Shown here: one piece after another, positions 1 to 64,000 of the stretch
Layout: each line of letters begins with the position of its first letter
How positions within the stretch are numbered: the first letter of the stretch is position 1
Source: an uncultured Ignavibacteriales bacterium
GTDB lineage: Bacteria; Bacteroidota; Ignavibacteria; Ignavibacteriales; Ignavibacteriaceae
DNA length: 64,000 nt
Reading direction: 5' to 3'
Assembly: GCA_963723205.1 (NCBI GenBank)
Contig: CAVRQC010000006.1
Location: forward strand, 87,477 to 151,476
Translations under genes and position numbers: made by a program
The notes under the pieces: model-generated
What the model saw: the letters and a program-made list of their open reading frames with translations, nothing else
What the model was told of the DNA's origin: nothing
Database searches by the model: none

Positions 1-348
1 AAAAAATTAATAGAGATTGATAAGGATACTGAAATAATTTGTTCGGGCATGGGCAATGCTATTTCACTTGAAGATATAGTCTGTGCTGGAAAATTAGTTT
101 CCGAAATTCAAAAATATAAAGAAGAAATTGAACTTTCGGATTCTTCCAGGGCCAGTATTACATTAAACAAATCTTTCGGAAAAAATATACATAAAATGTT
201 AAAAGAAACTGAACATGGGCAAATCTTAATTAAAAATGGATTTGAAAAAGATATTGAATACTGCAGTAAACTCGATTTGTTAGAAGCTGTTCCTGTTTTT
301 TCAAATAATGCGTTAAGATTGTTACCTGCAGTTAAACCTGTTGTTTAG
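1..348 (+). CDS. 2-phosphosulfolactate phosphatase (ComB) family protein, C-terminal fragment; 5' end lies outside the window
   Basis: Frame 1 is open from base 1 (KKLIEIDKDTEIICSGMGNAISLEDIVCAGKLV...). The CSG...SLED..CAG segment resembles the C-terminal half of ComB-family phosphatases as I recall them. Stop at 346-348. Confidence 0.5.
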   Translation, partial: KKLIEIDKDTEIICSGMGNAISLEDIVCAGKLVSEIQKYKEEIELSDSSRASITLNKSFGKNIHKMLKETEHGQILIKNGFEKDIEYCSKLDLLEAVPVFSNNALRLLPAVKPVV

Positions 349-396
349 TATTTGTTGAATTCTATAATTAATATAAAATGTTATTTTTGATTTAAG

Positions 397-2871
397 ATGG
401 CTGCAAAAAAGAGGCAAGTTACTAAGAACAATAAAAGATCAAAGAGTTCAAACGGGAATAACTATTTTACTATTTCTATAGAAAAGAAGAAAAAAATAAT
501 AGGGATATTTTTAATAGTTATTGCGCTTCTTGTATTCTTAAGTATAATTTCTTACTCTCCATTTGATCATTATAAATTTTCGGACCTATTTAAGGTATTC
601 AATTCAAATTCTAATATTTCAGTAAAAGCAAGCGGTGCCTATAACTGGCTCGGCATTCTTGGAGCTTGTATTTCCGATTTCTTTATCAATTCAACCATAG
701 GTTATTTTTCTCTTGTATTTCCAGTTATGGTTTTTATTTGGGGAGTAGCATTCTTAAAAAAAATAAATTTCCATTTCTTAATTTACTCATCCAACTTTTT
801 AATTTTAACCGGATTGATTCTTTCCTCTATATTCGGAGTATTTAAAGTAAAGGATTTAATTAGAGTTAATGAACTTTCAGGAAAAATCGGATATTATTTA
901 GGAGAAATTTTCACAAGACTGCTAGGTGGAATTGGAAGTATTATCTTATTAACAGCTTTTTTTATAGCTCTTTTAATTTTTGCTTTCGATATAAAACTTG
1001 AAAAGGTATTTCATTTTTTTAAAAACATTTTCTCTACTTCTGTAAATAAAGTTAAAGATGAACTGGAAAAAAGCAGGGAGGAAATCGAAAGAGACAAACT
1101 GAAAAAAATACAAAGCCTGCGGGATGAAAAGAAAAAGAAGAAATCATTTTCAAAGAAAAAAGATAATGTTCCGGAAGTTACCCCTGAAGAATTGATGGAA
1201 AGTGAAGCTGAAGAACAGACAAAAATAAGAATTATAAGAAAAGAGGATAACCCTCAACCGCAGGAAGAAAACAAAATAGTATCCGACGAAGATAAAAAAG
1301 TTGATCTCGAAAAAACCGGGGAAATCAAGGTTAAACCGCTGGATAAAAATGAAGAAGCAAATCTTCCCAACCAATGGGAGGAAAAGATTAATTATAAGAA
1401 TCCAAGCCTTGATATTTTAGATCCTCTGCCTGAAGTAGATTTCCAGGTAGCAGAAGAAGAACTAAAAAGAAATGCAGAGCTTTTAAAGGAGAAATTAAAA
1501 TTATTTGATATTCAAATCGAAGATATTTCGGTTACTCCCGGTCCGGTTGTTACACTTTATGAAATTGTTCCAGCACCGGGAGTAAAGATCAGTCGTATTG
1601 TTGGCCTCGAACATGATATCGCTCTTGCACTTGCAGCAAGGGGTATTAGAATTATCGCTCCTATTCCGGGAAAAAGTGCCATTGGTGTTGAAATACCAAA
1701 TGCCGAAGCTTCACTTGTAAACGCAAGATCCGTCCTCGGCAAAATCTCCGAATCAAATATGGAATTGCCCATGGCATTCGGCAAAACAATAAACGGTGAT
1801 GTTTATATGGCGGACCTGGCTAAAATGCCGCACATGTTAATTGCCGGATCGACCGGATCTGGAAAAAGTGTCGGCATAAACATGATTATTGCAAGTATGC
1901 TTTATACCAAGCAGCCTTCCGAAGTTAAGCTGATAATGATAGATCCTAAAAAGATAGAATTATCATTTTATAATAAATTAAGAAAGCATTACCTGGCAGT
2001 CTCCCCTGATCTTGATGAAGAAATAATTACAAATCCGCAAAATGCCGTTCTTCTCTTAAAGTCAGTAGAATATGAAATGGAAAAGCGGTATGATAAGCTG
2101 GCAAAATCAGGTGTAAGAAATATTGTTGATTATAATAAAAAAGTATCCGATCCTAAAAAGAGACCCCATGATACCGAAACTGTAAAACATCACCCGATTC
2201 CCTATTTAATAGTAATTATTGATGAACTTGCAGATTTAATGATAACCGCTGGTAAGGAAGTGGAAGAACCGATCGCAAGACTTGCTCAGTTAGCAAGAGC
2301 TGTCGGAATTCATCTTGTTCTTGCTACTCAAAGACCTTCGGTTAATGTTATAACTGGTGTTATTAAAGCAAACTTTAGCGCACGTGTTGCGTACCAGGTA
2401 GCTACAAAAATAGATTCAAGAACTATCCTTGATATGAATGGTGCAGAACAATTACTAGGTAAAGGTGATATGCTTTTCCTTCCTACAGGTCAGCCTAAAC
2501 CCATTCGTATTCAAAATGCTTTTATATCCACTGATGAAGTTGAAAGATTAACTAATTATATATATTCACAGCCGGCATACTCCAAGCCATATTTTCTGCC
2601 ATCATTGTATGATAAAAAGAAAGAAGCTGCAGCAGGATTTTTATCTGATCTTGATCCTATGTTTGAAGATGCAGCGCGAGTAATAGTAAGGCACCAGCAG
2701 GGGTCGGTTTCTCTTCTTCAGAGAAGATTAAAATTGGGATATTCGAGAGCAGCAAGAATAGTCGATCAGCTTGAAGAAGCTGGTATTGTTGGACCTAATG
2801 ACGGCAGCAAAGCCCGTACAGTTTTGGTTGAAAATGAAGAACAGTTAGAAACAATCATTCGTTCATTATAA
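397..2871 (+). CDS. ftsK: DNA translocase FtsK/SpoIIIE
   Basis: 824 aa. N-terminal multi-TM region and a Lys/Glu-rich linker. Walker A GSTGSGKS, Walker B IIDELADLM, and a C-terminal gamma winged-helix (SVSLLQRRLKLGYSRAARIVDQLEEAGIVGP). Confidence 0.95.
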   Translation: MAAKKRQVTKNNKRSKSSNGNNYFTISIEKKKKIIGIFLIVIALLVFLSIISYSPFDHYKFSDLFKVFNSNSNISVKASGAYNWLGILGACISDFFINSTIGYFSLVFPVMVFIWGVAFLKKINFHFLIYSSNFLILTGLILSSIFGVFKVKDLIRVNELSGKIGYYLGEIFTRLLGGIGSIILLTAFFIALLIFAFDIKLEKVFHFFKNIFSTSVNKVKDELEKSREEIERDKLKKIQSLRDEKKKKKSFSKKKDNVPEVTPEELMESEAEEQTKIRIIRKEDNPQPQEENKIVSDEDKKVDLEKTGEIKVKPLDKNEEANLPNQWEEKINYKNPSLDILDPLPEVDFQVAEEELKRNAELLKEKLKLFDIQIEDISVTPGPVVTLYEIVPAPGVKISRIVGLEHDIALALAARGIRIIAPIPGKSAIGVEIPNAEASLVNARSVLGKISESNMELPMAFGKTINGDVYMADLAKMPHMLIAGSTGSGKSVGINMIIASMLYTKQPSEVKLIMIDPKKIELSFYNKLRKHYLAVSPDLDEEIITNPQNAVLLLKSVEYEMEKRYDKLAKSGVRNIVDYNKKVSDPKKRPHDTETVKHHPIPYLIVIIDELADLMITAGKEVEEPIARLAQLARAVGIHLVLATQRPSVNVITGVIKANFSARVAYQVATKIDSRTILDMNGAEQLLGKGDMLFLPTGQPKPIRIQNAFISTDEVERLTNYIYSQPAYSKPYFLPSLYDKKKEAAAGFLSDLDPMFEDAARVIVRHQQGSVSLLQRRLKLGYSRAARIVDQLEEAGIVGPNDGSKARTVLVENEEQLETIIRSL

Positions 2872-2879
2872 AAGAGTAA

Positions 2880-3704
2880 TTAAATTATAAGTGTCTCCAG
2901 ATCAACTTTATGTACTTCCATAACAGGCTTCCCTAAAAATAATTCTGCAACTTCTTTAAACTTTACAGGTATATCACTCACGTAAAATTCATGGTTGCCG
3001 TTCGTATTCCTGTTGGTATATAGATTTGTCCTGTCTAGTTCTTCCTTTATTATTCCCGCTGAAGCAACTCCGGAATCAATCAGCGTTACATTATCACCTA
3101 TTACCTTTTGTATAACTTCTGATAAAATCGGATAGTGAGTGCAGCCTAGAACCAAAGTATCAATCTTTAGATTTCTTAATTCTTTTAAATATTCTTCAGC
3201 TATTTCATAAGTTGCTTTATGATTTATCCATCCTTCCTCAGCCAAAGGAACAAATAACGGACAAGCTTTTTCATAAACAATTATTGAATGATCTATTTTT
3301 CTTATTTCATTAGAATAAGCTTTATTGCTGATTGTTGCTCTTGTTCCAATTACACCTATGTTACCATTTTTTGTAGAGCTAATTGCTAACTTAGCACCCG
3401 GATTAATCATACCTATAATAGGGAGATCAAAATTTTTCTTTAATTCGGCTATCGCTATTGATGACGCAGTATTGCATGCTACAACAACAGCCTTAACGCT
3501 TTTACTGAGTAAAAATTTTGTGTCCTGAAAAGAATATTCTATTACTGTTGAATTTGACTTGGAGCCATAAGGCACCCGGGCTGTATCTCCAAAATATACA
3601 ATATCTTCAGCGGGAAGAGTTGAAGCTAATCTTTTAACTACAGTTAAACCACCAATCCCTGAATCAAATACTCCGATCGGTTTTTCTTTGTCTACGAAAT
3701 TCAT
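2880..3704 (-). CDS. murI: glutamate racemase
   Basis: 274 aa with GVFDSGIGGLTV, the first catalytic Cys motif VVACNTAS and the second, LGCTHYP. Confidence 0.95.
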   Translation of the reverse strand: MNFVDKEKPIGVFDSGIGGLTVVKRLASTLPAEDIVYFGDTARVPYGSKSNSTVIEYSFQDTKFLLSKSVKAVVVACNTASSIAIAELKKNFDLPIIGMINPGAKLAISSTKNGNIGVIGTRATISNKAYSNEIRKIDHSIIVYEKACPLFVPLAEEGWINHKATYEIAEEYLKELRNLKIDTLVLGCTHYPILSEVIQKVIGDNVTLIDSGVASAGIIKEELDRTNLYTNRNTNGNHEFYVSDIPVKFKEVAELFLGKPVMEVHKVDLETLII

Positions 3705-3806
3705 TTATATATTATAATTATTAGTAATATATCTTAAATTGCTAAAATGCTGCATTGTTATGTTGTCCGCATAAGGTTTATGCATAACAGCCTTCAGTTG
3801 AAAAAC

Positions 3807-6380
3807 TTAAAGCATTTGAGAGATTGTTCCTGTTAATTCAGCCCTGATAAGATCATAACCATTTTGAGAGATTTTTTTTCCATCACGATCAAGGACATAA
3901 AAAGAATCGACTATATCATCACCTTTTGTAGAAATTTTAGCAAAGTAAATCATTAAACCAAGTTCATTCATTTTTGATGTAACCCTGTACAGAAACCCTA
4001 ACCTGTCCGGTGAAAAGACATCTATAATTGTATACTTTTCATGCTTTTCAAATGCGATTTTTATTTTACCTGATCTTTTAAAGAATTTACTTTCAATTCT
4101 CCACCACTTTGATTTCATTTTTGCAACTTCTTTATTCAGCTGCAGCATCCCGTTTAAAACATTATTTAAATCACTGGTTATTTTATCATACCTTGCAGGT
4201 TCTATTTTTCTGCCAGTTCTGAAATCAGTTACATTAAATGTATCAATAACTATATCATCTTTACGTGTAAAGATTTTTGCATCATGAATATTTGCATCGT
4301 TAATTGAAAGAACACCACAGACCTTTGAAAGCAGCGCAGGAAAATCTGTTGTAATAACTGTAATGTTCGTAAAATCACTAATCTCTTTGTACATAGTCGA
4401 GAGCTTAGTCCCTTTCAGTATCTCTTCAACATGTTGTGCTATTTCTTTATCCGAAAATTGATGAGCATAGGCAACATCATTTATAGAATCAATATGTTCC
4501 TGGACATGATCGTCGGAAATATTCGGTGAATACTTACTGATTTCCTGTGGAATCACATAAGTACTTGAGACCAATAATTCTTCTCCGGTTATTTGATCTT
4601 CGAGCATCGATTTGGATTTTCTATAAAGTTCAGAAAGCAATTCGCTTTTCCATGATGTCCACACTGCAGGATTAACCGCCGAGAGATCAGCATAAGTAAC
4701 CAGGTAAAGTAAATCCAGATACTTTGTTGAAGGAAATCTTGAAGTAAAATTATTCAATGTTTCAGGATCATTTAAATTTCTTCTGAAAGCAACCTGCTCC
4801 ATAATAAGGTGGTTATGCACAAGGAAAGTGACCATATCAATTTCTTCTTCACTGTAACCGAGTCTGTGCATAATTGACGATGCCATTTCTGTCCCTATAA
4901 TTTCATGCCCGGCAATATCTATTGGTTTAGCTATATCATGAAGAAGCAGACCAAGGTATAGCATTTCCCTCTCTTTTAAGGTATTAAATAATTTTCCGAG
5001 AGTAGATATATCCTTTTCAAGCTTCTCAACATTCTGAATAGTAATGAGTGTATGTTCATCGGCAGTGTAGCAATGATAAACACCATGCTGCATAAAACCT
5101 ACAAGGTCTTTAAATTCCGGGAGAAATACGGACAAAACCCCTAATTCATTCATTACCGTAAGTGTCTGCCCTACATTTTTGGGCAGTTTCAGAATTTCTC
5201 TGAAAAAAACAGATGATTCTGAAGCTATTAAATCTGATTCAGAAAAATTTCCCATCTCTTCAATAATTACCGATCTCAAATTCTCATCAAAATGTGCAGT
5301 ATGTAAGCCTCGATAATAAAAAGCTCTTAAGATATCTGAAAGTGAAAGCTTTATTTTAGGATTTGTTAATGAAATAGTTTTTCCTTTTAATACAAAATCA
5401 TCATCAAGATAAATTGCCAGAGAATCGGGTAAAGGATTTGAAATTTCATCCTGGAATCTTTTAAGCATTGATTTGGAAAAACGGTTTATGATATTTGCAG
5501 CTTTAAAATATTCTTTCATGAAAAGTTCAAGAGCATCACCCTGGCTATAGAACATTTCTGATATTTTTATTTGTGCATTAAATTCAAACCTGTCATTTTT
5601 CTGATTTTGAAACAGATGAAGAAGATTTCTAACTGCAATTATCAGCTTGTAACTTTGAAGCAGGCGGTTACACTCACTGTGTGTTGTATAATCATTTTTC
5701 CTTAAAATATCTATAAAGATTTCTGTCTGTGAGGCTTCGATCTGTTTATTAAGAAGGGTTTTATTTTTTAGTATATACATCCATTCAATTACCTGGAAAT
5801 CTCTTAGACCTCCGGCGGATAATTTTACATTCGGCTCAAGGGTTTTAGGAGATTCTCCATACTTTGTATACCTGTCTTCGGTATCAGCAAGAAATTCATC
5901 TAAAATTTTTGATGTTGCTTTGTTATCTATAAAAGTAAATATCTCTTCATTCCATCTGTTGTATATTTTATCGGAACCATAAATAAAGCGTGTTTCAAAA
6001 AACTGTGTAAATGTATGCAGGTCTTCATGCAGGTATTTCTTTATATCTGAAAATTCTCTAAGGGTATGAGAAACTTCGATACCATTATCCCAGAACTTCG
6101 TAATCAGTTCGGTAATATCTGCTTTATTTTTATCAATCGACTCTGCAATAAACATTATATCAATGTCCGAATACGGTGATAATTCCCTTCTGCCGAAACT
6201 GCCGCAGGATGCTATTGCGAAATCATACTTCTTACCAACTAAAAGTGAACGGACAAAATCTTCCACGAGAAGGCTGTACTCTAAACTAAATTTTAAAGCA
6301 TCCATCTGGATGGGATTTTGCTGGAAAAGCTTTTTTCGATTATTGAAAAATATTTCTTTTGAGCTTAAAACTTGTGTCAT
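3807..6380 (-). CDS. glnD: [protein-PII] uridylyltransferase/uridylyl-removing enzyme
   Basis: 857 aa. N-terminal nucleotidyltransferase motif GSFGRRELSPYSDIDIMF, central HD domain (LLLHDIAKP) and two C-terminal ACT-like segments. Confidence 0.85.
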   Translation of the reverse strand: MTQVLSSKEIFFNNRKKLFQQNPIQMDALKFSLEYSLLVEDFVRSLLVGKKYDFAIASCGSFGRRELSPYSDIDIMFIAESIDKNKADITELITKFWDNGIEVSHTLREFSDIKKYLHEDLHTFTQFFETRFIYGSDKIYNRWNEEIFTFIDNKATSKILDEFLADTEDRYTKYGESPKTLEPNVKLSAGGLRDFQVIEWMYILKNKTLLNKQIEASQTEIFIDILRKNDYTTHSECNRLLQSYKLIIAVRNLLHLFQNQKNDRFEFNAQIKISEMFYSQGDALELFMKEYFKAANIINRFSKSMLKRFQDEISNPLPDSLAIYLDDDFVLKGKTISLTNPKIKLSLSDILRAFYYRGLHTAHFDENLRSVIIEEMGNFSESDLIASESSVFFREILKLPKNVGQTLTVMNELGVLSVFLPEFKDLVGFMQHGVYHCYTADEHTLITIQNVEKLEKDISTLGKLFNTLKEREMLYLGLLLHDIAKPIDIAGHEIIGTEMASSIMHRLGYSEEEIDMVTFLVHNHLIMEQVAFRRNLNDPETLNNFTSRFPSTKYLDLLYLVTYADLSAVNPAVWTSWKSELLSELYRKSKSMLEDQITGEELLVSSTYVIPQEISKYSPNISDDHVQEHIDSINDVAYAHQFSDKEIAQHVEEILKGTKLSTMYKEISDFTNITVITTDFPALLSKVCGVLSINDANIHDAKIFTRKDDIVIDTFNVTDFRTGRKIEPARYDKITSDLNNVLNGMLQLNKEVAKMKSKWWRIESKFFKRSGKIKIAFEKHEKYTIIDVFSPDRLGFLYRVTSKMNELGLMIYFAKISTKGDDIVDSFYVLDRDGKKISQNGYDLIRAELTGTISQML

Positions 6381-6394
6381 AAACAGAGTCTGAA

Positions 6395-6772
6395 TTAATT
6401 ATAATTTTCAGTATAATAGTCTTCTTTTGAATATTCTGCCTCGATAGTTGAAGATATACCACCTCTCACATTAAATTCTGCGGTAATCCTCATATATCTT
6501 GGCCGACATACCTTAACCAGGTCATCAAGAATTTTGTTTGTTGCACTTTCAAAATAAATTCCATCATTCCTGTACGAGTTCAAATAAAACTTTAATGATT
6601 TTAATTCAATACATAATTGATCCGGAATATATTCTACAGTTATAGTTGCAAAATCCGGCTGTCCGGTTTTAGGGCATAATGAAGTAAATTCAGGGGCTTC
6701 ATGATAAATTGTATAATCCCTGTTCGGATATTGATTGTTAAAAACTTCCAATATTTTTAATTTTTCACTCAT
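6395..6772 (-). CDS. queF: NADPH-dependent 7-cyano-7-deazaguanine (preQ0) reductase, unimodular type
   Basis: 125 aa. Catalytic Cys motif [14 protein letters not shown] and QueF motif ELKSLKFYL. Lies 16 nt downstream of queC. Confidence 0.9.
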
Positions 6773-6788
6773 TTTAACAATTTCCTTT

Positions 6789-7478
6789 CTAAATGTAACT
6801 CAACCTAACCTTATATTTTATAGGATCTTCAATACCTGCCTTTTGAAAACCTCTTAACCTTAGAGCACAGCTGTCACAAACTCCGCATGCTTCATCTTCA
6901 TTTTGATAGCAGGACCAGGTTAAATTTAAAGGAGCGTTAAGTTCAATTCCTTTCTTAACAATATCTTCTTTAGAAAAATGAATAATTGGTGCAACTATTA
7001 CAATCTTTGTTTCAGGTTTTGTCCCAAAGTCAATCATTTTTTCAAAAGCATTAAAAAATTCCGGTCTGCAATCAGGATAACCTGAAGAATCTTCATAAAC
7101 AGCTCCAACAAAAATTGCTTCTGCTCCAATTACTTCTGCCCAGCTGACACATACAGATAAAATATTTGCATTTCTAAAAGGAACATATGAAGACGGAATT
7201 TCTTTGGATAATAAATTTGCTTCACTTACTTTTATATCCTTATCCGTTAATGATGAACCCCCGATTTTTGCTAAATGTGCAAAATCAACAACCAAAGTAT
7301 TTTTCACACCGCAAAAATCAGCAATATCGTAAAACGATTTCAATTCTCTTTTTTCTGTTCTTTGCCCATAATTAATATGGGCAAAAGAAAGATCATAATC
7401 TTCCTTCGCGATAGCTGCTGTAACGCAACTATCCATTCCGCCGCTGACTGCTACAATTGCTTTTTTCTTATTATTCAT
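6789..7478 (-). CDS. queC: 7-cyano-7-deazaguanine synthase
   Basis: 229 aa. PP-loop AVSGGMDS and a C-terminal zinc cluster CYQ...[10 protein letters not shown]. Confidence 0.93.
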
Positions 7479-7535
7479 ATTTAAAATTAAATAGTTAATT
7501 TAATAAAATAACATTTTACAAAGAAATAGTGGAAA

Positions 7536-7566
7536 GACGCCAGTCACTTTTAAAGTGACCGGCATC
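7536..7566 (-). promoter_or_regulatory. strong hairpin in the queC 5' leader (terminator/attenuator-like on the minus strand)
   Basis: On the minus strand, GATGCCGGTCACTTT/AAAGTGACTGGCGTC forms a stem of about 13-15 bp (2 G:U). It is followed by TTTCCACTATTTCTTTG and sits about 60 nt upstream of the queC ATG. Both flanking genes (queC and tpiA) diverge, so it cannot be a gene-end terminator. Confidence 0.35.
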
Positions 7567-7688
7567 TAGCCCATAATACAATAATAACATTATATAAAAA
7601 AATTTAATCCTTAATTGCCGCTGAAAATCATCTTTCGTAAGTTTGTTTTGAATTTTTTATTCTTTTATACAAAAATCATGAGGAAATA

Positions 7689-8441
7689 ATGAGAAGAAAA
7701 ATCATTGCCGGAAACTGGAAAATGAATAATGATTTAAACGGAACTATAAGTTTAATTTCAAACCTGGCAAAAGCTTTAAATAACAATGAAAATTGTGATA
7801 TAATTGTTTGCCCTCCATTTACATCATTAAGTGAAGCAAATTCTCAAATCAAAAATACAGCTATCAAATTGGGTGCTCAAAACATGTATTTTGAGAATGA
7901 AGGAGCCTATACTGGAGAAATATCGGCACAAATGCTTAAGAGTGTCGGTTGTGAATTTGTAATATTGGGACATTCAGAAAGAAGAGCAATATTTAATGAA
8001 TCTGATTCATTAATCAACAAAAAAATAAAAAAAGCCTTCTCTTCTGGTTTAAAACCAATTTTCTGTGTAGGTGAAAGCCTGGAACAACGTGAAAAAGGAG
8101 TAACAAAAGATATTATCAAGACACAGGTTACTGAAGGATTGAAAGATATATCTTCAGAAGAGATGAAAACATTAATAATAGCTTATGAACCCGTTTGGGC
8201 AATTGGTACGGGCAAGAATGCAACCCCCGAACAAGCCCAGGAAGTTCATGAATTTATCAGATCTTTAATTCAGGAAAAATATTCGGAAGATATTGCAGAT
8301 AATATGATTATCCAGTATGGCGGCAGTGTAAAACCGGGTAATGCAAAAAACCTTCTTTCTCAAAAGGATATTGATGGTGCTCTTGTCGGAGGCGCCAGTC
8401 TTAAAGCCGACTCGTTTTTAGGAATTATTCAGGCTGCTTAA
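7689..8441 (+). CDS. tpiA: triosephosphate isomerase
   Basis: 250 aa with IAGNWKMN, GHSERR, AYEPVWAIGTG and YGGSVKP motifs. Confidence 0.95.
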   Translation: MRRKIIAGNWKMNNDLNGTISLISNLAKALNNNENCDIIVCPPFTSLSEANSQIKNTAIKLGAQNMYFENEGAYTGEISAQMLKSVGCEFVILGHSERRAIFNESDSLINKKIKKAFSSGLKPIFCVGESLEQREKGVTKDIIKTQVTEGLKDISSEEMKTLIIAYEPVWAIGTGKNATPEQAQEVHEFIRSLIQEKYSEDIADNMIIQYGGSVKPGNAKNLLSQKDIDGALVGGASLKADSFLGIIQAA

Positions 8442-8510
8442 ATTCACTAAATCATAGTTATTAATTTTAAAGCCCAAGGTATGATAAAGGAATCATAAAT
8501 TTTTTTAAAA

Positions 8511-8555
8511 AGCCAGTAATTTGCTTCATAAAAGCAGTTATTGGCTGAATTTTTG
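8511..8555 (+). terminator. rho-independent terminator candidate after tpiA
   Basis: AGCCAGTAATTTGCTT-cataa-AAGCAGTTATTGGCT gives about 15 bp with one bulge and two G:U pairs. It is followed by GAATTTTT. Confidence 0.6.
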
Positions 8556-8624
8556 ATTGATTTCCCCTCCCTTCTTTAGTATATTTGTAGGTTTAATTTC
8601 TTATTACGAAGGTCTGAGCTACGG

Positions 8625-11213
8625 ATGGGATTATTGAAATTTTTCTTTCTTTCAAATATTATATTTTTTTTCATCCTTTCACATTCGGTTTCTGCTCAAA
8701 TCATATTTAAAGAACTCCCCGGCTATCAGGCAAAAGCCGATTCATCTTTCTTTGATATTACCTCCACAAGAAAGAATATACTTTTAGACGGAATCTGGAA
8801 AGTTTATCCCACAAATAATAAAGAAAGAAAAATTTCTGAAGTTACTGTTCCATCAATATTTAAAGGGGATGCAGAATTAACTTTTGAAAAAGAATTCACA
8901 ATAACCCAGAATGAATTAAATAACTATATAATGTTTATTCATTTTTTAGGGATGAATTATTCGGCAGATATTTCTGTTAACAATGTAATTATTTACAGGC
9001 ACACTGGCGGAGAATTTCCTTTTCAATTTGAACTGCCGCATGATATATTAAGAGTAGACCAGAAAAATATATTAAGCGTAAAACTATTTTATAAGCTTGA
9101 TTCCGAAAATACAATACCGGTAAAGCAACGATTTTTATTCCCGCAGAGTTTCGGTGGAATTTTCAGAGATGTATATATTCATTTAATTCCGAATATTTCT
9201 ATTTCCGGGTTGAATGTTTTATCTAACTATAATTTAAAATCAGATAAAGCTTCTTTAAATATTAATTCGGAAATTGAAAATAAGGAATTTAAAAGAACAA
9301 CCGATTCAATTGAAACACCCAATAATCTTAACCTGAAGATAAAAATATTCAAACCGGATGGTTCTTTAGAAAGTTCTTTCGAAAATAAATTTACTCTGGA
9401 AAGGAATAGAAGTACTTTCTTAAATAAAGAGATTGAAATCAAAAATGCTTCTCCTTGGTCGGCTTCAAATCCACGATCTTATATTATTTCTGCTGAATTG
9501 TGGAGGGGTGACAGTTTAATTGATGCAACAAAAAAAGAACTGGGAATATATTCACTTAAAGAAGAAAAAAATTCCATTTTATTTAACGGAGCTTCATTCC
9601 AACTCAAAGGAGTGACTTATGTTCCTTCCTTCGAAGGATTCGGCAGTCTTGCTTCATATAATAAGATGGAAGATGATATAAAGATGATAAAAAAACTGGG
9701 GTTTAATAGCATAAGGTTTGCAAAATCAGTTCCTCATCCATATTATTTATATCTTTGTGAAAAATATGGACTATTAGCATTTGTTGAAATCCCCGTAAAT
9801 TTTATTCCTGCTTCTTTATCCTCCGATAGAGATTTTATAGTAAGAAGTAAAAATTATCTATCCAACTTTATTAAGGCATACAAAAATTATGATGCCGTTG
9901 CAGCGATTGGAATCTGCACCTCTGCTTTACCGCAAGTTAAAGAAAATATATCTTTAATAGATAACCTTGCAATACTTGCAAAGAAAAATTATGGGGGACT
10001 GATTTATGCTTCATTTGTTTCGGAAGATCAGGATGAAATTCCTCAGATTAAAAATGTTGATTTATATGGAGTTGAAATACTAAACTCACCTTTGGAAAAT
10101 GAATTTGAAAAGTTCACAAAGCTGCAAAAAGAATTAGGAAGTGGTAGGGTATTTATTAGCGGAGCAACTTATGTTGTTAACCAGGAAAACAGCGATGGTT
10201 ATGTTAATAAATTTTCATTTGAGGCACAGGCAAAATATTTTGATGAACTCACTGATTACGCGGATAAAGATTCTATTACCGGATATTTTATAAACTCGAT
10301 GTTTGATTACCGTGGGAATTATACACCCTTAATTTCTGGTTATAATAAAGATAATATATATCATATAGGAATAGTTGGAGAAGACAGAAGCACTGATAGA
10401 ATTGGCTACAAAGTATTATATGCAAAATTCCATAATGCAGAGAAAGTAACAATTCCTATCGGAAGCAGGAAAGATAACGCACCAATGGTTTTTATAATTA
10501 TGGGAATTTTGCTTGCATTAATAATGGGTATTTTAGTTAATTCGGGAAGAAAATTTAGAGAAGATGCCTCACGTGCATTAGTAAGACCATATAATTTTTA
10601 TGCCGATGTAAGAGATCAAAGGATAATTTCAGGTTTCCATTCAACAATATTAGCTATTGTCATTTCGGCAGTTTTAGCTTTAATCATTGGTAATTTGTTG
10701 TATTATTTCAAAATGAGCGTAGAGTTTGAGAAAATATTAATATCTTTTGGAAGCCCGGATTTAATAAAGATTATAAGTTATTTATCCTGGCATCCTTTAA
10801 TGGCCATTTTATGGTTTACCTTATTTTTTATGGTTTTATTATTTATTTCAACTCTAATTATTAAAATATCATCATTTTTTGTACGAAATAAAGTTTATTA
10901 TTCAAGTATTTATTTTTCAACAGTTTGGGCCTTTCTGCCATTTGTTCTTTTAATACTTGTAGGAATAATTCTATACAGGCTATTGCTAACCGATATAGCA
11001 AATCTTTATATTTACATCCTTCTTGCGATATTTTGTTTATGGGCTTTCTACCGCCTGATGAAAGGTATTTATGTAATTTTTGACGTTAACCCCAGCAGCG
11101 TTTACTTCTACAGTATAATCCTGGTTGCAGCCTTTATCGGAATAATTGTGGTCTACTTCGAATTAAAAAATTCTTTTATTGGTTATCTTTTGTTAACGTT
11201 AAAGCAATATTAA
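8625..11213 (+). CDS. secreted GH2-like (beta-galactosidase/glucuronidase fold) domain protein fused to a C-terminal polytopic membrane domain
   Basis: 862 aa.
- Signal peptide ends in SVSAQ.
- GH2 sugar-binding-like segment (LLDGIWKVYP...VTVPS...FLGMNYSADISVNNVIIYRHTGGEFPFQFEL).
- TIM-barrel-like segment (LKGVTYVP...MIKKLGFNSIRFAKSVPHPYYLYLCEKYGLLAFVEIP).
- About 6 hydrophobic helices in the last 230 aa or so. Confidence 0.6.
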   Translation: MGLLKFFFLSNIIFFFILSHSVSAQIIFKELPGYQAKADSSFFDITSTRKNILLDGIWKVYPTNNKERKISEVTVPSIFKGDAELTFEKEFTITQNELNNYIMFIHFLGMNYSADISVNNVIIYRHTGGEFPFQFELPHDILRVDQKNILSVKLFYKLDSENTIPVKQRFLFPQSFGGIFRDVYIHLIPNISISGLNVLSNYNLKSDKASLNINSEIENKEFKRTTDSIETPNNLNLKIKIFKPDGSLESSFENKFTLERNRSTFLNKEIEIKNASPWSASNPRSYIISAELWRGDSLIDATKKELGIYSLKEEKNSILFNGASFQLKGVTYVPSFEGFGSLASYNKMEDDIKMIKKLGFNSIRFAKSVPHPYYLYLCEKYGLLAFVEIPVNFIPASLSSDRDFIVRSKNYLSNFIKAYKNYDAVAAIGICTSALPQVKENISLIDNLAILAKKNYGGLIYASFVSEDQDEIPQIKNVDLYGVEILNSPLENEFEKFTKLQKELGSGRVFISGATYVVNQENSDGYVNKFSFEAQAKYFDELTDYADKDSITGYFINSMFDYRGNYTPLISGYNKDNIYHIGIVGEDRSTDRIGYKVLYAKFHNAEKVTIPIGSRKDNAPMVFIIMGILLALIMGILVNSGRKFREDASRALVRPYNFYADVRDQRIISGFHSTILAIVISAVLALIIGNLLYYFKMSVEFEKILISFGSPDLIKIISYLSWHPLMAILWFTLFFMVLLFISTLIIKISSFFVRNKVYYSSIYFSTVWAFLPFVLLILVGIILYRLLLTDIANLYIYILLAIFCLWAFYRLMKGIYVIFDVNPSSVYFYSIILVAAFIGIIVVYFELKNSFIGYLLLTLKQY

Positions 11214-11224
11214 AGTAAAGAGAA

Positions 11225-14200
11225 TTGTATTTATCAAAACTGGAAATATTAGGATTTAAGTCTTTTGCTCAAAAGACTATGGTTAACTTTAACAGCGGTG
11301 TAACTTCCATTGTAGGACCAAACGGCTGCGGGAAGACCAACATAGTTGATGCAATAAGATGGTGCCTCGGAGAGCAGAGAAGCGGCGCTTTAAGAAGTGA
11401 CAAAATGGAGAATGTAATCTTCAACGGAACTTCAACTAAAAAACCAATGGGAATGGCAGAAGTTTCTCTAACTATCCAAAATACAAAAGGAATTTTACCT
11501 ACTGAATTTTCCGAAGTTACTATAACCAGAAGAATCTTCCGATCCGGTGAAAGTGAGTATCTGCTTAACAAAAATTTATGCCGCTTAAAAGATATTACCA
11601 ATCTTTTTATGGATACGGGTATAGGCGCAAATGCATATTCTGTTATTGAGCTTAAAATGGTTGAAACTATTCTAAGCAGCAAAGCTGAAGAAAGACGAAC
11701 AATGTTTGAAGAAGCAGCCGGTGTAAATAAATATAAATTAAGAAGACGGCTCGCACTAAAAAAACTTGATGAAGTTAAAGCAGATCTTGTAAGAGTAAAT
11801 GACATCGTTTCCGAAGTTGAAAAGAAAGTAAATTCTCTGGAAAGACAGGCCAAAAAAGCAGATAAATATAACAGGATATCTACTGAGCTAAAAGAACTTG
11901 AAATGGATCTTGCCGAACGGGAATTTGCTCTATTTAATATACAGAAAAATGAATCCAAACTTAAAAAAGAAGATAGTTTTCAGCGGAAAATTAAACTTGA
12001 TTCACAAATAGCAGAGTTGGATGATAAAATCAAATCGGCTAAGAATAATCTTAGGGAAATTGAATTCCAGTTAAAATCCAAACGGACTGAAGTTACTTCT
12101 CAAACCGAAAAGATTTATAATGTACAAAAGAACCTTTCCGTAAATCAGGAACGGATTAAATCCCTTGAATCAAATATAGAACGTTATACCCAGGAGCTGG
12201 AAGAGTTAAAAAATCAACTCGATGAAAATAAAAATACAATAGAAGAAAATCTTTTGGGTCTTGATAATATTAAAAAGAAGATAGATTCCAAAGAAGAAGA
12301 GAAAAAAGAAACCGGGTTCAAATTAAATGAACAGGGAGAGTTATTAAATAATAAAAGAAATGAATTAAAATCTTTTTCGGACGAATTGTTCGAGAAATTT
12401 AAAGAGATAACAAACCGCGAAAATGAACTTTCAAATATAAATAAGTCGCTTGAAGCTAAAAATCAATCGATCAATAAACTTAAAGAAAGAATAAATTCAT
12501 TAACCGGTAATATTGCAAAAACTGTCGGGTTTATCGAAGAACTTAACCAAGAAAAGGAAGATACTGAAAAAAAATTAAAAGAAACCGAATCTATTTATAC
12601 TCAGAAACAAGATGAAAAAAACGAAATAGAAAAAGAATTAAACAAATTAAAAGAGCAAGAACTTGAAGATAGAACTGCACTTAATTCATTAAAAGATAAA
12701 ATAGGATTTGTACAAAATTTAATAGATAATCTTGAAGGTGTTTCTAAAGGTGCAAAAGCATTAATTGAAGATGATACTTGGGCTTTGAAAGACAAAACTT
12801 TGCTTGCTTACATTGGAGATACTCCTGATAAATACAGAAATGCCATTGAAGCTTCATTAAAAAATAATCTTAACAATATTATTGTTGAAACATTTGATGA
12901 TTTGTTAAACGGAATTGCTTTCCTGAAAAATAATGAAATCGGTAAAGCTTCATTTTACGTAACGGATAAGAACGGAAAAGAGAATAAAAGCATTTTTGAA
13001 AAAATCGGTGATTTCGGAAGCAAACGAAAACTTAAGAAATTAGAAAATGAAGATGAATTCTTAGGGTGGGCAAAAAGTTTTGTTCAAACTGATGAAAAAT
13101 GGCTGCCCTACTTTGAAAAAATATTATTTAAAACTGCCGTTGTAGATTCAATTGATAAGGCTTTCGAATTATCATCAAAATATTTTGGATTCAATTTTGT
13201 TACTTTGAACGGTGATTATATCGGCAGCAATGGAATTGTTGATGCCGGTTCAGAACCTAAACTGGATGATTCATTGTTTGGCAGAAAACAGCTTCTGGAA
13301 AATTTGAAAAATGAATTCCCCCAAAGAGAAGCAAGTTTGGAAAAGATGAAGCATGAAATTGGGCTATTGGAAGAAAAGCTTAATGATATTGATCTAAAAA
13401 TACTTTCCGATAAAGGTAAACTATTAGTTAATGATATTGCAAATCTTGAGAAGCAAATTGCTCAATTTGAATTTGAAAAGAAAAAAGCTGTAGAAGAGAG
13501 CGAAAAAGCCGGGAAAGATATTCAGGAATTAGCAGCAGAATCAAATAAAATTGATAATGAACGTTCGAGATTAAATGATATTCTTTCTTCACAAAATGAA
13601 GATAAACAGAAAGCCGATAAACAGAAAGAAGAACTGGAAATCGAATTTAATAAATGCGAAGAAGAATATGACAACTTAGTTGGAGATCAAAATAAAATTA
13701 ATCTTGAACTTGAAAGATTCCTTGGTGAAAAAAAGAATATAGAAAACTCAATATCACGCGCTAAGGATTCAATTGAGATAATAAAGAAATCAATTTCTAA
13801 AAGAGAGTTTGATATTTCTTCTTCTAATGAAGAAAAAGAAACATTAACAAATATAATGGAAGAAAAAAATATAGAGTTAAATGATCTTGAAGCTGAAAAA
13901 GAATTTTTGATAAAAGATGAACAGGAGATCGATTCAAAATATAAACTTTCACAGTCTGAAATTTCCGAATTAGAAAACAACCGGGAACAAATTCAAAAAG
14001 AGAAAGAAGAAAATTCAGAGCAGATGCATTCCGCCGACATCAGACTTAACGAACTGAATATGAAAATCTCTAATCTGAAAGAAAATATTGAAGAGGATTA
14101 TTCCCTGACTCTTGAAGAAAAAAATTATGATGACCTGGATTCATTTGACTTCGAGAAGAGAACGGAAGAAGTCCATACATTAAAGCAGCAGGTAAAGAAT

Positions 14201-14815
14201 TTAGGACCGATAAATCTGCTGGCATATTCTGAATTTGAAGAAGAGAAAGAAAGATTTGAATTTTTATCGAGACAAAAGGACGATTTAATAGAATCTGAAA
14301 AAGATATTGTAAAAACGATTGAAGAGATTAATAATACTGCACAATCAAAATTTATGGAAACCTTTGAACTGATTCGCGGTCACTTTATAAATATTTTCAG
14401 GGGTTTATTTAATCCGGGTGATGAAGCTGATTTAAGGATTGAAGAAAATGCGGATCCGCTTGAAGCCAAAATCGAAATTGTTGCAAAACCAAAAGGAAAA
14501 CGCCCAACCTCAATTGAACTTTTATCAGGAGGAGAAAAGACATTAACGGCAATTGCCTTACTTTTTGCGATATACCTTGTTAAACCAAGTCCGTTTTGTA
14601 TTCTTGATGAAATTGATGCTCCTTTAGATGATGCTAATATCGACCGCTTCACAAAAATTATTGAGGATTTCAGTAAAGATACACAGTTTATTGTTGTCAC
14701 CCATAACAAGAGAACAATGGAAGCTGCCCAGACACTTTACGGTGTTACAATGCAGGATGAAGGAATTTCAAAATTAGTTAGCGTTAGGTTTAATGAAGAT
14801 TTAATATTTCAATGA
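11225..14815 (+). CDS. smc: chromosome partition protein Smc
   Basis: 1196 aa with a TTG start. Walker A GPNGCGKTN, long K/E-rich coiled coils around a central hinge, signature LSGGEKTLTAIALLFA and Walker B FCILDEIDAPLD. Confidence 0.95.
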   Translation: MYLSKLEILGFKSFAQKTMVNFNSGVTSIVGPNGCGKTNIVDAIRWCLGEQRSGALRSDKMENVIFNGTSTKKPMGMAEVSLTIQNTKGILPTEFSEVTITRRIFRSGESEYLLNKNLCRLKDITNLFMDTGIGANAYSVIELKMVETILSSKAEERRTMFEEAAGVNKYKLRRRLALKKLDEVKADLVRVNDIVSEVEKKVNSLERQAKKADKYNRISTELKELEMDLAEREFALFNIQKNESKLKKEDSFQRKIKLDSQIAELDDKIKSAKNNLREIEFQLKSKRTEVTSQTEKIYNVQKNLSVNQERIKSLESNIERYTQELEELKNQLDENKNTIEENLLGLDNIKKKIDSKEEEKKETGFKLNEQGELLNNKRNELKSFSDELFEKFKEITNRENELSNINKSLEAKNQSINKLKERINSLTGNIAKTVGFIEELNQEKEDTEKKLKETESIYTQKQDEKNEIEKELNKLKEQELEDRTALNSLKDKIGFVQNLIDNLEGVSKGAKALIEDDTWALKDKTLLAYIGDTPDKYRNAIEASLKNNLNNIIVETFDDLLNGIAFLKNNEIGKASFYVTDKNGKENKSIFEKIGDFGSKRKLKKLENEDEFLGWAKSFVQTDEKWLPYFEKILFKTAVVDSIDKAFELSSKYFGFNFVTLNGDYIGSNGIVDAGSEPKLDDSLFGRKQLLENLKNEFPQREASLEKMKHEIGLLEEKLNDIDLKILSDKGKLLVNDIANLEKQIAQFEFEKKKAVEESEKAGKDIQELAAESNKIDNERSRLNDILSSQNEDKQKADKQKEELEIEFNKCEEEYDNLVGDQNKINLELERFLGEKKNIENSISRAKDSIEIIKKSISKREFDISSSNEEKETLTNIMEEKNIELNDLEAEKEFLIKDEQEIDSKYKLSQSEISELENNREQIQKEKEENSEQMHSADIRLNELNMKISNLKENIEEDYSLTLEEKNYDDLDSFDFEKRTEEVHTLKQQVKNLGPINLLAYSEFEEEKERFEFLSRQKDDLIESEKDIVKTIEEINNTAQSKFMETFELIRGHFINIFRGLFNPGDEADLRIEENADPLEAKIEIVAKPKGKRPTSIELLSGGEKTLTAIALLFAIYLVKPSPFCILDEIDAPLDDANIDRFTKIIEDFSKDTQFIVVTHNKRTMEAAQTLYGVTMQDEGISKLVSVRFNEDLIFQ

Positions 14816-14838
14816 TAATTATCGGCAAAATGTAAGTA

Positions 14839-15642
14839 ATGTATCAAGACCCAACGAAAGATATGCAACAAACAACAGATAACAAACAACAGATAGCAAA
14901 CAACATACAAAGAACAATAGACTCTCATAGAGTATTTAAAGCTTTTGTCGACTTCGACGGAACCATTACTAAGAAAGATGTAGGCGATGCGATTTTTCTG
15001 AATTTCTGCGATGAAAAAATTGTTGACGATATAATAAAAAAATTATTAAGTGATAAAATTTCCGCAATGCAATGCTGGGTTTCTTTATGTGAGATTGCAA
15101 AAATACCCGGCAAAAAAGAATTGAATGAGTTTATTGATGTAATTGAAATTGATCCGGCTTTCCATGAATTTGTTAAGTTTTGTGAGAGTAATAAAATAGA
15201 TATTTATGTTCTAAGTGACGGCTTTGATTATTACATAAACAGAATTTTTGAAAGGGAAGGTTTAAATAATCTGAAATATTATTCCAATAAACTGGAAATT
15301 ACAAAAGATAATCACCTTATACCGCATTTCCCATATTTTGATATTGATTGCCAGACTTCTGCTAACTGCAAAAGAAATCATATTATAAACCATAGCGGAG
15401 ATGATGAATATACAATATTTGTCGGCGATGGAAATTCGGACAAATATACTTCACAGTTCTGTGATTTCATTTTTGCGAAAGATGATTTATTAAAATTCTG
15501 CGAGAAAGAAAGAATAACTTATTTCCCGTTTAATGATTTTAATGATGTAATAAAAAGGATGGAAGTCCTGATAAAAAGGAAAAGGCTTAAAAAAAGACAC
15601 CAAGCCTTGTTGAAGAGAAGAGAAGTTTATATGGCAGAGTAA
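14839..15642 (+). CDS. HAD-IB family phosphatase (MtnX / phosphoserine-phosphatase-like)
   Basis: HAD motif I FVDFDGTITKKD, motif II VLSDG and motif III/IV FVGDGNSDKY. The start is uncertain: ATG 14839 or 14863, and the N-terminal 30 aa or so overlaps a 14-nt tandem repeat. Confidence 0.7.
   Translation: MYQDPTKDMQQTTDNKQQIANNIQRTIDSHRVFKAFVDFDGTITKKDVGDAIFLNFCDEKIVDDIIKKLLSDKISAMQCWVSLCEIAKIPGKKELNEFIDVIEIDPAFHEFVKFCESNKIDIYVLSDGFDYYINRIFEREGLNNLKYYSNKLEITKDNHLIPHFPYFDIDCQTSANCKRNHIINHSGDDEYTIFVGDGNSDKYTSQFCDFIFAKDDLLKFCEKERITYFPFNDFNDVIKRMEVLIKRKRLKKRHQALLKRREVYMAE
14868..14909 (+). repeat. 14-nt CAA-rich tandem repeat, 2 perfect copies plus 1 degenerate copy
   Basis: ACAAACAACAGATA at 14868-14881 and again at 14882-14895, then GCAAACAACATACA at 14896-14909 (11/14 identical). 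Read directly from the sequence. Confidence 0.85.
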
Positions 15643-15655
15643 TGTTGGTGGTTGG

Positions 15656-15685
15656 TTGTAGGTTGTTGGAAATCGACAACTACAA
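15656..15685 (+). promoter_or_regulatory. GTT-rich/CAA-rich hairpin in the intergenic leader of the ICMT-like gene
   Basis: TTGTAGGTTGTTG (15656-15668) pairs with CGACAACTACAA (15674-15685), giving about 12 bp with one bulged G and one G:U. It is embedded in a longer GTT-rich arm (15643-15669) facing a CAA-rich tract (15674-15712). No U-tract follows. Confidence 0.45.
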
Positions 15686-15717
15686 ACAACAAACTAACGA
15701 CAACAAACAAAAAAGAT

Positions 15718-16305
15718 ATGCATGAACTAGCAAAAAAATTATTTAAATACAGAAGCTATACGCCGATCCCGTTTTTATTGGTAATGTTCTTTTATGAAAA
15801 TGCCAATATATGGAGTTTAATAACCGGATTTATTATAGCATTATCCGGCGAATTAATTCGGCTTTGGGGTGTTAGCTGGGCAGGCAGTGAAACCAGAACG
15901 ACTGGGACTGTAGGTGGCGTTTTTTTAGTTATTAGCGGACCTTTTGCTCATTTAAGAAATCCTTTATATCTGGGTAACATTTTGATTTATTTGGGACTAG
16001 GAATTATGTCTTATGCCTTGTTCCCTTATTTACAAATTATTGCTCTGTTATTCTTTATGTTTCAGTATCATCTAATTGTAAAAGAAGAAGAAGAATACCT
16101 GAGAAAAACATATGGTAAATCTTATGAAGATTACGTAAACAATGTACCTCGATTTCTTCCAAGACTATCTTCATATAAAGCTGAAAATGTCGAACAACCG
16201 ATTTTTAAATTAAAGGCAGGATTAAGATCAGAAAAAAGAACTCTCCAGGCATTTGGATTTGTTACTTTAACAATTTTTCTCCTTTGGTTTATAGGAAGAT
16301 TTTAA
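15718..16305 (+). CDS. isoprenylcysteine carboxyl methyltransferase (ICMT/Ste14/LmtA-like) family membrane methyltransferase
   Basis: Multi-TM protein with LRNPLYLGNILIYLG and a C-terminal EEEEYLRKTYGKSYEDYVNNVPRFLP motif. I prefer the ATG at 15718 (MHELAKK...) because the 15652 ORF extension translates the GTT/CAA hairpin. Confidence 0.72.
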   Translation: MHELAKKLFKYRSYTPIPFLLVMFFYENANIWSLITGFIIALSGELIRLWGVSWAGSETRTTGTVGGVFLVISGPFAHLRNPLYLGNILIYLGLGIMSYALFPYLQIIALLFFMFQYHLIVKEEEEYLRKTYGKSYEDYVNNVPRFLPRLSSYKAENVEQPIFKLKAGLRSEKRTLQAFGFVTLTIFLLWFIGRF

Positions 16306-16342
16306 TGTCGAAACATTTTGATTTAATTAAACAATTTGTTCG

Positions 16343-17482
16343 ATGACAGAAAACGAAAACAAAAATTTGATGATTATTGCAGGTGAAGTTTCCGGTGACT
16401 TGCACGGTAGTTCGTTGGTTAGAGAGTTAAAAAAAATGGATAGCAGATTAAATATATACGGCATTGGCGGCGATAGAATGAAAGCCGAAGGAATGGAGTT
16501 AATATATCATATTAATAAAATGGCATTTTTAGGCTTTGCAGAAGTCGTTAAACATCTTCCATTTATAAAAAGAGTACAACGCGATTTAATTGCAATAATA
16601 AAAGAGAAAAAGATTAGAAATATAGTTTTGATTGATTATCCGGGCTTCAATTTAAATTTTGCTAAAAAACTTAAAGCTCTGAATTTGAATATTATATATT
16701 ACATTTCCCCTCAAATTTGGGCCTGGGGTGCCGGACGGATAAATAAGATTAAAAAACTGGTCAGCAAAATGATTGTTGTTTTTCCGTTTGAAGAAAAGTT
16801 TTATAAAGAATCGGGTGTTAATGTTGAATTTGTGGGACATCCATTGATTGAAAGAATTAATGAACACAAATTATTAACAAAAGAAGAATTCTTTGAAAAG
16901 TTTGATTTAGATAAGTCAAAAGAAGTTTTGCTAATTCTCCCGGGAAGCAGGCTTCATGAAGTTGAAAGAATTTTTCCCGAATCAATAAAAGCTGCTGAAA
17001 AGATTGCGGATGAGTTTAATCTTCAAATTGTTATTGCCGGTTCACCGAATATCAGTGAAGAAGTTTATAATAATTTATCAAACACAAAAGAAAATAAAAT
17101 TATTACCGGTTATACTTACGAATTAATGAGATATTCAAAAATCGGAATTATAAAATCCGGAACATCAACATTAGAATCTGCATTATTTACATTACCAATG
17201 GTAATTGTTTATAAAACAGGATTTATAACCTACTCCATTGGTAAAAACCTGGTTAAGGTAAAAAATATCGGGATGGCAAATATTATTGCAGGAGAAACAG
17301 TTGTCCCTGAACTTATTCAGAAAGACGCGAGTGCTGAATCAATTTACTTGGAATGCAAAAAGATTTTATCTAATGAAGGATTATATAATTCCATTAAGCA
17401 AAAGTTGAGTAAGGTTAAAGATAAATTAGGTTCTGAAGGAGCTTCCCGGAGAGCAGCCGGTTTAATTTATTCAATGATGTAA
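16343..17482 (+). CDS. lpxB: lipid-A-disaccharide synthase
   Basis: 379 aa. N-terminal IIAGEVSGDLHGS motif with GT19-like length and layout. Neighbours are DUF374 and lpxK. Confidence 0.9.
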   Translation: MTENENKNLMIIAGEVSGDLHGSSLVRELKKMDSRLNIYGIGGDRMKAEGMELIYHINKMAFLGFAEVVKHLPFIKRVQRDLIAIIKEKKIRNIVLIDYPGFNLNFAKKLKALNLNIIYYISPQIWAWGAGRINKIKKLVSKMIVVFPFEEKFYKESGVNVEFVGHPLIERINEHKLLTKEEFFEKFDLDKSKEVLLILPGSRLHEVERIFPESIKAAEKIADEFNLQIVIAGSPNISEEVYNNLSNTKENKIITGYTYELMRYSKIGIIKSGTSTLESALFTLPMVIVYKTGFITYSIGKNLVKVKNIGMANIIAGETVVPELIQKDASAESIYLECKKILSNEGLYNSIKQKLSKVKDKLGSEGASRRAAGLIYSMM

Positions 17483-17515
17483 AACCATAAGTTAATAAAC
17501 CAAAAGCTTATAAAT

Positions 17516-18172
17516 ATGAAGCTTAAAGAAGTAAAGCAGAGTTCCTTAAGGTTTTTAGGAAATTATCTCCTGGCACTGTTTGCATCTATTCTTTGTAAGA
17601 CTTTGAGAATAAATTTTAAAAATCAAAACGTTATTGAAGAGCTGGATAAAAAAAAATCAAATTATGTTCTTGCCTTCTGGCATGGGAGCATGCTTGTCTC
17701 GTGGTATATCCACAGACGCCGGGACTTGGTTGCATTAATTAGTAAAAGTAAAGATGGAGATTTGTTGTCTAATCTGCTTAAATTTTGGGATTATAATGTA
17801 GTAAGAGGTTCAAGTACGGAAGGCGGTGAAATAGCGCTGGGAATCTTAATTGACTATGCTAAAAATAATAAATCGGTTGTTATTACACCCGATGGACCCA
17901 AAGGACCAAGACATAAACTAAAAGCCGGTGCTGTTATCACTGCAAAAAAAGGAGCTATCCCGTTAATTTTGATGGTAGTTGGTTTTAAACATAAAAAATA
18001 TTTAAATAGCTGGGATAAATTTGAAATTCCCAGTCCTTTTTCAGAGACAAATATAATCTATTCAGATCCGATTTATATAGACAAAGATTTAAGTTACGAA
18101 GAAACATCAGAAATAATTAACAAGAGTGAAGAGATTCTGAATAACTTACATAATGTAGCAAATAGATTTTGA
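17516..18172 (+). CDS. DUF374 domain protein (lysophospholipid-acyltransferase-like, lipid A/Kdo-associated)
   Basis: 218 aa with FWHGSML...ALISKSKDGDLLSNLL...VVRGSSTEGG, typical of DUF374. It sits between lpxB and lpxK. Confidence 0.7.
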   Translation: MKLKEVKQSSLRFLGNYLLALFASILCKTLRINFKNQNVIEELDKKKSNYVLAFWHGSMLVSWYIHRRRDLVALISKSKDGDLLSNLLKFWDYNVVRGSSTEGGEIALGILIDYAKNNKSVVITPDGPKGPRHKLKAGAVITAKKGAIPLILMVVGFKHKKYLNSWDKFEIPSPFSETNIIYSDPIYIDKDLSYEETSEIINKSEEILNNLHNVANRF

Positions 18173-18212
18173 CTAATATGGTGTCATGTAAAGATATTAG
18201 GAATCATGAATA

Positions 18213-19256
18213 ATGAAGCTATTACGAATAATTTTATTGCCGCTTGTTCCGGTTTATGCTGTTGTAATTAAGGTTAGAAACAAGTTCTTTGATAAAGATA
18301 TTTTCAAAGCAAAAAAAGTTGATGCAAAAGTAATCTCAGTTGGAAATATTACTATTGGCGGTTCAGGTAAAACGCCATTAGTTATTTATTTAGCGAATTT
18401 GCTTAAAAAGTATAGTAAATCTGTCGGAGTTTTGAGTCGTGGTTACGGAAGGAAATCGAAAGGATATTTATTGGTTTCGGACGGTAAAAAAATTTTTACA
18501 ACTGTTGATTTAAGTGGTGATGAAATATTTCATACTGCTATGGAATGTAACATACCAGCAGCAGTTTCGGAAAGTCGGTTTGAAGGTGCAAAAAAGTTGA
18601 TTAAGGAAACCGGGGTTAATGTTCTGATTCTTGATGATGCATATCAGCACCGCTGGATTAAGAGAGATATCAACATTTTGATATGTGAACAGAGATTTCT
18701 GCAGGAAACAGGTTTGATGAATCAATGCCTTTTACCTTCCGGAAATATGCGGGAACCTCTCAATTCTATAAAACGGGCTGATGCAGTAATCTTAAATAGA
18801 AAATTTTCCGAAAAAAAGGATATACCTTCTAAGCTTAGTAATTATTTTGAAGGTAAAAAAATATTTGACGGTTATTATGCAGCAATTGGTTTTGGAGATA
18901 TTAAAAATCATTCGAAATATGAACTTGAAGAATTCCATGGACAGCAAAGCTTGATTGTTTCAGGTGTTGCTAATCCATTCTCGTTTTTGAATATTTTAAG
19001 ACAGGTTCATATTAATACTGATAATAAATTAATTTTTAAGGATCATAAAGATTATTCATCAAAAGAAGTTCAGTTAATCAGGAAAAAATTTTACTCAACC
19101 AATTCACATTCCGTGATAACAACAGAAAAGGATGCGGTAAAGCTAACAAAATTTTCCAAAGAACTTGATGATATTGATATATTCTTTTTAAAAATAGAAC
19201 TGAAAATTGACAACGAGAAATCTTTTACAGATTTCATTTTAAATAAACTAAACTGA
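18213..19256 (+). CDS. lpxK: tetraacyldisaccharide 4'-kinase
   Basis: 347 aa. N-terminal membrane helix and P-loop VGNITIGGSGKTP. Confidence 0.9.
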   Translation: MKLLRIILLPLVPVYAVVIKVRNKFFDKDIFKAKKVDAKVISVGNITIGGSGKTPLVIYLANLLKKYSKSVGVLSRGYGRKSKGYLLVSDGKKIFTTVDLSGDEIFHTAMECNIPAAVSESRFEGAKKLIKETGVNVLILDDAYQHRWIKRDINILICEQRFLQETGLMNQCLLPSGNMREPLNSIKRADAVILNRKFSEKKDIPSKLSNYFEGKKIFDGYYAAIGFGDIKNHSKYELEEFHGQQSLIVSGVANPFSFLNILRQVHINTDNKLIFKDHKDYSSKEVQLIRKKFYSTNSHSVITTEKDAVKLTKFSKELDDIDIFFLKIELKIDNEKSFTDFILNKLN

Positions 19257-19293
19257 ATAAAATAGGTTAATTAATTCATTTGCTCATATTACT

Positions 19294-19300
19294 AAGGAGG
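19294..19300 (+). promoter_or_regulatory. Shine-Dalgarno sequence of ppdK
   Basis: AAGGAGG lies 9 nt upstream of the ATG at 19310. Confidence 0.6.
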
Positions 19301-19309
19301 AATACTTAA

Positions 19310-22090
19310 ATGGCAAAAGAAAAAAAATATGTTTATTTCTTTGGTGGAAATAAAGCAGAAGGCAAGGCTGAGATGAAAAACTTGCTTGGTGGAAAAGGTG
19401 CGAATCTTGCTGAAATGGTAAATATAGGAATGCCTGTACCTGCAGGTTTTACTATCACAACAGAAGTATGTACTTATTATTATCAGAACAATAATAAATA
19501 CCCTAAAGAGCTGAAAACTCAGGTTTTAAACGCATTAAAAAAAGTTGAAAAACTAATGAATGCTGAATTTGGTGATGCGGAAAACCCATTGCTGGTTTCT
19601 GTTAGAAGCGGTGCAAGAGCATCTATGCCAGGTATGATGGATACTATTTTGAACCTCGGTCTCAACGATAAAACTGTTCAGGGAGTAATTAAAAAAACTA
19701 ACAATCCTCGTTTTGCATATGATTCATACCGAAGGTTTGTTCAAATGTACGGAGATGTTGTTCTCGGTTTAAAACCTGTTGACAAACACGATGAGGACCC
19801 TTTCGAAGTAATTCTCGAAAAGAAAAAACATGATAATGGCTTTAAGCTGGATACTGAATTAACAGCCGAACATTTAAAAGAGCTTGTTGAAGAATTTAAG
19901 GCTGCAATTAAAGAAAAAACAGGCAAGAATTTTCCAACAGATCCTATGGAACAATTATGGGGTGCAGTTGGTGCTGTATTTGGTTCATGGATGAACGATA
20001 GGGCTATTGTTTATAGAAAATTGAATAACATACCTGCTGATTGGGGTACGGCAGTAAACGTTCAATCTATGGTCTTCGGTAATATGGGAGAAGATTCCGG
20101 TACCGGTGTAGCCTTTACAAGAGACCCTGCTTCCGGGCAAAATATATTTTATGGTGAATATCTGTTTAATGCCCAGGGTGAAGATGTCGTTGCAGGTGTC
20201 CGTACACCTCATCCTATTTCTGAATTGAAAAAAGATGATCCTAAAATTTATAAACAACTAGATGATATCCAGAAGAACTTGGAAAAGCATTATAAAGATA
20301 TGATGGATATCGAATTTACTATTCAACAGGGAAGATTGTGGATGCTTCAATGCCGTGTTGGAAAAAGAACCGGGTTTGCTGCTATTAAAATGGCTGTAGA
20401 TATGGTTAAAGAAAAATTAATTGAAAAAGAAGAAGCGATTTCCAGGATTGAACCTAACCAGTTAAATCAGCTCCTTCGTCCTATCTTTGATCTTGATCAA
20501 AAACGTAAAGCAATTGATGAAGGCAGATTACTTGCAAAAGGTCTGAATGCTGGTCCGGGCGCTGCTTCAGGAAGAATAGCCTTAAGTGCACAGGATGCTG
20601 AAAAAATGGCTCAGTCAGGTGATCCTGTTATTCTAGTAAGAATTGAAACTTCTCCCGAAGATATTAAAGGTATGAGTGTTTCAGAAGGAATTCTTACTCA
20701 AAGAGGTGGAATGACTTCTCACGCAGCTCTCGTGGCCCGTCAAATGGGTAAAGTTTGCGTTGCCGGTTGTGGTTCTTTAAAAATAAGTTACAAAGATAGA
20801 AAGGTCTCTGTTGAAGGAAAGAATATTGTATTGAATGAAGGTGATTATCTTTCAATCGATGGAACAACCGGTGAAGTTATTGCAGATAAAATCGAAACGA
20901 AACCTTCAGAGGTAATCCAGGTATTAATAAATAAAACTATGGATCCTAAGGAATCACAAACTTATCAAACATATGAAAGCTTAATGAAATGGGCTGATAA
21001 ATTACGCAAGTTAAATATCAGAACAAATGCTGACCAACCTGATCAAGCTTCTAATGCTGTTGCTTTTGGTGCAGAAGGTATCGGACTTTGCCGTACAGAG
21101 CATATGTTCTTTGGTGGTGACAGAATTATGTCCGTTAGAAAAATGATCCTTTCCGATAATCTTGAAGACAGGAAGAAAGCATTGAACGAACTTCTCCCAC
21201 TGCAGAGGGAAGACTTCTACGGAATATTTAAAGTTATGAAAGGATTACCTACAACTATTAGAACTTTAGATCCTCCATTGCATGAATTCTTACCGCACTC
21301 TGAAAAAGAGCAAAGAGAACTTGCAAAGGCATTGAATATTTCTTTTGAAAAAGTAGTTGAGAAGATTGATAGCCTATCGGAATTTAATCCTATGCTCGGT
21401 TTCAGAGGATGCCGGTTGGGAATTCTTTATCCTGAAATTACTGAGATGCAAGCCAGGGCAATTATGGAAGCCGCTTGTGATGCTGCATTGGAAGGTATTA
21501 AGGTTAAACCAGAAATCATGATTCCGCTCGTCGGTGATTTAAATGAATTCAAAATGCAGGAAGAAATTGTCAGAAGAGTAGCTTCCGAAGTAATAAAAGA
21601 AAAAGGTAAAAAAGTGAATTATATGGTCGGTACAATGATTGAACTTCCACGTGCTGCCGTTACTGCCAATGAAATAGCTAAACGGGCAGAATTCTTTAGT
21701 TTTGGAACTAACGACCTGACTCAAACTACTTTTGGATTATCAAGAGACGATGCTGGTAAGTTTTTACCTCTTTATGTAGAAAATGAAATTCTCCCTAATG
21801 ATCCGTTTGAAGTTCTTGATCAAGATGGTGTCGGTCAATTGGTTAAAATGGGAACCGATAAAGGCCGCTCAACTAGACCTGAATTAAAAGTCGGTATCTG
21901 CGGTGAACATGGTGGGGAACCTTCTTCAGTTGAATTCTGTCACAGAACAGGATTAAATTATGTAAGTTGTTCTCCTTTTAGAGTTCCGATTGCAAGATTA
22001 GCTGCAGCAAGAGCTGTTGTAAAAGAAATATCGAAAAGCAAAAAAACTGTAGCAAAATCAAAAAAGAAACCTTCATCTAAAAAAAGATAA
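19310..22090 (+). CDS. ppdK: pyruvate, phosphate dikinase
   Basis: 926 aa. Phosphohistidine motif [18 protein letters not shown]-utilizer TIM-barrel motifs ([28 protein letters not shown]) and an extra Lys-rich C-terminal tail. Confidence 0.95.
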
Positions 22091-22190
22091 ATAATTTGAA
22101 TCCCAAATTTCAATTTTCTGAGAGTTGGGAAAATTTTTCTTTTGATTACTTGAAGATAAACAAGTAGTAATTAAACTGTTTTGAGGTGCT

Positions 22191-22230
22191 GTTTTAGAAT
22201 TATTTCGGGCAGCATCTCAATAACAACATT
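22191..22230 (+). other. hairpin between ppdK and queA (function unknown)
   Basis: TTGAGGTGCTG...CAGCATCTCAA forms an 11-bp stem (1 G:U) with an 18-nt loop. No U-tract follows. Confidence 0.3.
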
Positions 22231-22269
22231 TAAAAATATATTTAGTTCACTTAATAAAGGTTAACGATA

Positions 22270-23304
22270 ATGAAATTATCAGATTTCAAATATAATTTAC
22301 CTAAAAATGCTATTGCGAAATATCCTGTTACCCCGCGAGATAAGGCAAAGTTAATGGTGTTAAATAGAGAAACTCAAGAAATAGAAAATAAAAAATTTTC
22401 CAATGTTATTGATTATATGGAAAAAGGGGATACTTTAGTAGTTAATGAAACAAGAGTATTTCAGGCCAGGCTGTTTGGAAAGAAAGAGAAAACAAATGCT
22501 AAGATTGAAGTTTTCCTTCTGAGAGAACTGAATGCAGAAGAATGTATATGGGATGTTATCGTTGATCCTGCAAGAAAAGTAAGAATAGGAAATAAGATTT
22601 ATTTTAATGATAAACTCTGGTGTGAAGTAATTGATAATACAACCTCCCGCGGGAGAACAGTGCGCTTCAACCAACCGGAAAATGTATATAAAGCAGTTGA
22701 AAGGATAGGTCTTACACCCCTTCCCCCTTATATTAAAAGAGAGCCGGAACCTTCTGACAAAGAGGATTACCAAACCATATATGCAAAAGTTGATGGGGCT
22801 GTAGCTGCTCCAACCGCGGGTCTTCATTTTACACCTAAACTTATGGAAAAAATCGAAAAGAAAGGAATTCAAATTGTTCCTATTGTACTTCATATTGGTT
22901 TAGGAACTTTCAGACCTGTTGAAGTTGAAGATTTAACAAAACATAAAATGGATTCGGAATATTACGAGATTAGTGCAAAGTCAGCAGAATGCGTAAATAA
23001 ATCTATTACCTCAAAACGTAACGTATTTGTAGTAGGTACAAGTACTGCACGCACACTTGAAACAAGTGTTACTGCTGATGGTTTAGTTAAACCCGGCCGA
23101 GGATGGACAGATAAATTTATTTATCCCCCTTATGATTTCAAAATTGTTGATAAATTAATTACTAATTTCCATATGCCTGAATCAACTTTACTTATGCTTG
23201 TTAGTGCATTTGCTGATACTGATTTAATTAATAAAGCATACAAAAAAGCATTAAAGGAAAGTTACAGATTTCTGAGCTATGGAGACGCAATGTTAATTAT
23301 TTAA
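22270..23304 (+). CDS. queA: S-adenosylmethionine:tRNA ribosyltransferase-isomerase
   Basis: 344 aa. N-terminal FKYNLPKNAIAKYP...RDKAKLMV, then AAPTAGLHFT, HIGLGTFRPV and C-terminal YRFLSYGDAMLI. Confidence 0.95.
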   Translation: MKLSDFKYNLPKNAIAKYPVTPRDKAKLMVLNRETQEIENKKFSNVIDYMEKGDTLVVNETRVFQARLFGKKEKTNAKIEVFLLRELNAEECIWDVIVDPARKVRIGNKIYFNDKLWCEVIDNTTSRGRTVRFNQPENVYKAVERIGLTPLPPYIKREPEPSDKEDYQTIYAKVDGAVAAPTAGLHFTPKLMEKIEKKGIQIVPIVLHIGLGTFRPVEVEDLTKHKMDSEYYEISAKSAECVNKSITSKRNVFVVGTSTARTLETSVTADGLVKPGRGWTDKFIYPPYDFKIVDKLITNFHMPESTLLMLVSAFADTDLINKAYKKALKESYRFLSYGDAMLII

Positions 23305-23318
23305 GCCAGGATAACAAA

Positions 23319-23999
23319 GTGAAAACATTTGCTATTATACCGGCAGGTGGAAAAGGTTTAAGAAGCAATCATTCGGTTCCCAAGCAATATCTGAAAGTTC
23401 AGGGCAAAGAACTAATTGCTTATACCCTGGAAATATTTCAATCTAATACATACATCAATAGTATTGTTGTTGCTTGTGAACCAGCTTATTTTAACTTGAT
23501 ACAAAGGTTAAAAAAGAAGTATAACTTCTCCAAAATTATAAATGTTGTTGAAGGCGGAAGAGAAAGGCAGCATTCGGTTTTTAATGCACTTTCCTCTCTT
23601 TATGCAGATAAAAATGATCTGGTAGTTGTTCACGATGCAGCACGTCCTCTTCTCCCTTCAAATGTTTTATCAAATGCCGTTAAACAGGCTAAGAAAAAAG
23701 GAAACGCTCTAACCTGCATAAAAGCGCGCGATACCTTGATGAAGGCCGATGAAACTGTTAAAGCTTATTTAAATCGGGATAATGTTTATTATGTACAGAC
23801 ACCTCAAATTTTCCGGTTTGTTGATTTGATGCAGGCAATGCAATCTGCAAGAAAAGCTAAATTTATCGGCACCGACGAATCGATGCTTGTAAAAAAGATA
23901 GGTAAAAATGTAAATATTGTTGAGGGCTCACCATACAATTTCAAAGTTACAACTAAATCCGACCTGGATCTATTTAAAAGTATTGTAAAAAACCGATAA
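23319..23999 (+). CDS. ispD: 2-C-methyl-D-erythritol 4-phosphate cytidylyltransferase
   Basis: 226 aa with a GTG start. IIPAGGKGLR motif, VHDAARP and TPQIF. Confidence 0.9.
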   Translation: MKTFAIIPAGGKGLRSNHSVPKQYLKVQGKELIAYTLEIFQSNTYINSIVVACEPAYFNLIQRLKKKYNFSKIINVVEGGRERQHSVFNALSSLYADKNDLVVVHDAARPLLPSNVLSNAVKQAKKKGNALTCIKARDTLMKADETVKAYLNRDNVYYVQTPQIFRFVDLMQAMQSARKAKFIGTDESMLVKKIGKNVNIVEGSPYNFKVTTKSDLDLFKSIVKNR

Positions 24000-24125
24000 T
24001 AATCTTTACGGCATAGTAAATGTACATAAAAAGTTGAATTATGTTGCAGACCGCAGGATTACTAAATTTTCATTGCTAATTATGATTAATATAACTAGTT
24101 TTCATGTTCTAAAAAAGGATAATGA

Positions 24126-24791
24126 ATGTTTCTTTTAACAACGATTATCGTATTGTCATATTTGGTCGGTTCTATTCCAACCAGCATTATTGTTTCAAAA
24201 CTGGCAAAAGGTATTGATATCAGGGAACATGGAAGCGGTAATGCAGGCGGAACCAATGTTATGCGCGTGTTAGGCTGGAAACATGGTGTGTTTGTTATTT
24301 TATTAGATGCATTAAAAGGTGTTCTTGCGGTTGTTGTTATTGCAAGACTTCATTATGGCAGCATCCCCTTTCAAAACGCCACTCCTTTTGATGATTTTAC
24401 CCTCGTTCAAATTATTGCAGGTATTTCCGCTGTAGTTGGACATATCTGGACTGTTTTTGCCGGTTTTAAAGGCGGTAAAGGTATTGCCACTGCTTTAGGT
24501 ATGCTTCTAATGATCGCTACTATAGATATGCTTGTAGCAATTGGAGTTTTTATTATAGTAGTTTCAATATCAAAATATGTTTCTTTAGGATCTATCCTGG
24601 GAGCTATTGCAGTTCCTGTAACTTTGATCGTAAGGGAAAACATTTTTAATGTTAATATACCAAGCTATAATACTTTGCTTCCTTTTGTAATCGCTTTGGT
24701 TATGCTTGTTATTTTTACACACCGGAAAAATGTTGTGCGTTTAATAAACGGAAACGAAAACAAAGTTAGCTTTTCAAAGAAAAAGAAATAA
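24126..24791 (+). CDS. plsY: glycerol-3-phosphate acyltransferase (acyl-phosphate dependent)
   Basis: 221 aa membrane protein with GSGNAGGTNV and FKGGKGIAT motifs. Confidence 0.92.
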   Translation: MFLLTTIIVLSYLVGSIPTSIIVSKLAKGIDIREHGSGNAGGTNVMRVLGWKHGVFVILLDALKGVLAVVVIARLHYGSIPFQNATPFDDFTLVQIIAGISAVVGHIWTVFAGFKGGKGIATALGMLLMIATIDMLVAIGVFIIVVSISKYVSLGSILGAIAVPVTLIVRENIFNVNIPSYNTLLPFVIALVMLVIFTHRKNVVRLINGNENKVSFSKKKK

Positions 24792-24873
24792 TTCAAGATA
24801 GCATTTCAATATTAGAACGAATTATACGGTTCTTCACCTTAATTTATTTCCGATTCAAAAAGAATATTTAATT

Positions 24874-24900
24874 TAGAGATGCATAGTGAATGTATCTCTA
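24874..24900 (+). terminator. weak terminator-like hairpin downstream of plsY
   Basis: TAGAGATGCAT-agtga-ATGTATCTCTA forms 11 bp (1 G:U). It is followed by TTAAAAAATG, so the U-tract is poor. Confidence 0.3.
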
Positions 24901-25058
24901 TTAAAAAATGTATTTATTATTTAAAATGCAACGAGTTACTTGCCTATTAAGTCATCTTGATTTAAAAACTTTATAGTTATATTAACACACTAAATATTAT
25001 TTTGTTGAATGTGAAATAGATAATACGTAGTATTTTATAATTTTAATTTTTAAGTAAA

Positions 25059-26054
25059 ATGAAAATCTCTGTTTTAGGTGCAGGAGGCTGGGGAACTACT
25101 CTGGCAATTTTGCTTCATTACAATGGGCATATAGTAACATTAAGAGAATACGATAAACACTATGTCAAAGCCCTCAACAAAGCCAGGCTCAATGAAAAAT
25201 TTCTCCCCGGTATAAAAATACCTGAAGAAATAAAAATTATTCATGATCTTGAAGAAGCAACTACAAATAAGAATTTAATTGTACTTGCTGTCCCATCTCA
25301 ATTTTTGCGGGGAGTTATTAAAGAGGTAAATTTTATAAATATAAAAGATTCTATTCTCGTTAGTGTGGCAAAAGGTATTGAAAATAATTCTTTGATGACT
25401 ATGTCTCAAATGATTAAAGATGTTTTCCCGCAAATAAATTCTGATCAAATCGGTGCTTTATCGGGACCAAGCCACGCTGAAGAAGTGAGCCGGAGAATCC
25501 CAACGGCCGTTGTAGCCGCTTCTCAAAGTATTGAAACATCAAAATCAATTCAGGCTGCTTTTATAACTTCATACTTTCGGGTTTACGGCTCAACTGATGT
25601 CTGCGGTGTCGAATTAGGCGGAGCATTTAAAAATATTATTGCAATTGGTGCCGGAATTGTTGATGGTGCAAAATTCGGCGATAACACTAAAGCAGCAATC
25701 ATGACCAGAGGTATTGCCGAAATTTCAAGATTGGGGGTAGCAATGGGAGCATCACCTGAAACTTTCGCCGGCTTATCAGGAATGGGTGATTTAATAGTAA
25801 CCTGTATGAGCAGACATAGCCGGAACAGGTATGTCGGCGAACAAATAGGCGCAGGCAAAAAATTAAAACAGGTTCTGAAATCAATGCAAATGATTGCAGA
25901 AGGAGTTGAAACCAGCCGATCAGCCACAAAACTTTCCAAGAAAAATGGAATTGAAACTCCTATTACCGATGAAGTTTATAAAATTCTTTTTGAAGATAAA
26001 GACCCGGTTAAAGCAACAACCGACCTAATGACACGTGATATGAAAATGGAATAA
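25059..26054 (+). CDS. gpsA: NAD(P)H-dependent glycerol-3-phosphate dehydrogenase
   Basis: 331 aa. Rossmann motif VLGAGGWGTTLA plus GVELGGAFKNIIAIGAG. Confidence 0.93.
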   Translation: MKISVLGAGGWGTTLAILLHYNGHIVTLREYDKHYVKALNKARLNEKFLPGIKIPEEIKIIHDLEEATTNKNLIVLAVPSQFLRGVIKEVNFINIKDSILVSVAKGIENNSLMTMSQMIKDVFPQINSDQIGALSGPSHAEEVSRRIPTAVVAASQSIETSKSIQAAFITSYFRVYGSTDVCGVELGGAFKNIIAIGAGIVDGAKFGDNTKAAIMTRGIAEISRLGVAMGASPETFAGLSGMGDLIVTCMSRHSRNRYVGEQIGAGKKLKQVLKSMQMIAEGVETSRSATKLSKKNGIETPITDEVYKILFEDKDPVKATTDLMTRDMKME

Positions 26055-26210
26055 AGCATTTCGTTTTCCGTAATTATCAATTTCGTTCTCTGTAATTCTT
26101 TGTCACTGTACCCTTCAATCATTTGATTAATAGCCGGACAAAGGTTCCTTAACGCCTACACTGCTTTTTAATTGTTGAAATTTCAAAGATGTTAATTTAT
26201 TTTATCATTA

Positions 26211-28439
26211 ATGATTTCAACAAAAGAAAATATCCTCGAACAATCAGTACAATATTTAAAATCGGTAGGCCCTAAACGGGCAGAAGCTTTTAAAAAAATC
26301 GGGATAGAAACTATTCACGATATTCTTTTCTTTTTTCCTTCCAAACACCTTGACAGAACAACAACGATAACATCATCAAAAGCATACAGCTATTTAATGG
26401 CTGGCTATGACGGAGAATTAACTATTATTGCTAAAGTCGCTGATAAAGAAATTAGAAGATTCGGCAAACGGGAAATTATGAAAGTTCAGTTAAGAGATCC
26501 TTCAGGATTTTTTGAGTGTACATGGTTTCAAGGTGCAAAATATTTTTATTCTGTTTTTAATGAAGGAGATTTTTTCGCTGTCTCAGGTAAACCGGAAATT
26601 TCAAAATACGGCAATCTTCAATTTATACATCCAGATTTTGACCGGATATCGGAAGATGAATCTCAAAATCTTTTAAATACAGGAAAAATAATTCCTTTCT
26701 ACAGGATCCCTAAAGAATTAAAAGAAAAAAATATTGGCGATTTCAGTTTAAGAAAAATTATCAGCAATGCAGTTGAAAATTATGCTGACTTGCTTGAGGA
26801 AACATTAACACAGGAAATAATTGCAGAACACAATTTATTAAATATAAAAGAAGCGGTAAAAAATTTTCATTATCCCGAAACCAAGGAAAAATTATCTACA
26901 GCTTTAAAAAGATTTAAATTTGAAGAACTATTTTATCTTGAAACGCTTGTTGCTTTAAGGAAATCAAATTATAAGACAAAACTTTCAGGGCATTCTTTGA
27001 AAATTAGATCCAAATTGATCCCGTTTTTTCTGCAAACACTTCCATTCAACCTTACAAAAGCACAGCTAAAAGTTTTAAGTGAAATTAAAAAAGACATGGA
27101 ATCTCCATTCCCAATGAACAGGCTTCTGCAGGGAGATGTTGGAAGTGGAAAAACAATTGTTGCTCTAATTGCTATGCTTATTGCAGTTGATAATGATTTT
27201 CAAGCTGCTTTAATGGCGCCTACAGAAATTTTAGCAGACCAGCATGCAAAAAACATTGTAAAATTACTCAAACCTTTAAAACGTACTTCAAATAATTCTG
27301 AAAATAAAAATCAAATAAAAGTAAGCTTGCTTTTAGGAGGACAAACCAAATCGGCGAAAGAAAAGTTAAGGATTAGTAATGAGCTGCAGGAAGCAGATAT
27401 AGTGGTAGGTACTCATGCTTTGTTTGAGGAAGATGTAAAATTTAGAAACCTTGGACTTGTTATAGTTGATGAACAACATAGATTTGGTGTTGCGCAAAGA
27501 GCCAAACTTCAAAGTAAAGCTGAAACACCGGATGTAATCGTTATGAGTGCTACTCCTATTCCAAGAACATTATCCATGACTGTTTATGGTGATTTGGATG
27601 TTTCTACTATTGATGAAATGCCGAAAAACAGGAAAGCAGTAAAAACTATTTTAAGGGATGAAAGTAAGTTGCCTGAAATCTATAAGTTCATTCTGGATAA
27701 ACATAAAGCAGGATATCAATCCTTTATTGTTTATCCTCTTGTAGAAGAATCGGATAAAATTGAATTAAAAGCTGCCGAGACTTACTATAACAAGCTAAAG
27801 GAAACTTATTTAAACAAATTAAAGATCGGTTTAGTTCACGGTAAAATGAATTGGCAGAAAAAAGAAGAAGCAATGCAGTTGTTCCTTGCAAAAGAATTTG
27901 ATGTACTAATTGCTACTACTGTTATTGAAGTAGGTATAGATATTCCCGACGCAAATATAATTTTAATAAATGACGCACACCGTTTTGGTCTTTCACAGCT
28001 TCACCAGCTAAGGGGAAGAATAGGTAGGGGAAATAAACAAGCTTACTGTATTCTTGTAACAAAAAAAGAATTTGTCTCCGAAGGAAAGTTACCCTTAAAT
28101 GATCTTGATGTTAATTATATGTCCTCTTCACAAATAGAAAAATATAAGACTTCGATAAGACTGCAATCCATGGTTAATTATAAAGATGGATTTCAAATTG
28201 CAGACATTGATTTGAAGCTCAGAGGCCCTGGTGATATTTTCAGTACTAAACAAAGTGGTTTCCCTGATTTAAAATATGCAGACATAGTCAATGATATAAA
28301 TTTATTAATGAAAGCGAAACTATCTGCATTTAAATTAATAGATAATGATCCTCATATAAATTCAGAACAAAATAAAATCATTCGACAAAATTTAATTAAG
28401 AATTATTCACACCATCTTAGTTATGCCAGGATAGCTTAA
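26211..28439 (+). CDS. recG: ATP-dependent DNA helicase RecG
   Basis: 742 aa. N-terminal wedge/OB region, Walker A GDVGSGKT, DEQH box (VDEQHRFGV), SATPIPRTL and QLHQLRGRIGRG. Confidence 0.93.
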   Translation: MISTKENILEQSVQYLKSVGPKRAEAFKKIGIETIHDILFFFPSKHLDRTTTITSSKAYSYLMAGYDGELTIIAKVADKEIRRFGKREIMKVQLRDPSGFFECTWFQGAKYFYSVFNEGDFFAVSGKPEISKYGNLQFIHPDFDRISEDESQNLLNTGKIIPFYRIPKELKEKNIGDFSLRKIISNAVENYADLLEETLTQEIIAEHNLLNIKEAVKNFHYPETKEKLSTALKRFKFEELFYLETLVALRKSNYKTKLSGHSLKIRSKLIPFFLQTLPFNLTKAQLKVLSEIKKDMESPFPMNRLLQGDVGSGKTIVALIAMLIAVDNDFQAALMAPTEILADQHAKNIVKLLKPLKRTSNNSENKNQIKVSLLLGGQTKSAKEKLRISNELQEADIVVGTHALFEEDVKFRNLGLVIVDEQHRFGVAQRAKLQSKAETPDVIVMSATPIPRTLSMTVYGDLDVSTIDEMPKNRKAVKTILRDESKLPEIYKFILDKHKAGYQSFIVYPLVEESDKIELKAAETYYNKLKETYLNKLKIGLVHGKMNWQKKEEAMQLFLAKEFDVLIATTVIEVGIDIPDANIILINDAHRFGLSQLHQLRGRIGRGNKQAYCILVTKKEFVSEGKLPLNDLDVNYMSSSQIEKYKTSIRLQSMVNYKDGFQIADIDLKLRGPGDIFSTKQSGFPDLKYADIVNDINLLMKAKLSAFKLIDNDPHINSEQNKIIRQNLIKNYSHHLSYARIA

Positions 28440-28578
28440 AGATTTAATTATCGAGAAAAAATTAATTCAATTAAAAAATTTCCCCCGTCTTTGATATAAA
28501 AAATTAATGATACCAGACACAAAAATAATTTTTAAAAAAATTTTTAAATTTTTTTTTTATTTTAAAGCAAAAAAATTA

Positions 28579-28606
28579 TTGACTTAAAAATATTATTAGT
28601 TATATT
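28579..28606 (+). promoter_or_regulatory. sigma70-like promoter candidate for the ATP-grasp/GNAT/KamA operon
   Basis: TTGACT (28579-28584), a 16-nt spacer, then TATATT (28601-28606), inside a 210-nt extremely AT-rich intergenic region with long A/T homopolymers. Such matches arise easily by chance in AT-rich DNA. Confidence 0.3.
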
Positions 28607-28649
28607 TGCTAACAAAAAAAAATTTAAAGGAAAAAAAATTTTATCTTCC

Positions 28650-29720
28650 TTGAATAACTTAAGACTGAATGTTGCATTAACATACAATGTCAAACCAGAA
28701 AGTGAAACTTTCCAAGAAAATTTATCCCCAATTTTAAAAGAACCAGCTGCAGAAAAAAAATTATTAACTGATACTTATGCAGAATGGGATACCAGGGAGA
28801 CAATAAATGCAGTTAAGTTTGCAATTGAATCTTTTCATAATGTTACAATGATTGAAGCTGATTATTATGCATTCGAAAAATTCAAGGAATACAAACCGGA
28901 TATAGTTTTTAATATTGCCGAGGGCTTTAACGGGAACGGCAGGGAAGCACAAATACCTTCTATGCTCGAGATGCTTCAAATACCTTATACAGGCTCGGAT
29001 CCTTTAACCCTTTCAATTTGTCTCGATAAAGCCCGTACAAAAGAAATTTTATATTATTATAAGATACCTAATTCGAAATTTTTAGTAGCTGATGATTTAA
29101 ACCATATATCAAACTCAAGTTACAATTTTCCACTGATCGTAAAACCCGTTTCGGAAGGTTCAAGCAAAGGGATATATTCTTCCTCCTTTGTAAATAATCC
29201 GAAGGAATTAAAAGACGAAGTTGAAAGAATAATATCTGAATATAATCAATCTGCTTTAATAGAAGAGTTTTTACCCGGAAGGGAATTTACCATTGCTATT
29301 CTAGGTAATGGAAAAACAGCAGAGGTTTTGCCAATTGTGGAAATAAATTATAATGAATTCCCCGAGGATTTTATTCCATTATACTCTTACGAAGCAAAAT
29401 GGATCCTGGACACAAAAGAAAATCCTCTGGATGTTTTTACCTGCCCTGCATTATTAGACAAACAGCTTGAAGAGAAAATAAAAAATATTTCTTTGCAAGC
29501 ATATAATATTCTTCGATGCAGGGACTGGAGCAGGATTGATGTTCGGCTTGATAAAGATGGAGAGCCGAATATTATAGAAATAAATCCTCTGCCGGGTATA
29601 CTGCCGAACCCGGAAGAAAACTCCTGCTATCCAAAGGCTGCAAGAGCAATAGGTTTAAATTATAACGATATGATCAACAGAGTTCTTTTAGAAGCTGCTA
29701 AAAGATACAACATTATATGA
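28650..29720 (+). CDS. ATP-grasp ligase, D-alanine--D-alanine ligase-like family (paralog 1)
   Basis: 356 aa with a TTG start. Ddl-like core: IPYTGSDPLTLSICLDKARTKEIL, PLIVKPVSEGSSKGI, LIEEFLPGREFTIAILG and RIDVRLDKDGEPNIIEINPLPG. The N-terminal region is atypical and lacks the Ddl GG.S.E.EVS motif. Confidence 0.8.
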   Translation: MNNLRLNVALTYNVKPESETFQENLSPILKEPAAEKKLLTDTYAEWDTRETINAVKFAIESFHNVTMIEADYYAFEKFKEYKPDIVFNIAEGFNGNGREAQIPSMLEMLQIPYTGSDPLTLSICLDKARTKEILYYYKIPNSKFLVADDLNHISNSSYNFPLIVKPVSEGSSKGIYSSSFVNNPKELKDEVERIISEYNQSALIEEFLPGREFTIAILGNGKTAEVLPIVEINYNEFPEDFIPLYSYEAKWILDTKENPLDVFTCPALLDKQLEEKIKNISLQAYNILRCRDWSRIDVRLDKDGEPNIIEINPLPGILPNPEENSCYPKAARAIGLNYNDMINRVLLEAAKRYNII

Positions 29721-30793
29721 AGATAAATGCTAAAATTTTAATTTGCTATAATTCTCCGATTAGCATCTTCCCTGTCTATAATGGAAAACCTTCAAAAAAA
29801 GGTTTATCCCCCGATGACCTGTCTGAAAAAGGATTCTCAAGAGAAATCAATAGTGTTCAAGAGAAGCTTTCTAAATATTTCCGGCATGTTTTTACTCTTG
29901 CAATAGACAGAAATGTTGAGCGTACTATTAAACAGATTAATAAATTCTCACCCGATGTTATCTTCAATTTTGTTGAAGCTGTTGAAGGAATTTCTTCATA
30001 CGAATATTGTATGGCGGGTGTTTTTCAACTATTAGGATTTGAATTCACAGGCAATCTTCCTGTTTGCCTTGGTAACTGTTTAAATAAAGCAAGAACTAAA
30101 AACATTCTTAAATCATTTGGGATACCAACTCCCGGATATATGACGGTAAAACCGAAAGAAAAAATTACTGAAGATAAATTTAACCTTCCTTATCCTGCCA
30201 TTTTAAAATTACTTAACGAAGATGCGAGTATTGGAATTTCGGAATTCTCTGTAGTAAAGAACTTTACACAATTAAAAAAACAACTAAGCTTTTTACATAG
30301 GACTTATAAACAAGAAGTCATAATAGAAGAATATGTAGATGGCCGTGAACTCAATGTTGCAATCCTAAATAACAAAGCTCTCCCGATCTCTGAAATTAAA
30401 TTTACAGGATTGCCGGATGGTCTGCCTAAAATAGTAACCTATGATGGTAAATGGATTGCAAACAGTATCTATTATGAAAACACAAAACCGAAATGTCCAG
30501 CGAAATTAAATCAAAAAATTAAAAATAAAATTGAAAAAACCGCATTATTAGCGTTCGAAGCATTAAACTGTAGAGACTATGCTAGGGTAGATATAAGATT
30601 GAAAGATAGTATACCATATGTAGTCGAAGTTAATCCTAATCCGGATATTTCTGTTGATTCAGGATTTGCAAGAGCAGCATCAGCTGCCGGCATTTCTCAT
30701 CAGGAGTTGCTGTTTGAAATTGTAAACCAGGCATTGATTCGATACAAAGAATTAAACGTAAAGAAATATGATACGGAAAATAAAGCAAGTTGA
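29717..30793 (+). CDS. ATP-grasp ligase, D-alanine--D-alanine ligase-like family (paralog 2)
   Basis: 358 aa. Same architecture as the upstream gene: DVIFNFVEAVEG vs DIVFNIAEGFNG, CLNKARTKNIL, IIEEYVDGRELNVAIL and RVDIRLKDSIPYVVEVNPNPD. Its ATGA start/stop overlaps paralog 1 at 29717-29720. Confidence 0.8.
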   Translation: MKINAKILICYNSPISIFPVYNGKPSKKGLSPDDLSEKGFSREINSVQEKLSKYFRHVFTLAIDRNVERTIKQINKFSPDVIFNFVEAVEGISSYEYCMAGVFQLLGFEFTGNLPVCLGNCLNKARTKNILKSFGIPTPGYMTVKPKEKITEDKFNLPYPAILKLLNEDASIGISEFSVVKNFTQLKKQLSFLHRTYKQEVIIEEYVDGRELNVAILNNKALPISEIKFTGLPDGLPKIVTYDGKWIANSIYYENTKPKCPAKLNQKIKNKIEKTALLAFEALNCRDYARVDIRLKDSIPYVVEVNPNPDISVDSGFARAASAAGISHQELLFEIVNQALIRYKELNVKKYDTENKAS

Positions 30794-31241
30794 TGTCGAG
30801 GAGATTGAAAGGATTTTAAATAAGATCCCGATTTTTTCTGAGGCTGAAGTTAAAGTTGGCATGGAATTGGTAAACATTGCTGCCTCGGATATTGAACAAA
30901 CTGATTACAATGTGTTTGTTTATGAAGAAGACAAAAAGATTTACGGGTATTATTGTACCGGAAGAAGACCACTGACGGATGCAGTTTATGATTTATATTG
31001 GATCGCAGCCGATCCGGAATCAAAAAAAAAAGGTATTGGTAGATTGTTATTGCAACATGCTGAAAATTTTGTTCTTGAAAAACAAGGCAGATGGCTTTTG
31101 GCTGAAACATCTTCAAAACAAAGCTATGAAAAAACAAGAAATTTTTATTTGAGAAATAATTTCTCGGTGATAGCCCAGATAAATGATTTTTATACTGTGG
31201 GCGATTCGCTAATTATTTTCGGAAAGTTTTTCAATAAATAA
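30768..31241 (+). CDS. GNAT family N-acetyltransferase
   Basis: 157 aa. Acetyl-CoA motif A (KKKGIGRLLLQHAENF) and C-terminal NFYLRNNF. Overlaps the preceding ATP-grasp gene by 26 nt. Confidence 0.8.
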   Translation: MIRKIKQVDVEEIERILNKIPIFSEAEVKVGMELVNIAASDIEQTDYNVFVYEEDKKIYGYYCTGRRPLTDAVYDLYWIAADPESKKKGIGRLLLQHAENFVLEKQGRWLLAETSSKQSYEKTRNFYLRNNFSVIAQINDFYTVGDSLIIFGKFFNK

Positions 31242-31260
31242 GAACAAACAGAGGAAAGTC

Positions 31261-32433
31261 ATGGAACTGTGGCAGCAAATGGTAAGAGACAGTATTCATT
31301 CTGTAGATCAGCTTGTAGAAAAATTCGGGATCGACAGGCAGGACGCTGAAGACCTGGATGAATTTTTCCAGGCAAGGATCAATCCTTACTATCTAAGTTT
31401 AATTAGATATCCGGGTGATCCGATCTGGCGCCAATGCGTACCTGACAGAATGGAACTTGATGATTTTGATGCGGAAGAAGATCCATTGATGGAAGATGCA
31501 ATGAGTCCCGTTCCTAATATCACTCACCGATATCCTGATCGTGCCCTATTCCTTGTAACAAGCCAATGCGGTTTGTATTGCCGTTTCTGTACAAGAAAAA
31601 GAAAAGTCGGTGATTATGAAAAAATTTCTATGAAGGGATTGGAAAGTGCATTTAAGTATATTGAAAAGCATACCGAAATAAGAGATGTTATTCTTTCCGG
31701 CGGCGATCCTTTAATGTTAACCGATGTCATGCTCGAAAAAATCTTAAAACGGTTAAGATCAATCCCTCATTTGGAAATAATAAGAATCGGATCAAAAATG
31801 CCTTGCGTTCTTCCCCAAAGAATTACTCCGGAACTATGTAAGATGCTGAAAAAATATCATCCGGTTTATTTGAATACTCATTTCAATCATCCATGGGAAA
31901 TTACGCGGGAAAGTTCTAAAGCATGTGAAATGCTTGCGGATTCCGGGATTCCGGTTGGAAACCAGATGGTTTTGATGAGAGGTGTAAATGATGATCCCGC
32001 TGTAGTGAAAGAATTAATGCAGAAGTTATTAAAGATTAGAGTCCGTCCTTATTATATGTATATGGCTGATGAAACAAAGGGAGCTAATCATTTTAGAACT
32101 TCTATAGAAACCGGTTTGGAAATTATAGAAAACCTTCGCGGTCATACAAGCGGATTGGCAATTCCTCATTTTGTTATTGATGCGCCTGGTGGAGGCGGAA
32201 AGATCCCGATTCTTCCAAATTATGTGCTGCATCATGATGAAGATAAAATTATACTCAGGAATTACCAGCAAAAGGTATATTCTTATAAAAATTATAATGA
32301 CCGTAATAACCCAAACAGTAAAAACGGCAAAACTTTCAAAATAAGAGCCAGCAAGAAAAATGGTAAATCCAAAGAAAATGAACCAAGTTTATTTGAGCTG
32401 GAAGAGCCTGTTTTTGAAGAGGTAGAAAATTAA
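31261..32433 (+). CDS. kamA: lysine 2,3-aminomutase (KamA/AblA family radical SAM, PLP-dependent)
   Basis: 390 aa. Radical SAM cluster SQCGLYCRFCTRKR, SGGDPL, and the PLP-lysine motif VIDAPGGGGKIPILPNY. Ends in a low-complexity K/N/E-rich tail. Confidence 0.88.
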   Translation: MELWQQMVRDSIHSVDQLVEKFGIDRQDAEDLDEFFQARINPYYLSLIRYPGDPIWRQCVPDRMELDDFDAEEDPLMEDAMSPVPNITHRYPDRALFLVTSQCGLYCRFCTRKRKVGDYEKISMKGLESAFKYIEKHTEIRDVILSGGDPLMLTDVMLEKILKRLRSIPHLEIIRIGSKMPCVLPQRITPELCKMLKKYHPVYLNTHFNHPWEITRESSKACEMLADSGIPVGNQMVLMRGVNDDPAVVKELMQKLLKIRVRPYYMYMADETKGANHFRTSIETGLEIIENLRGHTSGLAIPHFVIDAPGGGGKIPILPNYVLHHDEDKIILRNYQQKVYSYKNYNDRNNPNSKNGKTFKIRASKKNGKSKENEPSLFELEEPVFEEVEN

Positions 32434-32441
32434 TAATGAAT

Positions 32442-32470
32442 GCAGGGAATGCAAAATTTGCATTCCCTGC
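32442..32470. terminator. palindromic hairpin between convergent kamA and the thioredoxin-like gene (bidirectional terminator candidate)
   Basis: GCAGGGAATGCAAA-a-TTTGCATTCCCTGC has perfect 14-nt arms. It touches the stop codon of the minus-strand gene. Confidence 0.6.
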
Positions 32471-33069
32471 TAGCTGTGAGCTGTTAAAATTTTTATCATG
32501 TCTTTTTCTAATGTATCGCGGGGTGATTCAATTATTCTTCCCAGTTCATTTCCATCTTTATAAAAAATAATTGTTGGAACAAGTTCTATTTTAAGACCGT
32601 TCAGTTCATCTCCCTTTGTTTTTTTATCTTCATCAACACAAATAATTTTTACTTTTTCTGAAGGATAATTCATCGCATCAAGAATTTTAAAGAACCGGGG
32701 GACTTCCCTCCTGCTGTCACTGCACCAGGTTCCCATAACAACCTTTATATTCACATTTTTCAGACCATTTTTAATTTCTTTTAAACTTACCGAATCAACA
32801 TTATACAAATCATATTCAGACATCCACCACCAATTGAAACTCGTATCCTTAAATGCTTCTCTGCTGCATTCACCAATTAACATCGGCATTCCGGAGTAAC
32901 TATCCTTTACAATATTATTCAGTTTTTTATCTGTTGATCCGGAATCTGCCGGCAAATTTTTCATTACAACAATAATAGTATTTTGTTGAGATTTTAAGCC
33001 GGGGATTTTAGGTTTACCAAGCAATATGCCAGCAGCAAAAATAGATAAGAACAAAATTTTCATTAACAT
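32470..33069 (-). CDS. thioredoxin-fold protein, secreted or lipoprotein-like, with a monothiol WCSDS motif
   Basis: Signal-like N-terminus MLMKILFLSIFAAGILLG and thioredoxin-like core VVMGTWCSDSRREVPRFFKIL...VPTIIFYKDG. I prefer the ATG at 33069 because the 33114 start would overlap the 3' end of nadK. Confidence 0.6.
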   Translation of the reverse strand: MLMKILFLSIFAAGILLGKPKIPGLKSQQNTIIVVMKNLPADSGSTDKKLNNIVKDSYSGMPMLIGECSREAFKDTSFNWWWMSEYDLYNVDSVSLKEIKNGLKNVNIKVVMGTWCSDSRREVPRFFKILDAMNYPSEKVKIICVDEDKKTKGDELNGLKIELVPTIIFYKDGNELGRIIESPRDTLEKDMIKILTAHS

Positions 33070-33080
33070 ATTTAGTCCTG

Positions 33081-33965
33081 CTAGAAAGAATTTAATCTTA
33101 AATCTATCCCCCATAAAAGTTTATTTCTAAGGGTTTCGAAGTAGTTTGTCAGGGAAGTATGAACTAGCTTAAACGGACGATCACTTTTACTAATTCTTAC
33201 TTCAAGCGGGGGTGAAAAAGTAAATACTCTTTGCCCATCACAGTTTACAAGAATTTCTTTATGCAGTGAACTAATCCGGACAGAAATTGTTTCATTGCCA
33301 GGCAAAACCAGTGGACGCATAGACAAGCTATGAGGTGAAATCGGGCTTAAAGTTATTACATCAGTTTTAGGGCTAACAATCGGACCGCCAGCTGACAGAG
33401 AATAACCCGTGGAACCAGTAGGTGTAGCGACAATTAATCCATCGGCAGAAAATGTGGTAACATATTTATCACCTATATCAATATCAAGCTGGATCATTTT
33501 AGGCCATCCGCCTTTGTCGAAAACAATATCATTTATTGCATAAAGTCTTTCTATTTTATGTCCGATGCATTCACCGGTTATGATCATTCTTTCTTCAATT
33601 TCATAATTCCCGTCTTTGATCTCTTTTATAAAAGTATCAATCTGGTTTATATTAACCTCAGCAAGAAAACCTAACTTTCCAATGTTAATGCCGAATACAG
33701 GTTTATTATGAAATTGTGCCTGGTAAGCTGTTGCAAGCATAGTCCCGTCTCCGCCGATCGATATTATCATATCACTTTTTTTACACAGCTTATCACTTTC
33801 AACAAACTTGGTCTTATTGATTTTTTCTTTAATTAAATCCTTATTTTCCGAAATAAGATCCATTAATAAGTAATCAAATCCGTTTTCTTTCAGCGTTTTA
33901 ATCAATATTGAAATTACTTCGTAAACTTTGGCTTTTGAAATATTTGCAACTATACCAATTATCAT
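33081..33965 (-). CDS. nadK: NAD+ kinase
   Basis: 294 aa with the GGDGTML motif, LGFL and TPTGSTGYSLSAGGPIV. Confidence 0.9.
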   Translation of the reverse strand: MIIGIVANISKAKVYEVISILIKTLKENGFDYLLMDLISENKDLIKEKINKTKFVESDKLCKKSDMIISIGGDGTMLATAYQAQFHNKPVFGINIGKLGFLAEVNINQIDTFIKEIKDGNYEIEERMIITGECIGHKIERLYAINDIVFDKGGWPKMIQLDIDIGDKYVTTFSADGLIVATPTGSTGYSLSAGGPIVSPKTDVITLSPISPHSLSMRPLVLPGNETISVRISSLHKEILVNCDGQRVFTFSPPLEVRISKSDRPFKLVHTSLTNYFETLRNKLLWGIDLRLNSF

Positions 33966-34006
33966 TTCATTTTCAAATTTCTATAATTTATAATGAACTA
34001 AATTTC

Positions 34007-34762
34007 TTACTTGCTTTTTAACTCCCACAATTTACAATATTTTGTGAAAACATATGCCGAAGAAAATATTGCCAGGATAAATCCCTGTACTCCGTCAAGA
34101 AAGCCTCTTTTTATAATGAACATTTTTATAAAAATAAAAAGCGGTCTTAAAATTATATCTGAAATTAAAAAAGATTTTCCTTTATTGAAAAGCTCTTCCG
34201 CAGCTAATGTAGTGTACCTGTTAAATTTAACAAAGTAATGGTGGATAGTGGGATCGGTATAGTGATTAATATCATTACTTAGTTTTCCAACCTCTCCTTT
34301 CACAACAAGATTCTCATGAACATCTTTCTCATCGAATTTAACTTTATATTTATCAAAAAGGCGCGTAATTCTTCCCGGATACCATCCGCTGTGTTTAATC
34401 CACTTGCCCAGGAAAAACGCTTTACGTGGAATAGAATATGCAGCATATTCCGGCGATTTATTTTTAAATTCAGTTATCTCGTCCGATAATTCCATCGTTA
34501 ATTCTTCGTCTGCATCAATCCACAAGACCCAATCATTCGATGTTAATGAAACCGCATACTGTTTTGTTTTCGAGTATCCCTGCCATCTTTTAATACTGCA
34601 TTTAACTTCCGCAAAGGATTTGGTTATTTCCAATGTCTTATCATTTGAATCTTCATCAACAATAACTACTATTTCATCTATACATTTTCGCTGGCTTTCG
34701 ATGCATCTTTGAATATTCAGTTCTTCATTCTTCGCAATAACTATGGAAGATATTTTAAACAT
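34007..34762 (-). CDS. family 2 glycosyltransferase (LPS-core WaaE/KdtX-like)
   Basis: 251 aa. SIVIAKNEELNI...VVIVDEDSNDKT...WVLWIDADEEL, including the DxD-type DADE motif. Confidence 0.8.
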   Translation of the reverse strand: MFKISSIVIAKNEELNIQRCIESQRKCIDEIVVIVDEDSNDKTLEITKSFAEVKCSIKRWQGYSKTKQYAVSLTSNDWVLWIDADEELTMELSDEITEFKNKSPEYAAYSIPRKAFFLGKWIKHSGWYPGRITRLFDKYKVKFDEKDVHENLVVKGEVGKLSNDINHYTDPTIHHYFVKFNRYTTLAAEELFNKGKSFLISDIILRPLFIFIKMFIIKRGFLDGVQGFILAIFSSAYVFTKYCKLWELKSK

Positions 34763-35908
34763 TTAATTAATCAGTTTTTTTAATACTTTTTTAACTTCTT
34801 CCGGTTTTATTTGATTTATATCTAATGAGGATTCAAATCTATATGTATCTTTATTAATATTCGGATTATTCGTTATTTCACCCGGATAAATATAATATGA
34901 ATCATTAAATATTTCTTTGGGATAAGGATGGAACCTGCTATAAAAAGCTCCATTTGATATACAAATAAATCGTGTATCAACAGCCACGGCAAAATGAACA
35001 GCGCTTGTTTCATTTGATATTAACAATTCTGCAGATGATAATAACTTAGCCATTTCTGTTAATGAGGTTGAACCGGCGGTAATGAAAACTCTTTGCGATT
35101 TTAAATTGTCCCAAATATACTGTGCAAGTTTAATTTCTTTTTCTGAACCATCAATGACAATATCATAATTAGAATTATCTAAAATGTATCTTGCTGTTTC
35201 TACATAATTATTGATGTCCCATCTTCTTTTTTCCGAGCTGCCTCCGGGGAAAAGTACAATATAATTTTTGCCCGGTAATTTAGTGAAAGAAATATCCGAA
35301 ACGTCTATAGAAGGTTTTTTAATATCTATTTTCATCTCAAGCAAATTTTCAAAAAATTCTTTATTGCGGTTAAACTCAAACAGATTATTTTCTTTTGATG
35401 AAATTAGTTTCGTATACCATTTATCGGAAAACAAATTTCTTTTCCATTTTGAATGTTTATCAAGAGAACCTGTATTTCCTATTCGCTCCGACGCTCTGGA
35501 CACTTTTATAATTTCATCACCATACAAGACTTCCCTTGAGTATGTTGTTTCAATTGCAATTTCAAATCCGTAATTATGAATCTCTTTTAACATTTTATAT
35601 TTGTAGATAAAATTTCCATAAAATTTTTTCCTGTTCATCCAGACAAAATTATCTACTACATCCTTATCAAGGTTTTCAGCTAACTCTTTCCATGCAATAT
35701 TGCCGCAAAGTGTGATTTTATAATTGCGATATTCTGAACTATCCTTTAAAAGGCTAATAAAGTTTCTGAAAAGGATATAATCACCAATAGCATCCATCCT
35801 GATTATAAGCATAGAATCCGGTAGCGTTTTAACTTTTTTAATGTTTATAAAAGGAAGAATGATTAAAAAAATCAAAAAATTAAACAAATTTTTTATTTTA
35901 ATATACAT
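34763..35908 (-). CDS. family 9 glycosyltransferase (heptosyltransferase-like)
   Basis: 381 aa. MLIIRMDAIGDYILFRNFISLLK and LFPGGSSEKRRWDINNY are typical of GT9. It abuts the downstream GT2 gene with no gap. Confidence 0.7.
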   Translation of the reverse strand: MYIKIKNLFNFLIFLIILPFINIKKVKTLPDSMLIIRMDAIGDYILFRNFISLLKDSSEYRNYKITLCGNIAWKELAENLDKDVVDNFVWMNRKKFYGNFIYKYKMLKEIHNYGFEIAIETTYSREVLYGDEIIKVSRASERIGNTGSLDKHSKWKRNLFSDKWYTKLISSKENNLFEFNRNKEFFENLLEMKIDIKKPSIDVSDISFTKLPGKNYIVLFPGGSSEKRRWDINNYVETARYILDNSNYDIVIDGSEKEIKLAQYIWDNLKSQRVFITAGSTSLTEMAKLLSSAELLISNETSAVHFAVAVDTRFICISNGAFYSRFHPYPKEIFNDSYYIYPGEITNNPNINKDTYRFESSLDINQIKPEEVKKVLKKLIN

Positions 35909-35926
35909 TAATACTAAATTTTAAAT

Positions 35927-36736
35927 TTAGCTTGGGTACTCATTAAAAATTTTTTTTAAATCAAAATGATCTTCCATAGTTTTTGATTTTAAAACCTTTT
36001 TTACAAATATGAAAAGACCTATTTTATTAAGAGACATCAATGAATTAAAAACTATACTACTAAATTTTTTATCCGTAAAAAGAAATAAATTCTTATAATT
36101 ATAAACACAAAGATTAAATTTACTTGCTAATGTTTCCAATGTTTTTTTTGAATAAAAAGATATATGCTGACCATGCTCAAATGCGTAGTACCACCATTCG
36201 TCAGATTTGGGTAAAGGTTCCGGAATTAATTCGGTAGAAAATACTATACTTTTTGATATCTTTGACATTTTTTCTAATTCATTTACCGGATTAACTAAAT
36301 GTTCGAATACTTCAAATGCTGTTAAAAGCTGGATATTGTTTTTTTCATTGGGATTATATTCAAAACCCTTAGCCAAAATATTTTCACAAAACGGATCATC
36401 CCAATAAAAATCAAAACCGACATCTCTCATCAGCCTTGTAAATATTCCATAACCGCCGGCATAATCCAAAAAATTTTTTTGTCTATTGTAAAAGAAACAA
36501 ATTAATATAGATACTAACTTTCTGAAATAAAGATTTCTTTCAAGAATACCGGTATCAAAAATGTTAATAGCCTGTGCGTATGCCTCTTCAAGCCAATAAG
36601 GTTCTTCGGTAAACACATATTCGCAATTTTCGCAACGAAAATATTGGACATCATATTTCCCAAGTACTTTCGCATTAAAAAGTTTCTCAACTTTGTTTTT
36701 ACAGATTTTGCAATTCATTTTTGTTACTTCGCCCAA
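35927..36736 (-). CDS. class I SAM-dependent methyltransferase with an N-terminal zinc ribbon
   Basis: CKICKNK...CENCEY zinc ribbon, then the SAM-binding segment FLDYAGGYGIFTRLM and FEVFEHL. The start may instead be the MNCKICK ATG at 36718. Confidence 0.7.
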   Translation of the reverse strand: MGEVTKMNCKICKNKVEKLFNAKVLGKYDVQYFRCENCEYVFTEEPYWLEEAYAQAINIFDTGILERNLYFRKLVSILICFFYNRQKNFLDYAGGYGIFTRLMRDVGFDFYWDDPFCENILAKGFEYNPNEKNNIQLLTAFEVFEHLVNPVNELEKMSKISKSIVFSTELIPEPLPKSDEWWYYAFEHGQHISFYSKKTLETLASKFNLCVYNYKNLFLFTDKKFSSIVFNSLMSLNKIGLFIFVKKVLKSKTMEDHFDLKKIFNEYPS

Positions 36737-38091
36737 ATACCTGTTGCTTTTTTATTTACAATTTTAGAATACTGAATTGGAGCCCATATTGATCCAACTC
36801 CTACGCATATACAAGTTGCAGCAATAACCCCCGATATGCCCATATCCAAATTTCTTGCAAAATAAATTGATAATGGGATATTAATTATACCAACAATTAC
36901 TGAACTATATAACTGCAGACGAATTTTTCCAACCCCATTTATAAAATACGCAAATATATTATTCCAATTAGATATAATGGCAAAAAAGCCCATTAGTATT
37001 GTTAAACCTACCGGAACTTGAATTGTTGAATTTAACCAGATATCATAAACCCAATTCGCAATAAAAATCATTATAATAACTAATATGCTAAGTAAGGCCC
37101 AGACTTTCAAAATTTTACTTATAGCATTCTTAATCCAATTAAGATCATCCTTAGCATATGCTTCAGTGTAAGCCGACCACATTGGGGTAAGTACCATAAA
37201 AAATATTATGGGAATATAATTAAAATATTTGTAGGCAATATTATAAACAGTAACATCAGCAGGGCCGAATAGCTGGGTTATTATCAAATTATCTGTTGTA
37301 AAAATAATTAATGTGGCAATTTGAATTATAAAAAATTGGGTCCCTAATCCTAAAAGATCTTTTAAATTGGATAACCTTACTGCTTTGAATGACGGTGAAA
37401 TGGTTTTATACTTTCTCCTGAAAAAAATAAAAGAAGCAAATATAAACACAACAACAGGAATAAATGTTGAACCGGCGCCTAAAAGCAGTATTGAAGGAGA
37501 AGCTATCTTTAAAAGAAGATAAACCAAGAGAACTGTTAATAAATTAATACTGAAGCTGAAAAATCCATTTAAAGCTGTTTTCTGATCAGCATTAATTATG
37601 AAAGTCAAAAGTCTTAATACAAATTGTGTTAAAAAAAAGATAACCGAAAGAAGAACAAGCGTATTTAATTCGCTTTCCAGATAAACAGGAGCTTTAAATA
37701 TTTCAAACCAGTTTATAAATCTGAAAATTACTATAAATACAATAATAATTAACAGTATTATCAATGAAAAAACGGCATAAGTAGTGCTGACATATATTTT
37801 TGCTGAATGAAGATCATCTTTTGCGAAAGCTTCGGCTAATTTATTTCTTAACCCGTTTCCCAAACCAAAATCCAGATAATTAAACCAGGTTAATATTGAT
37901 GACAAGGTTAACCAGACTCCGTATTCAGTTTTTCCAAGATAATCCAAAGTGAGTCTTACAAGAAGAAGATTGAAAAGGAAATTAAATCCGTTGAAGATGA
38001 AAAGGAAAAAAATATTTTTTTTTGCTTTTAGTGACCTTGATGAATTTTCAAGATTAAAAAACTTCAGTGTAGTAGATATAATTTTTTGCAT
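36724..38091 (-). CDS. oligosaccharide/polysaccharide flippase (Wzx-like, MOP superfamily)
   Basis: 455 aa with 12 or more hydrophobic helices. Embedded among glycosyltransferases. Confidence 0.7.
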   Translation of the reverse strand: MQKIISTTLKFFNLENSSRSLKAKKNIFFLFIFNGFNFLFNLLLVRLTLDYLGKTEYGVWLTLSSILTWFNYLDFGLGNGLRNKLAEAFAKDDLHSAKIYVSTTYAVFSLIILLIIIVFIVIFRFINWFEIFKAPVYLESELNTLVLLSVIFFLTQFVLRLLTFIINADQKTALNGFFSFSINLLTVLLVYLLLKIASPSILLLGAGSTFIPVVVFIFASFIFFRRKYKTISPSFKAVRLSNLKDLLGLGTQFFIIQIATLIIFTTDNLIITQLFGPADVTVYNIAYKYFNYIPIIFFMVLTPMWSAYTEAYAKDDLNWIKNAISKILKVWALLSILVIIMIFIANWVYDIWLNSTIQVPVGLTILMGFFAIISNWNNIFAYFINGVGKIRLQLYSSVIVGIINIPLSIYFARNLDMGISGVIAATCICVGVGSIWAPIQYSKIVNKKATGIWAK

Positions 38092-38100
38092 TCTTTAAAT

Positions 38101-38910
38101 TTAATTTTCCCACTTGTTTTTGCGCCACAATTTAACTATAAAATTTAAATGTAAACTACTGAAAATCTTTTTTAACCTGGTACGAAAAATTCTTAAAAAA
38201 TATTCCTTTTTTGCATTAAAATCCCAGAGACCATATTCCTTCAGAGCATTTTTATATTCTTTAATAGATTCAAGCTCATATTTCCACGATGCACCGCCAG
38301 AATTCATAACAGCGATAGGTTCGCCTTTTAAATATTTCCCTTTATTTCTGAAATCGGGTATTCTCTTTTCATACCTCATTATAAGCTCAAAGTCCATTGT
38401 AAATTTAAATTTTTCATTAAACGTACCGCATTTTTCGTACACTTCTTTTCTAAAAAACATTGTGGGATGATTATAAGGCATTGTAGTAGTAATAGGGCAT
38501 AGAAGCGGTCTTCTTATATTTGAACCGTAAACAGGATCATCAAAGTAAACATCTCCGTGAACAAAAATAGTTTCATTATCTTTAAAGGCTTCTGCAACCT
38601 TTTTAAATACATTATTATTAAAATATCTATCGTCGCTATTTAAAATTCCTACAATCTCCCCCTTAGCTGCTCTAATTCCTTTATTAAAAGCATCGGCAAT
38701 TCCCTTATCCGGTTCACTAATTATATGCAATGAATCCAGCAGATTATTTTCTCTGTAAATTTTATTTATGATGCTGACGGTATTATCTTTACTTTGATTA
38801 TCAATAATAATATGTTCAAAATTTTTATATGTTTGATTAATAATTGATTTTACATTTTTTTCAATACTATTTTCGGAATTAAATGTGGGGGTTATAATAG
38901 AAATCAACAT
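38101..38910 (-). CDS. family 2 glycosyltransferase
   Basis: 269 aa. ISIITPTFNSENSIEKNVKSIINQTY...IIIDNQSKDNT...LNSDD. Confidence 0.85.
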   Translation of the reverse strand: MLISIITPTFNSENSIEKNVKSIINQTYKNFEHIIIDNQSKDNTVSIINKIYRENNLLDSLHIISEPDKGIADAFNKGIRAAKGEIVGILNSDDRYFNNNVFKKVAEAFKDNETIFVHGDVYFDDPVYGSNIRRPLLCPITTTMPYNHPTMFFRKEVYEKCGTFNEKFKFTMDFELIMRYEKRIPDFRNKGKYLKGEPIAVMNSGGASWKYELESIKEYKNALKEYGLWDFNAKKEYFLRIFRTRLKKIFSSLHLNFIVKLWRKNKWEN

Positions 38911-39087
38911 TATTTATTTTATTGATGTAATTATTTTTCTTGATAAAATTTTGAAAACTAATAGAATTTCGTTAGCGAAGAAATGCTCCTTTAATAGTTG
39001 TTGATTAACCCCGGGAGAATGTATCCGGGAAACATGGTTCAAATTTAATAAAATATTTTTATTTAGTTCTTCAGGTTATATAAATAA

Positions 39088-40188
39088 GTGGATAATAAAG
39101 ATCTTAATATTTTAATTATTACAGCCAGAGCCGATTTTGGCGGAGGTCCTGAACATATCTATTCTTTAATAAAAGAATTATATAAAGATAATAATTTTTT
39201 TATAGCCTGCCCGGATGATTTTCCTTACAAAAAAAAATATGCAGAAATTCTTGGGGGGGACAGAATAATATTGATACCTCACAGAAAATTTAAAGTATCT
39301 TATCTTTTCAAGCTTAAAAATTATGCAAAAGATAAAAAAATAAAAATAATTCACTCTCATGGGAAAGGTGCGGGAATTTACAGCAGGTTTTTATCTCTTA
39401 TTACAGGCATACCATGTATTCATACTTTTCATGGATTGCATACCGGCAGCTATAATAAATATCAAAAACTATTATATATATTTTTAGAAAAGATACTGTC
39501 TTCAATTACTAAAAAATTCATTTCTGTTTCCAGTGGCGAATACAACAAAATAAACAAAAATAAGATTACAAATCTAAAAAAGATAGCTATTGTTGAAAAC
39601 GGGGTGGAAATACCCGATTTGAAAATTTCAGAAGATAATTTTTTTTCTTCCCCTAAAAATCTGATTACTTTTACAAGATTTAATTTTCAAAAAAATTCTT
39701 CACAATTAATTTATATTTTTGAAGAGTTAAAAAAACAAAAAAAAGCGGATTTATTTAAAATTATTTTACTAGGCACCGGGGAAGAAGAAAATGAAATTCA
39801 AAAAATGTGTAAAGGCCATAATTTAAGCAGTTTGTTTAATTTCAAAGGAATGGTAGAAAACAGATTCGATTATCTGAAAAATTCATTCTGCTATATTTCT
39901 ACGTCCCGGTGGGAAGGGATGCCTTTAAGTATTTTAGAAGCTATGTCTTATGGTATGCCGGTGATTGCAACTAATGTTGTTGGTAATAATAATGTTGTAG
40001 AACATAATAAAACTGGTTTCTTATATAATATAAATAATCCTAAAGAAGCTGCAGAGTATATAATAAAATTGAGTGATAATTTTGAACTATGGAAGTCTTT
40101 TGCTGAAGTATCAAGAAATAAAATTCAATTAAATTTTTCGCTGAAAAAAATGGCGGCTGAAACTCAGAAGATTTATAATTCAATTTAA
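39088..40188 (+). CDS. family 4 glycosyltransferase
   Basis: 366 aa with a GTG start. GT-B C-terminal EGMPLSILEAMSYGMPVIATNVVGNNNVVEHNKTGFL (E-x7-E region). Confidence 0.8.
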   Translation: MDNKDLNILIITARADFGGGPEHIYSLIKELYKDNNFFIACPDDFPYKKKYAEILGGDRIILIPHRKFKVSYLFKLKNYAKDKKIKIIHSHGKGAGIYSRFLSLITGIPCIHTFHGLHTGSYNKYQKLLYIFLEKILSSITKKFISVSSGEYNKINKNKITNLKKIAIVENGVEIPDLKISEDNFFSSPKNLITFTRFNFQKNSSQLIYIFEELKKQKKADLFKIILLGTGEEENEIQKMCKGHNLSSLFNFKGMVENRFDYLKNSFCYISTSRWEGMPLSILEAMSYGMPVIATNVVGNNNVVEHNKTGFLYNINNPKEAAEYIIKLSDNFELWKSFAEVSRNKIQLNFSLKKMAAETQKIYNSI

Positions 40189-40198
40189 AAGTGGAAAT

Positions 40199-41326
40199 TT
40201 GAAAACTGCAATTGTTCATGATTGGTTTGTCAGTTATGCCGGCTCGGAAAGAGTTGTGGAATCACTTACAAATGTATGGAAGGATGCTGATGTTTTTGTC
40301 CTTTTTAACTTACTGAATGAAGCAGACCAAAAAATTGTTGTGAAAGATAAAATTCCGAATACTTCATTCCTGCATAAATTTAAATCGATTAAAAAACACC
40401 ATAGAAAATTTTTACCTCTTTTTCCTTATGCAATTGAGCAATTTGATCTTTCGGGCTACGATTTAATCATATCAAGCTCGCATGCTGTGGCAAAAGGTGT
40501 CTTAACAAATTCAAACCAACTGCATATTTGTTATTGCCATACACCTATCAGGTATGCATGGGATTTGATACATCAATATTTAAAGGAAGCTAATTTAACA
40601 ACAGGTTTAAAAGGATTAATTGCAAAGTCAATTTTACATTACATAAGAATCTGGGATTCTGCAACTGCAAACAGACCTGATTTTTATGTTGCAAATTCAA
40701 ATTATATAGCAAAAAGAATTCAAAAAATTTATAAACGGGAATCTACTGTTATTCATCCGCCTGTTGATACAGATAAATTTACCTGTGAAGCCAATAAGGA
40801 TAACTATTATTTAACAGCTTCCCGTTTAGTACCTTATAAAAGGATTAATTTAATAGCAGAAGCTTTTACCAGGATGCCTGATAAAAAACTTTTGATAATT
40901 GGAGACGGGCCGGAAGAAGAAAAAATACGGGCAAAATCGGGAAGTAATATTGAATTTCTTGGATATAAATCCGGAGAGGCGCTTGTAAACTACATGCAGA
41001 AAGCAAAAGCATTTGTATTTGCTGCAGAAGAGGATTTTGGAATTATGATTGTTGAAGCACTTTCATGCGGAACACCCGTAATAGCTTTTGGTAAAGGCGG
41101 GGCTTCCGAAACTGTCACCGATGAAGAAAATGGAATATTATATCCTGAACAAAATCCAGAATCAATAATTGAAGGTGTGAAAAAATTTGAAATACAAATA
41201 GATAAGTTTGATCCTCATACTATTAGTAATTCTGCAAAAAATTTTGACAGGAAAATCTTTGAGGAAAAGATCAAGGGTTTTGTTGATAGTAAATGTAATG
41301 ATTTTTTCGAACACAATAACTTGTAA
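40199..41326 (+). CDS. family 4 glycosyltransferase
   Basis: 375 aa with a TTG start. IVHDWFVSYAGSERV N-terminus and EDFGIMIVEALSCGTPVIAFGKGGASETV. Confidence 0.8.
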   Translation: MKTAIVHDWFVSYAGSERVVESLTNVWKDADVFVLFNLLNEADQKIVVKDKIPNTSFLHKFKSIKKHHRKFLPLFPYAIEQFDLSGYDLIISSSHAVAKGVLTNSNQLHICYCHTPIRYAWDLIHQYLKEANLTTGLKGLIAKSILHYIRIWDSATANRPDFYVANSNYIAKRIQKIYKRESTVIHPPVDTDKFTCEANKDNYYLTASRLVPYKRINLIAEAFTRMPDKKLLIIGDGPEEEKIRAKSGSNIEFLGYKSGEALVNYMQKAKAFVFAAEEDFGIMIVEALSCGTPVIAFGKGGASETVTDEENGILYPEQNPESIIEGVKKFEIQIDKFDPHTISNSAKNFDRKIFEEKIKGFVDSKCNDFFEHNNL

Positions 41327-41328
41327 AT

Positions 41329-42723
41329 ATGCTAACTAACCGGAAATCAATTTATTATTTAAGGCTGTTTTTAGATTTAATTATTTTAAATTCTTCATTT
41401 GTTATCTCTGCTGTTCTGGCTCAGTCATTCCAAATACTTATACATAAGCCGCACATGTTTATTCTCCTGGCCGGATTGAATTTTTTATGGTACTTCATTT
41501 CTAATGTTATAAATTTTTATGAAGATTTATCAACTAAATATTTTATTTACCGGTTCACTAATATTGTTAAGATTGTCTTTTTCCAGGTTTTTACAACTGT
41601 TTTATTTGTTTTCTTTGTAAAGGAACTCCTGTTTACCCGAAATTTTATAATATTATATGCGGTTTTCCTTCTCATCTTCATCAGCTTACGAGTTCAAATA
41701 ATTAAATATCTTCTTATTAAAATAAGAGGAAGAGAAAAGAATTTAAGAAATGTTTTAATTGTCGGAGCAGGCGATACTGGAAGAAATTTTCAGCAAATGC
41801 TGAAGGATCATAGCGATCTTGGATATAATACAATTGGATTTGTTGATAATAATAAGGTCGGTGAAAACATACTTGGTAATATTAAAGATATGGAACAAAT
41901 CATTACGGAAAGAAATGTTGAGGTCGTAGTTATTGCTTTGCCTTTCAGTGAATCTTTTCATCTTGATGAAATAATTACAATATGCAGCAGGCTTGCAGTC
42001 AGAACACATATAATTCCTGATTACTTCAGTGTTACATCTAAAAAATTCCAGGTAAATGTTATAGGAGATTTTCCTATAATTACAGTAAGAAACGAACCGC
42101 TGGCTGAAGCCCATTGGCAATTTTTTAAAAGGATTATTGATATAGTTCTCAGCTTATTGGTTTTCATATTTATTTTATCCTGGTTGTTTCCTCTTATCTT
42201 ATTAGTGAATAAAATTTCGGGGAATGGTTCAACCTTATTTGTTCAGGACAGGCTTGGGGTTAAAGATCAAATATTTCAATGTTATAAGTTTAGAACTATG
42301 TATGCAAAATCAGAAAACAAAAATGTATATCAACCCACTTATGAAGGTGATCCGAGAGTAACAAAAATCGGCAAGTTTCTGAGAAAATCAAATATTGATG
42401 AACTCCCGCAGTTTATAAATATTTTAAAAGGTGAAATGTCTGTTGTAGGGCCAAGACCCCATCCACTTCCTTATAATGAGTTTTACAAACAGGTGGTTGA
42501 TGAAATAAAAATCAGAAGCTGGGTGAAGCCGGGTTTAACAGGCTGGGCACAGATTCATGGATATCGTGGTGATGTAATTGATGAAGAGGAAAATAAGAAA
42601 AGAATTATGAAAAGGATTGAATATGATTTATGGTATATAGAAAATTGGTCTATATGGCTGGATATTCAAATCATTTTATCAACTGTTTGGCAAATGATCA
42701 AAGGGGAAACAAAAGCTGTTTAA
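41329..42723 (+). CDS. undecaprenyl-phosphate sugar phosphotransferase (WcaJ/WbaP-like priming enzyme)
   Basis: 464 aa. N-terminal TM helices, a Rossmann-like middle region (LIVGAGDTG) and a bacterial sugar transferase domain (KRIIDIVLS...YKFRTM...DELPQFINILKGEMSVVGPRP). Confidence 0.88.
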   Translation: MLTNRKSIYYLRLFLDLIILNSSFVISAVLAQSFQILIHKPHMFILLAGLNFLWYFISNVINFYEDLSTKYFIYRFTNIVKIVFFQVFTTVLFVFFVKELLFTRNFIILYAVFLLIFISLRVQIIKYLLIKIRGREKNLRNVLIVGAGDTGRNFQQMLKDHSDLGYNTIGFVDNNKVGENILGNIKDMEQIITERNVEVVVIALPFSESFHLDEIITICSRLAVRTHIIPDYFSVTSKKFQVNVIGDFPIITVRNEPLAEAHWQFFKRIIDIVLSLLVFIFILSWLFPLILLVNKISGNGSTLFVQDRLGVKDQIFQCYKFRTMYAKSENKNVYQPTYEGDPRVTKIGKFLRKSNIDELPQFINILKGEMSVVGPRPHPLPYNEFYKQVVDEIKIRSWVKPGLTGWAQIHGYRGDVIDEEENKKRIMKRIEYDLWYIENWSIWLDIQIILSTVWQMIKGETKAV

Positions 42724-42895
42724 GAATTACAATGAAACAGAATGCACCAGATTAGTACCTGGGTCATTCGGTTGTCACTTATGGTCATTATAGTCATATT
42801 AGAAAGCAAAATATTTTATTAAATTTGATTTTCGAAACTTGACTAAATAAATTGTAATAATTAAAAATAATTCATATTAATATATTGAGGTAAAA

Positions 42896-43246
42896 ATGGC
42901 ATCAGATTTTATAGCACATGTAGAAATACCTTCTACCAATATTGAAAAATCAGCAGATTTTTTTAATAAATTATTCGATTGGAATTTTAAACCGTTCGGA
43001 AATGGTTATCTTCTTTTTAATACACATAAAAGCTTCACAGTTGGTATTAGAAAAGTTGAAAAAGTTTTTCAGGGCGAAGCAACAATTTTCCATGTTCGGG
43101 TTGATGATATAAATAAATACACCGAAAAAGCAGCACAGTTGGGCGGTGAGATTTTCAGAGGCAAGACTACCATTCCAGCAATGGGATATTACGCTCTAAT
43201 TAAAGACGTTGACGGCAACACAATTGGATTATATCAAACGAATTGA
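42896..43246 (+). CDS. VOC (glyoxalase/bleomycin-resistance/dioxygenase) family protein
   Basis: 116 aa. HVEIPSTNIEKSADFF...GYYALIKDVDGNTIGLYQ is typical of small VOC proteins. Confidence 0.7.
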   Translation: MASDFIAHVEIPSTNIEKSADFFNKLFDWNFKPFGNGYLLFNTHKSFTVGIRKVEKVFQGEATIFHVRVDDINKYTEKAAQLGGEIFRGKTTIPAMGYYALIKDVDGNTIGLYQTN

Positions 43247-43259
43247 TTTCATGAATGAA

Positions 43260-43313
43260 TGATTGAATGACTGGTTGAAGGAATAAATTATATTTAATTC
43301 AGTCATTCAATCA
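43260..43313. repeat. perfect 14-bp inverted repeat with a 26-nt spacer
   Basis: TGATTGAATGACTG (43260-43273) and CAGTCATTCAATCA (43300-43313), preceded by short TGAATGA iterations. Lies between the VOC gene and the symporter pseudogene. Confidence 0.8.
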
Positions 43314-43377
43314 AACATTCGAATATTTTACTGCATATTATTTTCTCTCACTACTTCTCTTATCTAAATTAAATTTA

Positions 43378-44010
43378 ATGAGAACTTTAATATTAATGCA
43401 GGAACAAATACAGCACATTTTAAATAATATCATCTCTTTCATTTGGGGAATCCCGCTTCTTGTTTTATTAGTAGGAACAGGAATATACCTGACATTTTTT
43501 CTTAAAGGATTACAATTCAGAGAATTATATTATTAGGTTTGGCTGACATTAATAAAGCGGAAAGATGACGGTGATAATCCAGGAGATATTTCTCATTTCC
43601 AGGCTTTAATGACCGCCTTAGCTGCTACAGTCGGTACGGGGAATATTGCTGGAGTAGCTACCGCCCTGGCAGCAGGCGGGCCTGGTGCTTTATTCTGAAT
43701 GTGGATAACCGGACTATTTGGAATGGCAACTAAATATGCTGAAGCCGTTCTTGCCGTAAAATTTAGGGAAAAAGATGAATTTAGTACCATGAGCGGTGGT
43801 CCAATGTATTATATCACCAAGGGTTTAAAATTGAAATGGCTGGGAATAATATTTTCTATTTTCGTTTTTCTTGGTGCAATTTCGAAACTGGATCTGGTTT
43901 GGACATTTGCCGATATTATGAACGGTTTAATGGCTATACCAAATTTGATTGCACTGCTGGGATTAAGCGGAATTGTTGCTGTAGAAACCAAGGAATATTT
44001 TAAGAAATGA
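43378..44010 (+). pseudogene. alanine/glycine:cation symporter (AGCS family) pseudogene
   Basis: - A single reading frame gives ...IWGIPLLVLLVGTGIYLTFFLKGLQFRELYY*...[60 protein letters not shown]...GGPMYYI....
- In-frame TAG at 43534-43536.
- In-frame TGA at 43696-43698, at the Trp of the conserved GGPGA.FWMW motif.
- The sequence then jumps to a C-terminal-like end ([27 protein letters not shown]), so most of the central helices of a roughly 450-aa transporter are missing. Confidence 0.8.
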
Positions 44011-44056
44011 ATTTAAACCGGCAAGTAATCTCCAGCTTAAACAAAAATTCATAACT

Positions 44057-44659
44057 TTATTTTTTCTTCATCATAAGTTTAGCAATATCATCGGGAGTCC
44101 CAGGATCAGTTACTTTGTTGTTAACTGGTTTTAAAGATTGTAAATAAACAAAAACATCTGATAGGTCCTTATCATTTAATTTTGCAAAACCCTGCCAGGG
44201 CATAGGTGGCAAAATAGGGTGTCCTTCTCCCAAATGTTTCCCTGTTCTCAATGCCTTAATAATTCTATCGACTGTCCAATTACCCAATCCCGTCTCTTTA
44301 TCAGGTGTGAGATTAGCTGTATAAGAAATTCCCCAGGGACCGATCCATGCTGTAGCATCTCCTCTGGAAACAACCCATTGACCTTTCGCAACAATTTTCA
44401 GATCAAAATCAGTTGAGGTTATTGGACCCTGAGAACCGGATAAAAGCCTTGTCGTATCCGGAACAGGACCCATTGCAGTCATAACCTTCGGGGAATGACA
44501 ATCATTACATCCGCCCAGCTCAACCAGGTATTTCCCCCTATCAACACTAGTCTCCTGATTAGTCGTTTTTTCCTCCTGAGGTTTTGTACTGTTAAGTTGA
44601 GAAAATACAATGGTAATAAAAAGGACACAGAAAGAAATGCTTAAAATGCCTTTACGCAT
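44057..44659 (-). CDS. c-type cytochrome (monoheme), secreted
   Basis: 200 aa. Signal peptide, a single haem-binding CNDCH motif, and distal PILPPMPW...LSDVFVYLQSLKPV resembling cytochrome c subunits of dehydrogenases. Confidence 0.75.
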   Translation of the reverse strand: MRKGILSISFCVLFITIVFSQLNSTKPQEEKTTNQETSVDRGKYLVELGGCNDCHSPKVMTAMGPVPDTTRLLSGSQGPITSTDFDLKIVAKGQWVVSRGDATAWIGPWGISYTANLTPDKETGLGNWTVDRIIKALRTGKHLGEGHPILPPMPWQGFAKLNDKDLSDVFVYLQSLKPVNNKVTDPGTPDDIAKLMMKKK

Positions 44660-44829
44660 AAACCCTCCTAATTAAAAAATATTATTAAAAAGAGTTGTAT
44701 CAGTTCGGGAAAACTGAATTAAAAATTCATTCAATGGAAGTAAAAAAAGTGGCTCCTTGATGGAATTTATTGATGTGAAACTAATCAGGAAGCAATTTGA
44801 AGTCTACAGGCATCTTCAGAAGAGAATAT

Positions 44830-45894
44830 TTATTTTTTTCTCTTTTTATATGTTTTTACTTTGCAAAACTTCTGAATGGCCGGATAAGCAGCTAAATACC
44901 CTAACCCTCCCGCTTTATTTAAATCTTTACATGCTTCTTTTTTCTTTTTCCAAATAATATAACACATGCCTCTTTTATAGTAGGCTTTCCCATTTCGGGG
45001 ATGCTTTTCAATAATCAGGGAATAATCTTTAATTGCTCCTTCATAATTCTTCATATTTATTTTAGCCTCACCCAAACTGAAATATGCCGGTAAATAGGAA
45101 GAATCAAGTTTAACTGCTGTAGAAAAGTCTTCCATTGCTTCTTTATAATTACCCATTTTGTTCTTTGTGTCCCCTCTGATATAGTATTCAACCGGTGAAT
45201 GAGGGTTTAACTGTATAGCTTTGTCAAAGTCTTTAACGGCATTTTCATAATCACCTAAAATCGCTTTATCATTTCCACGGTTTAAATATGCCCTATCATC
45301 ATTTGTATTTAATGAGATAGCTTTACTAAAATCTTCAATTGCTCCTTCGTGATCATCTAATTTTCCTTTTATATTACCCCTGTTCACGTAAAGCCTGGAG
45401 TTAAGAGAATCAATACTGATTGCCTGATCATAATCCCGGAGAGCTTTTTTCATATTATTGAGATAACTATTTAAATAACCCCTGTTAAAAAACGCGGAAG
45501 AATTTTTAGGATTTATTTCCAGTACCTTATCAAAATCTAAAATTGCTTTACTATTATTTCCAAGAGCCATATATGCAATACCTCTGTTCAAATATGCATC
45601 TTCAAAACTTGAATCGATTTTAACTGCTTTTGTATAGTTTTCTACAGCACTGCTGAACATTCCCAGTTTGTTCTCAGTATTGCCAAGCAGCAAAAGAATT
45701 TTTTTGTTATCCGGTTCAAATGTTAAAGCTTTATCAAATTCTATAAGAGCATTCCTCATATCCCCGGCTTCATAATTTTTTAAACCATTTTGATAATAAA
45801 TGTTTTCTGCTGCTGAACACCCGATAAAATAGAAAAGTACAGGTATAAGTATTAATGCAGGAAATATATAAATATTCTTTTTTATAAAATTCAT
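44830..45894 (-). CDS. tetratricopeptide-repeat lipoprotein
   Basis: 354 aa. Lipobox-like FYFIGCSA followed by about 8 tandem 34-aa TPR units (A..DF.KAI.L.P....AY..RG). Confidence 0.85.
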   Translation of the reverse strand: MNFIKKNIYIFPALILIPVLFYFIGCSAAENIYYQNGLKNYEAGDMRNALIEFDKALTFEPDNKKILLLLGNTENKLGMFSSAVENYTKAVKIDSSFEDAYLNRGIAYMALGNNSKAILDFDKVLEINPKNSSAFFNRGYLNSYLNNMKKALRDYDQAISIDSLNSRLYVNRGNIKGKLDDHEGAIEDFSKAISLNTNDDRAYLNRGNDKAILGDYENAVKDFDKAIQLNPHSPVEYYIRGDTKNKMGNYKEAMEDFSTAVKLDSSYLPAYFSLGEAKINMKNYEGAIKDYSLIIEKHPRNGKAYYKRGMCYIIWKKKKEACKDLNKAGGLGYLAAYPAIQKFCKVKTYKKRKK

Positions 45895-46008
45895 ATTTGA
45901 AGAGCAGCCGGGAAATTGCTGTAAAATTTAGTCCAATTAATTTTTGTTCTGTAAAATATTTTAACTTTAAGTTTAAAAGAAGGTAAATTTTAAGAATTGA
46001 ATCCGGGT

Positions 46009-46446
46009 TTATATTTTCTTCTTAATTTTTTTCAAGATACCGCTTCCTAAAAAATTATTTGCATTAGCAATTATAGTTTTGATTAAAACCAAAATATCTT
46101 TATCTCCTGCCCAGTTCCTTGTAACTATCTTAGGATCAACATTATTTATAATATCATTTAACACATATGCAGATAAAGCAATATCATCCAGAAAACCAAC
46201 AGGTCCTAATAATGCTTCCGGCAATAAGTCAATGGGAGAAATAAAATAAGCAATTGCAGCATAAAGCTTTACTTTTTTTGATTCCGGGATTTCCTTATCA
46301 GTAGATAATTTTGTTAAAAGATGGAATAAATCCGGGGCTAATAAAATATACTCGCTCCATTGTTTGTTTTTTCCTGTATTTGATTCGAGCCAATCATTTA
46401 TCTTTTTTCTAATTTTTTTATAAAAATCTTTTTCTTCCGGGTTCAT
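46009..46446 (-). CDS. DUF1232 (YkvA-like) membrane protein
   Basis: 145 aa with AAIAYFISPIDLLPEALLGPVGFLDDIALSAYVL, characteristic of DUF1232. Confidence 0.72.
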   Translation of the reverse strand: MNPEEKDFYKKIRKKINDWLESNTGKNKQWSEYILLAPDLFHLLTKLSTDKEIPESKKVKLYAAIAYFISPIDLLPEALLGPVGFLDDIALSAYVLNDIINNVDPKIVTRNWAGDKDILVLIKTIIANANNFLGSGILKKIKKKI

Positions 46447-46652
46447 TTTTTCCCTTAAATTAATAATACATCTTATTATGATGTTTTTATTTATTAAAGA
46501 TAAAAATAATTTCCTAAATTTTGTTAATCGGGTCGTTAATATTAAGTATACTTAGTCTAATAGGAAACCCATTACTGATTATAATGGCATAATTTATGAT
46601 TACATTTTAAAAAATAATACTAGCAAAACTTTTTTAAAATTGGGGAATCATA

Positions 46653-46844
46653 ATGGAAAAAATTAAATATCAAATCCATCAGATAATTGAGAAAGAATTT
46701 AAAGAAGCATTGGAAAAAGGGTTGCTGGATTCGTCTTCAATTGTTAGCCAGATCTGTAAATTATTTTTTGAAAAAGAAGATGACATTGTTGTAAAACCAG
46801 AACCCGTATATGGCTGTTATGAAAATTCCAATGAATTTGAATAA
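46653..46844 (+). CDS. hypothetical small acidic protein
   Basis: 63-aa ORF in an otherwise empty interval. GGGGAA lies 5-6 nt upstream of the ATG. No recognisable motif. Confidence 0.35.
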   Translation: MEKIKYQIHQIIEKEFKEALEKGLLDSSSIVSQICKLFFEKEDDIVVKPEPVYGCYENSNEFE

Positions 46845-46991
46845 GATAGAAAAACTCAAGTTAATTTCCTTCATCATAATTTACTATTATTAAAGAATTC
46901 TGCCTTTCTGTATTCATTGTTACGAAATTAGTTTTAATATATTTTTACTTTTACATTTTATTTGAAATTAGTAAAAACCCGGAAGAATTAA

Positions 46992-47669
46992 ATGAAATCT
47001 GCCGTTTATATATTTAAATCAGGCCCTGTAAAATGGACAATACTTTATGTGGCTTTAATATCGGCAATATCCTTCTTTTTTGCTTCTTTCAGACCTCCTA
47101 GCATCACAGATAACCTTAATAGTTCAGCAGATTCATCAAAATATAAAGTTCAGAATTTTAAAGGGTCATCTTTACAATTGGCAAAAAATAAGAGGAAAAC
47201 ATCGGTTGATAAGATTAAAATAAAAAAGGAGATTATAACTGCCCCGGTTGATCTTATAAAAAAATATATGGATAAATATAAAGCTACTAATTTCAATGAT
47301 TATCACTACCCTTATACGATTGATTACCAGGAAAACTTGAAAAACAAGAATGTTATTTTTTACATTTTAGTAGATGATATTTTTGAGGAGAACGGGCAAT
47401 TATATATGAAAGCTTCCAAATCATATCTGGGATTGAATGTTTATTTGAAAATGCAATGTAGCAGTACATTAGCAAAAAAATTAAAAGATACTCAATACTA
47501 CACATATATAGTTGCCAAAATAGCCAGAATTAATAGCATATACTTTTATACTAAAGGAACTTTCTCTAAGAGAAGGTACAATGACGATACAGATGTGGAT
47601 ATTAATCTTGCATCTAATAATATAAATTTGATGGTTACGGGAAGGTGCCTGGATATTTTTGAAAAATAA
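46992..47669 (+). CDS. hypothetical membrane-anchored protein
   Basis: 225 aa with one N-terminal hydrophobic helix (WTILYVALISAISFFFASF). No recognisable family. Confidence 0.5.
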   Translation: MKSAVYIFKSGPVKWTILYVALISAISFFFASFRPPSITDNLNSSADSSKYKVQNFKGSSLQLAKNKRKTSVDKIKIKKEIITAPVDLIKKYMDKYKATNFNDYHYPYTIDYQENLKNKNVIFYILVDDIFEENGQLYMKASKSYLGLNVYLKMQCSSTLAKKLKDTQYYTYIVAKIARINSIYFYTKGTFSKRRYNDDTDVDINLASNNINLMVTGRCLDIFEK

Positions 47670-47876
47670 TCTCTCCTTAGTTTCGCAATTCAATTCGGAC
47701 AATTCTAAACACTACGGGGAACAAATCACAACCTGGATTTCGTCTAAGTATTAAATGAAACAAATTGTTTTCAAAATGAGTAAAAACCACTAAAAAAGGA
47801 ATTAATCCATTTATTTAATTTGTTTTATTCCTGCTAAAAAATTTTATTAAAATTGCATGGAAAATAAATAGCCACT

Positions 47877-48305
47877 ATGAATTTAAAACTTTTACAATTT
47901 TTTTCTGATAAAAAACCTTTCAATTTAAAAATTATAATTGCTTCTCTATTTTTAGTATTGTCTGCTATTGCACCTTCATTATTATTCGGAAATGAAATTC
48001 AAATAAATAATACCGATAAAAAAGACCGGACCGTAGAGTTGTCTTCATTTAAATTAGAACAAAATTATCCCAACCCGTTTAATCCAGCAACCCAAATAAT
48101 ATATTATATACCTGTTGAGAGTCATGTAAAATTAAAAGTGTATAATGTCCTTGGTAATGAAGTTGCCACTCTGGTTGATGAAGAAAAACCTGCCGGAGAA
48201 TATTCAGTAAAATTTAATGCATCTGGTTTATCAAGCGGTGTATACATATACAGGCTTCAAACTAACTATTCTACAATTACAAAAAAGATGACATTTCTTA
48301 AATAA
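47877..48305 (+). CDS. T9SS type A C-terminal sorting domain protein with almost no passenger domain
   Basis: 142 aa. A signal/TM segment, a linker of about 20 aa, then FKLEQNYPNPFNPATQIIYYIP...VYNVLGNEVATLVDEEKPAGEYSVKFNASGLSSGVYIYRL, the typical Por-secretion CTD. Confidence 0.75.
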   Translation: MNLKLLQFFSDKKPFNLKIIIASLFLVLSAIAPSLLFGNEIQINNTDKKDRTVELSSFKLEQNYPNPFNPATQIIYYIPVESHVKLKVYNVLGNEVATLVDEEKPAGEYSVKFNASGLSSGVYIYRLQTNYSTITKKMTFLK

Positions 48306-48576
48306 GATTCTTAGTACATAATTCAGAAGATCTTAAAGGATTTTGTTAAGCCTTCCTGCAAGGTTAATTCTATAAAGTCTCCCGAATATAATACTTAACA
48401 CACCTCTCATAAATTCTCAAAAAAACACATTTTAGTGGTATTATTTTTGAAATTTTTAGCAAACATCCGTATCAGCACATAAATTTATTTTGACGAAAGA
48501 TAACTAAAAAGCGGAAAATTAAAACAGAATAATCAATATTAAGAGATAAGAAACTATTAAAGGGAAAAAGTAATAA

Positions 48577-48681
48577 ATGGAATATTTGGTAATATTTGCC
48601 TGTATAATTTTCCTTATTGTACTTTTGAAATCCATTGTGGATGACAGAAAAAGCGACATCTATAAAAGAAATAGTTTATAG
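48577..48681 (+). CDS. candidate 34-aa hydrophobic micro-protein (not in the ORF track)
   Basis: The ATG at 48577 is preceded by AGGGAAAAAG. It translates as MEYLVIFACIIFLIVLLKSIVDDRKSDIYKRNSL*: one TM helix plus a charged tail. Lies 43 nt upstream of the M23 peptidase gene. Confidence 0.2.
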   Translation: MEYLVIFACIIFLIVLLKSIVDDRKSDIYKRNSL

Positions 48682-48723
48682 TACCGGTTAAATGGATTAA
48701 AAAAATCCAACGTAAACAAAAGG

Positions 48724-49629
48724 ATGCTTATGAAAAAAATTTACTATTTCTCTGAAGAAAAAACGCAATTCATTAAAATAAAAAATCTTAAGTCAAAATT
48801 CTATATTATCCTGCCTGTAATAATCATAATATTCGGTTTAACCTTATTTGAAGCCGGGCAATTTTTTGAAACCGGGAATCAAAAAGAGCACGATAATTTA
48901 AAGAAAAAAGTCAATGAAATTTTAACTTTATATAAAAATTTAAATACAGAATTAGACAGCATAGCTTCAAAGAACAATTCTTTAAGAGTAGCTGTTAATC
49001 TTTCACCATTATCAAGAGATGAGATGCAGGTTGGAATCGGCGGCGGCTCCTTTGATAATTCAATAGACTTTTTATCAGGCAATAAAGATATTAAACTTAG
49101 CGAAGCTGTTTCTTTTGTTGATGAAGTATCCAGGAAGCTCTCTTTTGAAAAAGCTCAATTCAACGAAATCAGAGACCAGCTGAAAAACAATCGGGATCTC
49201 TCAGCATGTATTCCTGCTATTAAACCCTGCGGCGGCGATTTATCCGACAGGTTTGGAATGAGAATGCATCCTATTCTTCATCGTTTAAGAATGCACGAGG
49301 GTATCGATATTGTAACTAATACAGGAACCCCTATTCATGTAACCGGAAACGGTATTGTCCAGTTTACCGGGTATAACGGTGGATTTGGATTATCTGTAAT
49401 TGTAAATCATGGTTATGGCTATAGGACTATCTATGCACACTTGTCTAAAGTGAAAGTAAAACGCGGAGCACGATTACACAGAGGAGATATTGTAGGATTA
49501 TCAGGTAGTTCTGGCTTATCGACTGGTCCCCATCTTCATTATGAGGTTCAACATAATGGGGTAAAGCTTAATCCTGAACATTTTTTCTTCAAAAAATTCA
49601 ACTATTTCGTTGATTTAGCTCAGAAATAA
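48724..49629 (+). CDS. M23 family metallopeptidase (peptidoglycan DD-endopeptidase-like) with an N-terminal TM anchor and coiled coil
   Basis: 301 aa. HEGIDI and SGLSTGPHLHYEV zinc-ligand motifs, an N-terminal TM helix and a coiled-coil region, as in EnvC/NlpD-type proteins. Confidence 0.88.
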   Translation: MLMKKIYYFSEEKTQFIKIKNLKSKFYIILPVIIIIFGLTLFEAGQFFETGNQKEHDNLKKKVNEILTLYKNLNTELDSIASKNNSLRVAVNLSPLSRDEMQVGIGGGSFDNSIDFLSGNKDIKLSEAVSFVDEVSRKLSFEKAQFNEIRDQLKNNRDLSACIPAIKPCGGDLSDRFGMRMHPILHRLRMHEGIDIVTNTGTPIHVTGNGIVQFTGYNGGFGLSVIVNHGYGYRTIYAHLSKVKVKRGARLHRGDIVGLSGSSGLSTGPHLHYEVQHNGVKLNPEHFFFKKFNYFVDLAQK

Positions 49630-49651
49630 TAACACCGGAATTTAGATTTTC

Positions 49652-49867
49652 TTAATTGAATTTGTTGTTTATTTCATCTTTACTATCCACATTTCCAACC
49701 ATAATTTGCTCAATACGCCATCTGTCCCTGGAATTAGGAATGTTTTTCGAGTTATTATAGATTTTATATTCACAGGAAGGTTTCCCTTCATTCAGCTTTT
49801 GATGAATAATACTTGTTCTATTATAGATTTCATAATATCCATCATTACCTATAAAACACTTTGGCAT
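49652..49867 (-). CDS. hypothetical protein
   Basis: 71-aa ORF convergent with the M23 gene. No recognisable motif. Confidence 0.3.
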   Translation of the reverse strand: MPKCFIGNDGYYEIYNRTSIIHQKLNEGKPSCEYKIYNNSKNIPNSRDRWRIEQIMVGNVDSKDEINNKFN

Positions 49868-50066
49868 TTAGAACTCCTTTTTTAAATGGATGTTTTCTAT
49901 GGTTGAGACGATTAATATGCCTGTTATAAATGATGATTTTTGAACGTTTTAGCCCACATGCATACCGAAAAATGTTTCAAGGTAAGACTATTTCTTTAGA
50001 AATAACAAACTGTGTAATAGTTAAAATTATAACTGAGAATAAAATGCTGATAAAAACTTAAATGTC

Positions 50067-50456
50067 TTAATAACTGTTTTTTACATTTTCTTCAAAATTT
50101 ATTAAAGCATTTTCAACAGCAGTATGCATTTCATGGGTAGTAAAAGGTTTTAGGAGATAACCGTAAGGTTTGGTAAACGCGGCTCTATCAATAGTCTTTT
50201 CATCTGACAAAGCTGTAAGAAAAACAATTGGTATGTTAAATTTTTGGCTAATTATTTCTGCGGCTTCTATTCCGTCTGTTAATCCTTTTAACATTATATC
50301 CATTAAAATTAAATCGGGTTTATTCTTTTCAACCTGTTTAACGGCATCTTCACCGCTATTAACAACTGCAGTAACTTTGTACCCGATAGATTCCAATGTT
50401 TTTTTAATGTTTAACGCTACGATATTTTCATCTTCAGCTACTAATATCTTTGTCAT
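50067..50456 (-). CDS. single-domain response regulator (CheY-like receiver)
   Basis: 129 aa. ILVAEDE acidic pocket, phospho-acceptor DLILMDIML, LTAL and YLLKPF. Confidence 0.88.
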   Translation of the reverse strand: MTKILVAEDENIVALNIKKTLESIGYKVTAVVNSGEDAVKQVEKNKPDLILMDIMLKGLTDGIEAAEIISQKFNIPIVFLTALSDEKTIDRAAFTKPYGYLLKPFTTHEMHTAVENALINFEENVKNSY

Positions 50457-50809
50457 AAATACCTCATTCTTTGTTCATTTAATTAAAAACCAGAATGAAT
50501 ACTAAAGAAAACACAAAAACCCGGCCAATTTTTATTTCAAAATAAATAAATCATTAATAGATTAAAAATAAAATCGCTAACTCCTAGATGAATATCACTT
50601 TTGAATTATTTGCCCAGCAATAGTGTTAATTCGCACATTTTACTAATATTTTTTGTTGAGACCGAATAGAAGAGATTAACTGATTCGACAAAATGTACGC
50701 ATAAAATAGACCAAAAGGTCGTTTTTATACTAATACGGTATACCCAATATCTTCAAAAATTTTTCGTAAATTTGAAGAAATTTTAATCTTATTTATTTAT
50801 GGAATATAG

Positions 50810-51787
50810 TTGCTCGAAAAAGTAAGAAAAAATATCCTCATTTTATTATCATTCTCTATTCTATTTTATATTATACTAACCATTTACGGTAATTTTAATA
50901 GTGTACTTCGGTCATTCGAACATTTTAATTTTTTTCTTCTCCCGGTATTACTCACTCTTTCTTTTTTAACTTTTTTTACCAGATTTTATAAGTGGCACTA
51001 TTATATACGTTTATTAAAAATAAACCTCTCTTACCGTGAATCATTTATAATTTTTATGTCCAGCTTAATAATGCTTGCAACACCCGGTGCATTAGGAGAG
51101 TTATTTAAATCATATTTAGTAAAACAAATAACCGGAGAACAAATAAGTAAAACAGCACCAATAATTTTTTCAGAAAGGATAACCGATTTTATTTCGGTAA
51201 TATTTATTGCACTAGCAGGGGCAATATTATATAATTATGGAATTTTTATAATGACTCTCCTGATAATTATTTTTTTGGTCCTGATTATTTTTATTAGTAA
51301 TAAAAAGGTCTCAATAAAATTTATAAGTCTTTTGTCCAGTATTAAGTTTTTACATAAATATTTGTCAAAAATAAATATTGCTTATGAAAGCTTTCACTCG
51401 ATGTTGAAAGGGAAATCTCTTTTTCTTATGCTTATTATTAGTATAATATCCTGGTCATTTGAGTGTCTTAGTTTTTATATTATATTAAAATCATTAGGCT
51501 TAACTATAACTGTAATGTGGGCAGGATTTGTATATGCTTTTGGAACAATTATCGGTTCTTTAACAATGCTGCCCGGTGGTGTCGGAGTAACCGATGGTTC
51601 ATTTGTTTTTTTAATAGTTCAAAAAGGATTCTCAAAAGATGTAGCTGTTGCTTCAACTTTTATAATCAGGGCAGTTACACTATGGTTTGCAGTTGGTGTT
51701 GGTGCAATCTTCATTTTCTTTTACAAAAGCTGGTTTTCTGATTTATATAACGGTTATAATATTTTAAGTCTGGACAATGATGAATAG
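50810..51787 (+). CDS. UPF0104 / lysyl-phosphatidylglycerol-synthase-TM-like (flippase-like) integral membrane protein
   Basis: 325 aa with a TTG start and about 8 TM helices. C-terminal LPGGVGVTDGSFVFL motif, as in PF03706-type proteins. Confidence 0.65.
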   Translation: MLEKVRKNILILLSFSILFYIILTIYGNFNSVLRSFEHFNFFLLPVLLTLSFLTFFTRFYKWHYYIRLLKINLSYRESFIIFMSSLIMLATPGALGELFKSYLVKQITGEQISKTAPIIFSERITDFISVIFIALAGAILYNYGIFIMTLLIIIFLVLIIFISNKKVSIKFISLLSSIKFLHKYLSKINIAYESFHSMLKGKSLFLMLIISIISWSFECLSFYIILKSLGLTITVMWAGFVYAFGTIIGSLTMLPGGVGVTDGSFVFLIVQKGFSKDVAVASTFIIRAVTLWFAVGVGAIFIFFYKSWFSDLYNGYNILSLDNDE

Positions 51788-52817
51788 ACATGTATTTGAA
51801 TTTTATCTTTCCATTTGGCAAAGAATCCCGATAAATATCCAGAATAAAATTTCGGAATGGCTTAAGTACAGATTCAATCCTAATACCCTTAATCCGAAAC
51901 TACCGAATGCTGCGGTTATAGATCCAATAAATATTTGTAATCTTGATTGTCCTCTCTGTGCATCAAAAAATCAAAATTATGAAAAAGGGAAAATGTCCTT
52001 TGATACATTCAAAATGGTCCTCGATAAAATCCCGTCGTTAAGAGTTCTGGTTCTGTTTAATTGGGGCGAACCTCTACTGCATCATGAAATTTTCAACATT
52101 ATAAAAGAATCGGTTTCCCGGAATATTTATACTATTACTCATACTAATTTAAGCTTTAAGCAAAAACCCGAATTTTTCGAAGAATTAATAAATTCTGGAC
52201 TCCACCAGCTTGTAATTTCTGCTGACGGTGCCTCTCAAGAGACTTATGAAAAGTACAGGGTAAAGGGCCGCTTTGATTGGATAACTGAGAATATTAAAAT
52301 GGCAGTCAATGCAAAGAAGAAATTAAAGAAGAGGGATCCGAAAATAGTCTGGAAATTTATTGTTAATAAATTTAACGAGCACGAAATAGACTATGCAAAA
52401 AAATTAGCAAAAGAATTGGGTATTAAAATTTCATTTGACAAAATGGGATTGGCCGATGATATACCCGATTTAACTTTTGCCGGAACTCTTGATGAAAGAA
52501 AGAAGCAATGGCTTCCTGAAAATCAAGAATATGTTATGGATTTTTATAAAAACGGGGAAAAGTTCCCGATTAATAACAAACCGTGCAACCAGCTCTTTAC
52601 TTCAACAGTTATTAATCCTGATGGAAAAGTTACACCTTGCTGCTGGGTTACGAGTAAAGAAAATGTCTGGGGAGATTTGACTAAAGAATCGTTTGAGGAG
52701 ATATGGAATAATGAAAAATACAGATATTCAAGAAGCTTATTCAATAAGCTAAATTATGATGGGGAAACTAACTATACTGTTTGCACAAAGTGTGAAATAT
52801 TCAAAAGAATTCGATAA
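51777..52817 (+). CDS. radical SAM enzyme with a SPASM/twitch-like C-terminal Cys cluster
   Basis: 346 aa. CNLDCPLC (CX3CX2C), NWGEPLL, C-terminal CNQLFTSTVINPDGKVTPCC and CTKCE. Overlaps the preceding gene by 11 nt. Confidence 0.85.
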   Translation: MMNRHVFEFYLSIWQRIPINIQNKISEWLKYRFNPNTLNPKLPNAAVIDPINICNLDCPLCASKNQNYEKGKMSFDTFKMVLDKIPSLRVLVLFNWGEPLLHHEIFNIIKESVSRNIYTITHTNLSFKQKPEFFEELINSGLHQLVISADGASQETYEKYRVKGRFDWITENIKMAVNAKKKLKKRDPKIVWKFIVNKFNEHEIDYAKKLAKELGIKISFDKMGLADDIPDLTFAGTLDERKKQWLPENQEYVMDFYKNGEKFPINNKPCNQLFTSTVINPDGKVTPCCWVTSKENVWGDLTKESFEEIWNNEKYRYSRSLFNKLNYDGETNYTVCTKCEIFKRIR

Positions 52818-52832
52818 CAGCAGAATATTTAA

Positions 52833-53255
52833 CTAAGAAAACATTCCGGATAGCCATTCTATTTCCCTAAAAATATTTTCAACTTTTTCCGGGTTAACAA
52901 CCGTAAAACCGGATCTTATCCGCTGATTATTATAAGTTATGAAAAATATTTCTTTTCTTGATGGTCTTGAAAAATCAAGTGGATACCAGCACAAAAAATT
53001 ACCTGTTCCCCAGATTCTCCATTTACCATTTATTAATGTTGGTTCTTTTATTTCAATTTTTTCAATGTCTTTAAATAAAATATTTTTTGAACCAAAAGGG
53101 AAATAGTAATTTTTTGGTCTAATCGAATCGTCTCTGATTTCAACCAAATTATCTTTATATAATATTTCTTCTTTCATTTCAATTAAATTTTTAATTTTTT
53201 TACATAAAAAATTTCTATCCAAATAAACATTTCTTAGAATTAAACTCAATATCAT
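52833..53255 (-). CDS. hypothetical protein
   Basis: 140-aa ORF. The likely real start is the internal ATG at 53177 (MKEEILYKDNLVEI...). No confident family assignment. Confidence 0.4.
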   Translation of the reverse strand: MILSLILRNVYLDRNFLCKKIKNLIEMKEEILYKDNLVEIRDDSIRPKNYYFPFGSKNILFKDIEKIEIKEPTLINGKWRIWGTGNFLCWYPLDFSRPSRKEIFFITYNNQRIRSGFTVVNPEKVENIFREIEWLSGMFS

Positions 53256-53339
53256 TCATATTAACGAATAGTATTATTTGTTATTCTTGATTAATTTTAT
53301 ATAAATTCTTTATTTCCAAGTTTAATTTTGGAGGGGAAA

Positions 53340-54800
53340 ATGACCTCATTAAAAAAAATTACGATAATTGTTATCTTAATTATTTTCACTGGTTTTGGAT
53401 ATGCAATGCAAAATAATACCAAAGCCACTAAAGCAGATACATCATATAATGGAATCTGGCAGGGGATGCTCGATTTAGGCGGTGAAAATAATTTAAGTAT
53501 TGTCTTTCATATTTCGGATGGAGCAGATTCCTTAACTGGAGCATTAGATAGTCCCGATCAAGGTGCCTTTGGTATACCCGTTACTTCCATAGAAATTTCC
53601 TCCGACAGTATCAGGTTAAATGTCCAAGCATTGAATGGATATTACTTAGGGGAACTTCAAAAGGATAGTTTAAAAATATCAGGTATATGGAATCAAAACG
53701 GAATGTCATTTCCTTTGATCTTAAAGAAAACGAATAAAGTTGAAGAAGTTAAAAGGCCGCAGGAGCCGAAAAAACCTTATCCTTATAAAGAAGAAGAAGT
53801 TAAATTCCAAAACAAAGAAGCAGATATTACTCTTGCAGGTACTTTAACGTTACCTGAATCAGGGAATAATTTTCCAGCTGTAGTTCTTATTACCGGTTCT
53901 GGTTCTCAGGATAGAAACGAAACAATTATGAACCACAAACCTTTTTTAGTGTTAGCCAATTATTTAACACGAAGAGGAATTGCTGTTCTGCGTTATGATG
54001 ACAGAGGTTTTGGAGAATCCGGTGGAAAATTCAGCACTGCAACAACTCAGGATTTTGTTACCGATGCGCTATCCGCGGTTGATTATCTCTTATCAAGAAA
54101 AGAAGTAAATCCGAAAGAGATTGGATTAATCGGTCATAGTGAAGGAGGCTTAATTGCACCTTTAGCTGCTGTTAAATCAGATAAAGTGGATTTTATAGTG
54201 TTAATGGCTGGTCCCGGCTTACCAGGCGAAGATATTCTAAAAATGCAGTCGGATCTTATTCTGAAAGCAAACGGTGCAGCTGAGGACTATATACGAAAAA
54301 CCGAAGCTCTTAACAATGCAGCCTATACACTTATTAAAACAGAAAAAGACAGTATAAAATTACGGAAAAAATTAGATAGTCTGTTTAATAATTATATAAA
54401 TAGTTTTCCGGAGAATGAGAGAGCGAAGCTTGGCAAGGATCCGGAAAAGATTTTTGAATCCCAAATTAATTTTATTACTTCACCCTGGTTTAAATATTTT
54501 TTAACTTATGATCCTAGACCAACCTTAAATAAAGTTAAAGTTCCGGTACTGGCAATATATGGTTCTAAAGATTTACAGGTTCCGCCTAAGGAAGATTTGG
54601 AAGCTGTTTCAAAAGCTTTAAACGAAGGAGGAAATAAATATTTTAAGGTAGAAGAACTGCCGGGCTTAAATCATTTATTCCAGACAGCAAATACCGGATC
54701 ACCGGCTGAATATGCTAAAATTGAAGAGACTATCGCACCAAAAGCATTGAATGTAATTGGAGATTGGATACTAAAAACAGTAAATAAAGGGAAATATTAA
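53340..54800 (+). CDS. secreted alpha/beta hydrolase
   Basis: GGAGGGG Shine-Dalgarno 4 nt upstream of the ATG at 53340 (the ORF track starts at TTG 53328). Signal peptide, nucleophile elbow GHSEGG, and a late DLQVP...NHLF consistent with the Asp/His of a catalytic triad. Confidence 0.8.
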   Translation: MTSLKKITIIVILIIFTGFGYAMQNNTKATKADTSYNGIWQGMLDLGGENNLSIVFHISDGADSLTGALDSPDQGAFGIPVTSIEISSDSIRLNVQALNGYYLGELQKDSLKISGIWNQNGMSFPLILKKTNKVEEVKRPQEPKKPYPYKEEEVKFQNKEADITLAGTLTLPESGNNFPAVVLITGSGSQDRNETIMNHKPFLVLANYLTRRGIAVLRYDDRGFGESGGKFSTATTQDFVTDALSAVDYLLSRKEVNPKEIGLIGHSEGGLIAPLAAVKSDKVDFIVLMAGPGLPGEDILKMQSDLILKANGAAEDYIRKTEALNNAAYTLIKTEKDSIKLRKKLDSLFNNYINSFPENERAKLGKDPEKIFESQINFITSPWFKYFLTYDPRPTLNKVKVPVLAIYGSKDLQVPPKEDLEAVSKALNEGGNKYFKVEELPGLNHLFQTANTGSPAEYAKIEETIAPKALNVIGDWILKTVNKGKY

Positions 54801-54969
54801 TCCAAGAAAAAAGAAGATTTTATAAAAAAAACAGTCGGAAGTAATTTAATCCGTGTAACTTTCTTGAAATTTATTGGTGCAGCTAACATTTTGTTTTCTT
54901 TTACATACTTACATTGATTCAGGATTAAAAGAAAATTAAATTCAGTTTCTTTATAAATAAATAATACAA

Positions 54970-55611
54970 TTATTTTTTCAATAATTTAAAAGCATGAGCC
55001 CAGCTGTTGAATTTAGCTCCATAATGAACCCACAGCATTGTCAAGGTTTCAAGCCAGATTGCTTCAGATAAATCTCCCATGTCAATTATACTTGTCCATC
55101 CAAGTTGTTTTGTTAACAATGTTACCTTTTCTTTTGCTTCTTTATCGTTCCCGGCAATAAAAAAATCGGGAACTCCCTCTTCATATTTCGGATTAATCAT
55201 TGTATATGCATTAACTGTATTAAATGCTTTAACTACTTTAGCATCCGGAAGCCACATTTGAACATGCTGAGCACCGGAATTATCAAATGGGACAGCAATT
55301 TTAGGAGGCATCCCCCCGGAGAAATCCAGAGGATTAGTTACATCAATCAAAATTTTACCGGAAAAATTTTCTTTGCCGGCGAGATTTATCGCGTTTTCTG
55401 TACCCGACCATGCAGTAGCAAGTATTATAATTTCTCCGAATTTTGCTGCTTCTTCATTGCTTCCAGTAGAAGCTTTTGCATCGGCATTTTTTTGCCAATC
55501 ATTTAATTTTGATTTGTCGCGCGTTCCAATCTTTACTTCAGTACCGATCCTGGTAAATCCTATGCCTAATTGCTGACCTACTGTCCCTGAACCAATTATT
55601 CCGATTTTCAT
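54970..55611 (-). CDS. NAD(P)-binding oxidoreductase (NADPH-dependent F420 reductase-like fold)
   Basis: 213 aa. N-terminal Rossmann motif MKIGIIGSGTVGQQLG. Size and layout match Npd/F420_oxidored-family proteins. Confidence 0.65.
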   Translation of the reverse strand: MKIGIIGSGTVGQQLGIGFTRIGTEVKIGTRDKSKLNDWQKNADAKASTGSNEEAAKFGEIIILATAWSGTENAINLAGKENFSGKILIDVTNPLDFSGGMPPKIAVPFDNSGAQHVQMWLPDAKVVKAFNTVNAYTMINPKYEEGVPDFFIAGNDKEAKEKVTLLTKQLGWTSIIDMGDLSEAIWLETLTMLWVHYGAKFNSWAHAFKLLKK

Positions 55612-55801
55612 TATAGCTCTCCTTAAAATTTTTATTCCGCTTTAAACTGACAGCAATAATAATATAACATCAGGTAATTTTATGTGTTTTAAATATCACG
55701 AAAAGCAGTAATGAACCATTTTAAGAAAGAATTTGAGAAGAAATTAATGTTCTTAAAAAGATAAAAAATCTTTTTACATTAGGCGGGTTTTAGTTGCAGT
55801 T

Positions 55802-56002
55802 TTAGTTAATTGAATATCTTTGATTCTTTTTTTTGCTTAAGAATACAGTCTTTTCAGAATCGTCTGATTTTTCATTCACTTCGTCTTGAATTTTCATTCT
55901 ATTCAATTCTTTTAAATCATCAAACTCAAAAATATTCCGGGCATCAAAATCATCAATATTTTTATTGTAACTTTCAAATTCTCTTTCCATGTCCATCCTC
56001 AA
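55802..56002 (-). CDS. hypothetical small acidic protein
   Basis: 66-aa ORF in an intergenic gap. No motif recognised. An opposite-strand ORF of equal size makes the call uncertain. Confidence 0.25.
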   Translation of the reverse strand: MRMDMEREFESYNKNIDDFDARNIFEFDDLKELNRMKIQDEVNEKSDDSEKTVFLSKKKNQRYSIN

Positions 56003-56201
56003 CCGATTTTTGATTTTCTATATAATTACTATATTAAATAGTTTCAAAAAGAGTACCAATCACAATATTGTTGAATCAGGGAGAATTAGTGCAAAAAATT
56101 AGTACTTAAAATTTCGTTCAAAAACGAAAATTATTTTTCAAAATTTTACCTAGTTTTAGTATGTTTTTAATTAATTGTTTTAAAAATTAAACAGGTATTA
56201 T

Positions 56202-58247
56202 ATGTTCACTAATTCAAAAATTTTTATAATTATTTTTATAGGAACCGCATTTATCTTGTCTTCATGTTCTTCAAAGGAAAATGCAAAAAAAGATAATGGA
56301 TTTCCTTTATCTAATATAGATTCATCTGCAAATCCATCAAATGATTTTTATCAATATGCTGTGGGAAACTGGATAAAAAATAATCCCATACCTAAAGAGT
56401 ATAGCATGTGGGGAACTTTCGCTGTATTAGCTGAAAAGAATTATAAAATTCTGCATAAAATCCTTGATGATGCTGCCAATAATAAAGAGACGGCAAAAGG
56501 AAGTATTCAGCAAAAAATCGGAGATTTCTATTTTACCGGAATGGATACATTACAAATTGAGACTGACGGTATAAAACCAATAGAAGCCGAATTAAATAAG
56601 ATTAATGAAATTAAAACCAAAAAAGATCTTTTGGATGAAATTGTTTACCAGCATGTTCATTTAGGTGCACCTTTATTTGGCTTTGGTTCCGGAATAGACG
56701 CTAAAAACAGCAAAATGGAAATTGCTCAGCTTGTTCAGGGAGGAATTGGACTGCCGGACAAAGATTATTATCTGAATAAAGATAGCTATTCAAAAGAAGT
56801 GAGAGAGAAATATATAAACCATTTAACAAATATGTTCAAGTTAATTGGTGAAAAAGAATCATCTGCAAAGAAAGATGCTTCTATTGTAATGAATATTGAA
56901 ACCCGGCTTGCAAAAGCATCAATGTCTAAAGTAGAAAGAAGAGATCCTAACAAAACTTATCATAAAATGAACCTGGTAAAATTGGAACAATTATCTCCCG
57001 GTTTTTACTGGGGTGATTATTTTAAAAAAGTCGGTATACCAAGCCTGGACAGCTTGAACGTTGAACAGCCTGACTTTTTTAAGGAAGTAAGCAAACTTGT
57101 AAAAGAAATTCCTATTGATAATTGGAAACCCTATTTAAAATGGAACCTGGTACATTCATCTGCAAATTATCTTGATTCAAATTTTGTAAATGAGCATTTC
57201 AATTTCTATGGAAAATTTTTATACGGATCGAAAGTACTTCAGCCAAGATGGAAAAGAGTTTTGTTTAGAGCAGATGATGCAATTGGAGAATTACTAGGGC
57301 AGCTTTATGTAAAAGAAGTATTTCCGCCGGAAGCAAAAGCACGAGCTTTGAAAATTGTTAAAAATCTCCTGGAAGCAATGGGTGAAAGAATTAACAATCT
57401 TGACTGGATGAGTCCTGATACAAAGAAACAAGCATTGCATAAGCTTGATTTATTCACAGTTAAAATCGGATATCCTGATAAATGGATAGACTATAAGCCA
57501 TTGGATATCGAAAGAGATTCATATTATGCAAATGCAATCCGCTGTGCGGAATTTAATTTTAACAGGGATATAAAGAAAATTGATAAGCCTGTTGATCCGA
57601 CTGAATGGGAAATGAATCCCCAAACTGTAAATGCATATTACGAACCTTTGAGAAATGAGATTGTATTTCCTGCTGCAATTCTCCAGCCTCCTTTCTTTAA
57701 CCAAAATGCAGATGATGCGATTAATTACGGAGCTATGGGTGCTGTTATCGGACATGAGATAACCCACGGTTTCGATGATGAAGGAAGGCAATATGATGCC
57801 AGCGGAAATGTTAAAGACTGGTGGACAAAAGAAGACGAGACTAAATTTAATGAGCATGCAAAAAAAATTATCGAACAGTTTGATTCATATATTCCTGTCG
57901 ATACTATGCATGTAAATGGTAAACTTACCGAGGGTGAAAACATTGCCGACCTTGGAGGTTTAAATGTTTCTTTTACAGCTTTCAAAAAAACCGACGAATA
58001 TAAAAGCCAGGAAAAGATAGATGGATTTACTCCCAATCAGAGATTTTTCCTTGCATGGGCACAGGTTTGGGAAAGTAATACTCGGCCTCAGACTGCTAAA
58101 CTTTTAATTAAAACTGATCCGCATTCGCCGGACAGATTCAGAGTTAACGGCCCGTTCAGCAATATGCCAGAATTCTGGCAGGCTTTTAATGTAAAAAAAG
58201 GTGAACCGATGAGGGCTCCGGATAATAAACTTGTAAAAATCTGGTAG
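56202..58247 (+). CDS. M13 family (neprilysin/PepO-like) zinc metallopeptidase, lipoprotein
   Basis: 681 aa. Lipobox FILSSCSS, HEXXH as VIGHEITHGFD, the ENIADLGG third zinc-ligand motif, and C-terminal FRVNGP...W. Confidence 0.92.
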   Translation: MFTNSKIFIIIFIGTAFILSSCSSKENAKKDNGFPLSNIDSSANPSNDFYQYAVGNWIKNNPIPKEYSMWGTFAVLAEKNYKILHKILDDAANNKETAKGSIQQKIGDFYFTGMDTLQIETDGIKPIEAELNKINEIKTKKDLLDEIVYQHVHLGAPLFGFGSGIDAKNSKMEIAQLVQGGIGLPDKDYYLNKDSYSKEVREKYINHLTNMFKLIGEKESSAKKDASIVMNIETRLAKASMSKVERRDPNKTYHKMNLVKLEQLSPGFYWGDYFKKVGIPSLDSLNVEQPDFFKEVSKLVKEIPIDNWKPYLKWNLVHSSANYLDSNFVNEHFNFYGKFLYGSKVLQPRWKRVLFRADDAIGELLGQLYVKEVFPPEAKARALKIVKNLLEAMGERINNLDWMSPDTKKQALHKLDLFTVKIGYPDKWIDYKPLDIERDSYYANAIRCAEFNFNRDIKKIDKPVDPTEWEMNPQTVNAYYEPLRNEIVFPAAILQPPFFNQNADDAINYGAMGAVIGHEITHGFDDEGRQYDASGNVKDWWTKEDETKFNEHAKKIIEQFDSYIPVDTMHVNGKLTEGENIADLGGLNVSFTAFKKTDEYKSQEKIDGFTPNQRFFLAWAQVWESNTRPQTAKLLIKTDPHSPDRFRVNGPFSNMPEFWQAFNVKKGEPMRAPDNKLVKIW

Positions 58248-58261
58248 TAATAAATTTTAAT

Positions 58262-58302
58262 TATAGGGGCGAATTGCCAATTCGTCCCTATAATTTTTTT
58301 TG
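58262..58302 (+). terminator. rho-independent terminator after the M13 peptidase gene
   Basis: TATAGGGGCGAAT-tgcca-ATTCGTCCCTATA forms 13 bp (1 G:U) and is followed by a run of T residues (ATTTTTTTTT). Confidence 0.8.
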
Positions 58303-58380
58303 AAAAATATTAAATGAAATTCTTTGAGGAACAACGCACAGCAAACTATAGACTAAAACCAACAAACCATTAACTTTAAC

Positions 58381-59511
58381 TCAATACCATTTAAATAACT
58401 TCAAACCAATAGCAAAGAATAAAATCCCCATTCCAAGCAAAATAAAAAATGGTAAAGCAACATCACTAAAGCCTGCCCCTTCAATAAAAATACTTCTAAT
58501 TGAATCGGCAAGCATTGTAAGGGGTATAATTTTAATGAATGGAATTGACCAATCAGGAAAATGCTGATAACTGAAAAAAATACCTGAAAGTACAAACATA
58601 GGAGTAGTAACTGCACTTATAATTCCGTTTCCAACCTCGGGATTGGCAGTCCGGCATGCAATGAGAGCTGCCATACCGGCAAAATTTATATTACCGGCAA
58701 CGAATATAAGAAACAAAGCTGCAATATTTCCCTGAATAGTTATACCGAATACTAAATTAGCAAAAATAAAAAGGAGTAAAGATTCAATAAAATTCATTAT
58801 TGTTCTTACAGACATAAAAGAAACCAGGAAATAAGATTTCTTCATCGGGGTAGCAATCATTCTCCTTAATAATTTTTTTGATCTTTTTTCGATAAGAGTG
58901 TAGCCAAGCCCCCAGATAGACGACATAAGAATTCCCAGCGCCATTAATCCGGGAATAAGGAAATCAATATACCGTGTTCCTTTTAATGTAAGAGGTTCGA
59001 TACTTGCATTATTCTCTTTCAGAGGTTTGCTGCCTCCAAGTATTTGGGAAAGTCTTAGATAGTTAAGCTGAGCATCGGGTCCGGAAGGATCGAAATGATA
59101 TTTAAGAGCTCCACCCGAATCTTCAACTACCAGATTAATTTCACCTTTTTTAAGAAGCTTGTCTGCATCTTTCCAATTCATTTCCTGAAAAATATAAACT
59201 GTATTGCCGAGTTTTTTATTTTTTATTTCAAGACGATATTCGGGAGAATTATTATTATGATCGGTCCTCTCGCTGTATTTATTCAGAAATGAAATAATTG
59301 AATCAGTGCTGTCAGGCATGTTAGTTTTATTTTCAATCAAACCAATCCTGGCAGTAGTTACGGATTTTTGAGTAAAGGCAATGCCTAATCCCAAGGCCAT
59401 AAGGATAGGAAAAACAATCCCCCAGAAAAGTACCGCCGGTTCGCGCATTAATTCTTTTGCATGCGCAATCACTAAGGCTTTAATCTGTCCAGATTTAAAT
59501 GATTTATTCAT
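58381..59511 (-). CDS. ABC-2 type transporter permease
   Basis: 6-TM ABC-2 layout with a large first external loop. I prefer the ATG at 59511 (MNKSFKSG...), which gives an 8-nt overlap with the stop of the upstream ATPase gene. The ORF track starts at 59547. Confidence 0.8.
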   Translation of the reverse strand: MNKSFKSGQIKALVIAHAKELMREPAVLFWGIVFPILMALGLGIAFTQKSVTTARIGLIENKTNMPDSTDSIISFLNKYSERTDHNNNSPEYRLEIKNKKLGNTVYIFQEMNWKDADKLLKKGEINLVVEDSGGALKYHFDPSGPDAQLNYLRLSQILGGSKPLKENNASIEPLTLKGTRYIDFLIPGLMALGILMSSIWGLGYTLIEKRSKKLLRRMIATPMKKSYFLVSFMSVRTIMNFIESLLLFIFANLVFGITIQGNIAALFLIFVAGNINFAGMAALIACRTANPEVGNGIISAVTTPMFVLSGIFFSYQHFPDWSIPFIKIIPLTMLADSIRSIFIEGAGFSDVALPFFILLGMGILFFAIGLKLFKWY

Positions 59512-60445
59512 TAAGATGTCTTCCCGCAAGATTAATAAAAAGATCATCTAATGTTTTTCTTCGGCTTTCAAAACTATTTAGCTTAAGATTTTTTTCTCTT
59601 AAGAAATTGAGAAAACCGGGGAGATTGGATTCAATATCTTTTATAATAAGAAGTCCTTTGTTTTTTACCGGATCCCATTCAATATTAAAAGTAGAATGTT
59701 TAAATAATTGCTCCGGATTTGCAGAACTTTCAAGTGTAAATTCAATATAATGCTCTTCACCTTCATTAAGGAGTTCGGTTAAAGTTCCTTCCTTGAGAAT
59801 CTTTCCAAAATCCATAACTACAATATAATCGCATAGTTGCTCAGCTTCTTCCATATAGTGAGTAGTCAATATCAATGAGGTTTGTGATTTTTCTTTAAGT
59901 TCTGTAAGTATCGACCAAATTTCTCTTCTTGCGTTTGGATCCAACCCCGTTGTAGGTTCATCGAGAAGCAATATTTTAGGATTGTTAAGCAAAGCAATTC
60001 CCAGGGCAAGTTTTTGTCTTTGTCCTCCGGATAAATTTACCGTATAAGATTTCTTTTTTTCTTCCAGATCAATAAGGTTTATAATTTGATCAACTCTGTC
60101 CTTCTTTAATTCATAAAAACTTGCAAACATATTTAATGTTTCTTTAACAGTTAACTTATCAACAAATCTTGTTTCCTGGAGCGAGAGACCGATTGCATTA
60201 TGAACTTCATCTTCATTCCCTTTCCAGTGTTTATTCAGGATTAGAATTTCTCCTTTATCCGGTTTCTGAATTCCTTCTATCATTTCAACAAGAGTTGTTT
60301 TACCGGCTCCGTTTGGCCCCAGTAATGCAATGAATTGTCCCTTGTGAATTTTCAGGCTAATTCCTTTAACAGCATCAACTGTTTTATAAGACTTATAAAC
60401 ATCTTTTACTTCAACAACGAAGTCATTATCAGTAAATTGGACCAT
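59504..60445 (-). CDS. ABC transporter ATP-binding protein
   Basis: 313 aa. Walker A GPNGAGKTT, signature LSGGQRQKL and Walker B LLLDEPTTGLD. Confidence 0.92.
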   Translation of the reverse strand: MVQFTDNDFVVEVKDVYKSYKTVDAVKGISLKIHKGQFIALLGPNGAGKTTLVEMIEGIQKPDKGEILILNKHWKGNEDEVHNAIGLSLQETRFVDKLTVKETLNMFASFYELKKDRVDQIINLIDLEEKKKSYTVNLSGGQRQKLALGIALLNNPKILLLDEPTTGLDPNARREIWSILTELKEKSQTSLILTTHYMEEAEQLCDYIVVMDFGKILKEGTLTELLNEGEEHYIEFTLESSANPEQLFKHSTFNIEWDPVKNKGLLIIKDIESNLPGFLNFLREKNLKLNSFESRRKTLDDLFINLAGRHLNE

Positions 60446-60548
60446 TGCCTTGCATTAGAAATTTAAATGGGATTTTTAAAGAAATGCTGAAACTTAATAC
60501 TTACTTTCTAAAGAATAAAGAAATCTTCAAATGAATTAACTTAGAAAT

Positions 60549-61280
60549 TTATTGCTGCCAGTTTGTTTCAAGTATGCATAAAACAGAATCACCGGAAGAT
60601 ATTTGATGAATACATTTTATTTTTTCTGCTTCCTTTGGAATTTCAATTGAAGAAATGACAATATTACCATACTTGGTTTCTTTTTTATAGTTAACCTTCA
60701 AATGGTTCATACTATAATTATTTATTATATTTTGCGGGACCATTTCCAGCGCCCACTCAATATATTTTATGTTATTCACATGATGATTTGAATCGATATC
60801 AACGTAGCGGACATCGAATTCCTTTTCAGAATCAATTTTTGATATTTTATTTATGTCACCGAATTCCAATTCGATCATCTTATTCTTATCGACACCATAT
60901 CCTTCAAAAATATCATCAGTTATCCTGGTCGGCCTTTTTGTATCAGTGTTAAGAAAAAGCCACATCGAATTAGCTGTAACAATTTTATTCCCGTTTAAAT
61001 CAAGTATATCGAAATACCTGAATGCATGGAAACCTTTTAAATGAGACGGTTCGGTTCTTACTTGTATTGTCTCTTTAAATTCGGGATATCTTTTTATTTT
61101 TACATCCCACTTGTAAAGTACCCACCCAACATGATGCTGGGTATAATATTCAATTCCCCGTTTTACATATTCACTATGCAGAATTGCGATATCTTCAAAA
61201 TATCTGAGGAAACTAAATATTGAAGCTTTCTGTTTTAAATCAACATCATAATAATGAATAAAATAATTTTGCTCGTACAT
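60549..61280 (-). CDS. acyl-[acyl-carrier-protein] thioesterase
   Basis: 243 aa. Double hot-dog layout with N-terminal HYYDVDLKQKASIFSFLRYFEDIAILHSE and a second half VRYVDIDSNHHVNNIKYIEWALE, as in FatA/B-like bacterial thioesterases. Confidence 0.8.
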   Translation of the reverse strand: MYEQNYFIHYYDVDLKQKASIFSFLRYFEDIAILHSEYVKRGIEYYTQHHVGWVLYKWDVKIKRYPEFKETIQVRTEPSHLKGFHAFRYFDILDLNGNKIVTANSMWLFLNTDTKRPTRITDDIFEGYGVDKNKMIELEFGDINKISKIDSEKEFDVRYVDIDSNHHVNNIKYIEWALEMVPQNIINNYSMNHLKVNYKKETKYGNIVISSIEIPKEAEKIKCIHQISSGDSVLCILETNWQQ

Positions 61281-61313
61281 ATTATTAGTTAAAATTCCCC
61301 AGACTTTTTCAAT

Positions 61314-61766
61314 TTATTTCATAATATACTTTTTTATAACAAGGTACTTTAAATCCGTATCACCAGCATTCCTGATTCCATGTTCAACATAAGAAGGACA
61401 ATACAAGCTTGTCATCGGACCGACAACTTTTCTATGACCGTTCAGGTAAAATTCAGCCTTCCCTTCAAGTACGAAAAAGAATTCGTCTTCTGCATGTTTA
61501 TGCGGCGGATGAGTGGCTTCATGCGGTCTAACTACACTAAGCTTTATTGTTCTGCCGTCAAGAAAATTCTTATCTGCAAACCAGTATAAATAACCTGATT
61601 TAGTTTTTTCTGCTTTATCCATTGAAAAAGTATTAACACAATTATCCAATGTATAATTTAAAGTGTCGCCAACAGGTTGATTATCATCAGATGTTTGAGC
61701 AAAAATTTCAGCAGTTAGAAATAATGATAAGCCTATAAGCCAGTAAATGATTAAATGTTTTTTCAT
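61314..61766 (-). CDS. secreted cupin domain protein
   Basis: 150 aa. Signal peptide, then the cupin motif HPPHKHAEDEFFFVLEGKAEFYLNG...PSYVEHGIRN. Confidence 0.75.
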   Translation of the reverse strand: MKKHLIIYWLIGLSLFLTAEIFAQTSDDNQPVGDTLNYTLDNCVNTFSMDKAEKTKSGYLYWFADKNFLDGRTIKLSVVRPHEATHPPHKHAEDEFFFVLEGKAEFYLNGHRKVVGPMTSLYCPSYVEHGIRNAGDTDLKYLVIKKYIMK

Positions 61767-61801
61767 AAGATTCTCGCTTTAATAAATATCGGTATGATTT
61801 T

Positions 61802-62185
61802 TTAAATCATAGGTTTTCCTCTTTTACAAAGCTGAAGTGGTATACCAAAAGGGTCGCGAAGCATAATTAAATGAGATCCGTCATCCATTTTTATTTCTTC
61901 TTCAAATGTTGCACCCACAGAGATCAATTTATCTTTAATTTTTATAGGATCATCAACAGTAAGTGCAAAATGAAATTCCAGAGGATTCTGCTTTTCATAT
62001 TCAGGAATCCTTGCCGTAGTGTTGGAATATATTTCCATCATAACTTTACCGGCTTTATCTGTTAAAAACCTGGTAAACGGGTATTTATCCATCGATTTTA
62101 CTAATTTCATTTCACAATTATCAACATACCACTGACTCATTTCGACCGGTTTGGAAACGTTTAATGCAAAATGTTCAAAATTCAT
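61802..62185 (-). CDS. VOC (glyoxalase-like) family protein
   Basis: 127 aa. FEHFALNV...HFALTVDD...LMLRDPFGIPLQL is a typical VOC beta-alpha-beta-beta-beta pattern. Confidence 0.65.
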   Translation of the reverse strand: MNFEHFALNVSKPVEMSQWYVDNCEMKLVKSMDKYPFTRFLTDKAGKVMMEIYSNTTARIPEYEKQNPLEFHFALTVDDPIKIKDKLISVGATFEEEIKMDDGSHLIMLRDPFGIPLQLCKRGKPMI

Positions 62186-62401
62186 TTTTACTCCCTGATT
62201 ATTTTCGTGAAATTATCTTTAAAAAAAGACGAGCCTTTAATATTTTATAAAGGATATCGGTAATATAAAACTGTTCTGTTGTATCTTCAAACTAAAGAAG
62301 AAAAATATTTTTTATTTATACAGCACTTTATTTTTTCTTATAATTGATTATCTTACTGTTACTTCTTTCCTGAACTCTTTATTTGCTACCGAGGTATAAT
62401 A

Positions 62402-63706
62402 ATGGATCAGACAAAACAACGCGAATCCACTTTAAAACTACAGGAAGAAAATAAACGTCTTCGTACGGCGATTGAAGAACTTTCAGTGTTAAATGAAATT
62501 TCTACTGCGATATCTTCAACCCAGCCGCTCGAGCAAATAATTGATCTTATAGTTCGTAAATGTGTTAAGCATCTTAATGTAGAACAGGGAGCTGTAATGC
62601 TTTTGAATGAGAAAGATCAGGAAAAACCGTTCAGGACAATGATCCGTAAACAGGATTCGGTCTCAAATTACCTTCCCTACCGTTTAGATGCCCAGCTGAC
62701 AGGCTGGATGCTGAAGAACAAAACTCCTCTGCTTATAAATGATCTTAAAAAAGATTCAAGATTTAATTTTATGGTAAACAATGAATTCCCGATTCGTTCT
62801 TTATTAAGTGCTCCTATGAATGTAAAAGGAAAAATGATAGGACTCTTAACTGTATTTAATAAAAAAACAAATGTTGGTTTTTTAAATAATGACCAGAGAT
62901 TACTGGGGATTATTTCTGCACAGTCTGCTCAAATAATTGAAAATGCACGATTATACCAGGAAGAGCAGGCCCTTATACATCTTCAGGAAGAAATGCGCCT
63001 TGCCTATGAAATCCAGGTTGATCTGCTTCCCAAGTTTCAGCCAAAGGTTTTGGGATATCAAATTGCAGGCAAGAGTATTCCCGCAAAAGATGTTGGGGGT
63101 GATTACTTTGATTTTATCCAGATAGATGAAGACAGGCTGACTTTTTGTATTGCCGATATTTCAGGCAAAGGTATCCCAGCAGCAATATTAATGGCAAATC
63201 TGCAAGCCTCTTTAAGAGGCCAGGCAAAGCTTGATAAATCATGTAAAGATTGCGTTTCTTTTACAAACGATATTTTATATCATAACACAGCTCCAAATAA
63301 ATTCGCAACATTATTTTATGGAATATTAAATAATGTAACCCACGAAATCACTTATTGTAATGCCGGTCATAATGAACCTTTCCTCTTTTCAAAAGAAAAT
63401 AATTTAACGAAATTATCCACCGGCGGTTTAGTTGCCGGAATTGTACCGTCCTATCCTTTTGAAGAAGCAACAATTTCCATGCTCCCGGGCGAGTTACTTA
63501 TCCTCTTCTCCGACGGTATAACCGAAGCGATGAATGGTAATGAGGAAGAATTTGGCGAAGACAGGTTAATGGAAGTTATAGTAAATCATAGAACAGAATT
63601 ACCAGAAAATTTGTTAGAAATTATTTTTAAAGAAGTACAAAAATTCTGCGGTAACACTGCACAGATGGACGACATGACAATTGTTATTATCAAAAGACAA
63701 GAATAA
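62402..63706 (+). CDS. GAF-sensor PP2C (SpoIIE/RsbU-type) serine phosphatase
   Basis: 434 aa. N-terminal coiled coil, GAF domain (LNVEQGAVMLL...MIGLLTVFNK) and PP2C motifs GGDYFDF, IADISGKGIPAAILMA, FSDGITEA and DDMTIVIIKR. Confidence 0.88.
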   Translation: MDQTKQRESTLKLQEENKRLRTAIEELSVLNEISTAISSTQPLEQIIDLIVRKCVKHLNVEQGAVMLLNEKDQEKPFRTMIRKQDSVSNYLPYRLDAQLTGWMLKNKTPLLINDLKKDSRFNFMVNNEFPIRSLLSAPMNVKGKMIGLLTVFNKKTNVGFLNNDQRLLGIISAQSAQIIENARLYQEEQALIHLQEEMRLAYEIQVDLLPKFQPKVLGYQIAGKSIPAKDVGGDYFDFIQIDEDRLTFCIADISGKGIPAAILMANLQASLRGQAKLDKSCKDCVSFTNDILYHNTAPNKFATLFYGILNNVTHEITYCNAGHNEPFLFSKENNLTKLSTGGLVAGIVPSYPFEEATISMLPGELLILFSDGITEAMNGNEEEFGEDRLMEVIVNHRTELPENLLEIIFKEVQKFCGNTAQMDDMTIVIIKRQE

Positions 63707-63836
63707 AAATTAATAATCGGTTGTAAGCAAACTAAAATTAAATAACATTAAGTAATAATTAGAAAAAATTACCAGCAATATCTCATTTCGGTTTTGCTTA
63801 ATAGATTAAGTGATTACAACGGAAGGAGGAAATAAA

Positions 63837-64000
63837 ATGTTTATGCGTTTTTTACAATTAAAAATTGATACGCAGCATGGTGATAATTTTAAAGAATTTT
63901 ATGAGAACACTGTCTACCCGAAATTACAAAACATGCCGGGCTGCCTCTTTGCAGGTCTTATAAAAAGCGGATTAACAAACAGTGATTTTATCTCCCTAAC
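63837..64000 (+). CDS. ABM/Dabb-like (antibiotic biosynthesis monooxygenase fold) protein, N-terminal fragment; 3' end outside the window
   Basis: Strong Shine-Dalgarno GGAAGGAGG 7 nt upstream of the ATG at 63837. MFMRFLQLKIDTQHGDNFKEFYENTVYPKLQNMPGCLFAGL resembles small ABM-domain proteins. Open to the window end. Confidence 0.4.
   Translation, partial: MFMRFLQLKIDTQHGDNFKEFYENTVYPKLQNMPGCLFAGLIKSGLTNSDFISL

Follow-up and report, generated by a model that had tools for sequence, protein, structure and literature searches.

A KamA-family aminomutase together with a GNAT acetyltransferase makes up the AblA/AblB (YodO/YodP) pathway to N-epsilon-acetyl-beta-lysine. Small N-acetylated peptide solutes are also made by a GNAT acting with an ATP-grasp ligase, as in the Ngg/AsnO route to N-acetylglutaminylglutamine amide, where the two are fused in Ngg, and in the synthesis of N-acetylaspartylglutamate; the ligases of both systems are RimK/cyanophycin-synthetase-like, and neither system includes an aminomutase or a second ligase. 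Paralogous ATP-grasp-type ligases successively acylate the primary amines of a polycation in the glutathionylspermidine/trypanothione synthetases, with glutathione as the acyl donor. During pyrrolysine biosynthesis, the radical SAM lysine mutase PylB, which is neither a KamA-family nor a PLP enzyme, feeds an unusual diamino acid to the ATP-grasp ligase PylC for amide formation with a lysine-type amine, a route with a single ligase and no GNAT. An example of the AblA/AblB pathway is found in Pelobacter (PMC3543383).

The window (the whole 64,000-nucleotide stretch of DNA analysed), from the chromosome of an Ignavibacteriaceae bacterium (Ignavibacteria), carries an operon to which these systems are among the closest known: two ATP-grasp proteins (AG1 and AG2), a GNAT and a KamA homologue. 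With AblA/AblB it shares a KamA-family aminomutase in which the lysine-binding aspartates are present, and a GNAT transcribed together with it; it differs in the GNAT, which is from a different, smaller family, in a KamA that falls just short of the AblA equivalog cut-off, and in two ATP-grasp ligases that are obligatory and even fused to KamA and GNAT. Fusions of AG2-type domains to GNATs mirror the Ngg fusion, a likeness by analogy and not drawn from sequence comparison, although the ligases here are Ddl-like and accompanied by an aminomutase and a second ligase. The paralogous-ligase logic of glutathionylspermidine/trypanothione synthesis fits the finding that the AG pair is in some cases linked to polyamine genes instead, but the pair belongs to a different ATP-grasp subfamily and evidence for an acyl donor is lacking. 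As in PylB/PylC, a radical SAM lysine mutase accompanies an amide-forming ATP-grasp ligase, here with a KamA-family PLP enzyme, two ligases, a GNAT and a different phyletic distribution. No published description of the four-gene module was found in the literature searched.

Operon anatomy and flanking elements

The operon and its flanks comprise the following features:

28440–28649, plus strand: intergenic AT-rich spacer preceding the operon, probable promoter region
28650–29720, plus strand: AG1, TTG start, 356 aa; predicted ATP-grasp amide ligase from a subfamily related to Ddl but distinct from it
29717–30793, plus strand: AG2, 358 aa; predicted ATP-grasp amide ligase, paralogue of AG1
30768–31241, plus strand: GNAT, 157 aa; small N-acetyltransferase, not AblB-type
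31261–32433, plus strand: KamA, 390 aa; KamA-family radical SAM/PLP lysine 2,3-aminomutase
32442–32470, no strand assigned: hairpin with a perfect 13-bp stem and a 3-nt loop, likely bidirectional terminator

The first-pass annotation had described a tightly packed four-gene unit set off by an AT-rich spacer and a perfect palindromic hairpin, and the observed gene structure bears this out: AG1 and AG2 are joined by an ATGA overlap at 29717–29720, the AG2 and GNAT genes overlap by 26 nt, and a gap of 19 nt containing a Shine-Dalgarno-like run (GAGGAAAG) separates GNAT from kamA. The 210-nt upstream spacer has a GC content of 15.2%, against 32.4% across the window, placing it within the lowest 0.03% of 210-nt windows, and contains a promoter-like site (TTGACT-16-TATATT, 28579–28606); no riboswitch was detected there by an Rfam E-value scan, nor any credible leader-peptide ORF in the spacer, only low-complexity ORFs of 24–43 aa. 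Downstream, the 57-nt stretch 32434–32490 folds with −25.4 kcal/mol into the 13-bp hairpin and a second 5-bp stem (z = −6.4 relative to shuffles, with 0/200 shuffles folding equally well). Since the hairpin lies between the convergent kamA and a minus-strand thioredoxin-like gene, touching the stop codon of the latter at 32470, it is probably a bidirectional terminator. The neighbours of the block in the window are recG, the thioredoxin-like gene and NAD kinase. Glycosyltransferase genes nearby are encoded on the other strand and separated from the block by two unrelated genes, and AG1 and AG2 lie away from any cell-division/cell-wall cluster.

Family assignments and catalytic residues

Profile assignment returned the families first proposed, namely two Ddl-like ATP-grasp proteins scoring below threshold, a GNAT and a KamA-family radical SAM enzyme. 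KamA is 54.6% identical over 339 residues to the lysine 2,3-aminomutase of Clostridium subterminale (PDB 2A5H), in which R134, D293, D330 and K337 hold the carboxylate and epsilon-amine of free lysine and the PLP. The hallmark motifs CGLYCRFC, SGGDPL and VIDAPGGGGK are present as claimed, and an earlier hand alignment of the two lysine-binding aspartates proved correct when repeated with HMMER against 2A5H: D270 (YMAD) corresponds to D293, D307 (IDAPG) to D330 and K314 to the PLP lysine K337, with the CxxxCxxC Fe-S cysteines and the R134 equivalent also kept. Across module-linked KamA homologues the aspartates are retained in 79/80 and 80/80; in one of the fused homologues, P0206, the D293 position is occupied by Q. 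KamA passes TIGR00238 (310 bits, cut-off 199), and its best specific model is AblA, at 477 bits just under the equivalog cut-off of 525; the EpmB model reaches 235 bits (cut-off 369), and the glutamate and arginine aminomutase models likewise score below AblA, though their scores are sizeable. Judged by these profiles, KamA groups with AblA/LAM and not with EpmB, and is the predicted source of beta-lysine, in keeping with the earlier reading of its specificity residues.

AG1 and AG2 are paralogues (31% identity) representing two orthologous subfamilies. Both match Pfam Dala_Dala_lig_C (E 1.9e-39 and 1.5e-31, respectively), whereas their best NCBIfam Ddl models give 194 and 155 bits, well short of the 243-bit cut-off. 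An AF2 model of AG1 (pLDDT 85, residues 20–41 of low confidence) has Ddl structures as its best PDB matches, with TM scores of 0.73/0.83 (DdlB). In addition to this fold, AG1 and AG2 share with Ddl/Van ligases the full set of ATP, Mg and catalytic residues, and presumably also the formation of amides through an acyl-phosphate; the equivalents of Ddl K97, K144, E180, E187, K215, R255, D257, E270 and N272 were observed to be invariant in 82 AG1 and 79 AG2 orthologues. The proposal that both N-terminal regions are unlike Ddl was confirmed: the D-Ala1-binding segment, GG-S-E-VS in Ddl, is replaced by an insertion of ~25 residues. Ddl substrate positions H63, E68, S150, Y216, G276 and L282 are also systematically replaced across the orthologues, by H63 to E, E68 to R, Y216 to W and L282 to C in AG1, and by H63 to E, S150 to A, Y216 to W, G276 to D and L282 to G in AG2; the acidic residues gained, E at position 63 in both proteins and D at position 276 in AG2, would be well matched to a positively charged substrate. 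With scores under every curated Ddl cut-off and altered D-Ala-binding residues, assignment as bona fide Ddl was rejected for both proteins, which, unlike Ddl/Van ligases, occur paired or fused and away from cell-wall clusters. They are predicted to be active amide ligases, an activity inferred from the intact catalytic residues.

The GNAT matches Pfam Acetyltransf_7/1/10, with only weak, sub-cut-off NCBIfam matches (rimI, 34 bits versus 86; aminoglycoside acetyltransferase models, ~16–20 bits) and no match to the AblB model in that search. Its closest solved structure is the orphan 2R7H, a Desulfovibrio 'putative D-alanine N-acetyltransferase' (E 1.3e-22). Given the missing AblB match, the length of 157 aa and this nearest structure, an AblB/YodP-type enzyme was rejected, and the analogy to AblA/AblB drawn in the first-pass annotation holds for the chemistry only, not for the GNAT family.

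Conservation, fusions and alternative partners

The order AG1-AG2-GNAT-KamA was observed in 71 of the 74 informative species-representative loci (related loci long enough to judge), and the four-gene block is for that reason not a product of chance. The anticipated co-occurrence across phyla was found, in differing gene orders, in Ignavibacteriota, Kryptonia-type bins, Desulfuromonadales, Desulfovibrio and a planctomycete-attributed metagenome contig; KamA-AG1-AG2-GNAT is the order in Desulfovibrio mangrovi, a G20-like contig, the planctomycete-attributed contig and other metagenome contigs. KamA and two AG genes accompany the GNAT homologue in 5/6 contexts examined. The families are also observed as fusions (KamA–AG1, AG2–GNAT and AG1–AG2): among the top 150 family representatives, ~36 are AG–AG fusions, three are KamA fusions, all with an AG1-type domain, and at least four are AG–GNAT fusions, all with an AG2-type domain. 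The block in the window is one instance of an uncharacterised biosynthetic module that has been widely conserved.

In several loci AG-AG-KamA comes with no detectable GNAT, and acetylation may thus not be essential. Elsewhere KamA is missing and the AG pair lies beside genes for pyruvoyl arginine decarboxylase, agmatinase and a deoxyhypusine-synthase-like protein (L067, L068, L076 and L126) or, as a fused pair, beside Peptidase_S58; it is not exclusive to beta-lysine, which may therefore be one of several amine inputs, or not the direct ligase substrate. In some lineages, agmatine/homospermidine genes are linked to the pair in place of KamA.

Proposed pathway and competing readings

That KamA, AG1, AG2 and GNAT jointly make a beta-lysine-derived amide compound is considered reasonably probable, though well short of assured; the reading as a coupled pathway is supported, each computational check suggested at first having come out in its favour, and the amide-ligated product itself is predicted. 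KamA would turn L-lysine into beta-lysine, a step inferred because it is 55% identical to the enzyme of known crystal structure and has every substrate and cofactor residue intact. AG1, of the subfamily fused to KamA elsewhere, may accept beta-lysine directly, as carboxylate or amine partner, and make the first amide bond via an acyl-phosphate; AG2, of the subfamily fused to GNAT elsewhere, would make the second, and the GNAT would N-acetylate a free amino group on the substrate or product of AG2. As they are often a single polypeptide elsewhere, AG1 and AG2 probably act as a heteromeric pair. Which substrate each ligase uses, in what order the steps run and what is finally made are all inferred. 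The best guess is an N-acetylated beta-lysine amide or oligo-amide, most likely a di- or tri-amide that is small and cytoplasmic; it would be polyamine-like or compatible-solute-like, following a logic comparable to that of N-acetylglutaminylglutamine amide or glutathionylspermidine/trypanothione. No conserved exporter, precursor peptide, riboswitch or target-protein gene was found beside the block, an absence in keeping with a small metabolite that stays inside the cell.

Modification of a macromolecule, with no free metabolite, is a possible though unlikely alternative, in which AG1/AG2 would attach beta-lysine (a polyamine in other lineages) to a protein carboxylate or lysine, in an EF-P/IF5A-like or RimK-like way, or to an envelope polymer such as peptidoglycan, and the GNAT would cap the amine. 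The two AG partner sets (KamA; deoxyhypusine-synthase-like/agmatinase/arginine decarboxylase) correspond to the routes that supply precursors for the two known EF-P/IF5A lysine extensions, the ligases have a cell-wall enzyme as their ancestor, some variants adjoin a MurL-like gene, a LysA-like decarboxylase, lytic transglycosylase or glycosyltransferases, and no exporter or catabolic gene is linked. However, epmB commonly neighbours efp, and efp is absent from the window and from ~147 related loci, leaving the RimK/EpmA-like protein modification suggested at first without gene-context support; KamA is nearer AblA/LAM than EpmB, no conserved candidate target gene lies beside the block across phyla, and the glycosyltransferase genes of the window are separated from it as described above. 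A macromolecular acceptor is not ruled out by the present data.

It is doubtful that KamA acts on anything but free L-lysine, for instance on another basic amino acid or on a lysyl moiety pre-ligated by AG1/AG2, with aminomutation after ligation: it closely resembles a free-lysine-using enzyme, and practically every module KamA retains the equivalents of R134, D293, D330 and K337, even though the AblA equivalog cut-off is missed, the glutamate/arginine scores are sizeable, P0206 carries its substitution and KamA–AG1 fusions are compatible with either reaction order. Coincidental co-transcription of two ordinary D-Ala-D-Ala ligases is very improbable; KamA with a GNAT does match AblA/AblB in composition, and AblA is the best specific model, but the GNAT lacks the AblB match and is only 157 aa, the ligases fail all curated Ddl models with altered D-Ala-binding residues, they are fused to KamA and GNATs and co-occur with both across phyla, and some loci drop the GNAT yet retain AG-AG-KamA. 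Hardly credible are lysine fermentation/catabolism, which in clostridia begins with kamA, since the flanks hold no genes for 5,6-aminomutase, 3,5-diaminohexanoate dehydrogenase or cleavage enzymes, and a graspetide (RiPP) cluster like those of microviridins, which contain two ATP-grasp ligases and a GNAT, since there is no precursor-peptide ORF, nor room for one inside the overlapping genes, and the ligases belong to the Ddl type, with a match to the RimK model, which graspetide ligases resemble, for AG2 alone and below threshold (19.6 bits, cut-off 21).

Some metagenome contigs encode the whole set of enzymes proposed for the beta-lysine amide pathway as two adjacent fusion proteins: in L093–L096 and L140 a KamA–AG1 protein adjoins a long (at least 512 aa) second AG protein, which in L094, the only annotated case among them, is an AG2–GNAT fusion.

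Composition and layout of the four-gene operon

Four codirectional genes at 28650-32433 encode two ATP-grasp proteins related to D-alanine--D-alanine ligase (Ddl), here AG1 and AG2, together with a small acetyltransferase (GNAT) and a homologue of lysine 2,3-aminomutase (KamA). The four-gene finding is real, and the module is a conserved, uncharacterised combination of known enzyme families with an unidentified product; no description of it was found in a full-text literature search, which did not cover one amidoligase survey.

Genes of the operon
28650-29720, + strand, AG1, 356 aa, with TTG as the first in-frame start
29717-30793, + strand, AG2, 358 aa
30768-31241, + strand, GNAT, 157 aa
31261-32433, + strand, KamA, 390 aa

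The tight gene junctions described in the first-pass annotation were recovered as given, with an ATGA overlap between AG1 and AG2 (29717-29720), a 26-nt overlap between AG2 and GNAT (30768-30793) and a 19-nt gap 5' of kamA that contains GAGGAAAG. The 210-nt spacer 5' of AG1 has a GC content of 15.2% vs 32.4% window-wide, placing it in the lowest 0.03% of same-size windows, and includes a TTGACT-16-TATATT site; its short ORFs are low-complexity, with no credible leader-peptide ORF 5' of the operon. Neither an E-value scan of 28300-32700 nor a gathering scan of the whole window against Rfam gave a relevant match, whether riboswitch or tRNA. A perfect 13-bp hairpin at 32442-32470, whose enclosing 57-nt stretch folds at -25.4 kcal/mol (z = -6.4), probably terminates both kamA and the convergent thioredoxin-like gene, since it lies between the two and touches the stop codon of the latter.

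Enzyme families and predicted activities

Membership of the ATP-grasp superfamily with a Ddl-like fold is met by domain content, ligand residues and the structure of AG1. The Dala_Dala_lig_C domain is present in AG1 (E 1.9e-39) and AG2 (E 1.5e-31), which are paralogous at 31% identity, and the AlphaFold model of AG1, the only one of the pair modelled (pLDDT 85, pTM 0.85), matches DdlB in Foldseek (E 8e-25, TM 0.73/0.83), the nearest solved structures being Ddl, with no closer characterised enzyme. When 82 AG1-type and 79 AG2-type sequences were aligned to E. coli DdlB (key residues of the reference sequence checked), the equivalents of K97, K144, E180, E187, K215, R255, D257, E270 and N272 were invariant in both subfamilies; because this covers every ATP, Mg or catalytic residue, AG1 and AG2 are presumably active, a prediction for which there is no biochemical evidence.

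The D-Ala sites are remodelled. Bona fide Ddl enzymes are marked by an E15/S150/Y216 triad and by a D-Ala2 site formed by S281/L282, and in both AG subfamilies H63 is replaced by E and Y216 by W, accompanied by E68 to R and L282 to C in AG1 and by S150 to A, G276 to D and L282 to G in AG2. The earlier proposal that the N-terminal regions of both ligases differ from those of Ddl is borne out by an insertion of ~25 residues that breaks the E15 segment and is disordered in the AlphaFold model of AG1. Neither protein reaches the cut-off of the best curated Ddl model (AG1 194 bits and AG2 155 bits vs 243), and with the altered D-Ala sites and the E15 insertion these scores led to rejection of AG1 and AG2 as bona fide Ddl, which is still the closest known protein family for the module ligases. 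The extra acidic residues of AG1 and AG2 would suit a cationic substrate, an inference from the alignment. A match to the RimK model was obtained for AG2 only (19.6 bits vs a cut-off of 21), no curated NCBIfam model names the module ligases or the GNAT, and no further Ddl-like ORF occurs in the 64-kb window, a statement that does not extend to the whole genome.

The GNAT meets the requirements of its superfamily (Acetyltransf_7, 44.5 bits vs 27) and has a normal acetyl-CoA loop (KKKGIGR), with G91 retained in 95% or more of 79 orthologues. Its NCBIfam matches are weak and sub-cut-off, to rimI and aminoglycoside acetyltransferase models; assignment to the AblB/YodP type was rejected on the absence of an AblB match in NCBIfam at E <= 0.01 (the presence of TIGR03827 in the release being assumed) and on a length of 157 aa vs ~270 aa expected. 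The only solid structural relative (E 1.3e-22) is 2R7H, an uncharacterised Desulfovibrio protein labelled 'putative D-alanine N-acetyltransferase', the source of which we take to be Desulfovibrio alaskensis G20.

KamA passes the family model TIGR00238 (310 bits vs a cut-off of 199) and misses the cut-off of the AblA equivalog TIGR03820 (476.8 vs 525.4 bits), which is still its best specific model, ahead of those for glutamate (438 bits) and arginine (369 bits) aminomutases and EpmB (TIGR03821, 235 bits vs a cut-off of 369). In the Clostridium subterminale lysine 2,3-aminomutase, D293 and D330 bind the epsilon-ammonium group of lysine and Arg134 its carboxylate. KamA is 54.6% identical to this enzyme over 339 residues, and alignment to its structure (2A5H) sets D270 on D293, D307 on D330 and K314 on K337, the PLP lysine of the GGGGK motif; retention of both lysine-binding Asp residues had been claimed from a hand alignment in the first-pass annotation, and it holds here. 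An EpmB assignment was rejected on the sub-cut-off score and on the lack of an efp link in the window or ~147 loci. Across 80 module-linked KamA homologues, the CxxxCxxC Fe-S cysteines C103, C107 and C110 and K314 are invariant (80/80), and the equivalents of D293, D330 and R134 (D270, D307 and R112) are kept in 79/80, 80/80 and 80/80, respectively. Given the identity to lysine 2,3-aminomutase, AblA as best model and the retained specificity residues, lysine as predicted substrate and beta-lysine as predicted product is a well-supported reading.

Conservation, fusions and alternative gene contexts

One genome per GTDB species was scanned with a 10-sequence AG1 alignment, and at least 593 relatives were detected; of these the 80 best were fetched, ranked samples that are dominated by Ignavibacteriota and do not constitute an unbiased census. 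The order AG1-AG2-GNAT-KamA was found in 71 of the 74 loci from these best 80 that had enough downstream sequence, mostly in Ignavibacteriota/Melioribacter, and also in Kryptonia-type bins, Desulfuromonadales and one Chlorobiaceae bin. A second order, KamA-AG1-AG2-GNAT, occurs in five of six contexts examined with the Desulfovibrio GNAT as starting point: the complete genome of D. mangrovi; a metagenome contig whose GNAT shares 99% identity with 2R7H; metagenome contig L088, where the names of the GNAT's relatives point to Planctomycetota; and two more metagenome contigs. Co-occurrence of the four families in other genomes, set out as a check on the original proposal, is thus found in several phyla and in two gene orders. 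In the two Desulfovibrio-type loci a sigma-54-dependent activator gene stands immediately upstream of KamA-AG1-AG2-GNAT (L087, from D. mangrovi, 2857-4293; L089, 2874-4310), which suggests that expression of the module there is regulated and not constitutive; no regulator gene adjoins the operon in the window. At a Trichloromonas (Desulfuromonadales) bin locus, L080, genes for a B12-binding radical SAM protein and a TetR regulator, not seen in the other loci, follow the four-gene block (10759-12802). A lone AG1-like gene adjoins an ABC transporter and an aminotransferase in a Wallbacteria locus (L083).

An AG1 search of 1.84 billion cluster representatives returned 1,238 matches at E <= 1e-30, and the best 150 included ~36 tandem AG~AG proteins, three KamA fusions and several AG~GNAT fusions. 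Subfamily HMMs assigned an AG1-type domain to every KamA fusion and an AG2-type domain to every GNAT fusion, with AG1-type always ahead of AG2-type in unfused pairs. Five metagenome contigs (L093-L096, L140) encode a KamA~AG1 protein (695 aa in L094) and, immediately after it, a long second AG protein; in L094, the only one annotated, this second protein is a 512-aa AG2~GNAT fusion. With conserved block order and fusions both in evidence, comparative genomics would appear to give functional coupling of the four families about as much support as it can; the way the fusions pair up further suggests that AG1 is the recipient of beta-lysine and that the acetylation step belongs with AG2, offering a testable step order and a compact two-protein version of the module.

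The AG pair is also found without KamA or with extra partners. In three loci from Thermodesulfobacteriota or 'Deltaproteobacteria' (L067, L068, L076) it is followed by a methyltransferase, with GT4 genes in L067 and L068; a deoxyhypusine-synthase (DHS)-like gene that passes TIGR00321, an agmatinase and a pyruvoyl arginine decarboxylase (ArgDC) precede the pair in L068 and L076, and the L067 contig stops just upstream of it. The full order in L068 (2837-11859) is DHS-like, agmatinase, pyruvoyl ArgDC, AG1, AG2, methyltransferase, a 94-aa ORF, two GT4 and a methyltransferase, an arrangement that, with L067 and L076, connects the AG pair with a DHS-like polyamine route in bacteria; another locus (L126) has the order agmatinase-ArgDC-AG1-AG2-GNAT. 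In L099 (2789-5484), two genes separate the pair from KamA, one for a 442-aa protein with a faint likeness to MurL, the UDP-MurNAc-L-Ala-L-Glu epimerase (32 bits vs a cut-off of 700), and one for a PLP decarboxylase of 456 aa, with LysA and the rhizoferrin N-citrylornithine decarboxylase FslC as its closest matches, both sub-cut-off; the same ~3-kb spacing between pair and KamA recurs in L098 and L117-L119, where the gap was not annotated.

Next to the module in D. mangrovi (L087, 8629-10386) and in the planctomycete-attributed contig (L088, 6211-8004) lies a gene for a 585-597-aa fusion that joins a weakly GNAT-like N-terminal region to a domain of the histone-deacetylase/acetylpolyamine-amidohydrolase family (HDAC-like). 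The two copies match each other at 760 bits, and neither the Ignavibacteria loci nor the window has this fusion. AG~AG fusion proteins of ~700 aa are encoded directly 5' of a Peptidase_S58 (DmpA/beta-aminopeptidase family) gene in Myxococcota and Bdellovibrionota (Anaeromyxobacter dehalogenans, L085, 9001-12757; Bacteriovoracia, L086, 9001-12256), and ligase and peptidase may form a synthesis/degradation pair for an unknown peptide; to our knowledge, the natural substrates of beta-aminopeptidases have not been identified. NCBIfam provides no name for the HDAC-like fusion, a CxxCxxCC protein or the S58 peptidase. What these variant contexts share is, by inference, a substrate that is a cationic primary amine and may undergo acetyl protection and deprotection.

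Proposed product, competing explanations and genomic surroundings

In the scheme proposed here, KamA would convert lysine to beta-lysine, AG1 would form an ATP-dependent amide bond involving beta-lysine, AG2 would form a second amide bond, and the GNAT would N-acetylate the substrate or product of AG2, yielding a small intracellular N-acetylated beta-lysine di- or tri-amide. This four-step scheme is held with moderate confidence, and any particular structure with much less, in the absence of biochemical evidence; the amide-ligated beta-lysine pathway put forward in the first-pass annotation accordingly stands as a hypothesis, one to which synteny across phyla and Rosetta-stone fusions add considerable strength. 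Among the systems closest in logic are, presumably, the N-acetylglutaminylglutamine amide route (GNAT plus ATP-grasp), the glutathionylspermidine/trypanothione synthetases (paralogous ATP-grasp ligases acylating spermidine) and PylB/PylC; among known systems, AblA/AblB comes nearest in composition. Known bacterial uses of beta-lysine are as osmolyte precursor, fermentation intermediate, antibiotic building block and EF-P modifier; a ligase-dependent fifth use across phyla would add a missing branch of lysine/polyamine-like metabolism. Knowledge of the module's function would extend to thousands of genes currently annotated as 'D-alanine--D-alanine ligase family protein' and explain the orphan structural-genomics structure 2R7H, with Desulfovibrio alaskensis G20 a candidate for a tractable host.

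The main rival is attachment to a macromolecule, an EF-P-like protein or peptidoglycan, instead of release as a free metabolite. The EF-P and IF5A modifications draw their precursors from the same routes as the two partner sets of the AG pair, a coincidence that suggests this explanation; however, KamA is AblA-like and not EpmB-like, no target gene is conserved beside the block, and no efp was found in the window or ~147 loci (phmmer over 6,696 ORFs, with E. coli EF-P as query), leaving macromolecule attachment unlikely. A simple AblA/AblB osmolyte route, in which the Ddl genes would be mere bystanders, is contradicted by a GNAT without an AblB match and by the non-Ddl character of AG1 and AG2, and a graspetide (microviridin-type) cluster was rejected on the lack of a credible short ORF and on the Ddl type of the ligases.

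Beyond the beta-lysine amide scheme, AG1 and AG2 can be read, tentatively and with less than even confidence, as paired amide ligases, heteromeric or fused, that conjugate cationic primary amines and form a new and widespread family; if so, the partners would be beta-lysine in loci linked to KamA and amines derived from agmatine or homospermidine in loci linked to ArgDC, agmatinase and DHS-like genes. The resulting acyl or peptidyl conjugates, polyamine-like in kind, would then be a class not yet described and made by anaerobes of several phyla, with acetylation and deacetylation, by the GNAT and the HDAC-like fusion, as a protect/deprotect or regulatory step.

The names of homologues assign the window to Ignavibacteriaceae. 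The surroundings of the operon are ordinary chromosome upstream (ftsK, smc, ppdK, queA, ispD, plsY, gpsA, recG), with the thioredoxin-like gene, an NAD kinase gene and glycosyltransferase genes downstream on the opposite strand; a lysine fermentation cluster was rejected, kamD/E, kdd, kce and kal being absent beside kamA and the neighbours being recG and these downstream genes. At 43378-44010 (+), between a sugar transferase, a glyoxalase-like ORF and a cytochrome-c-like ORF, two short ORFs in different frames look like the decayed remnant of an amino-acid carrier gene, one of them (43699-44010, 103 aa) matching a sodium:alanine symporter profile over only positions 50-106 of 392 (E 1.3e-32).
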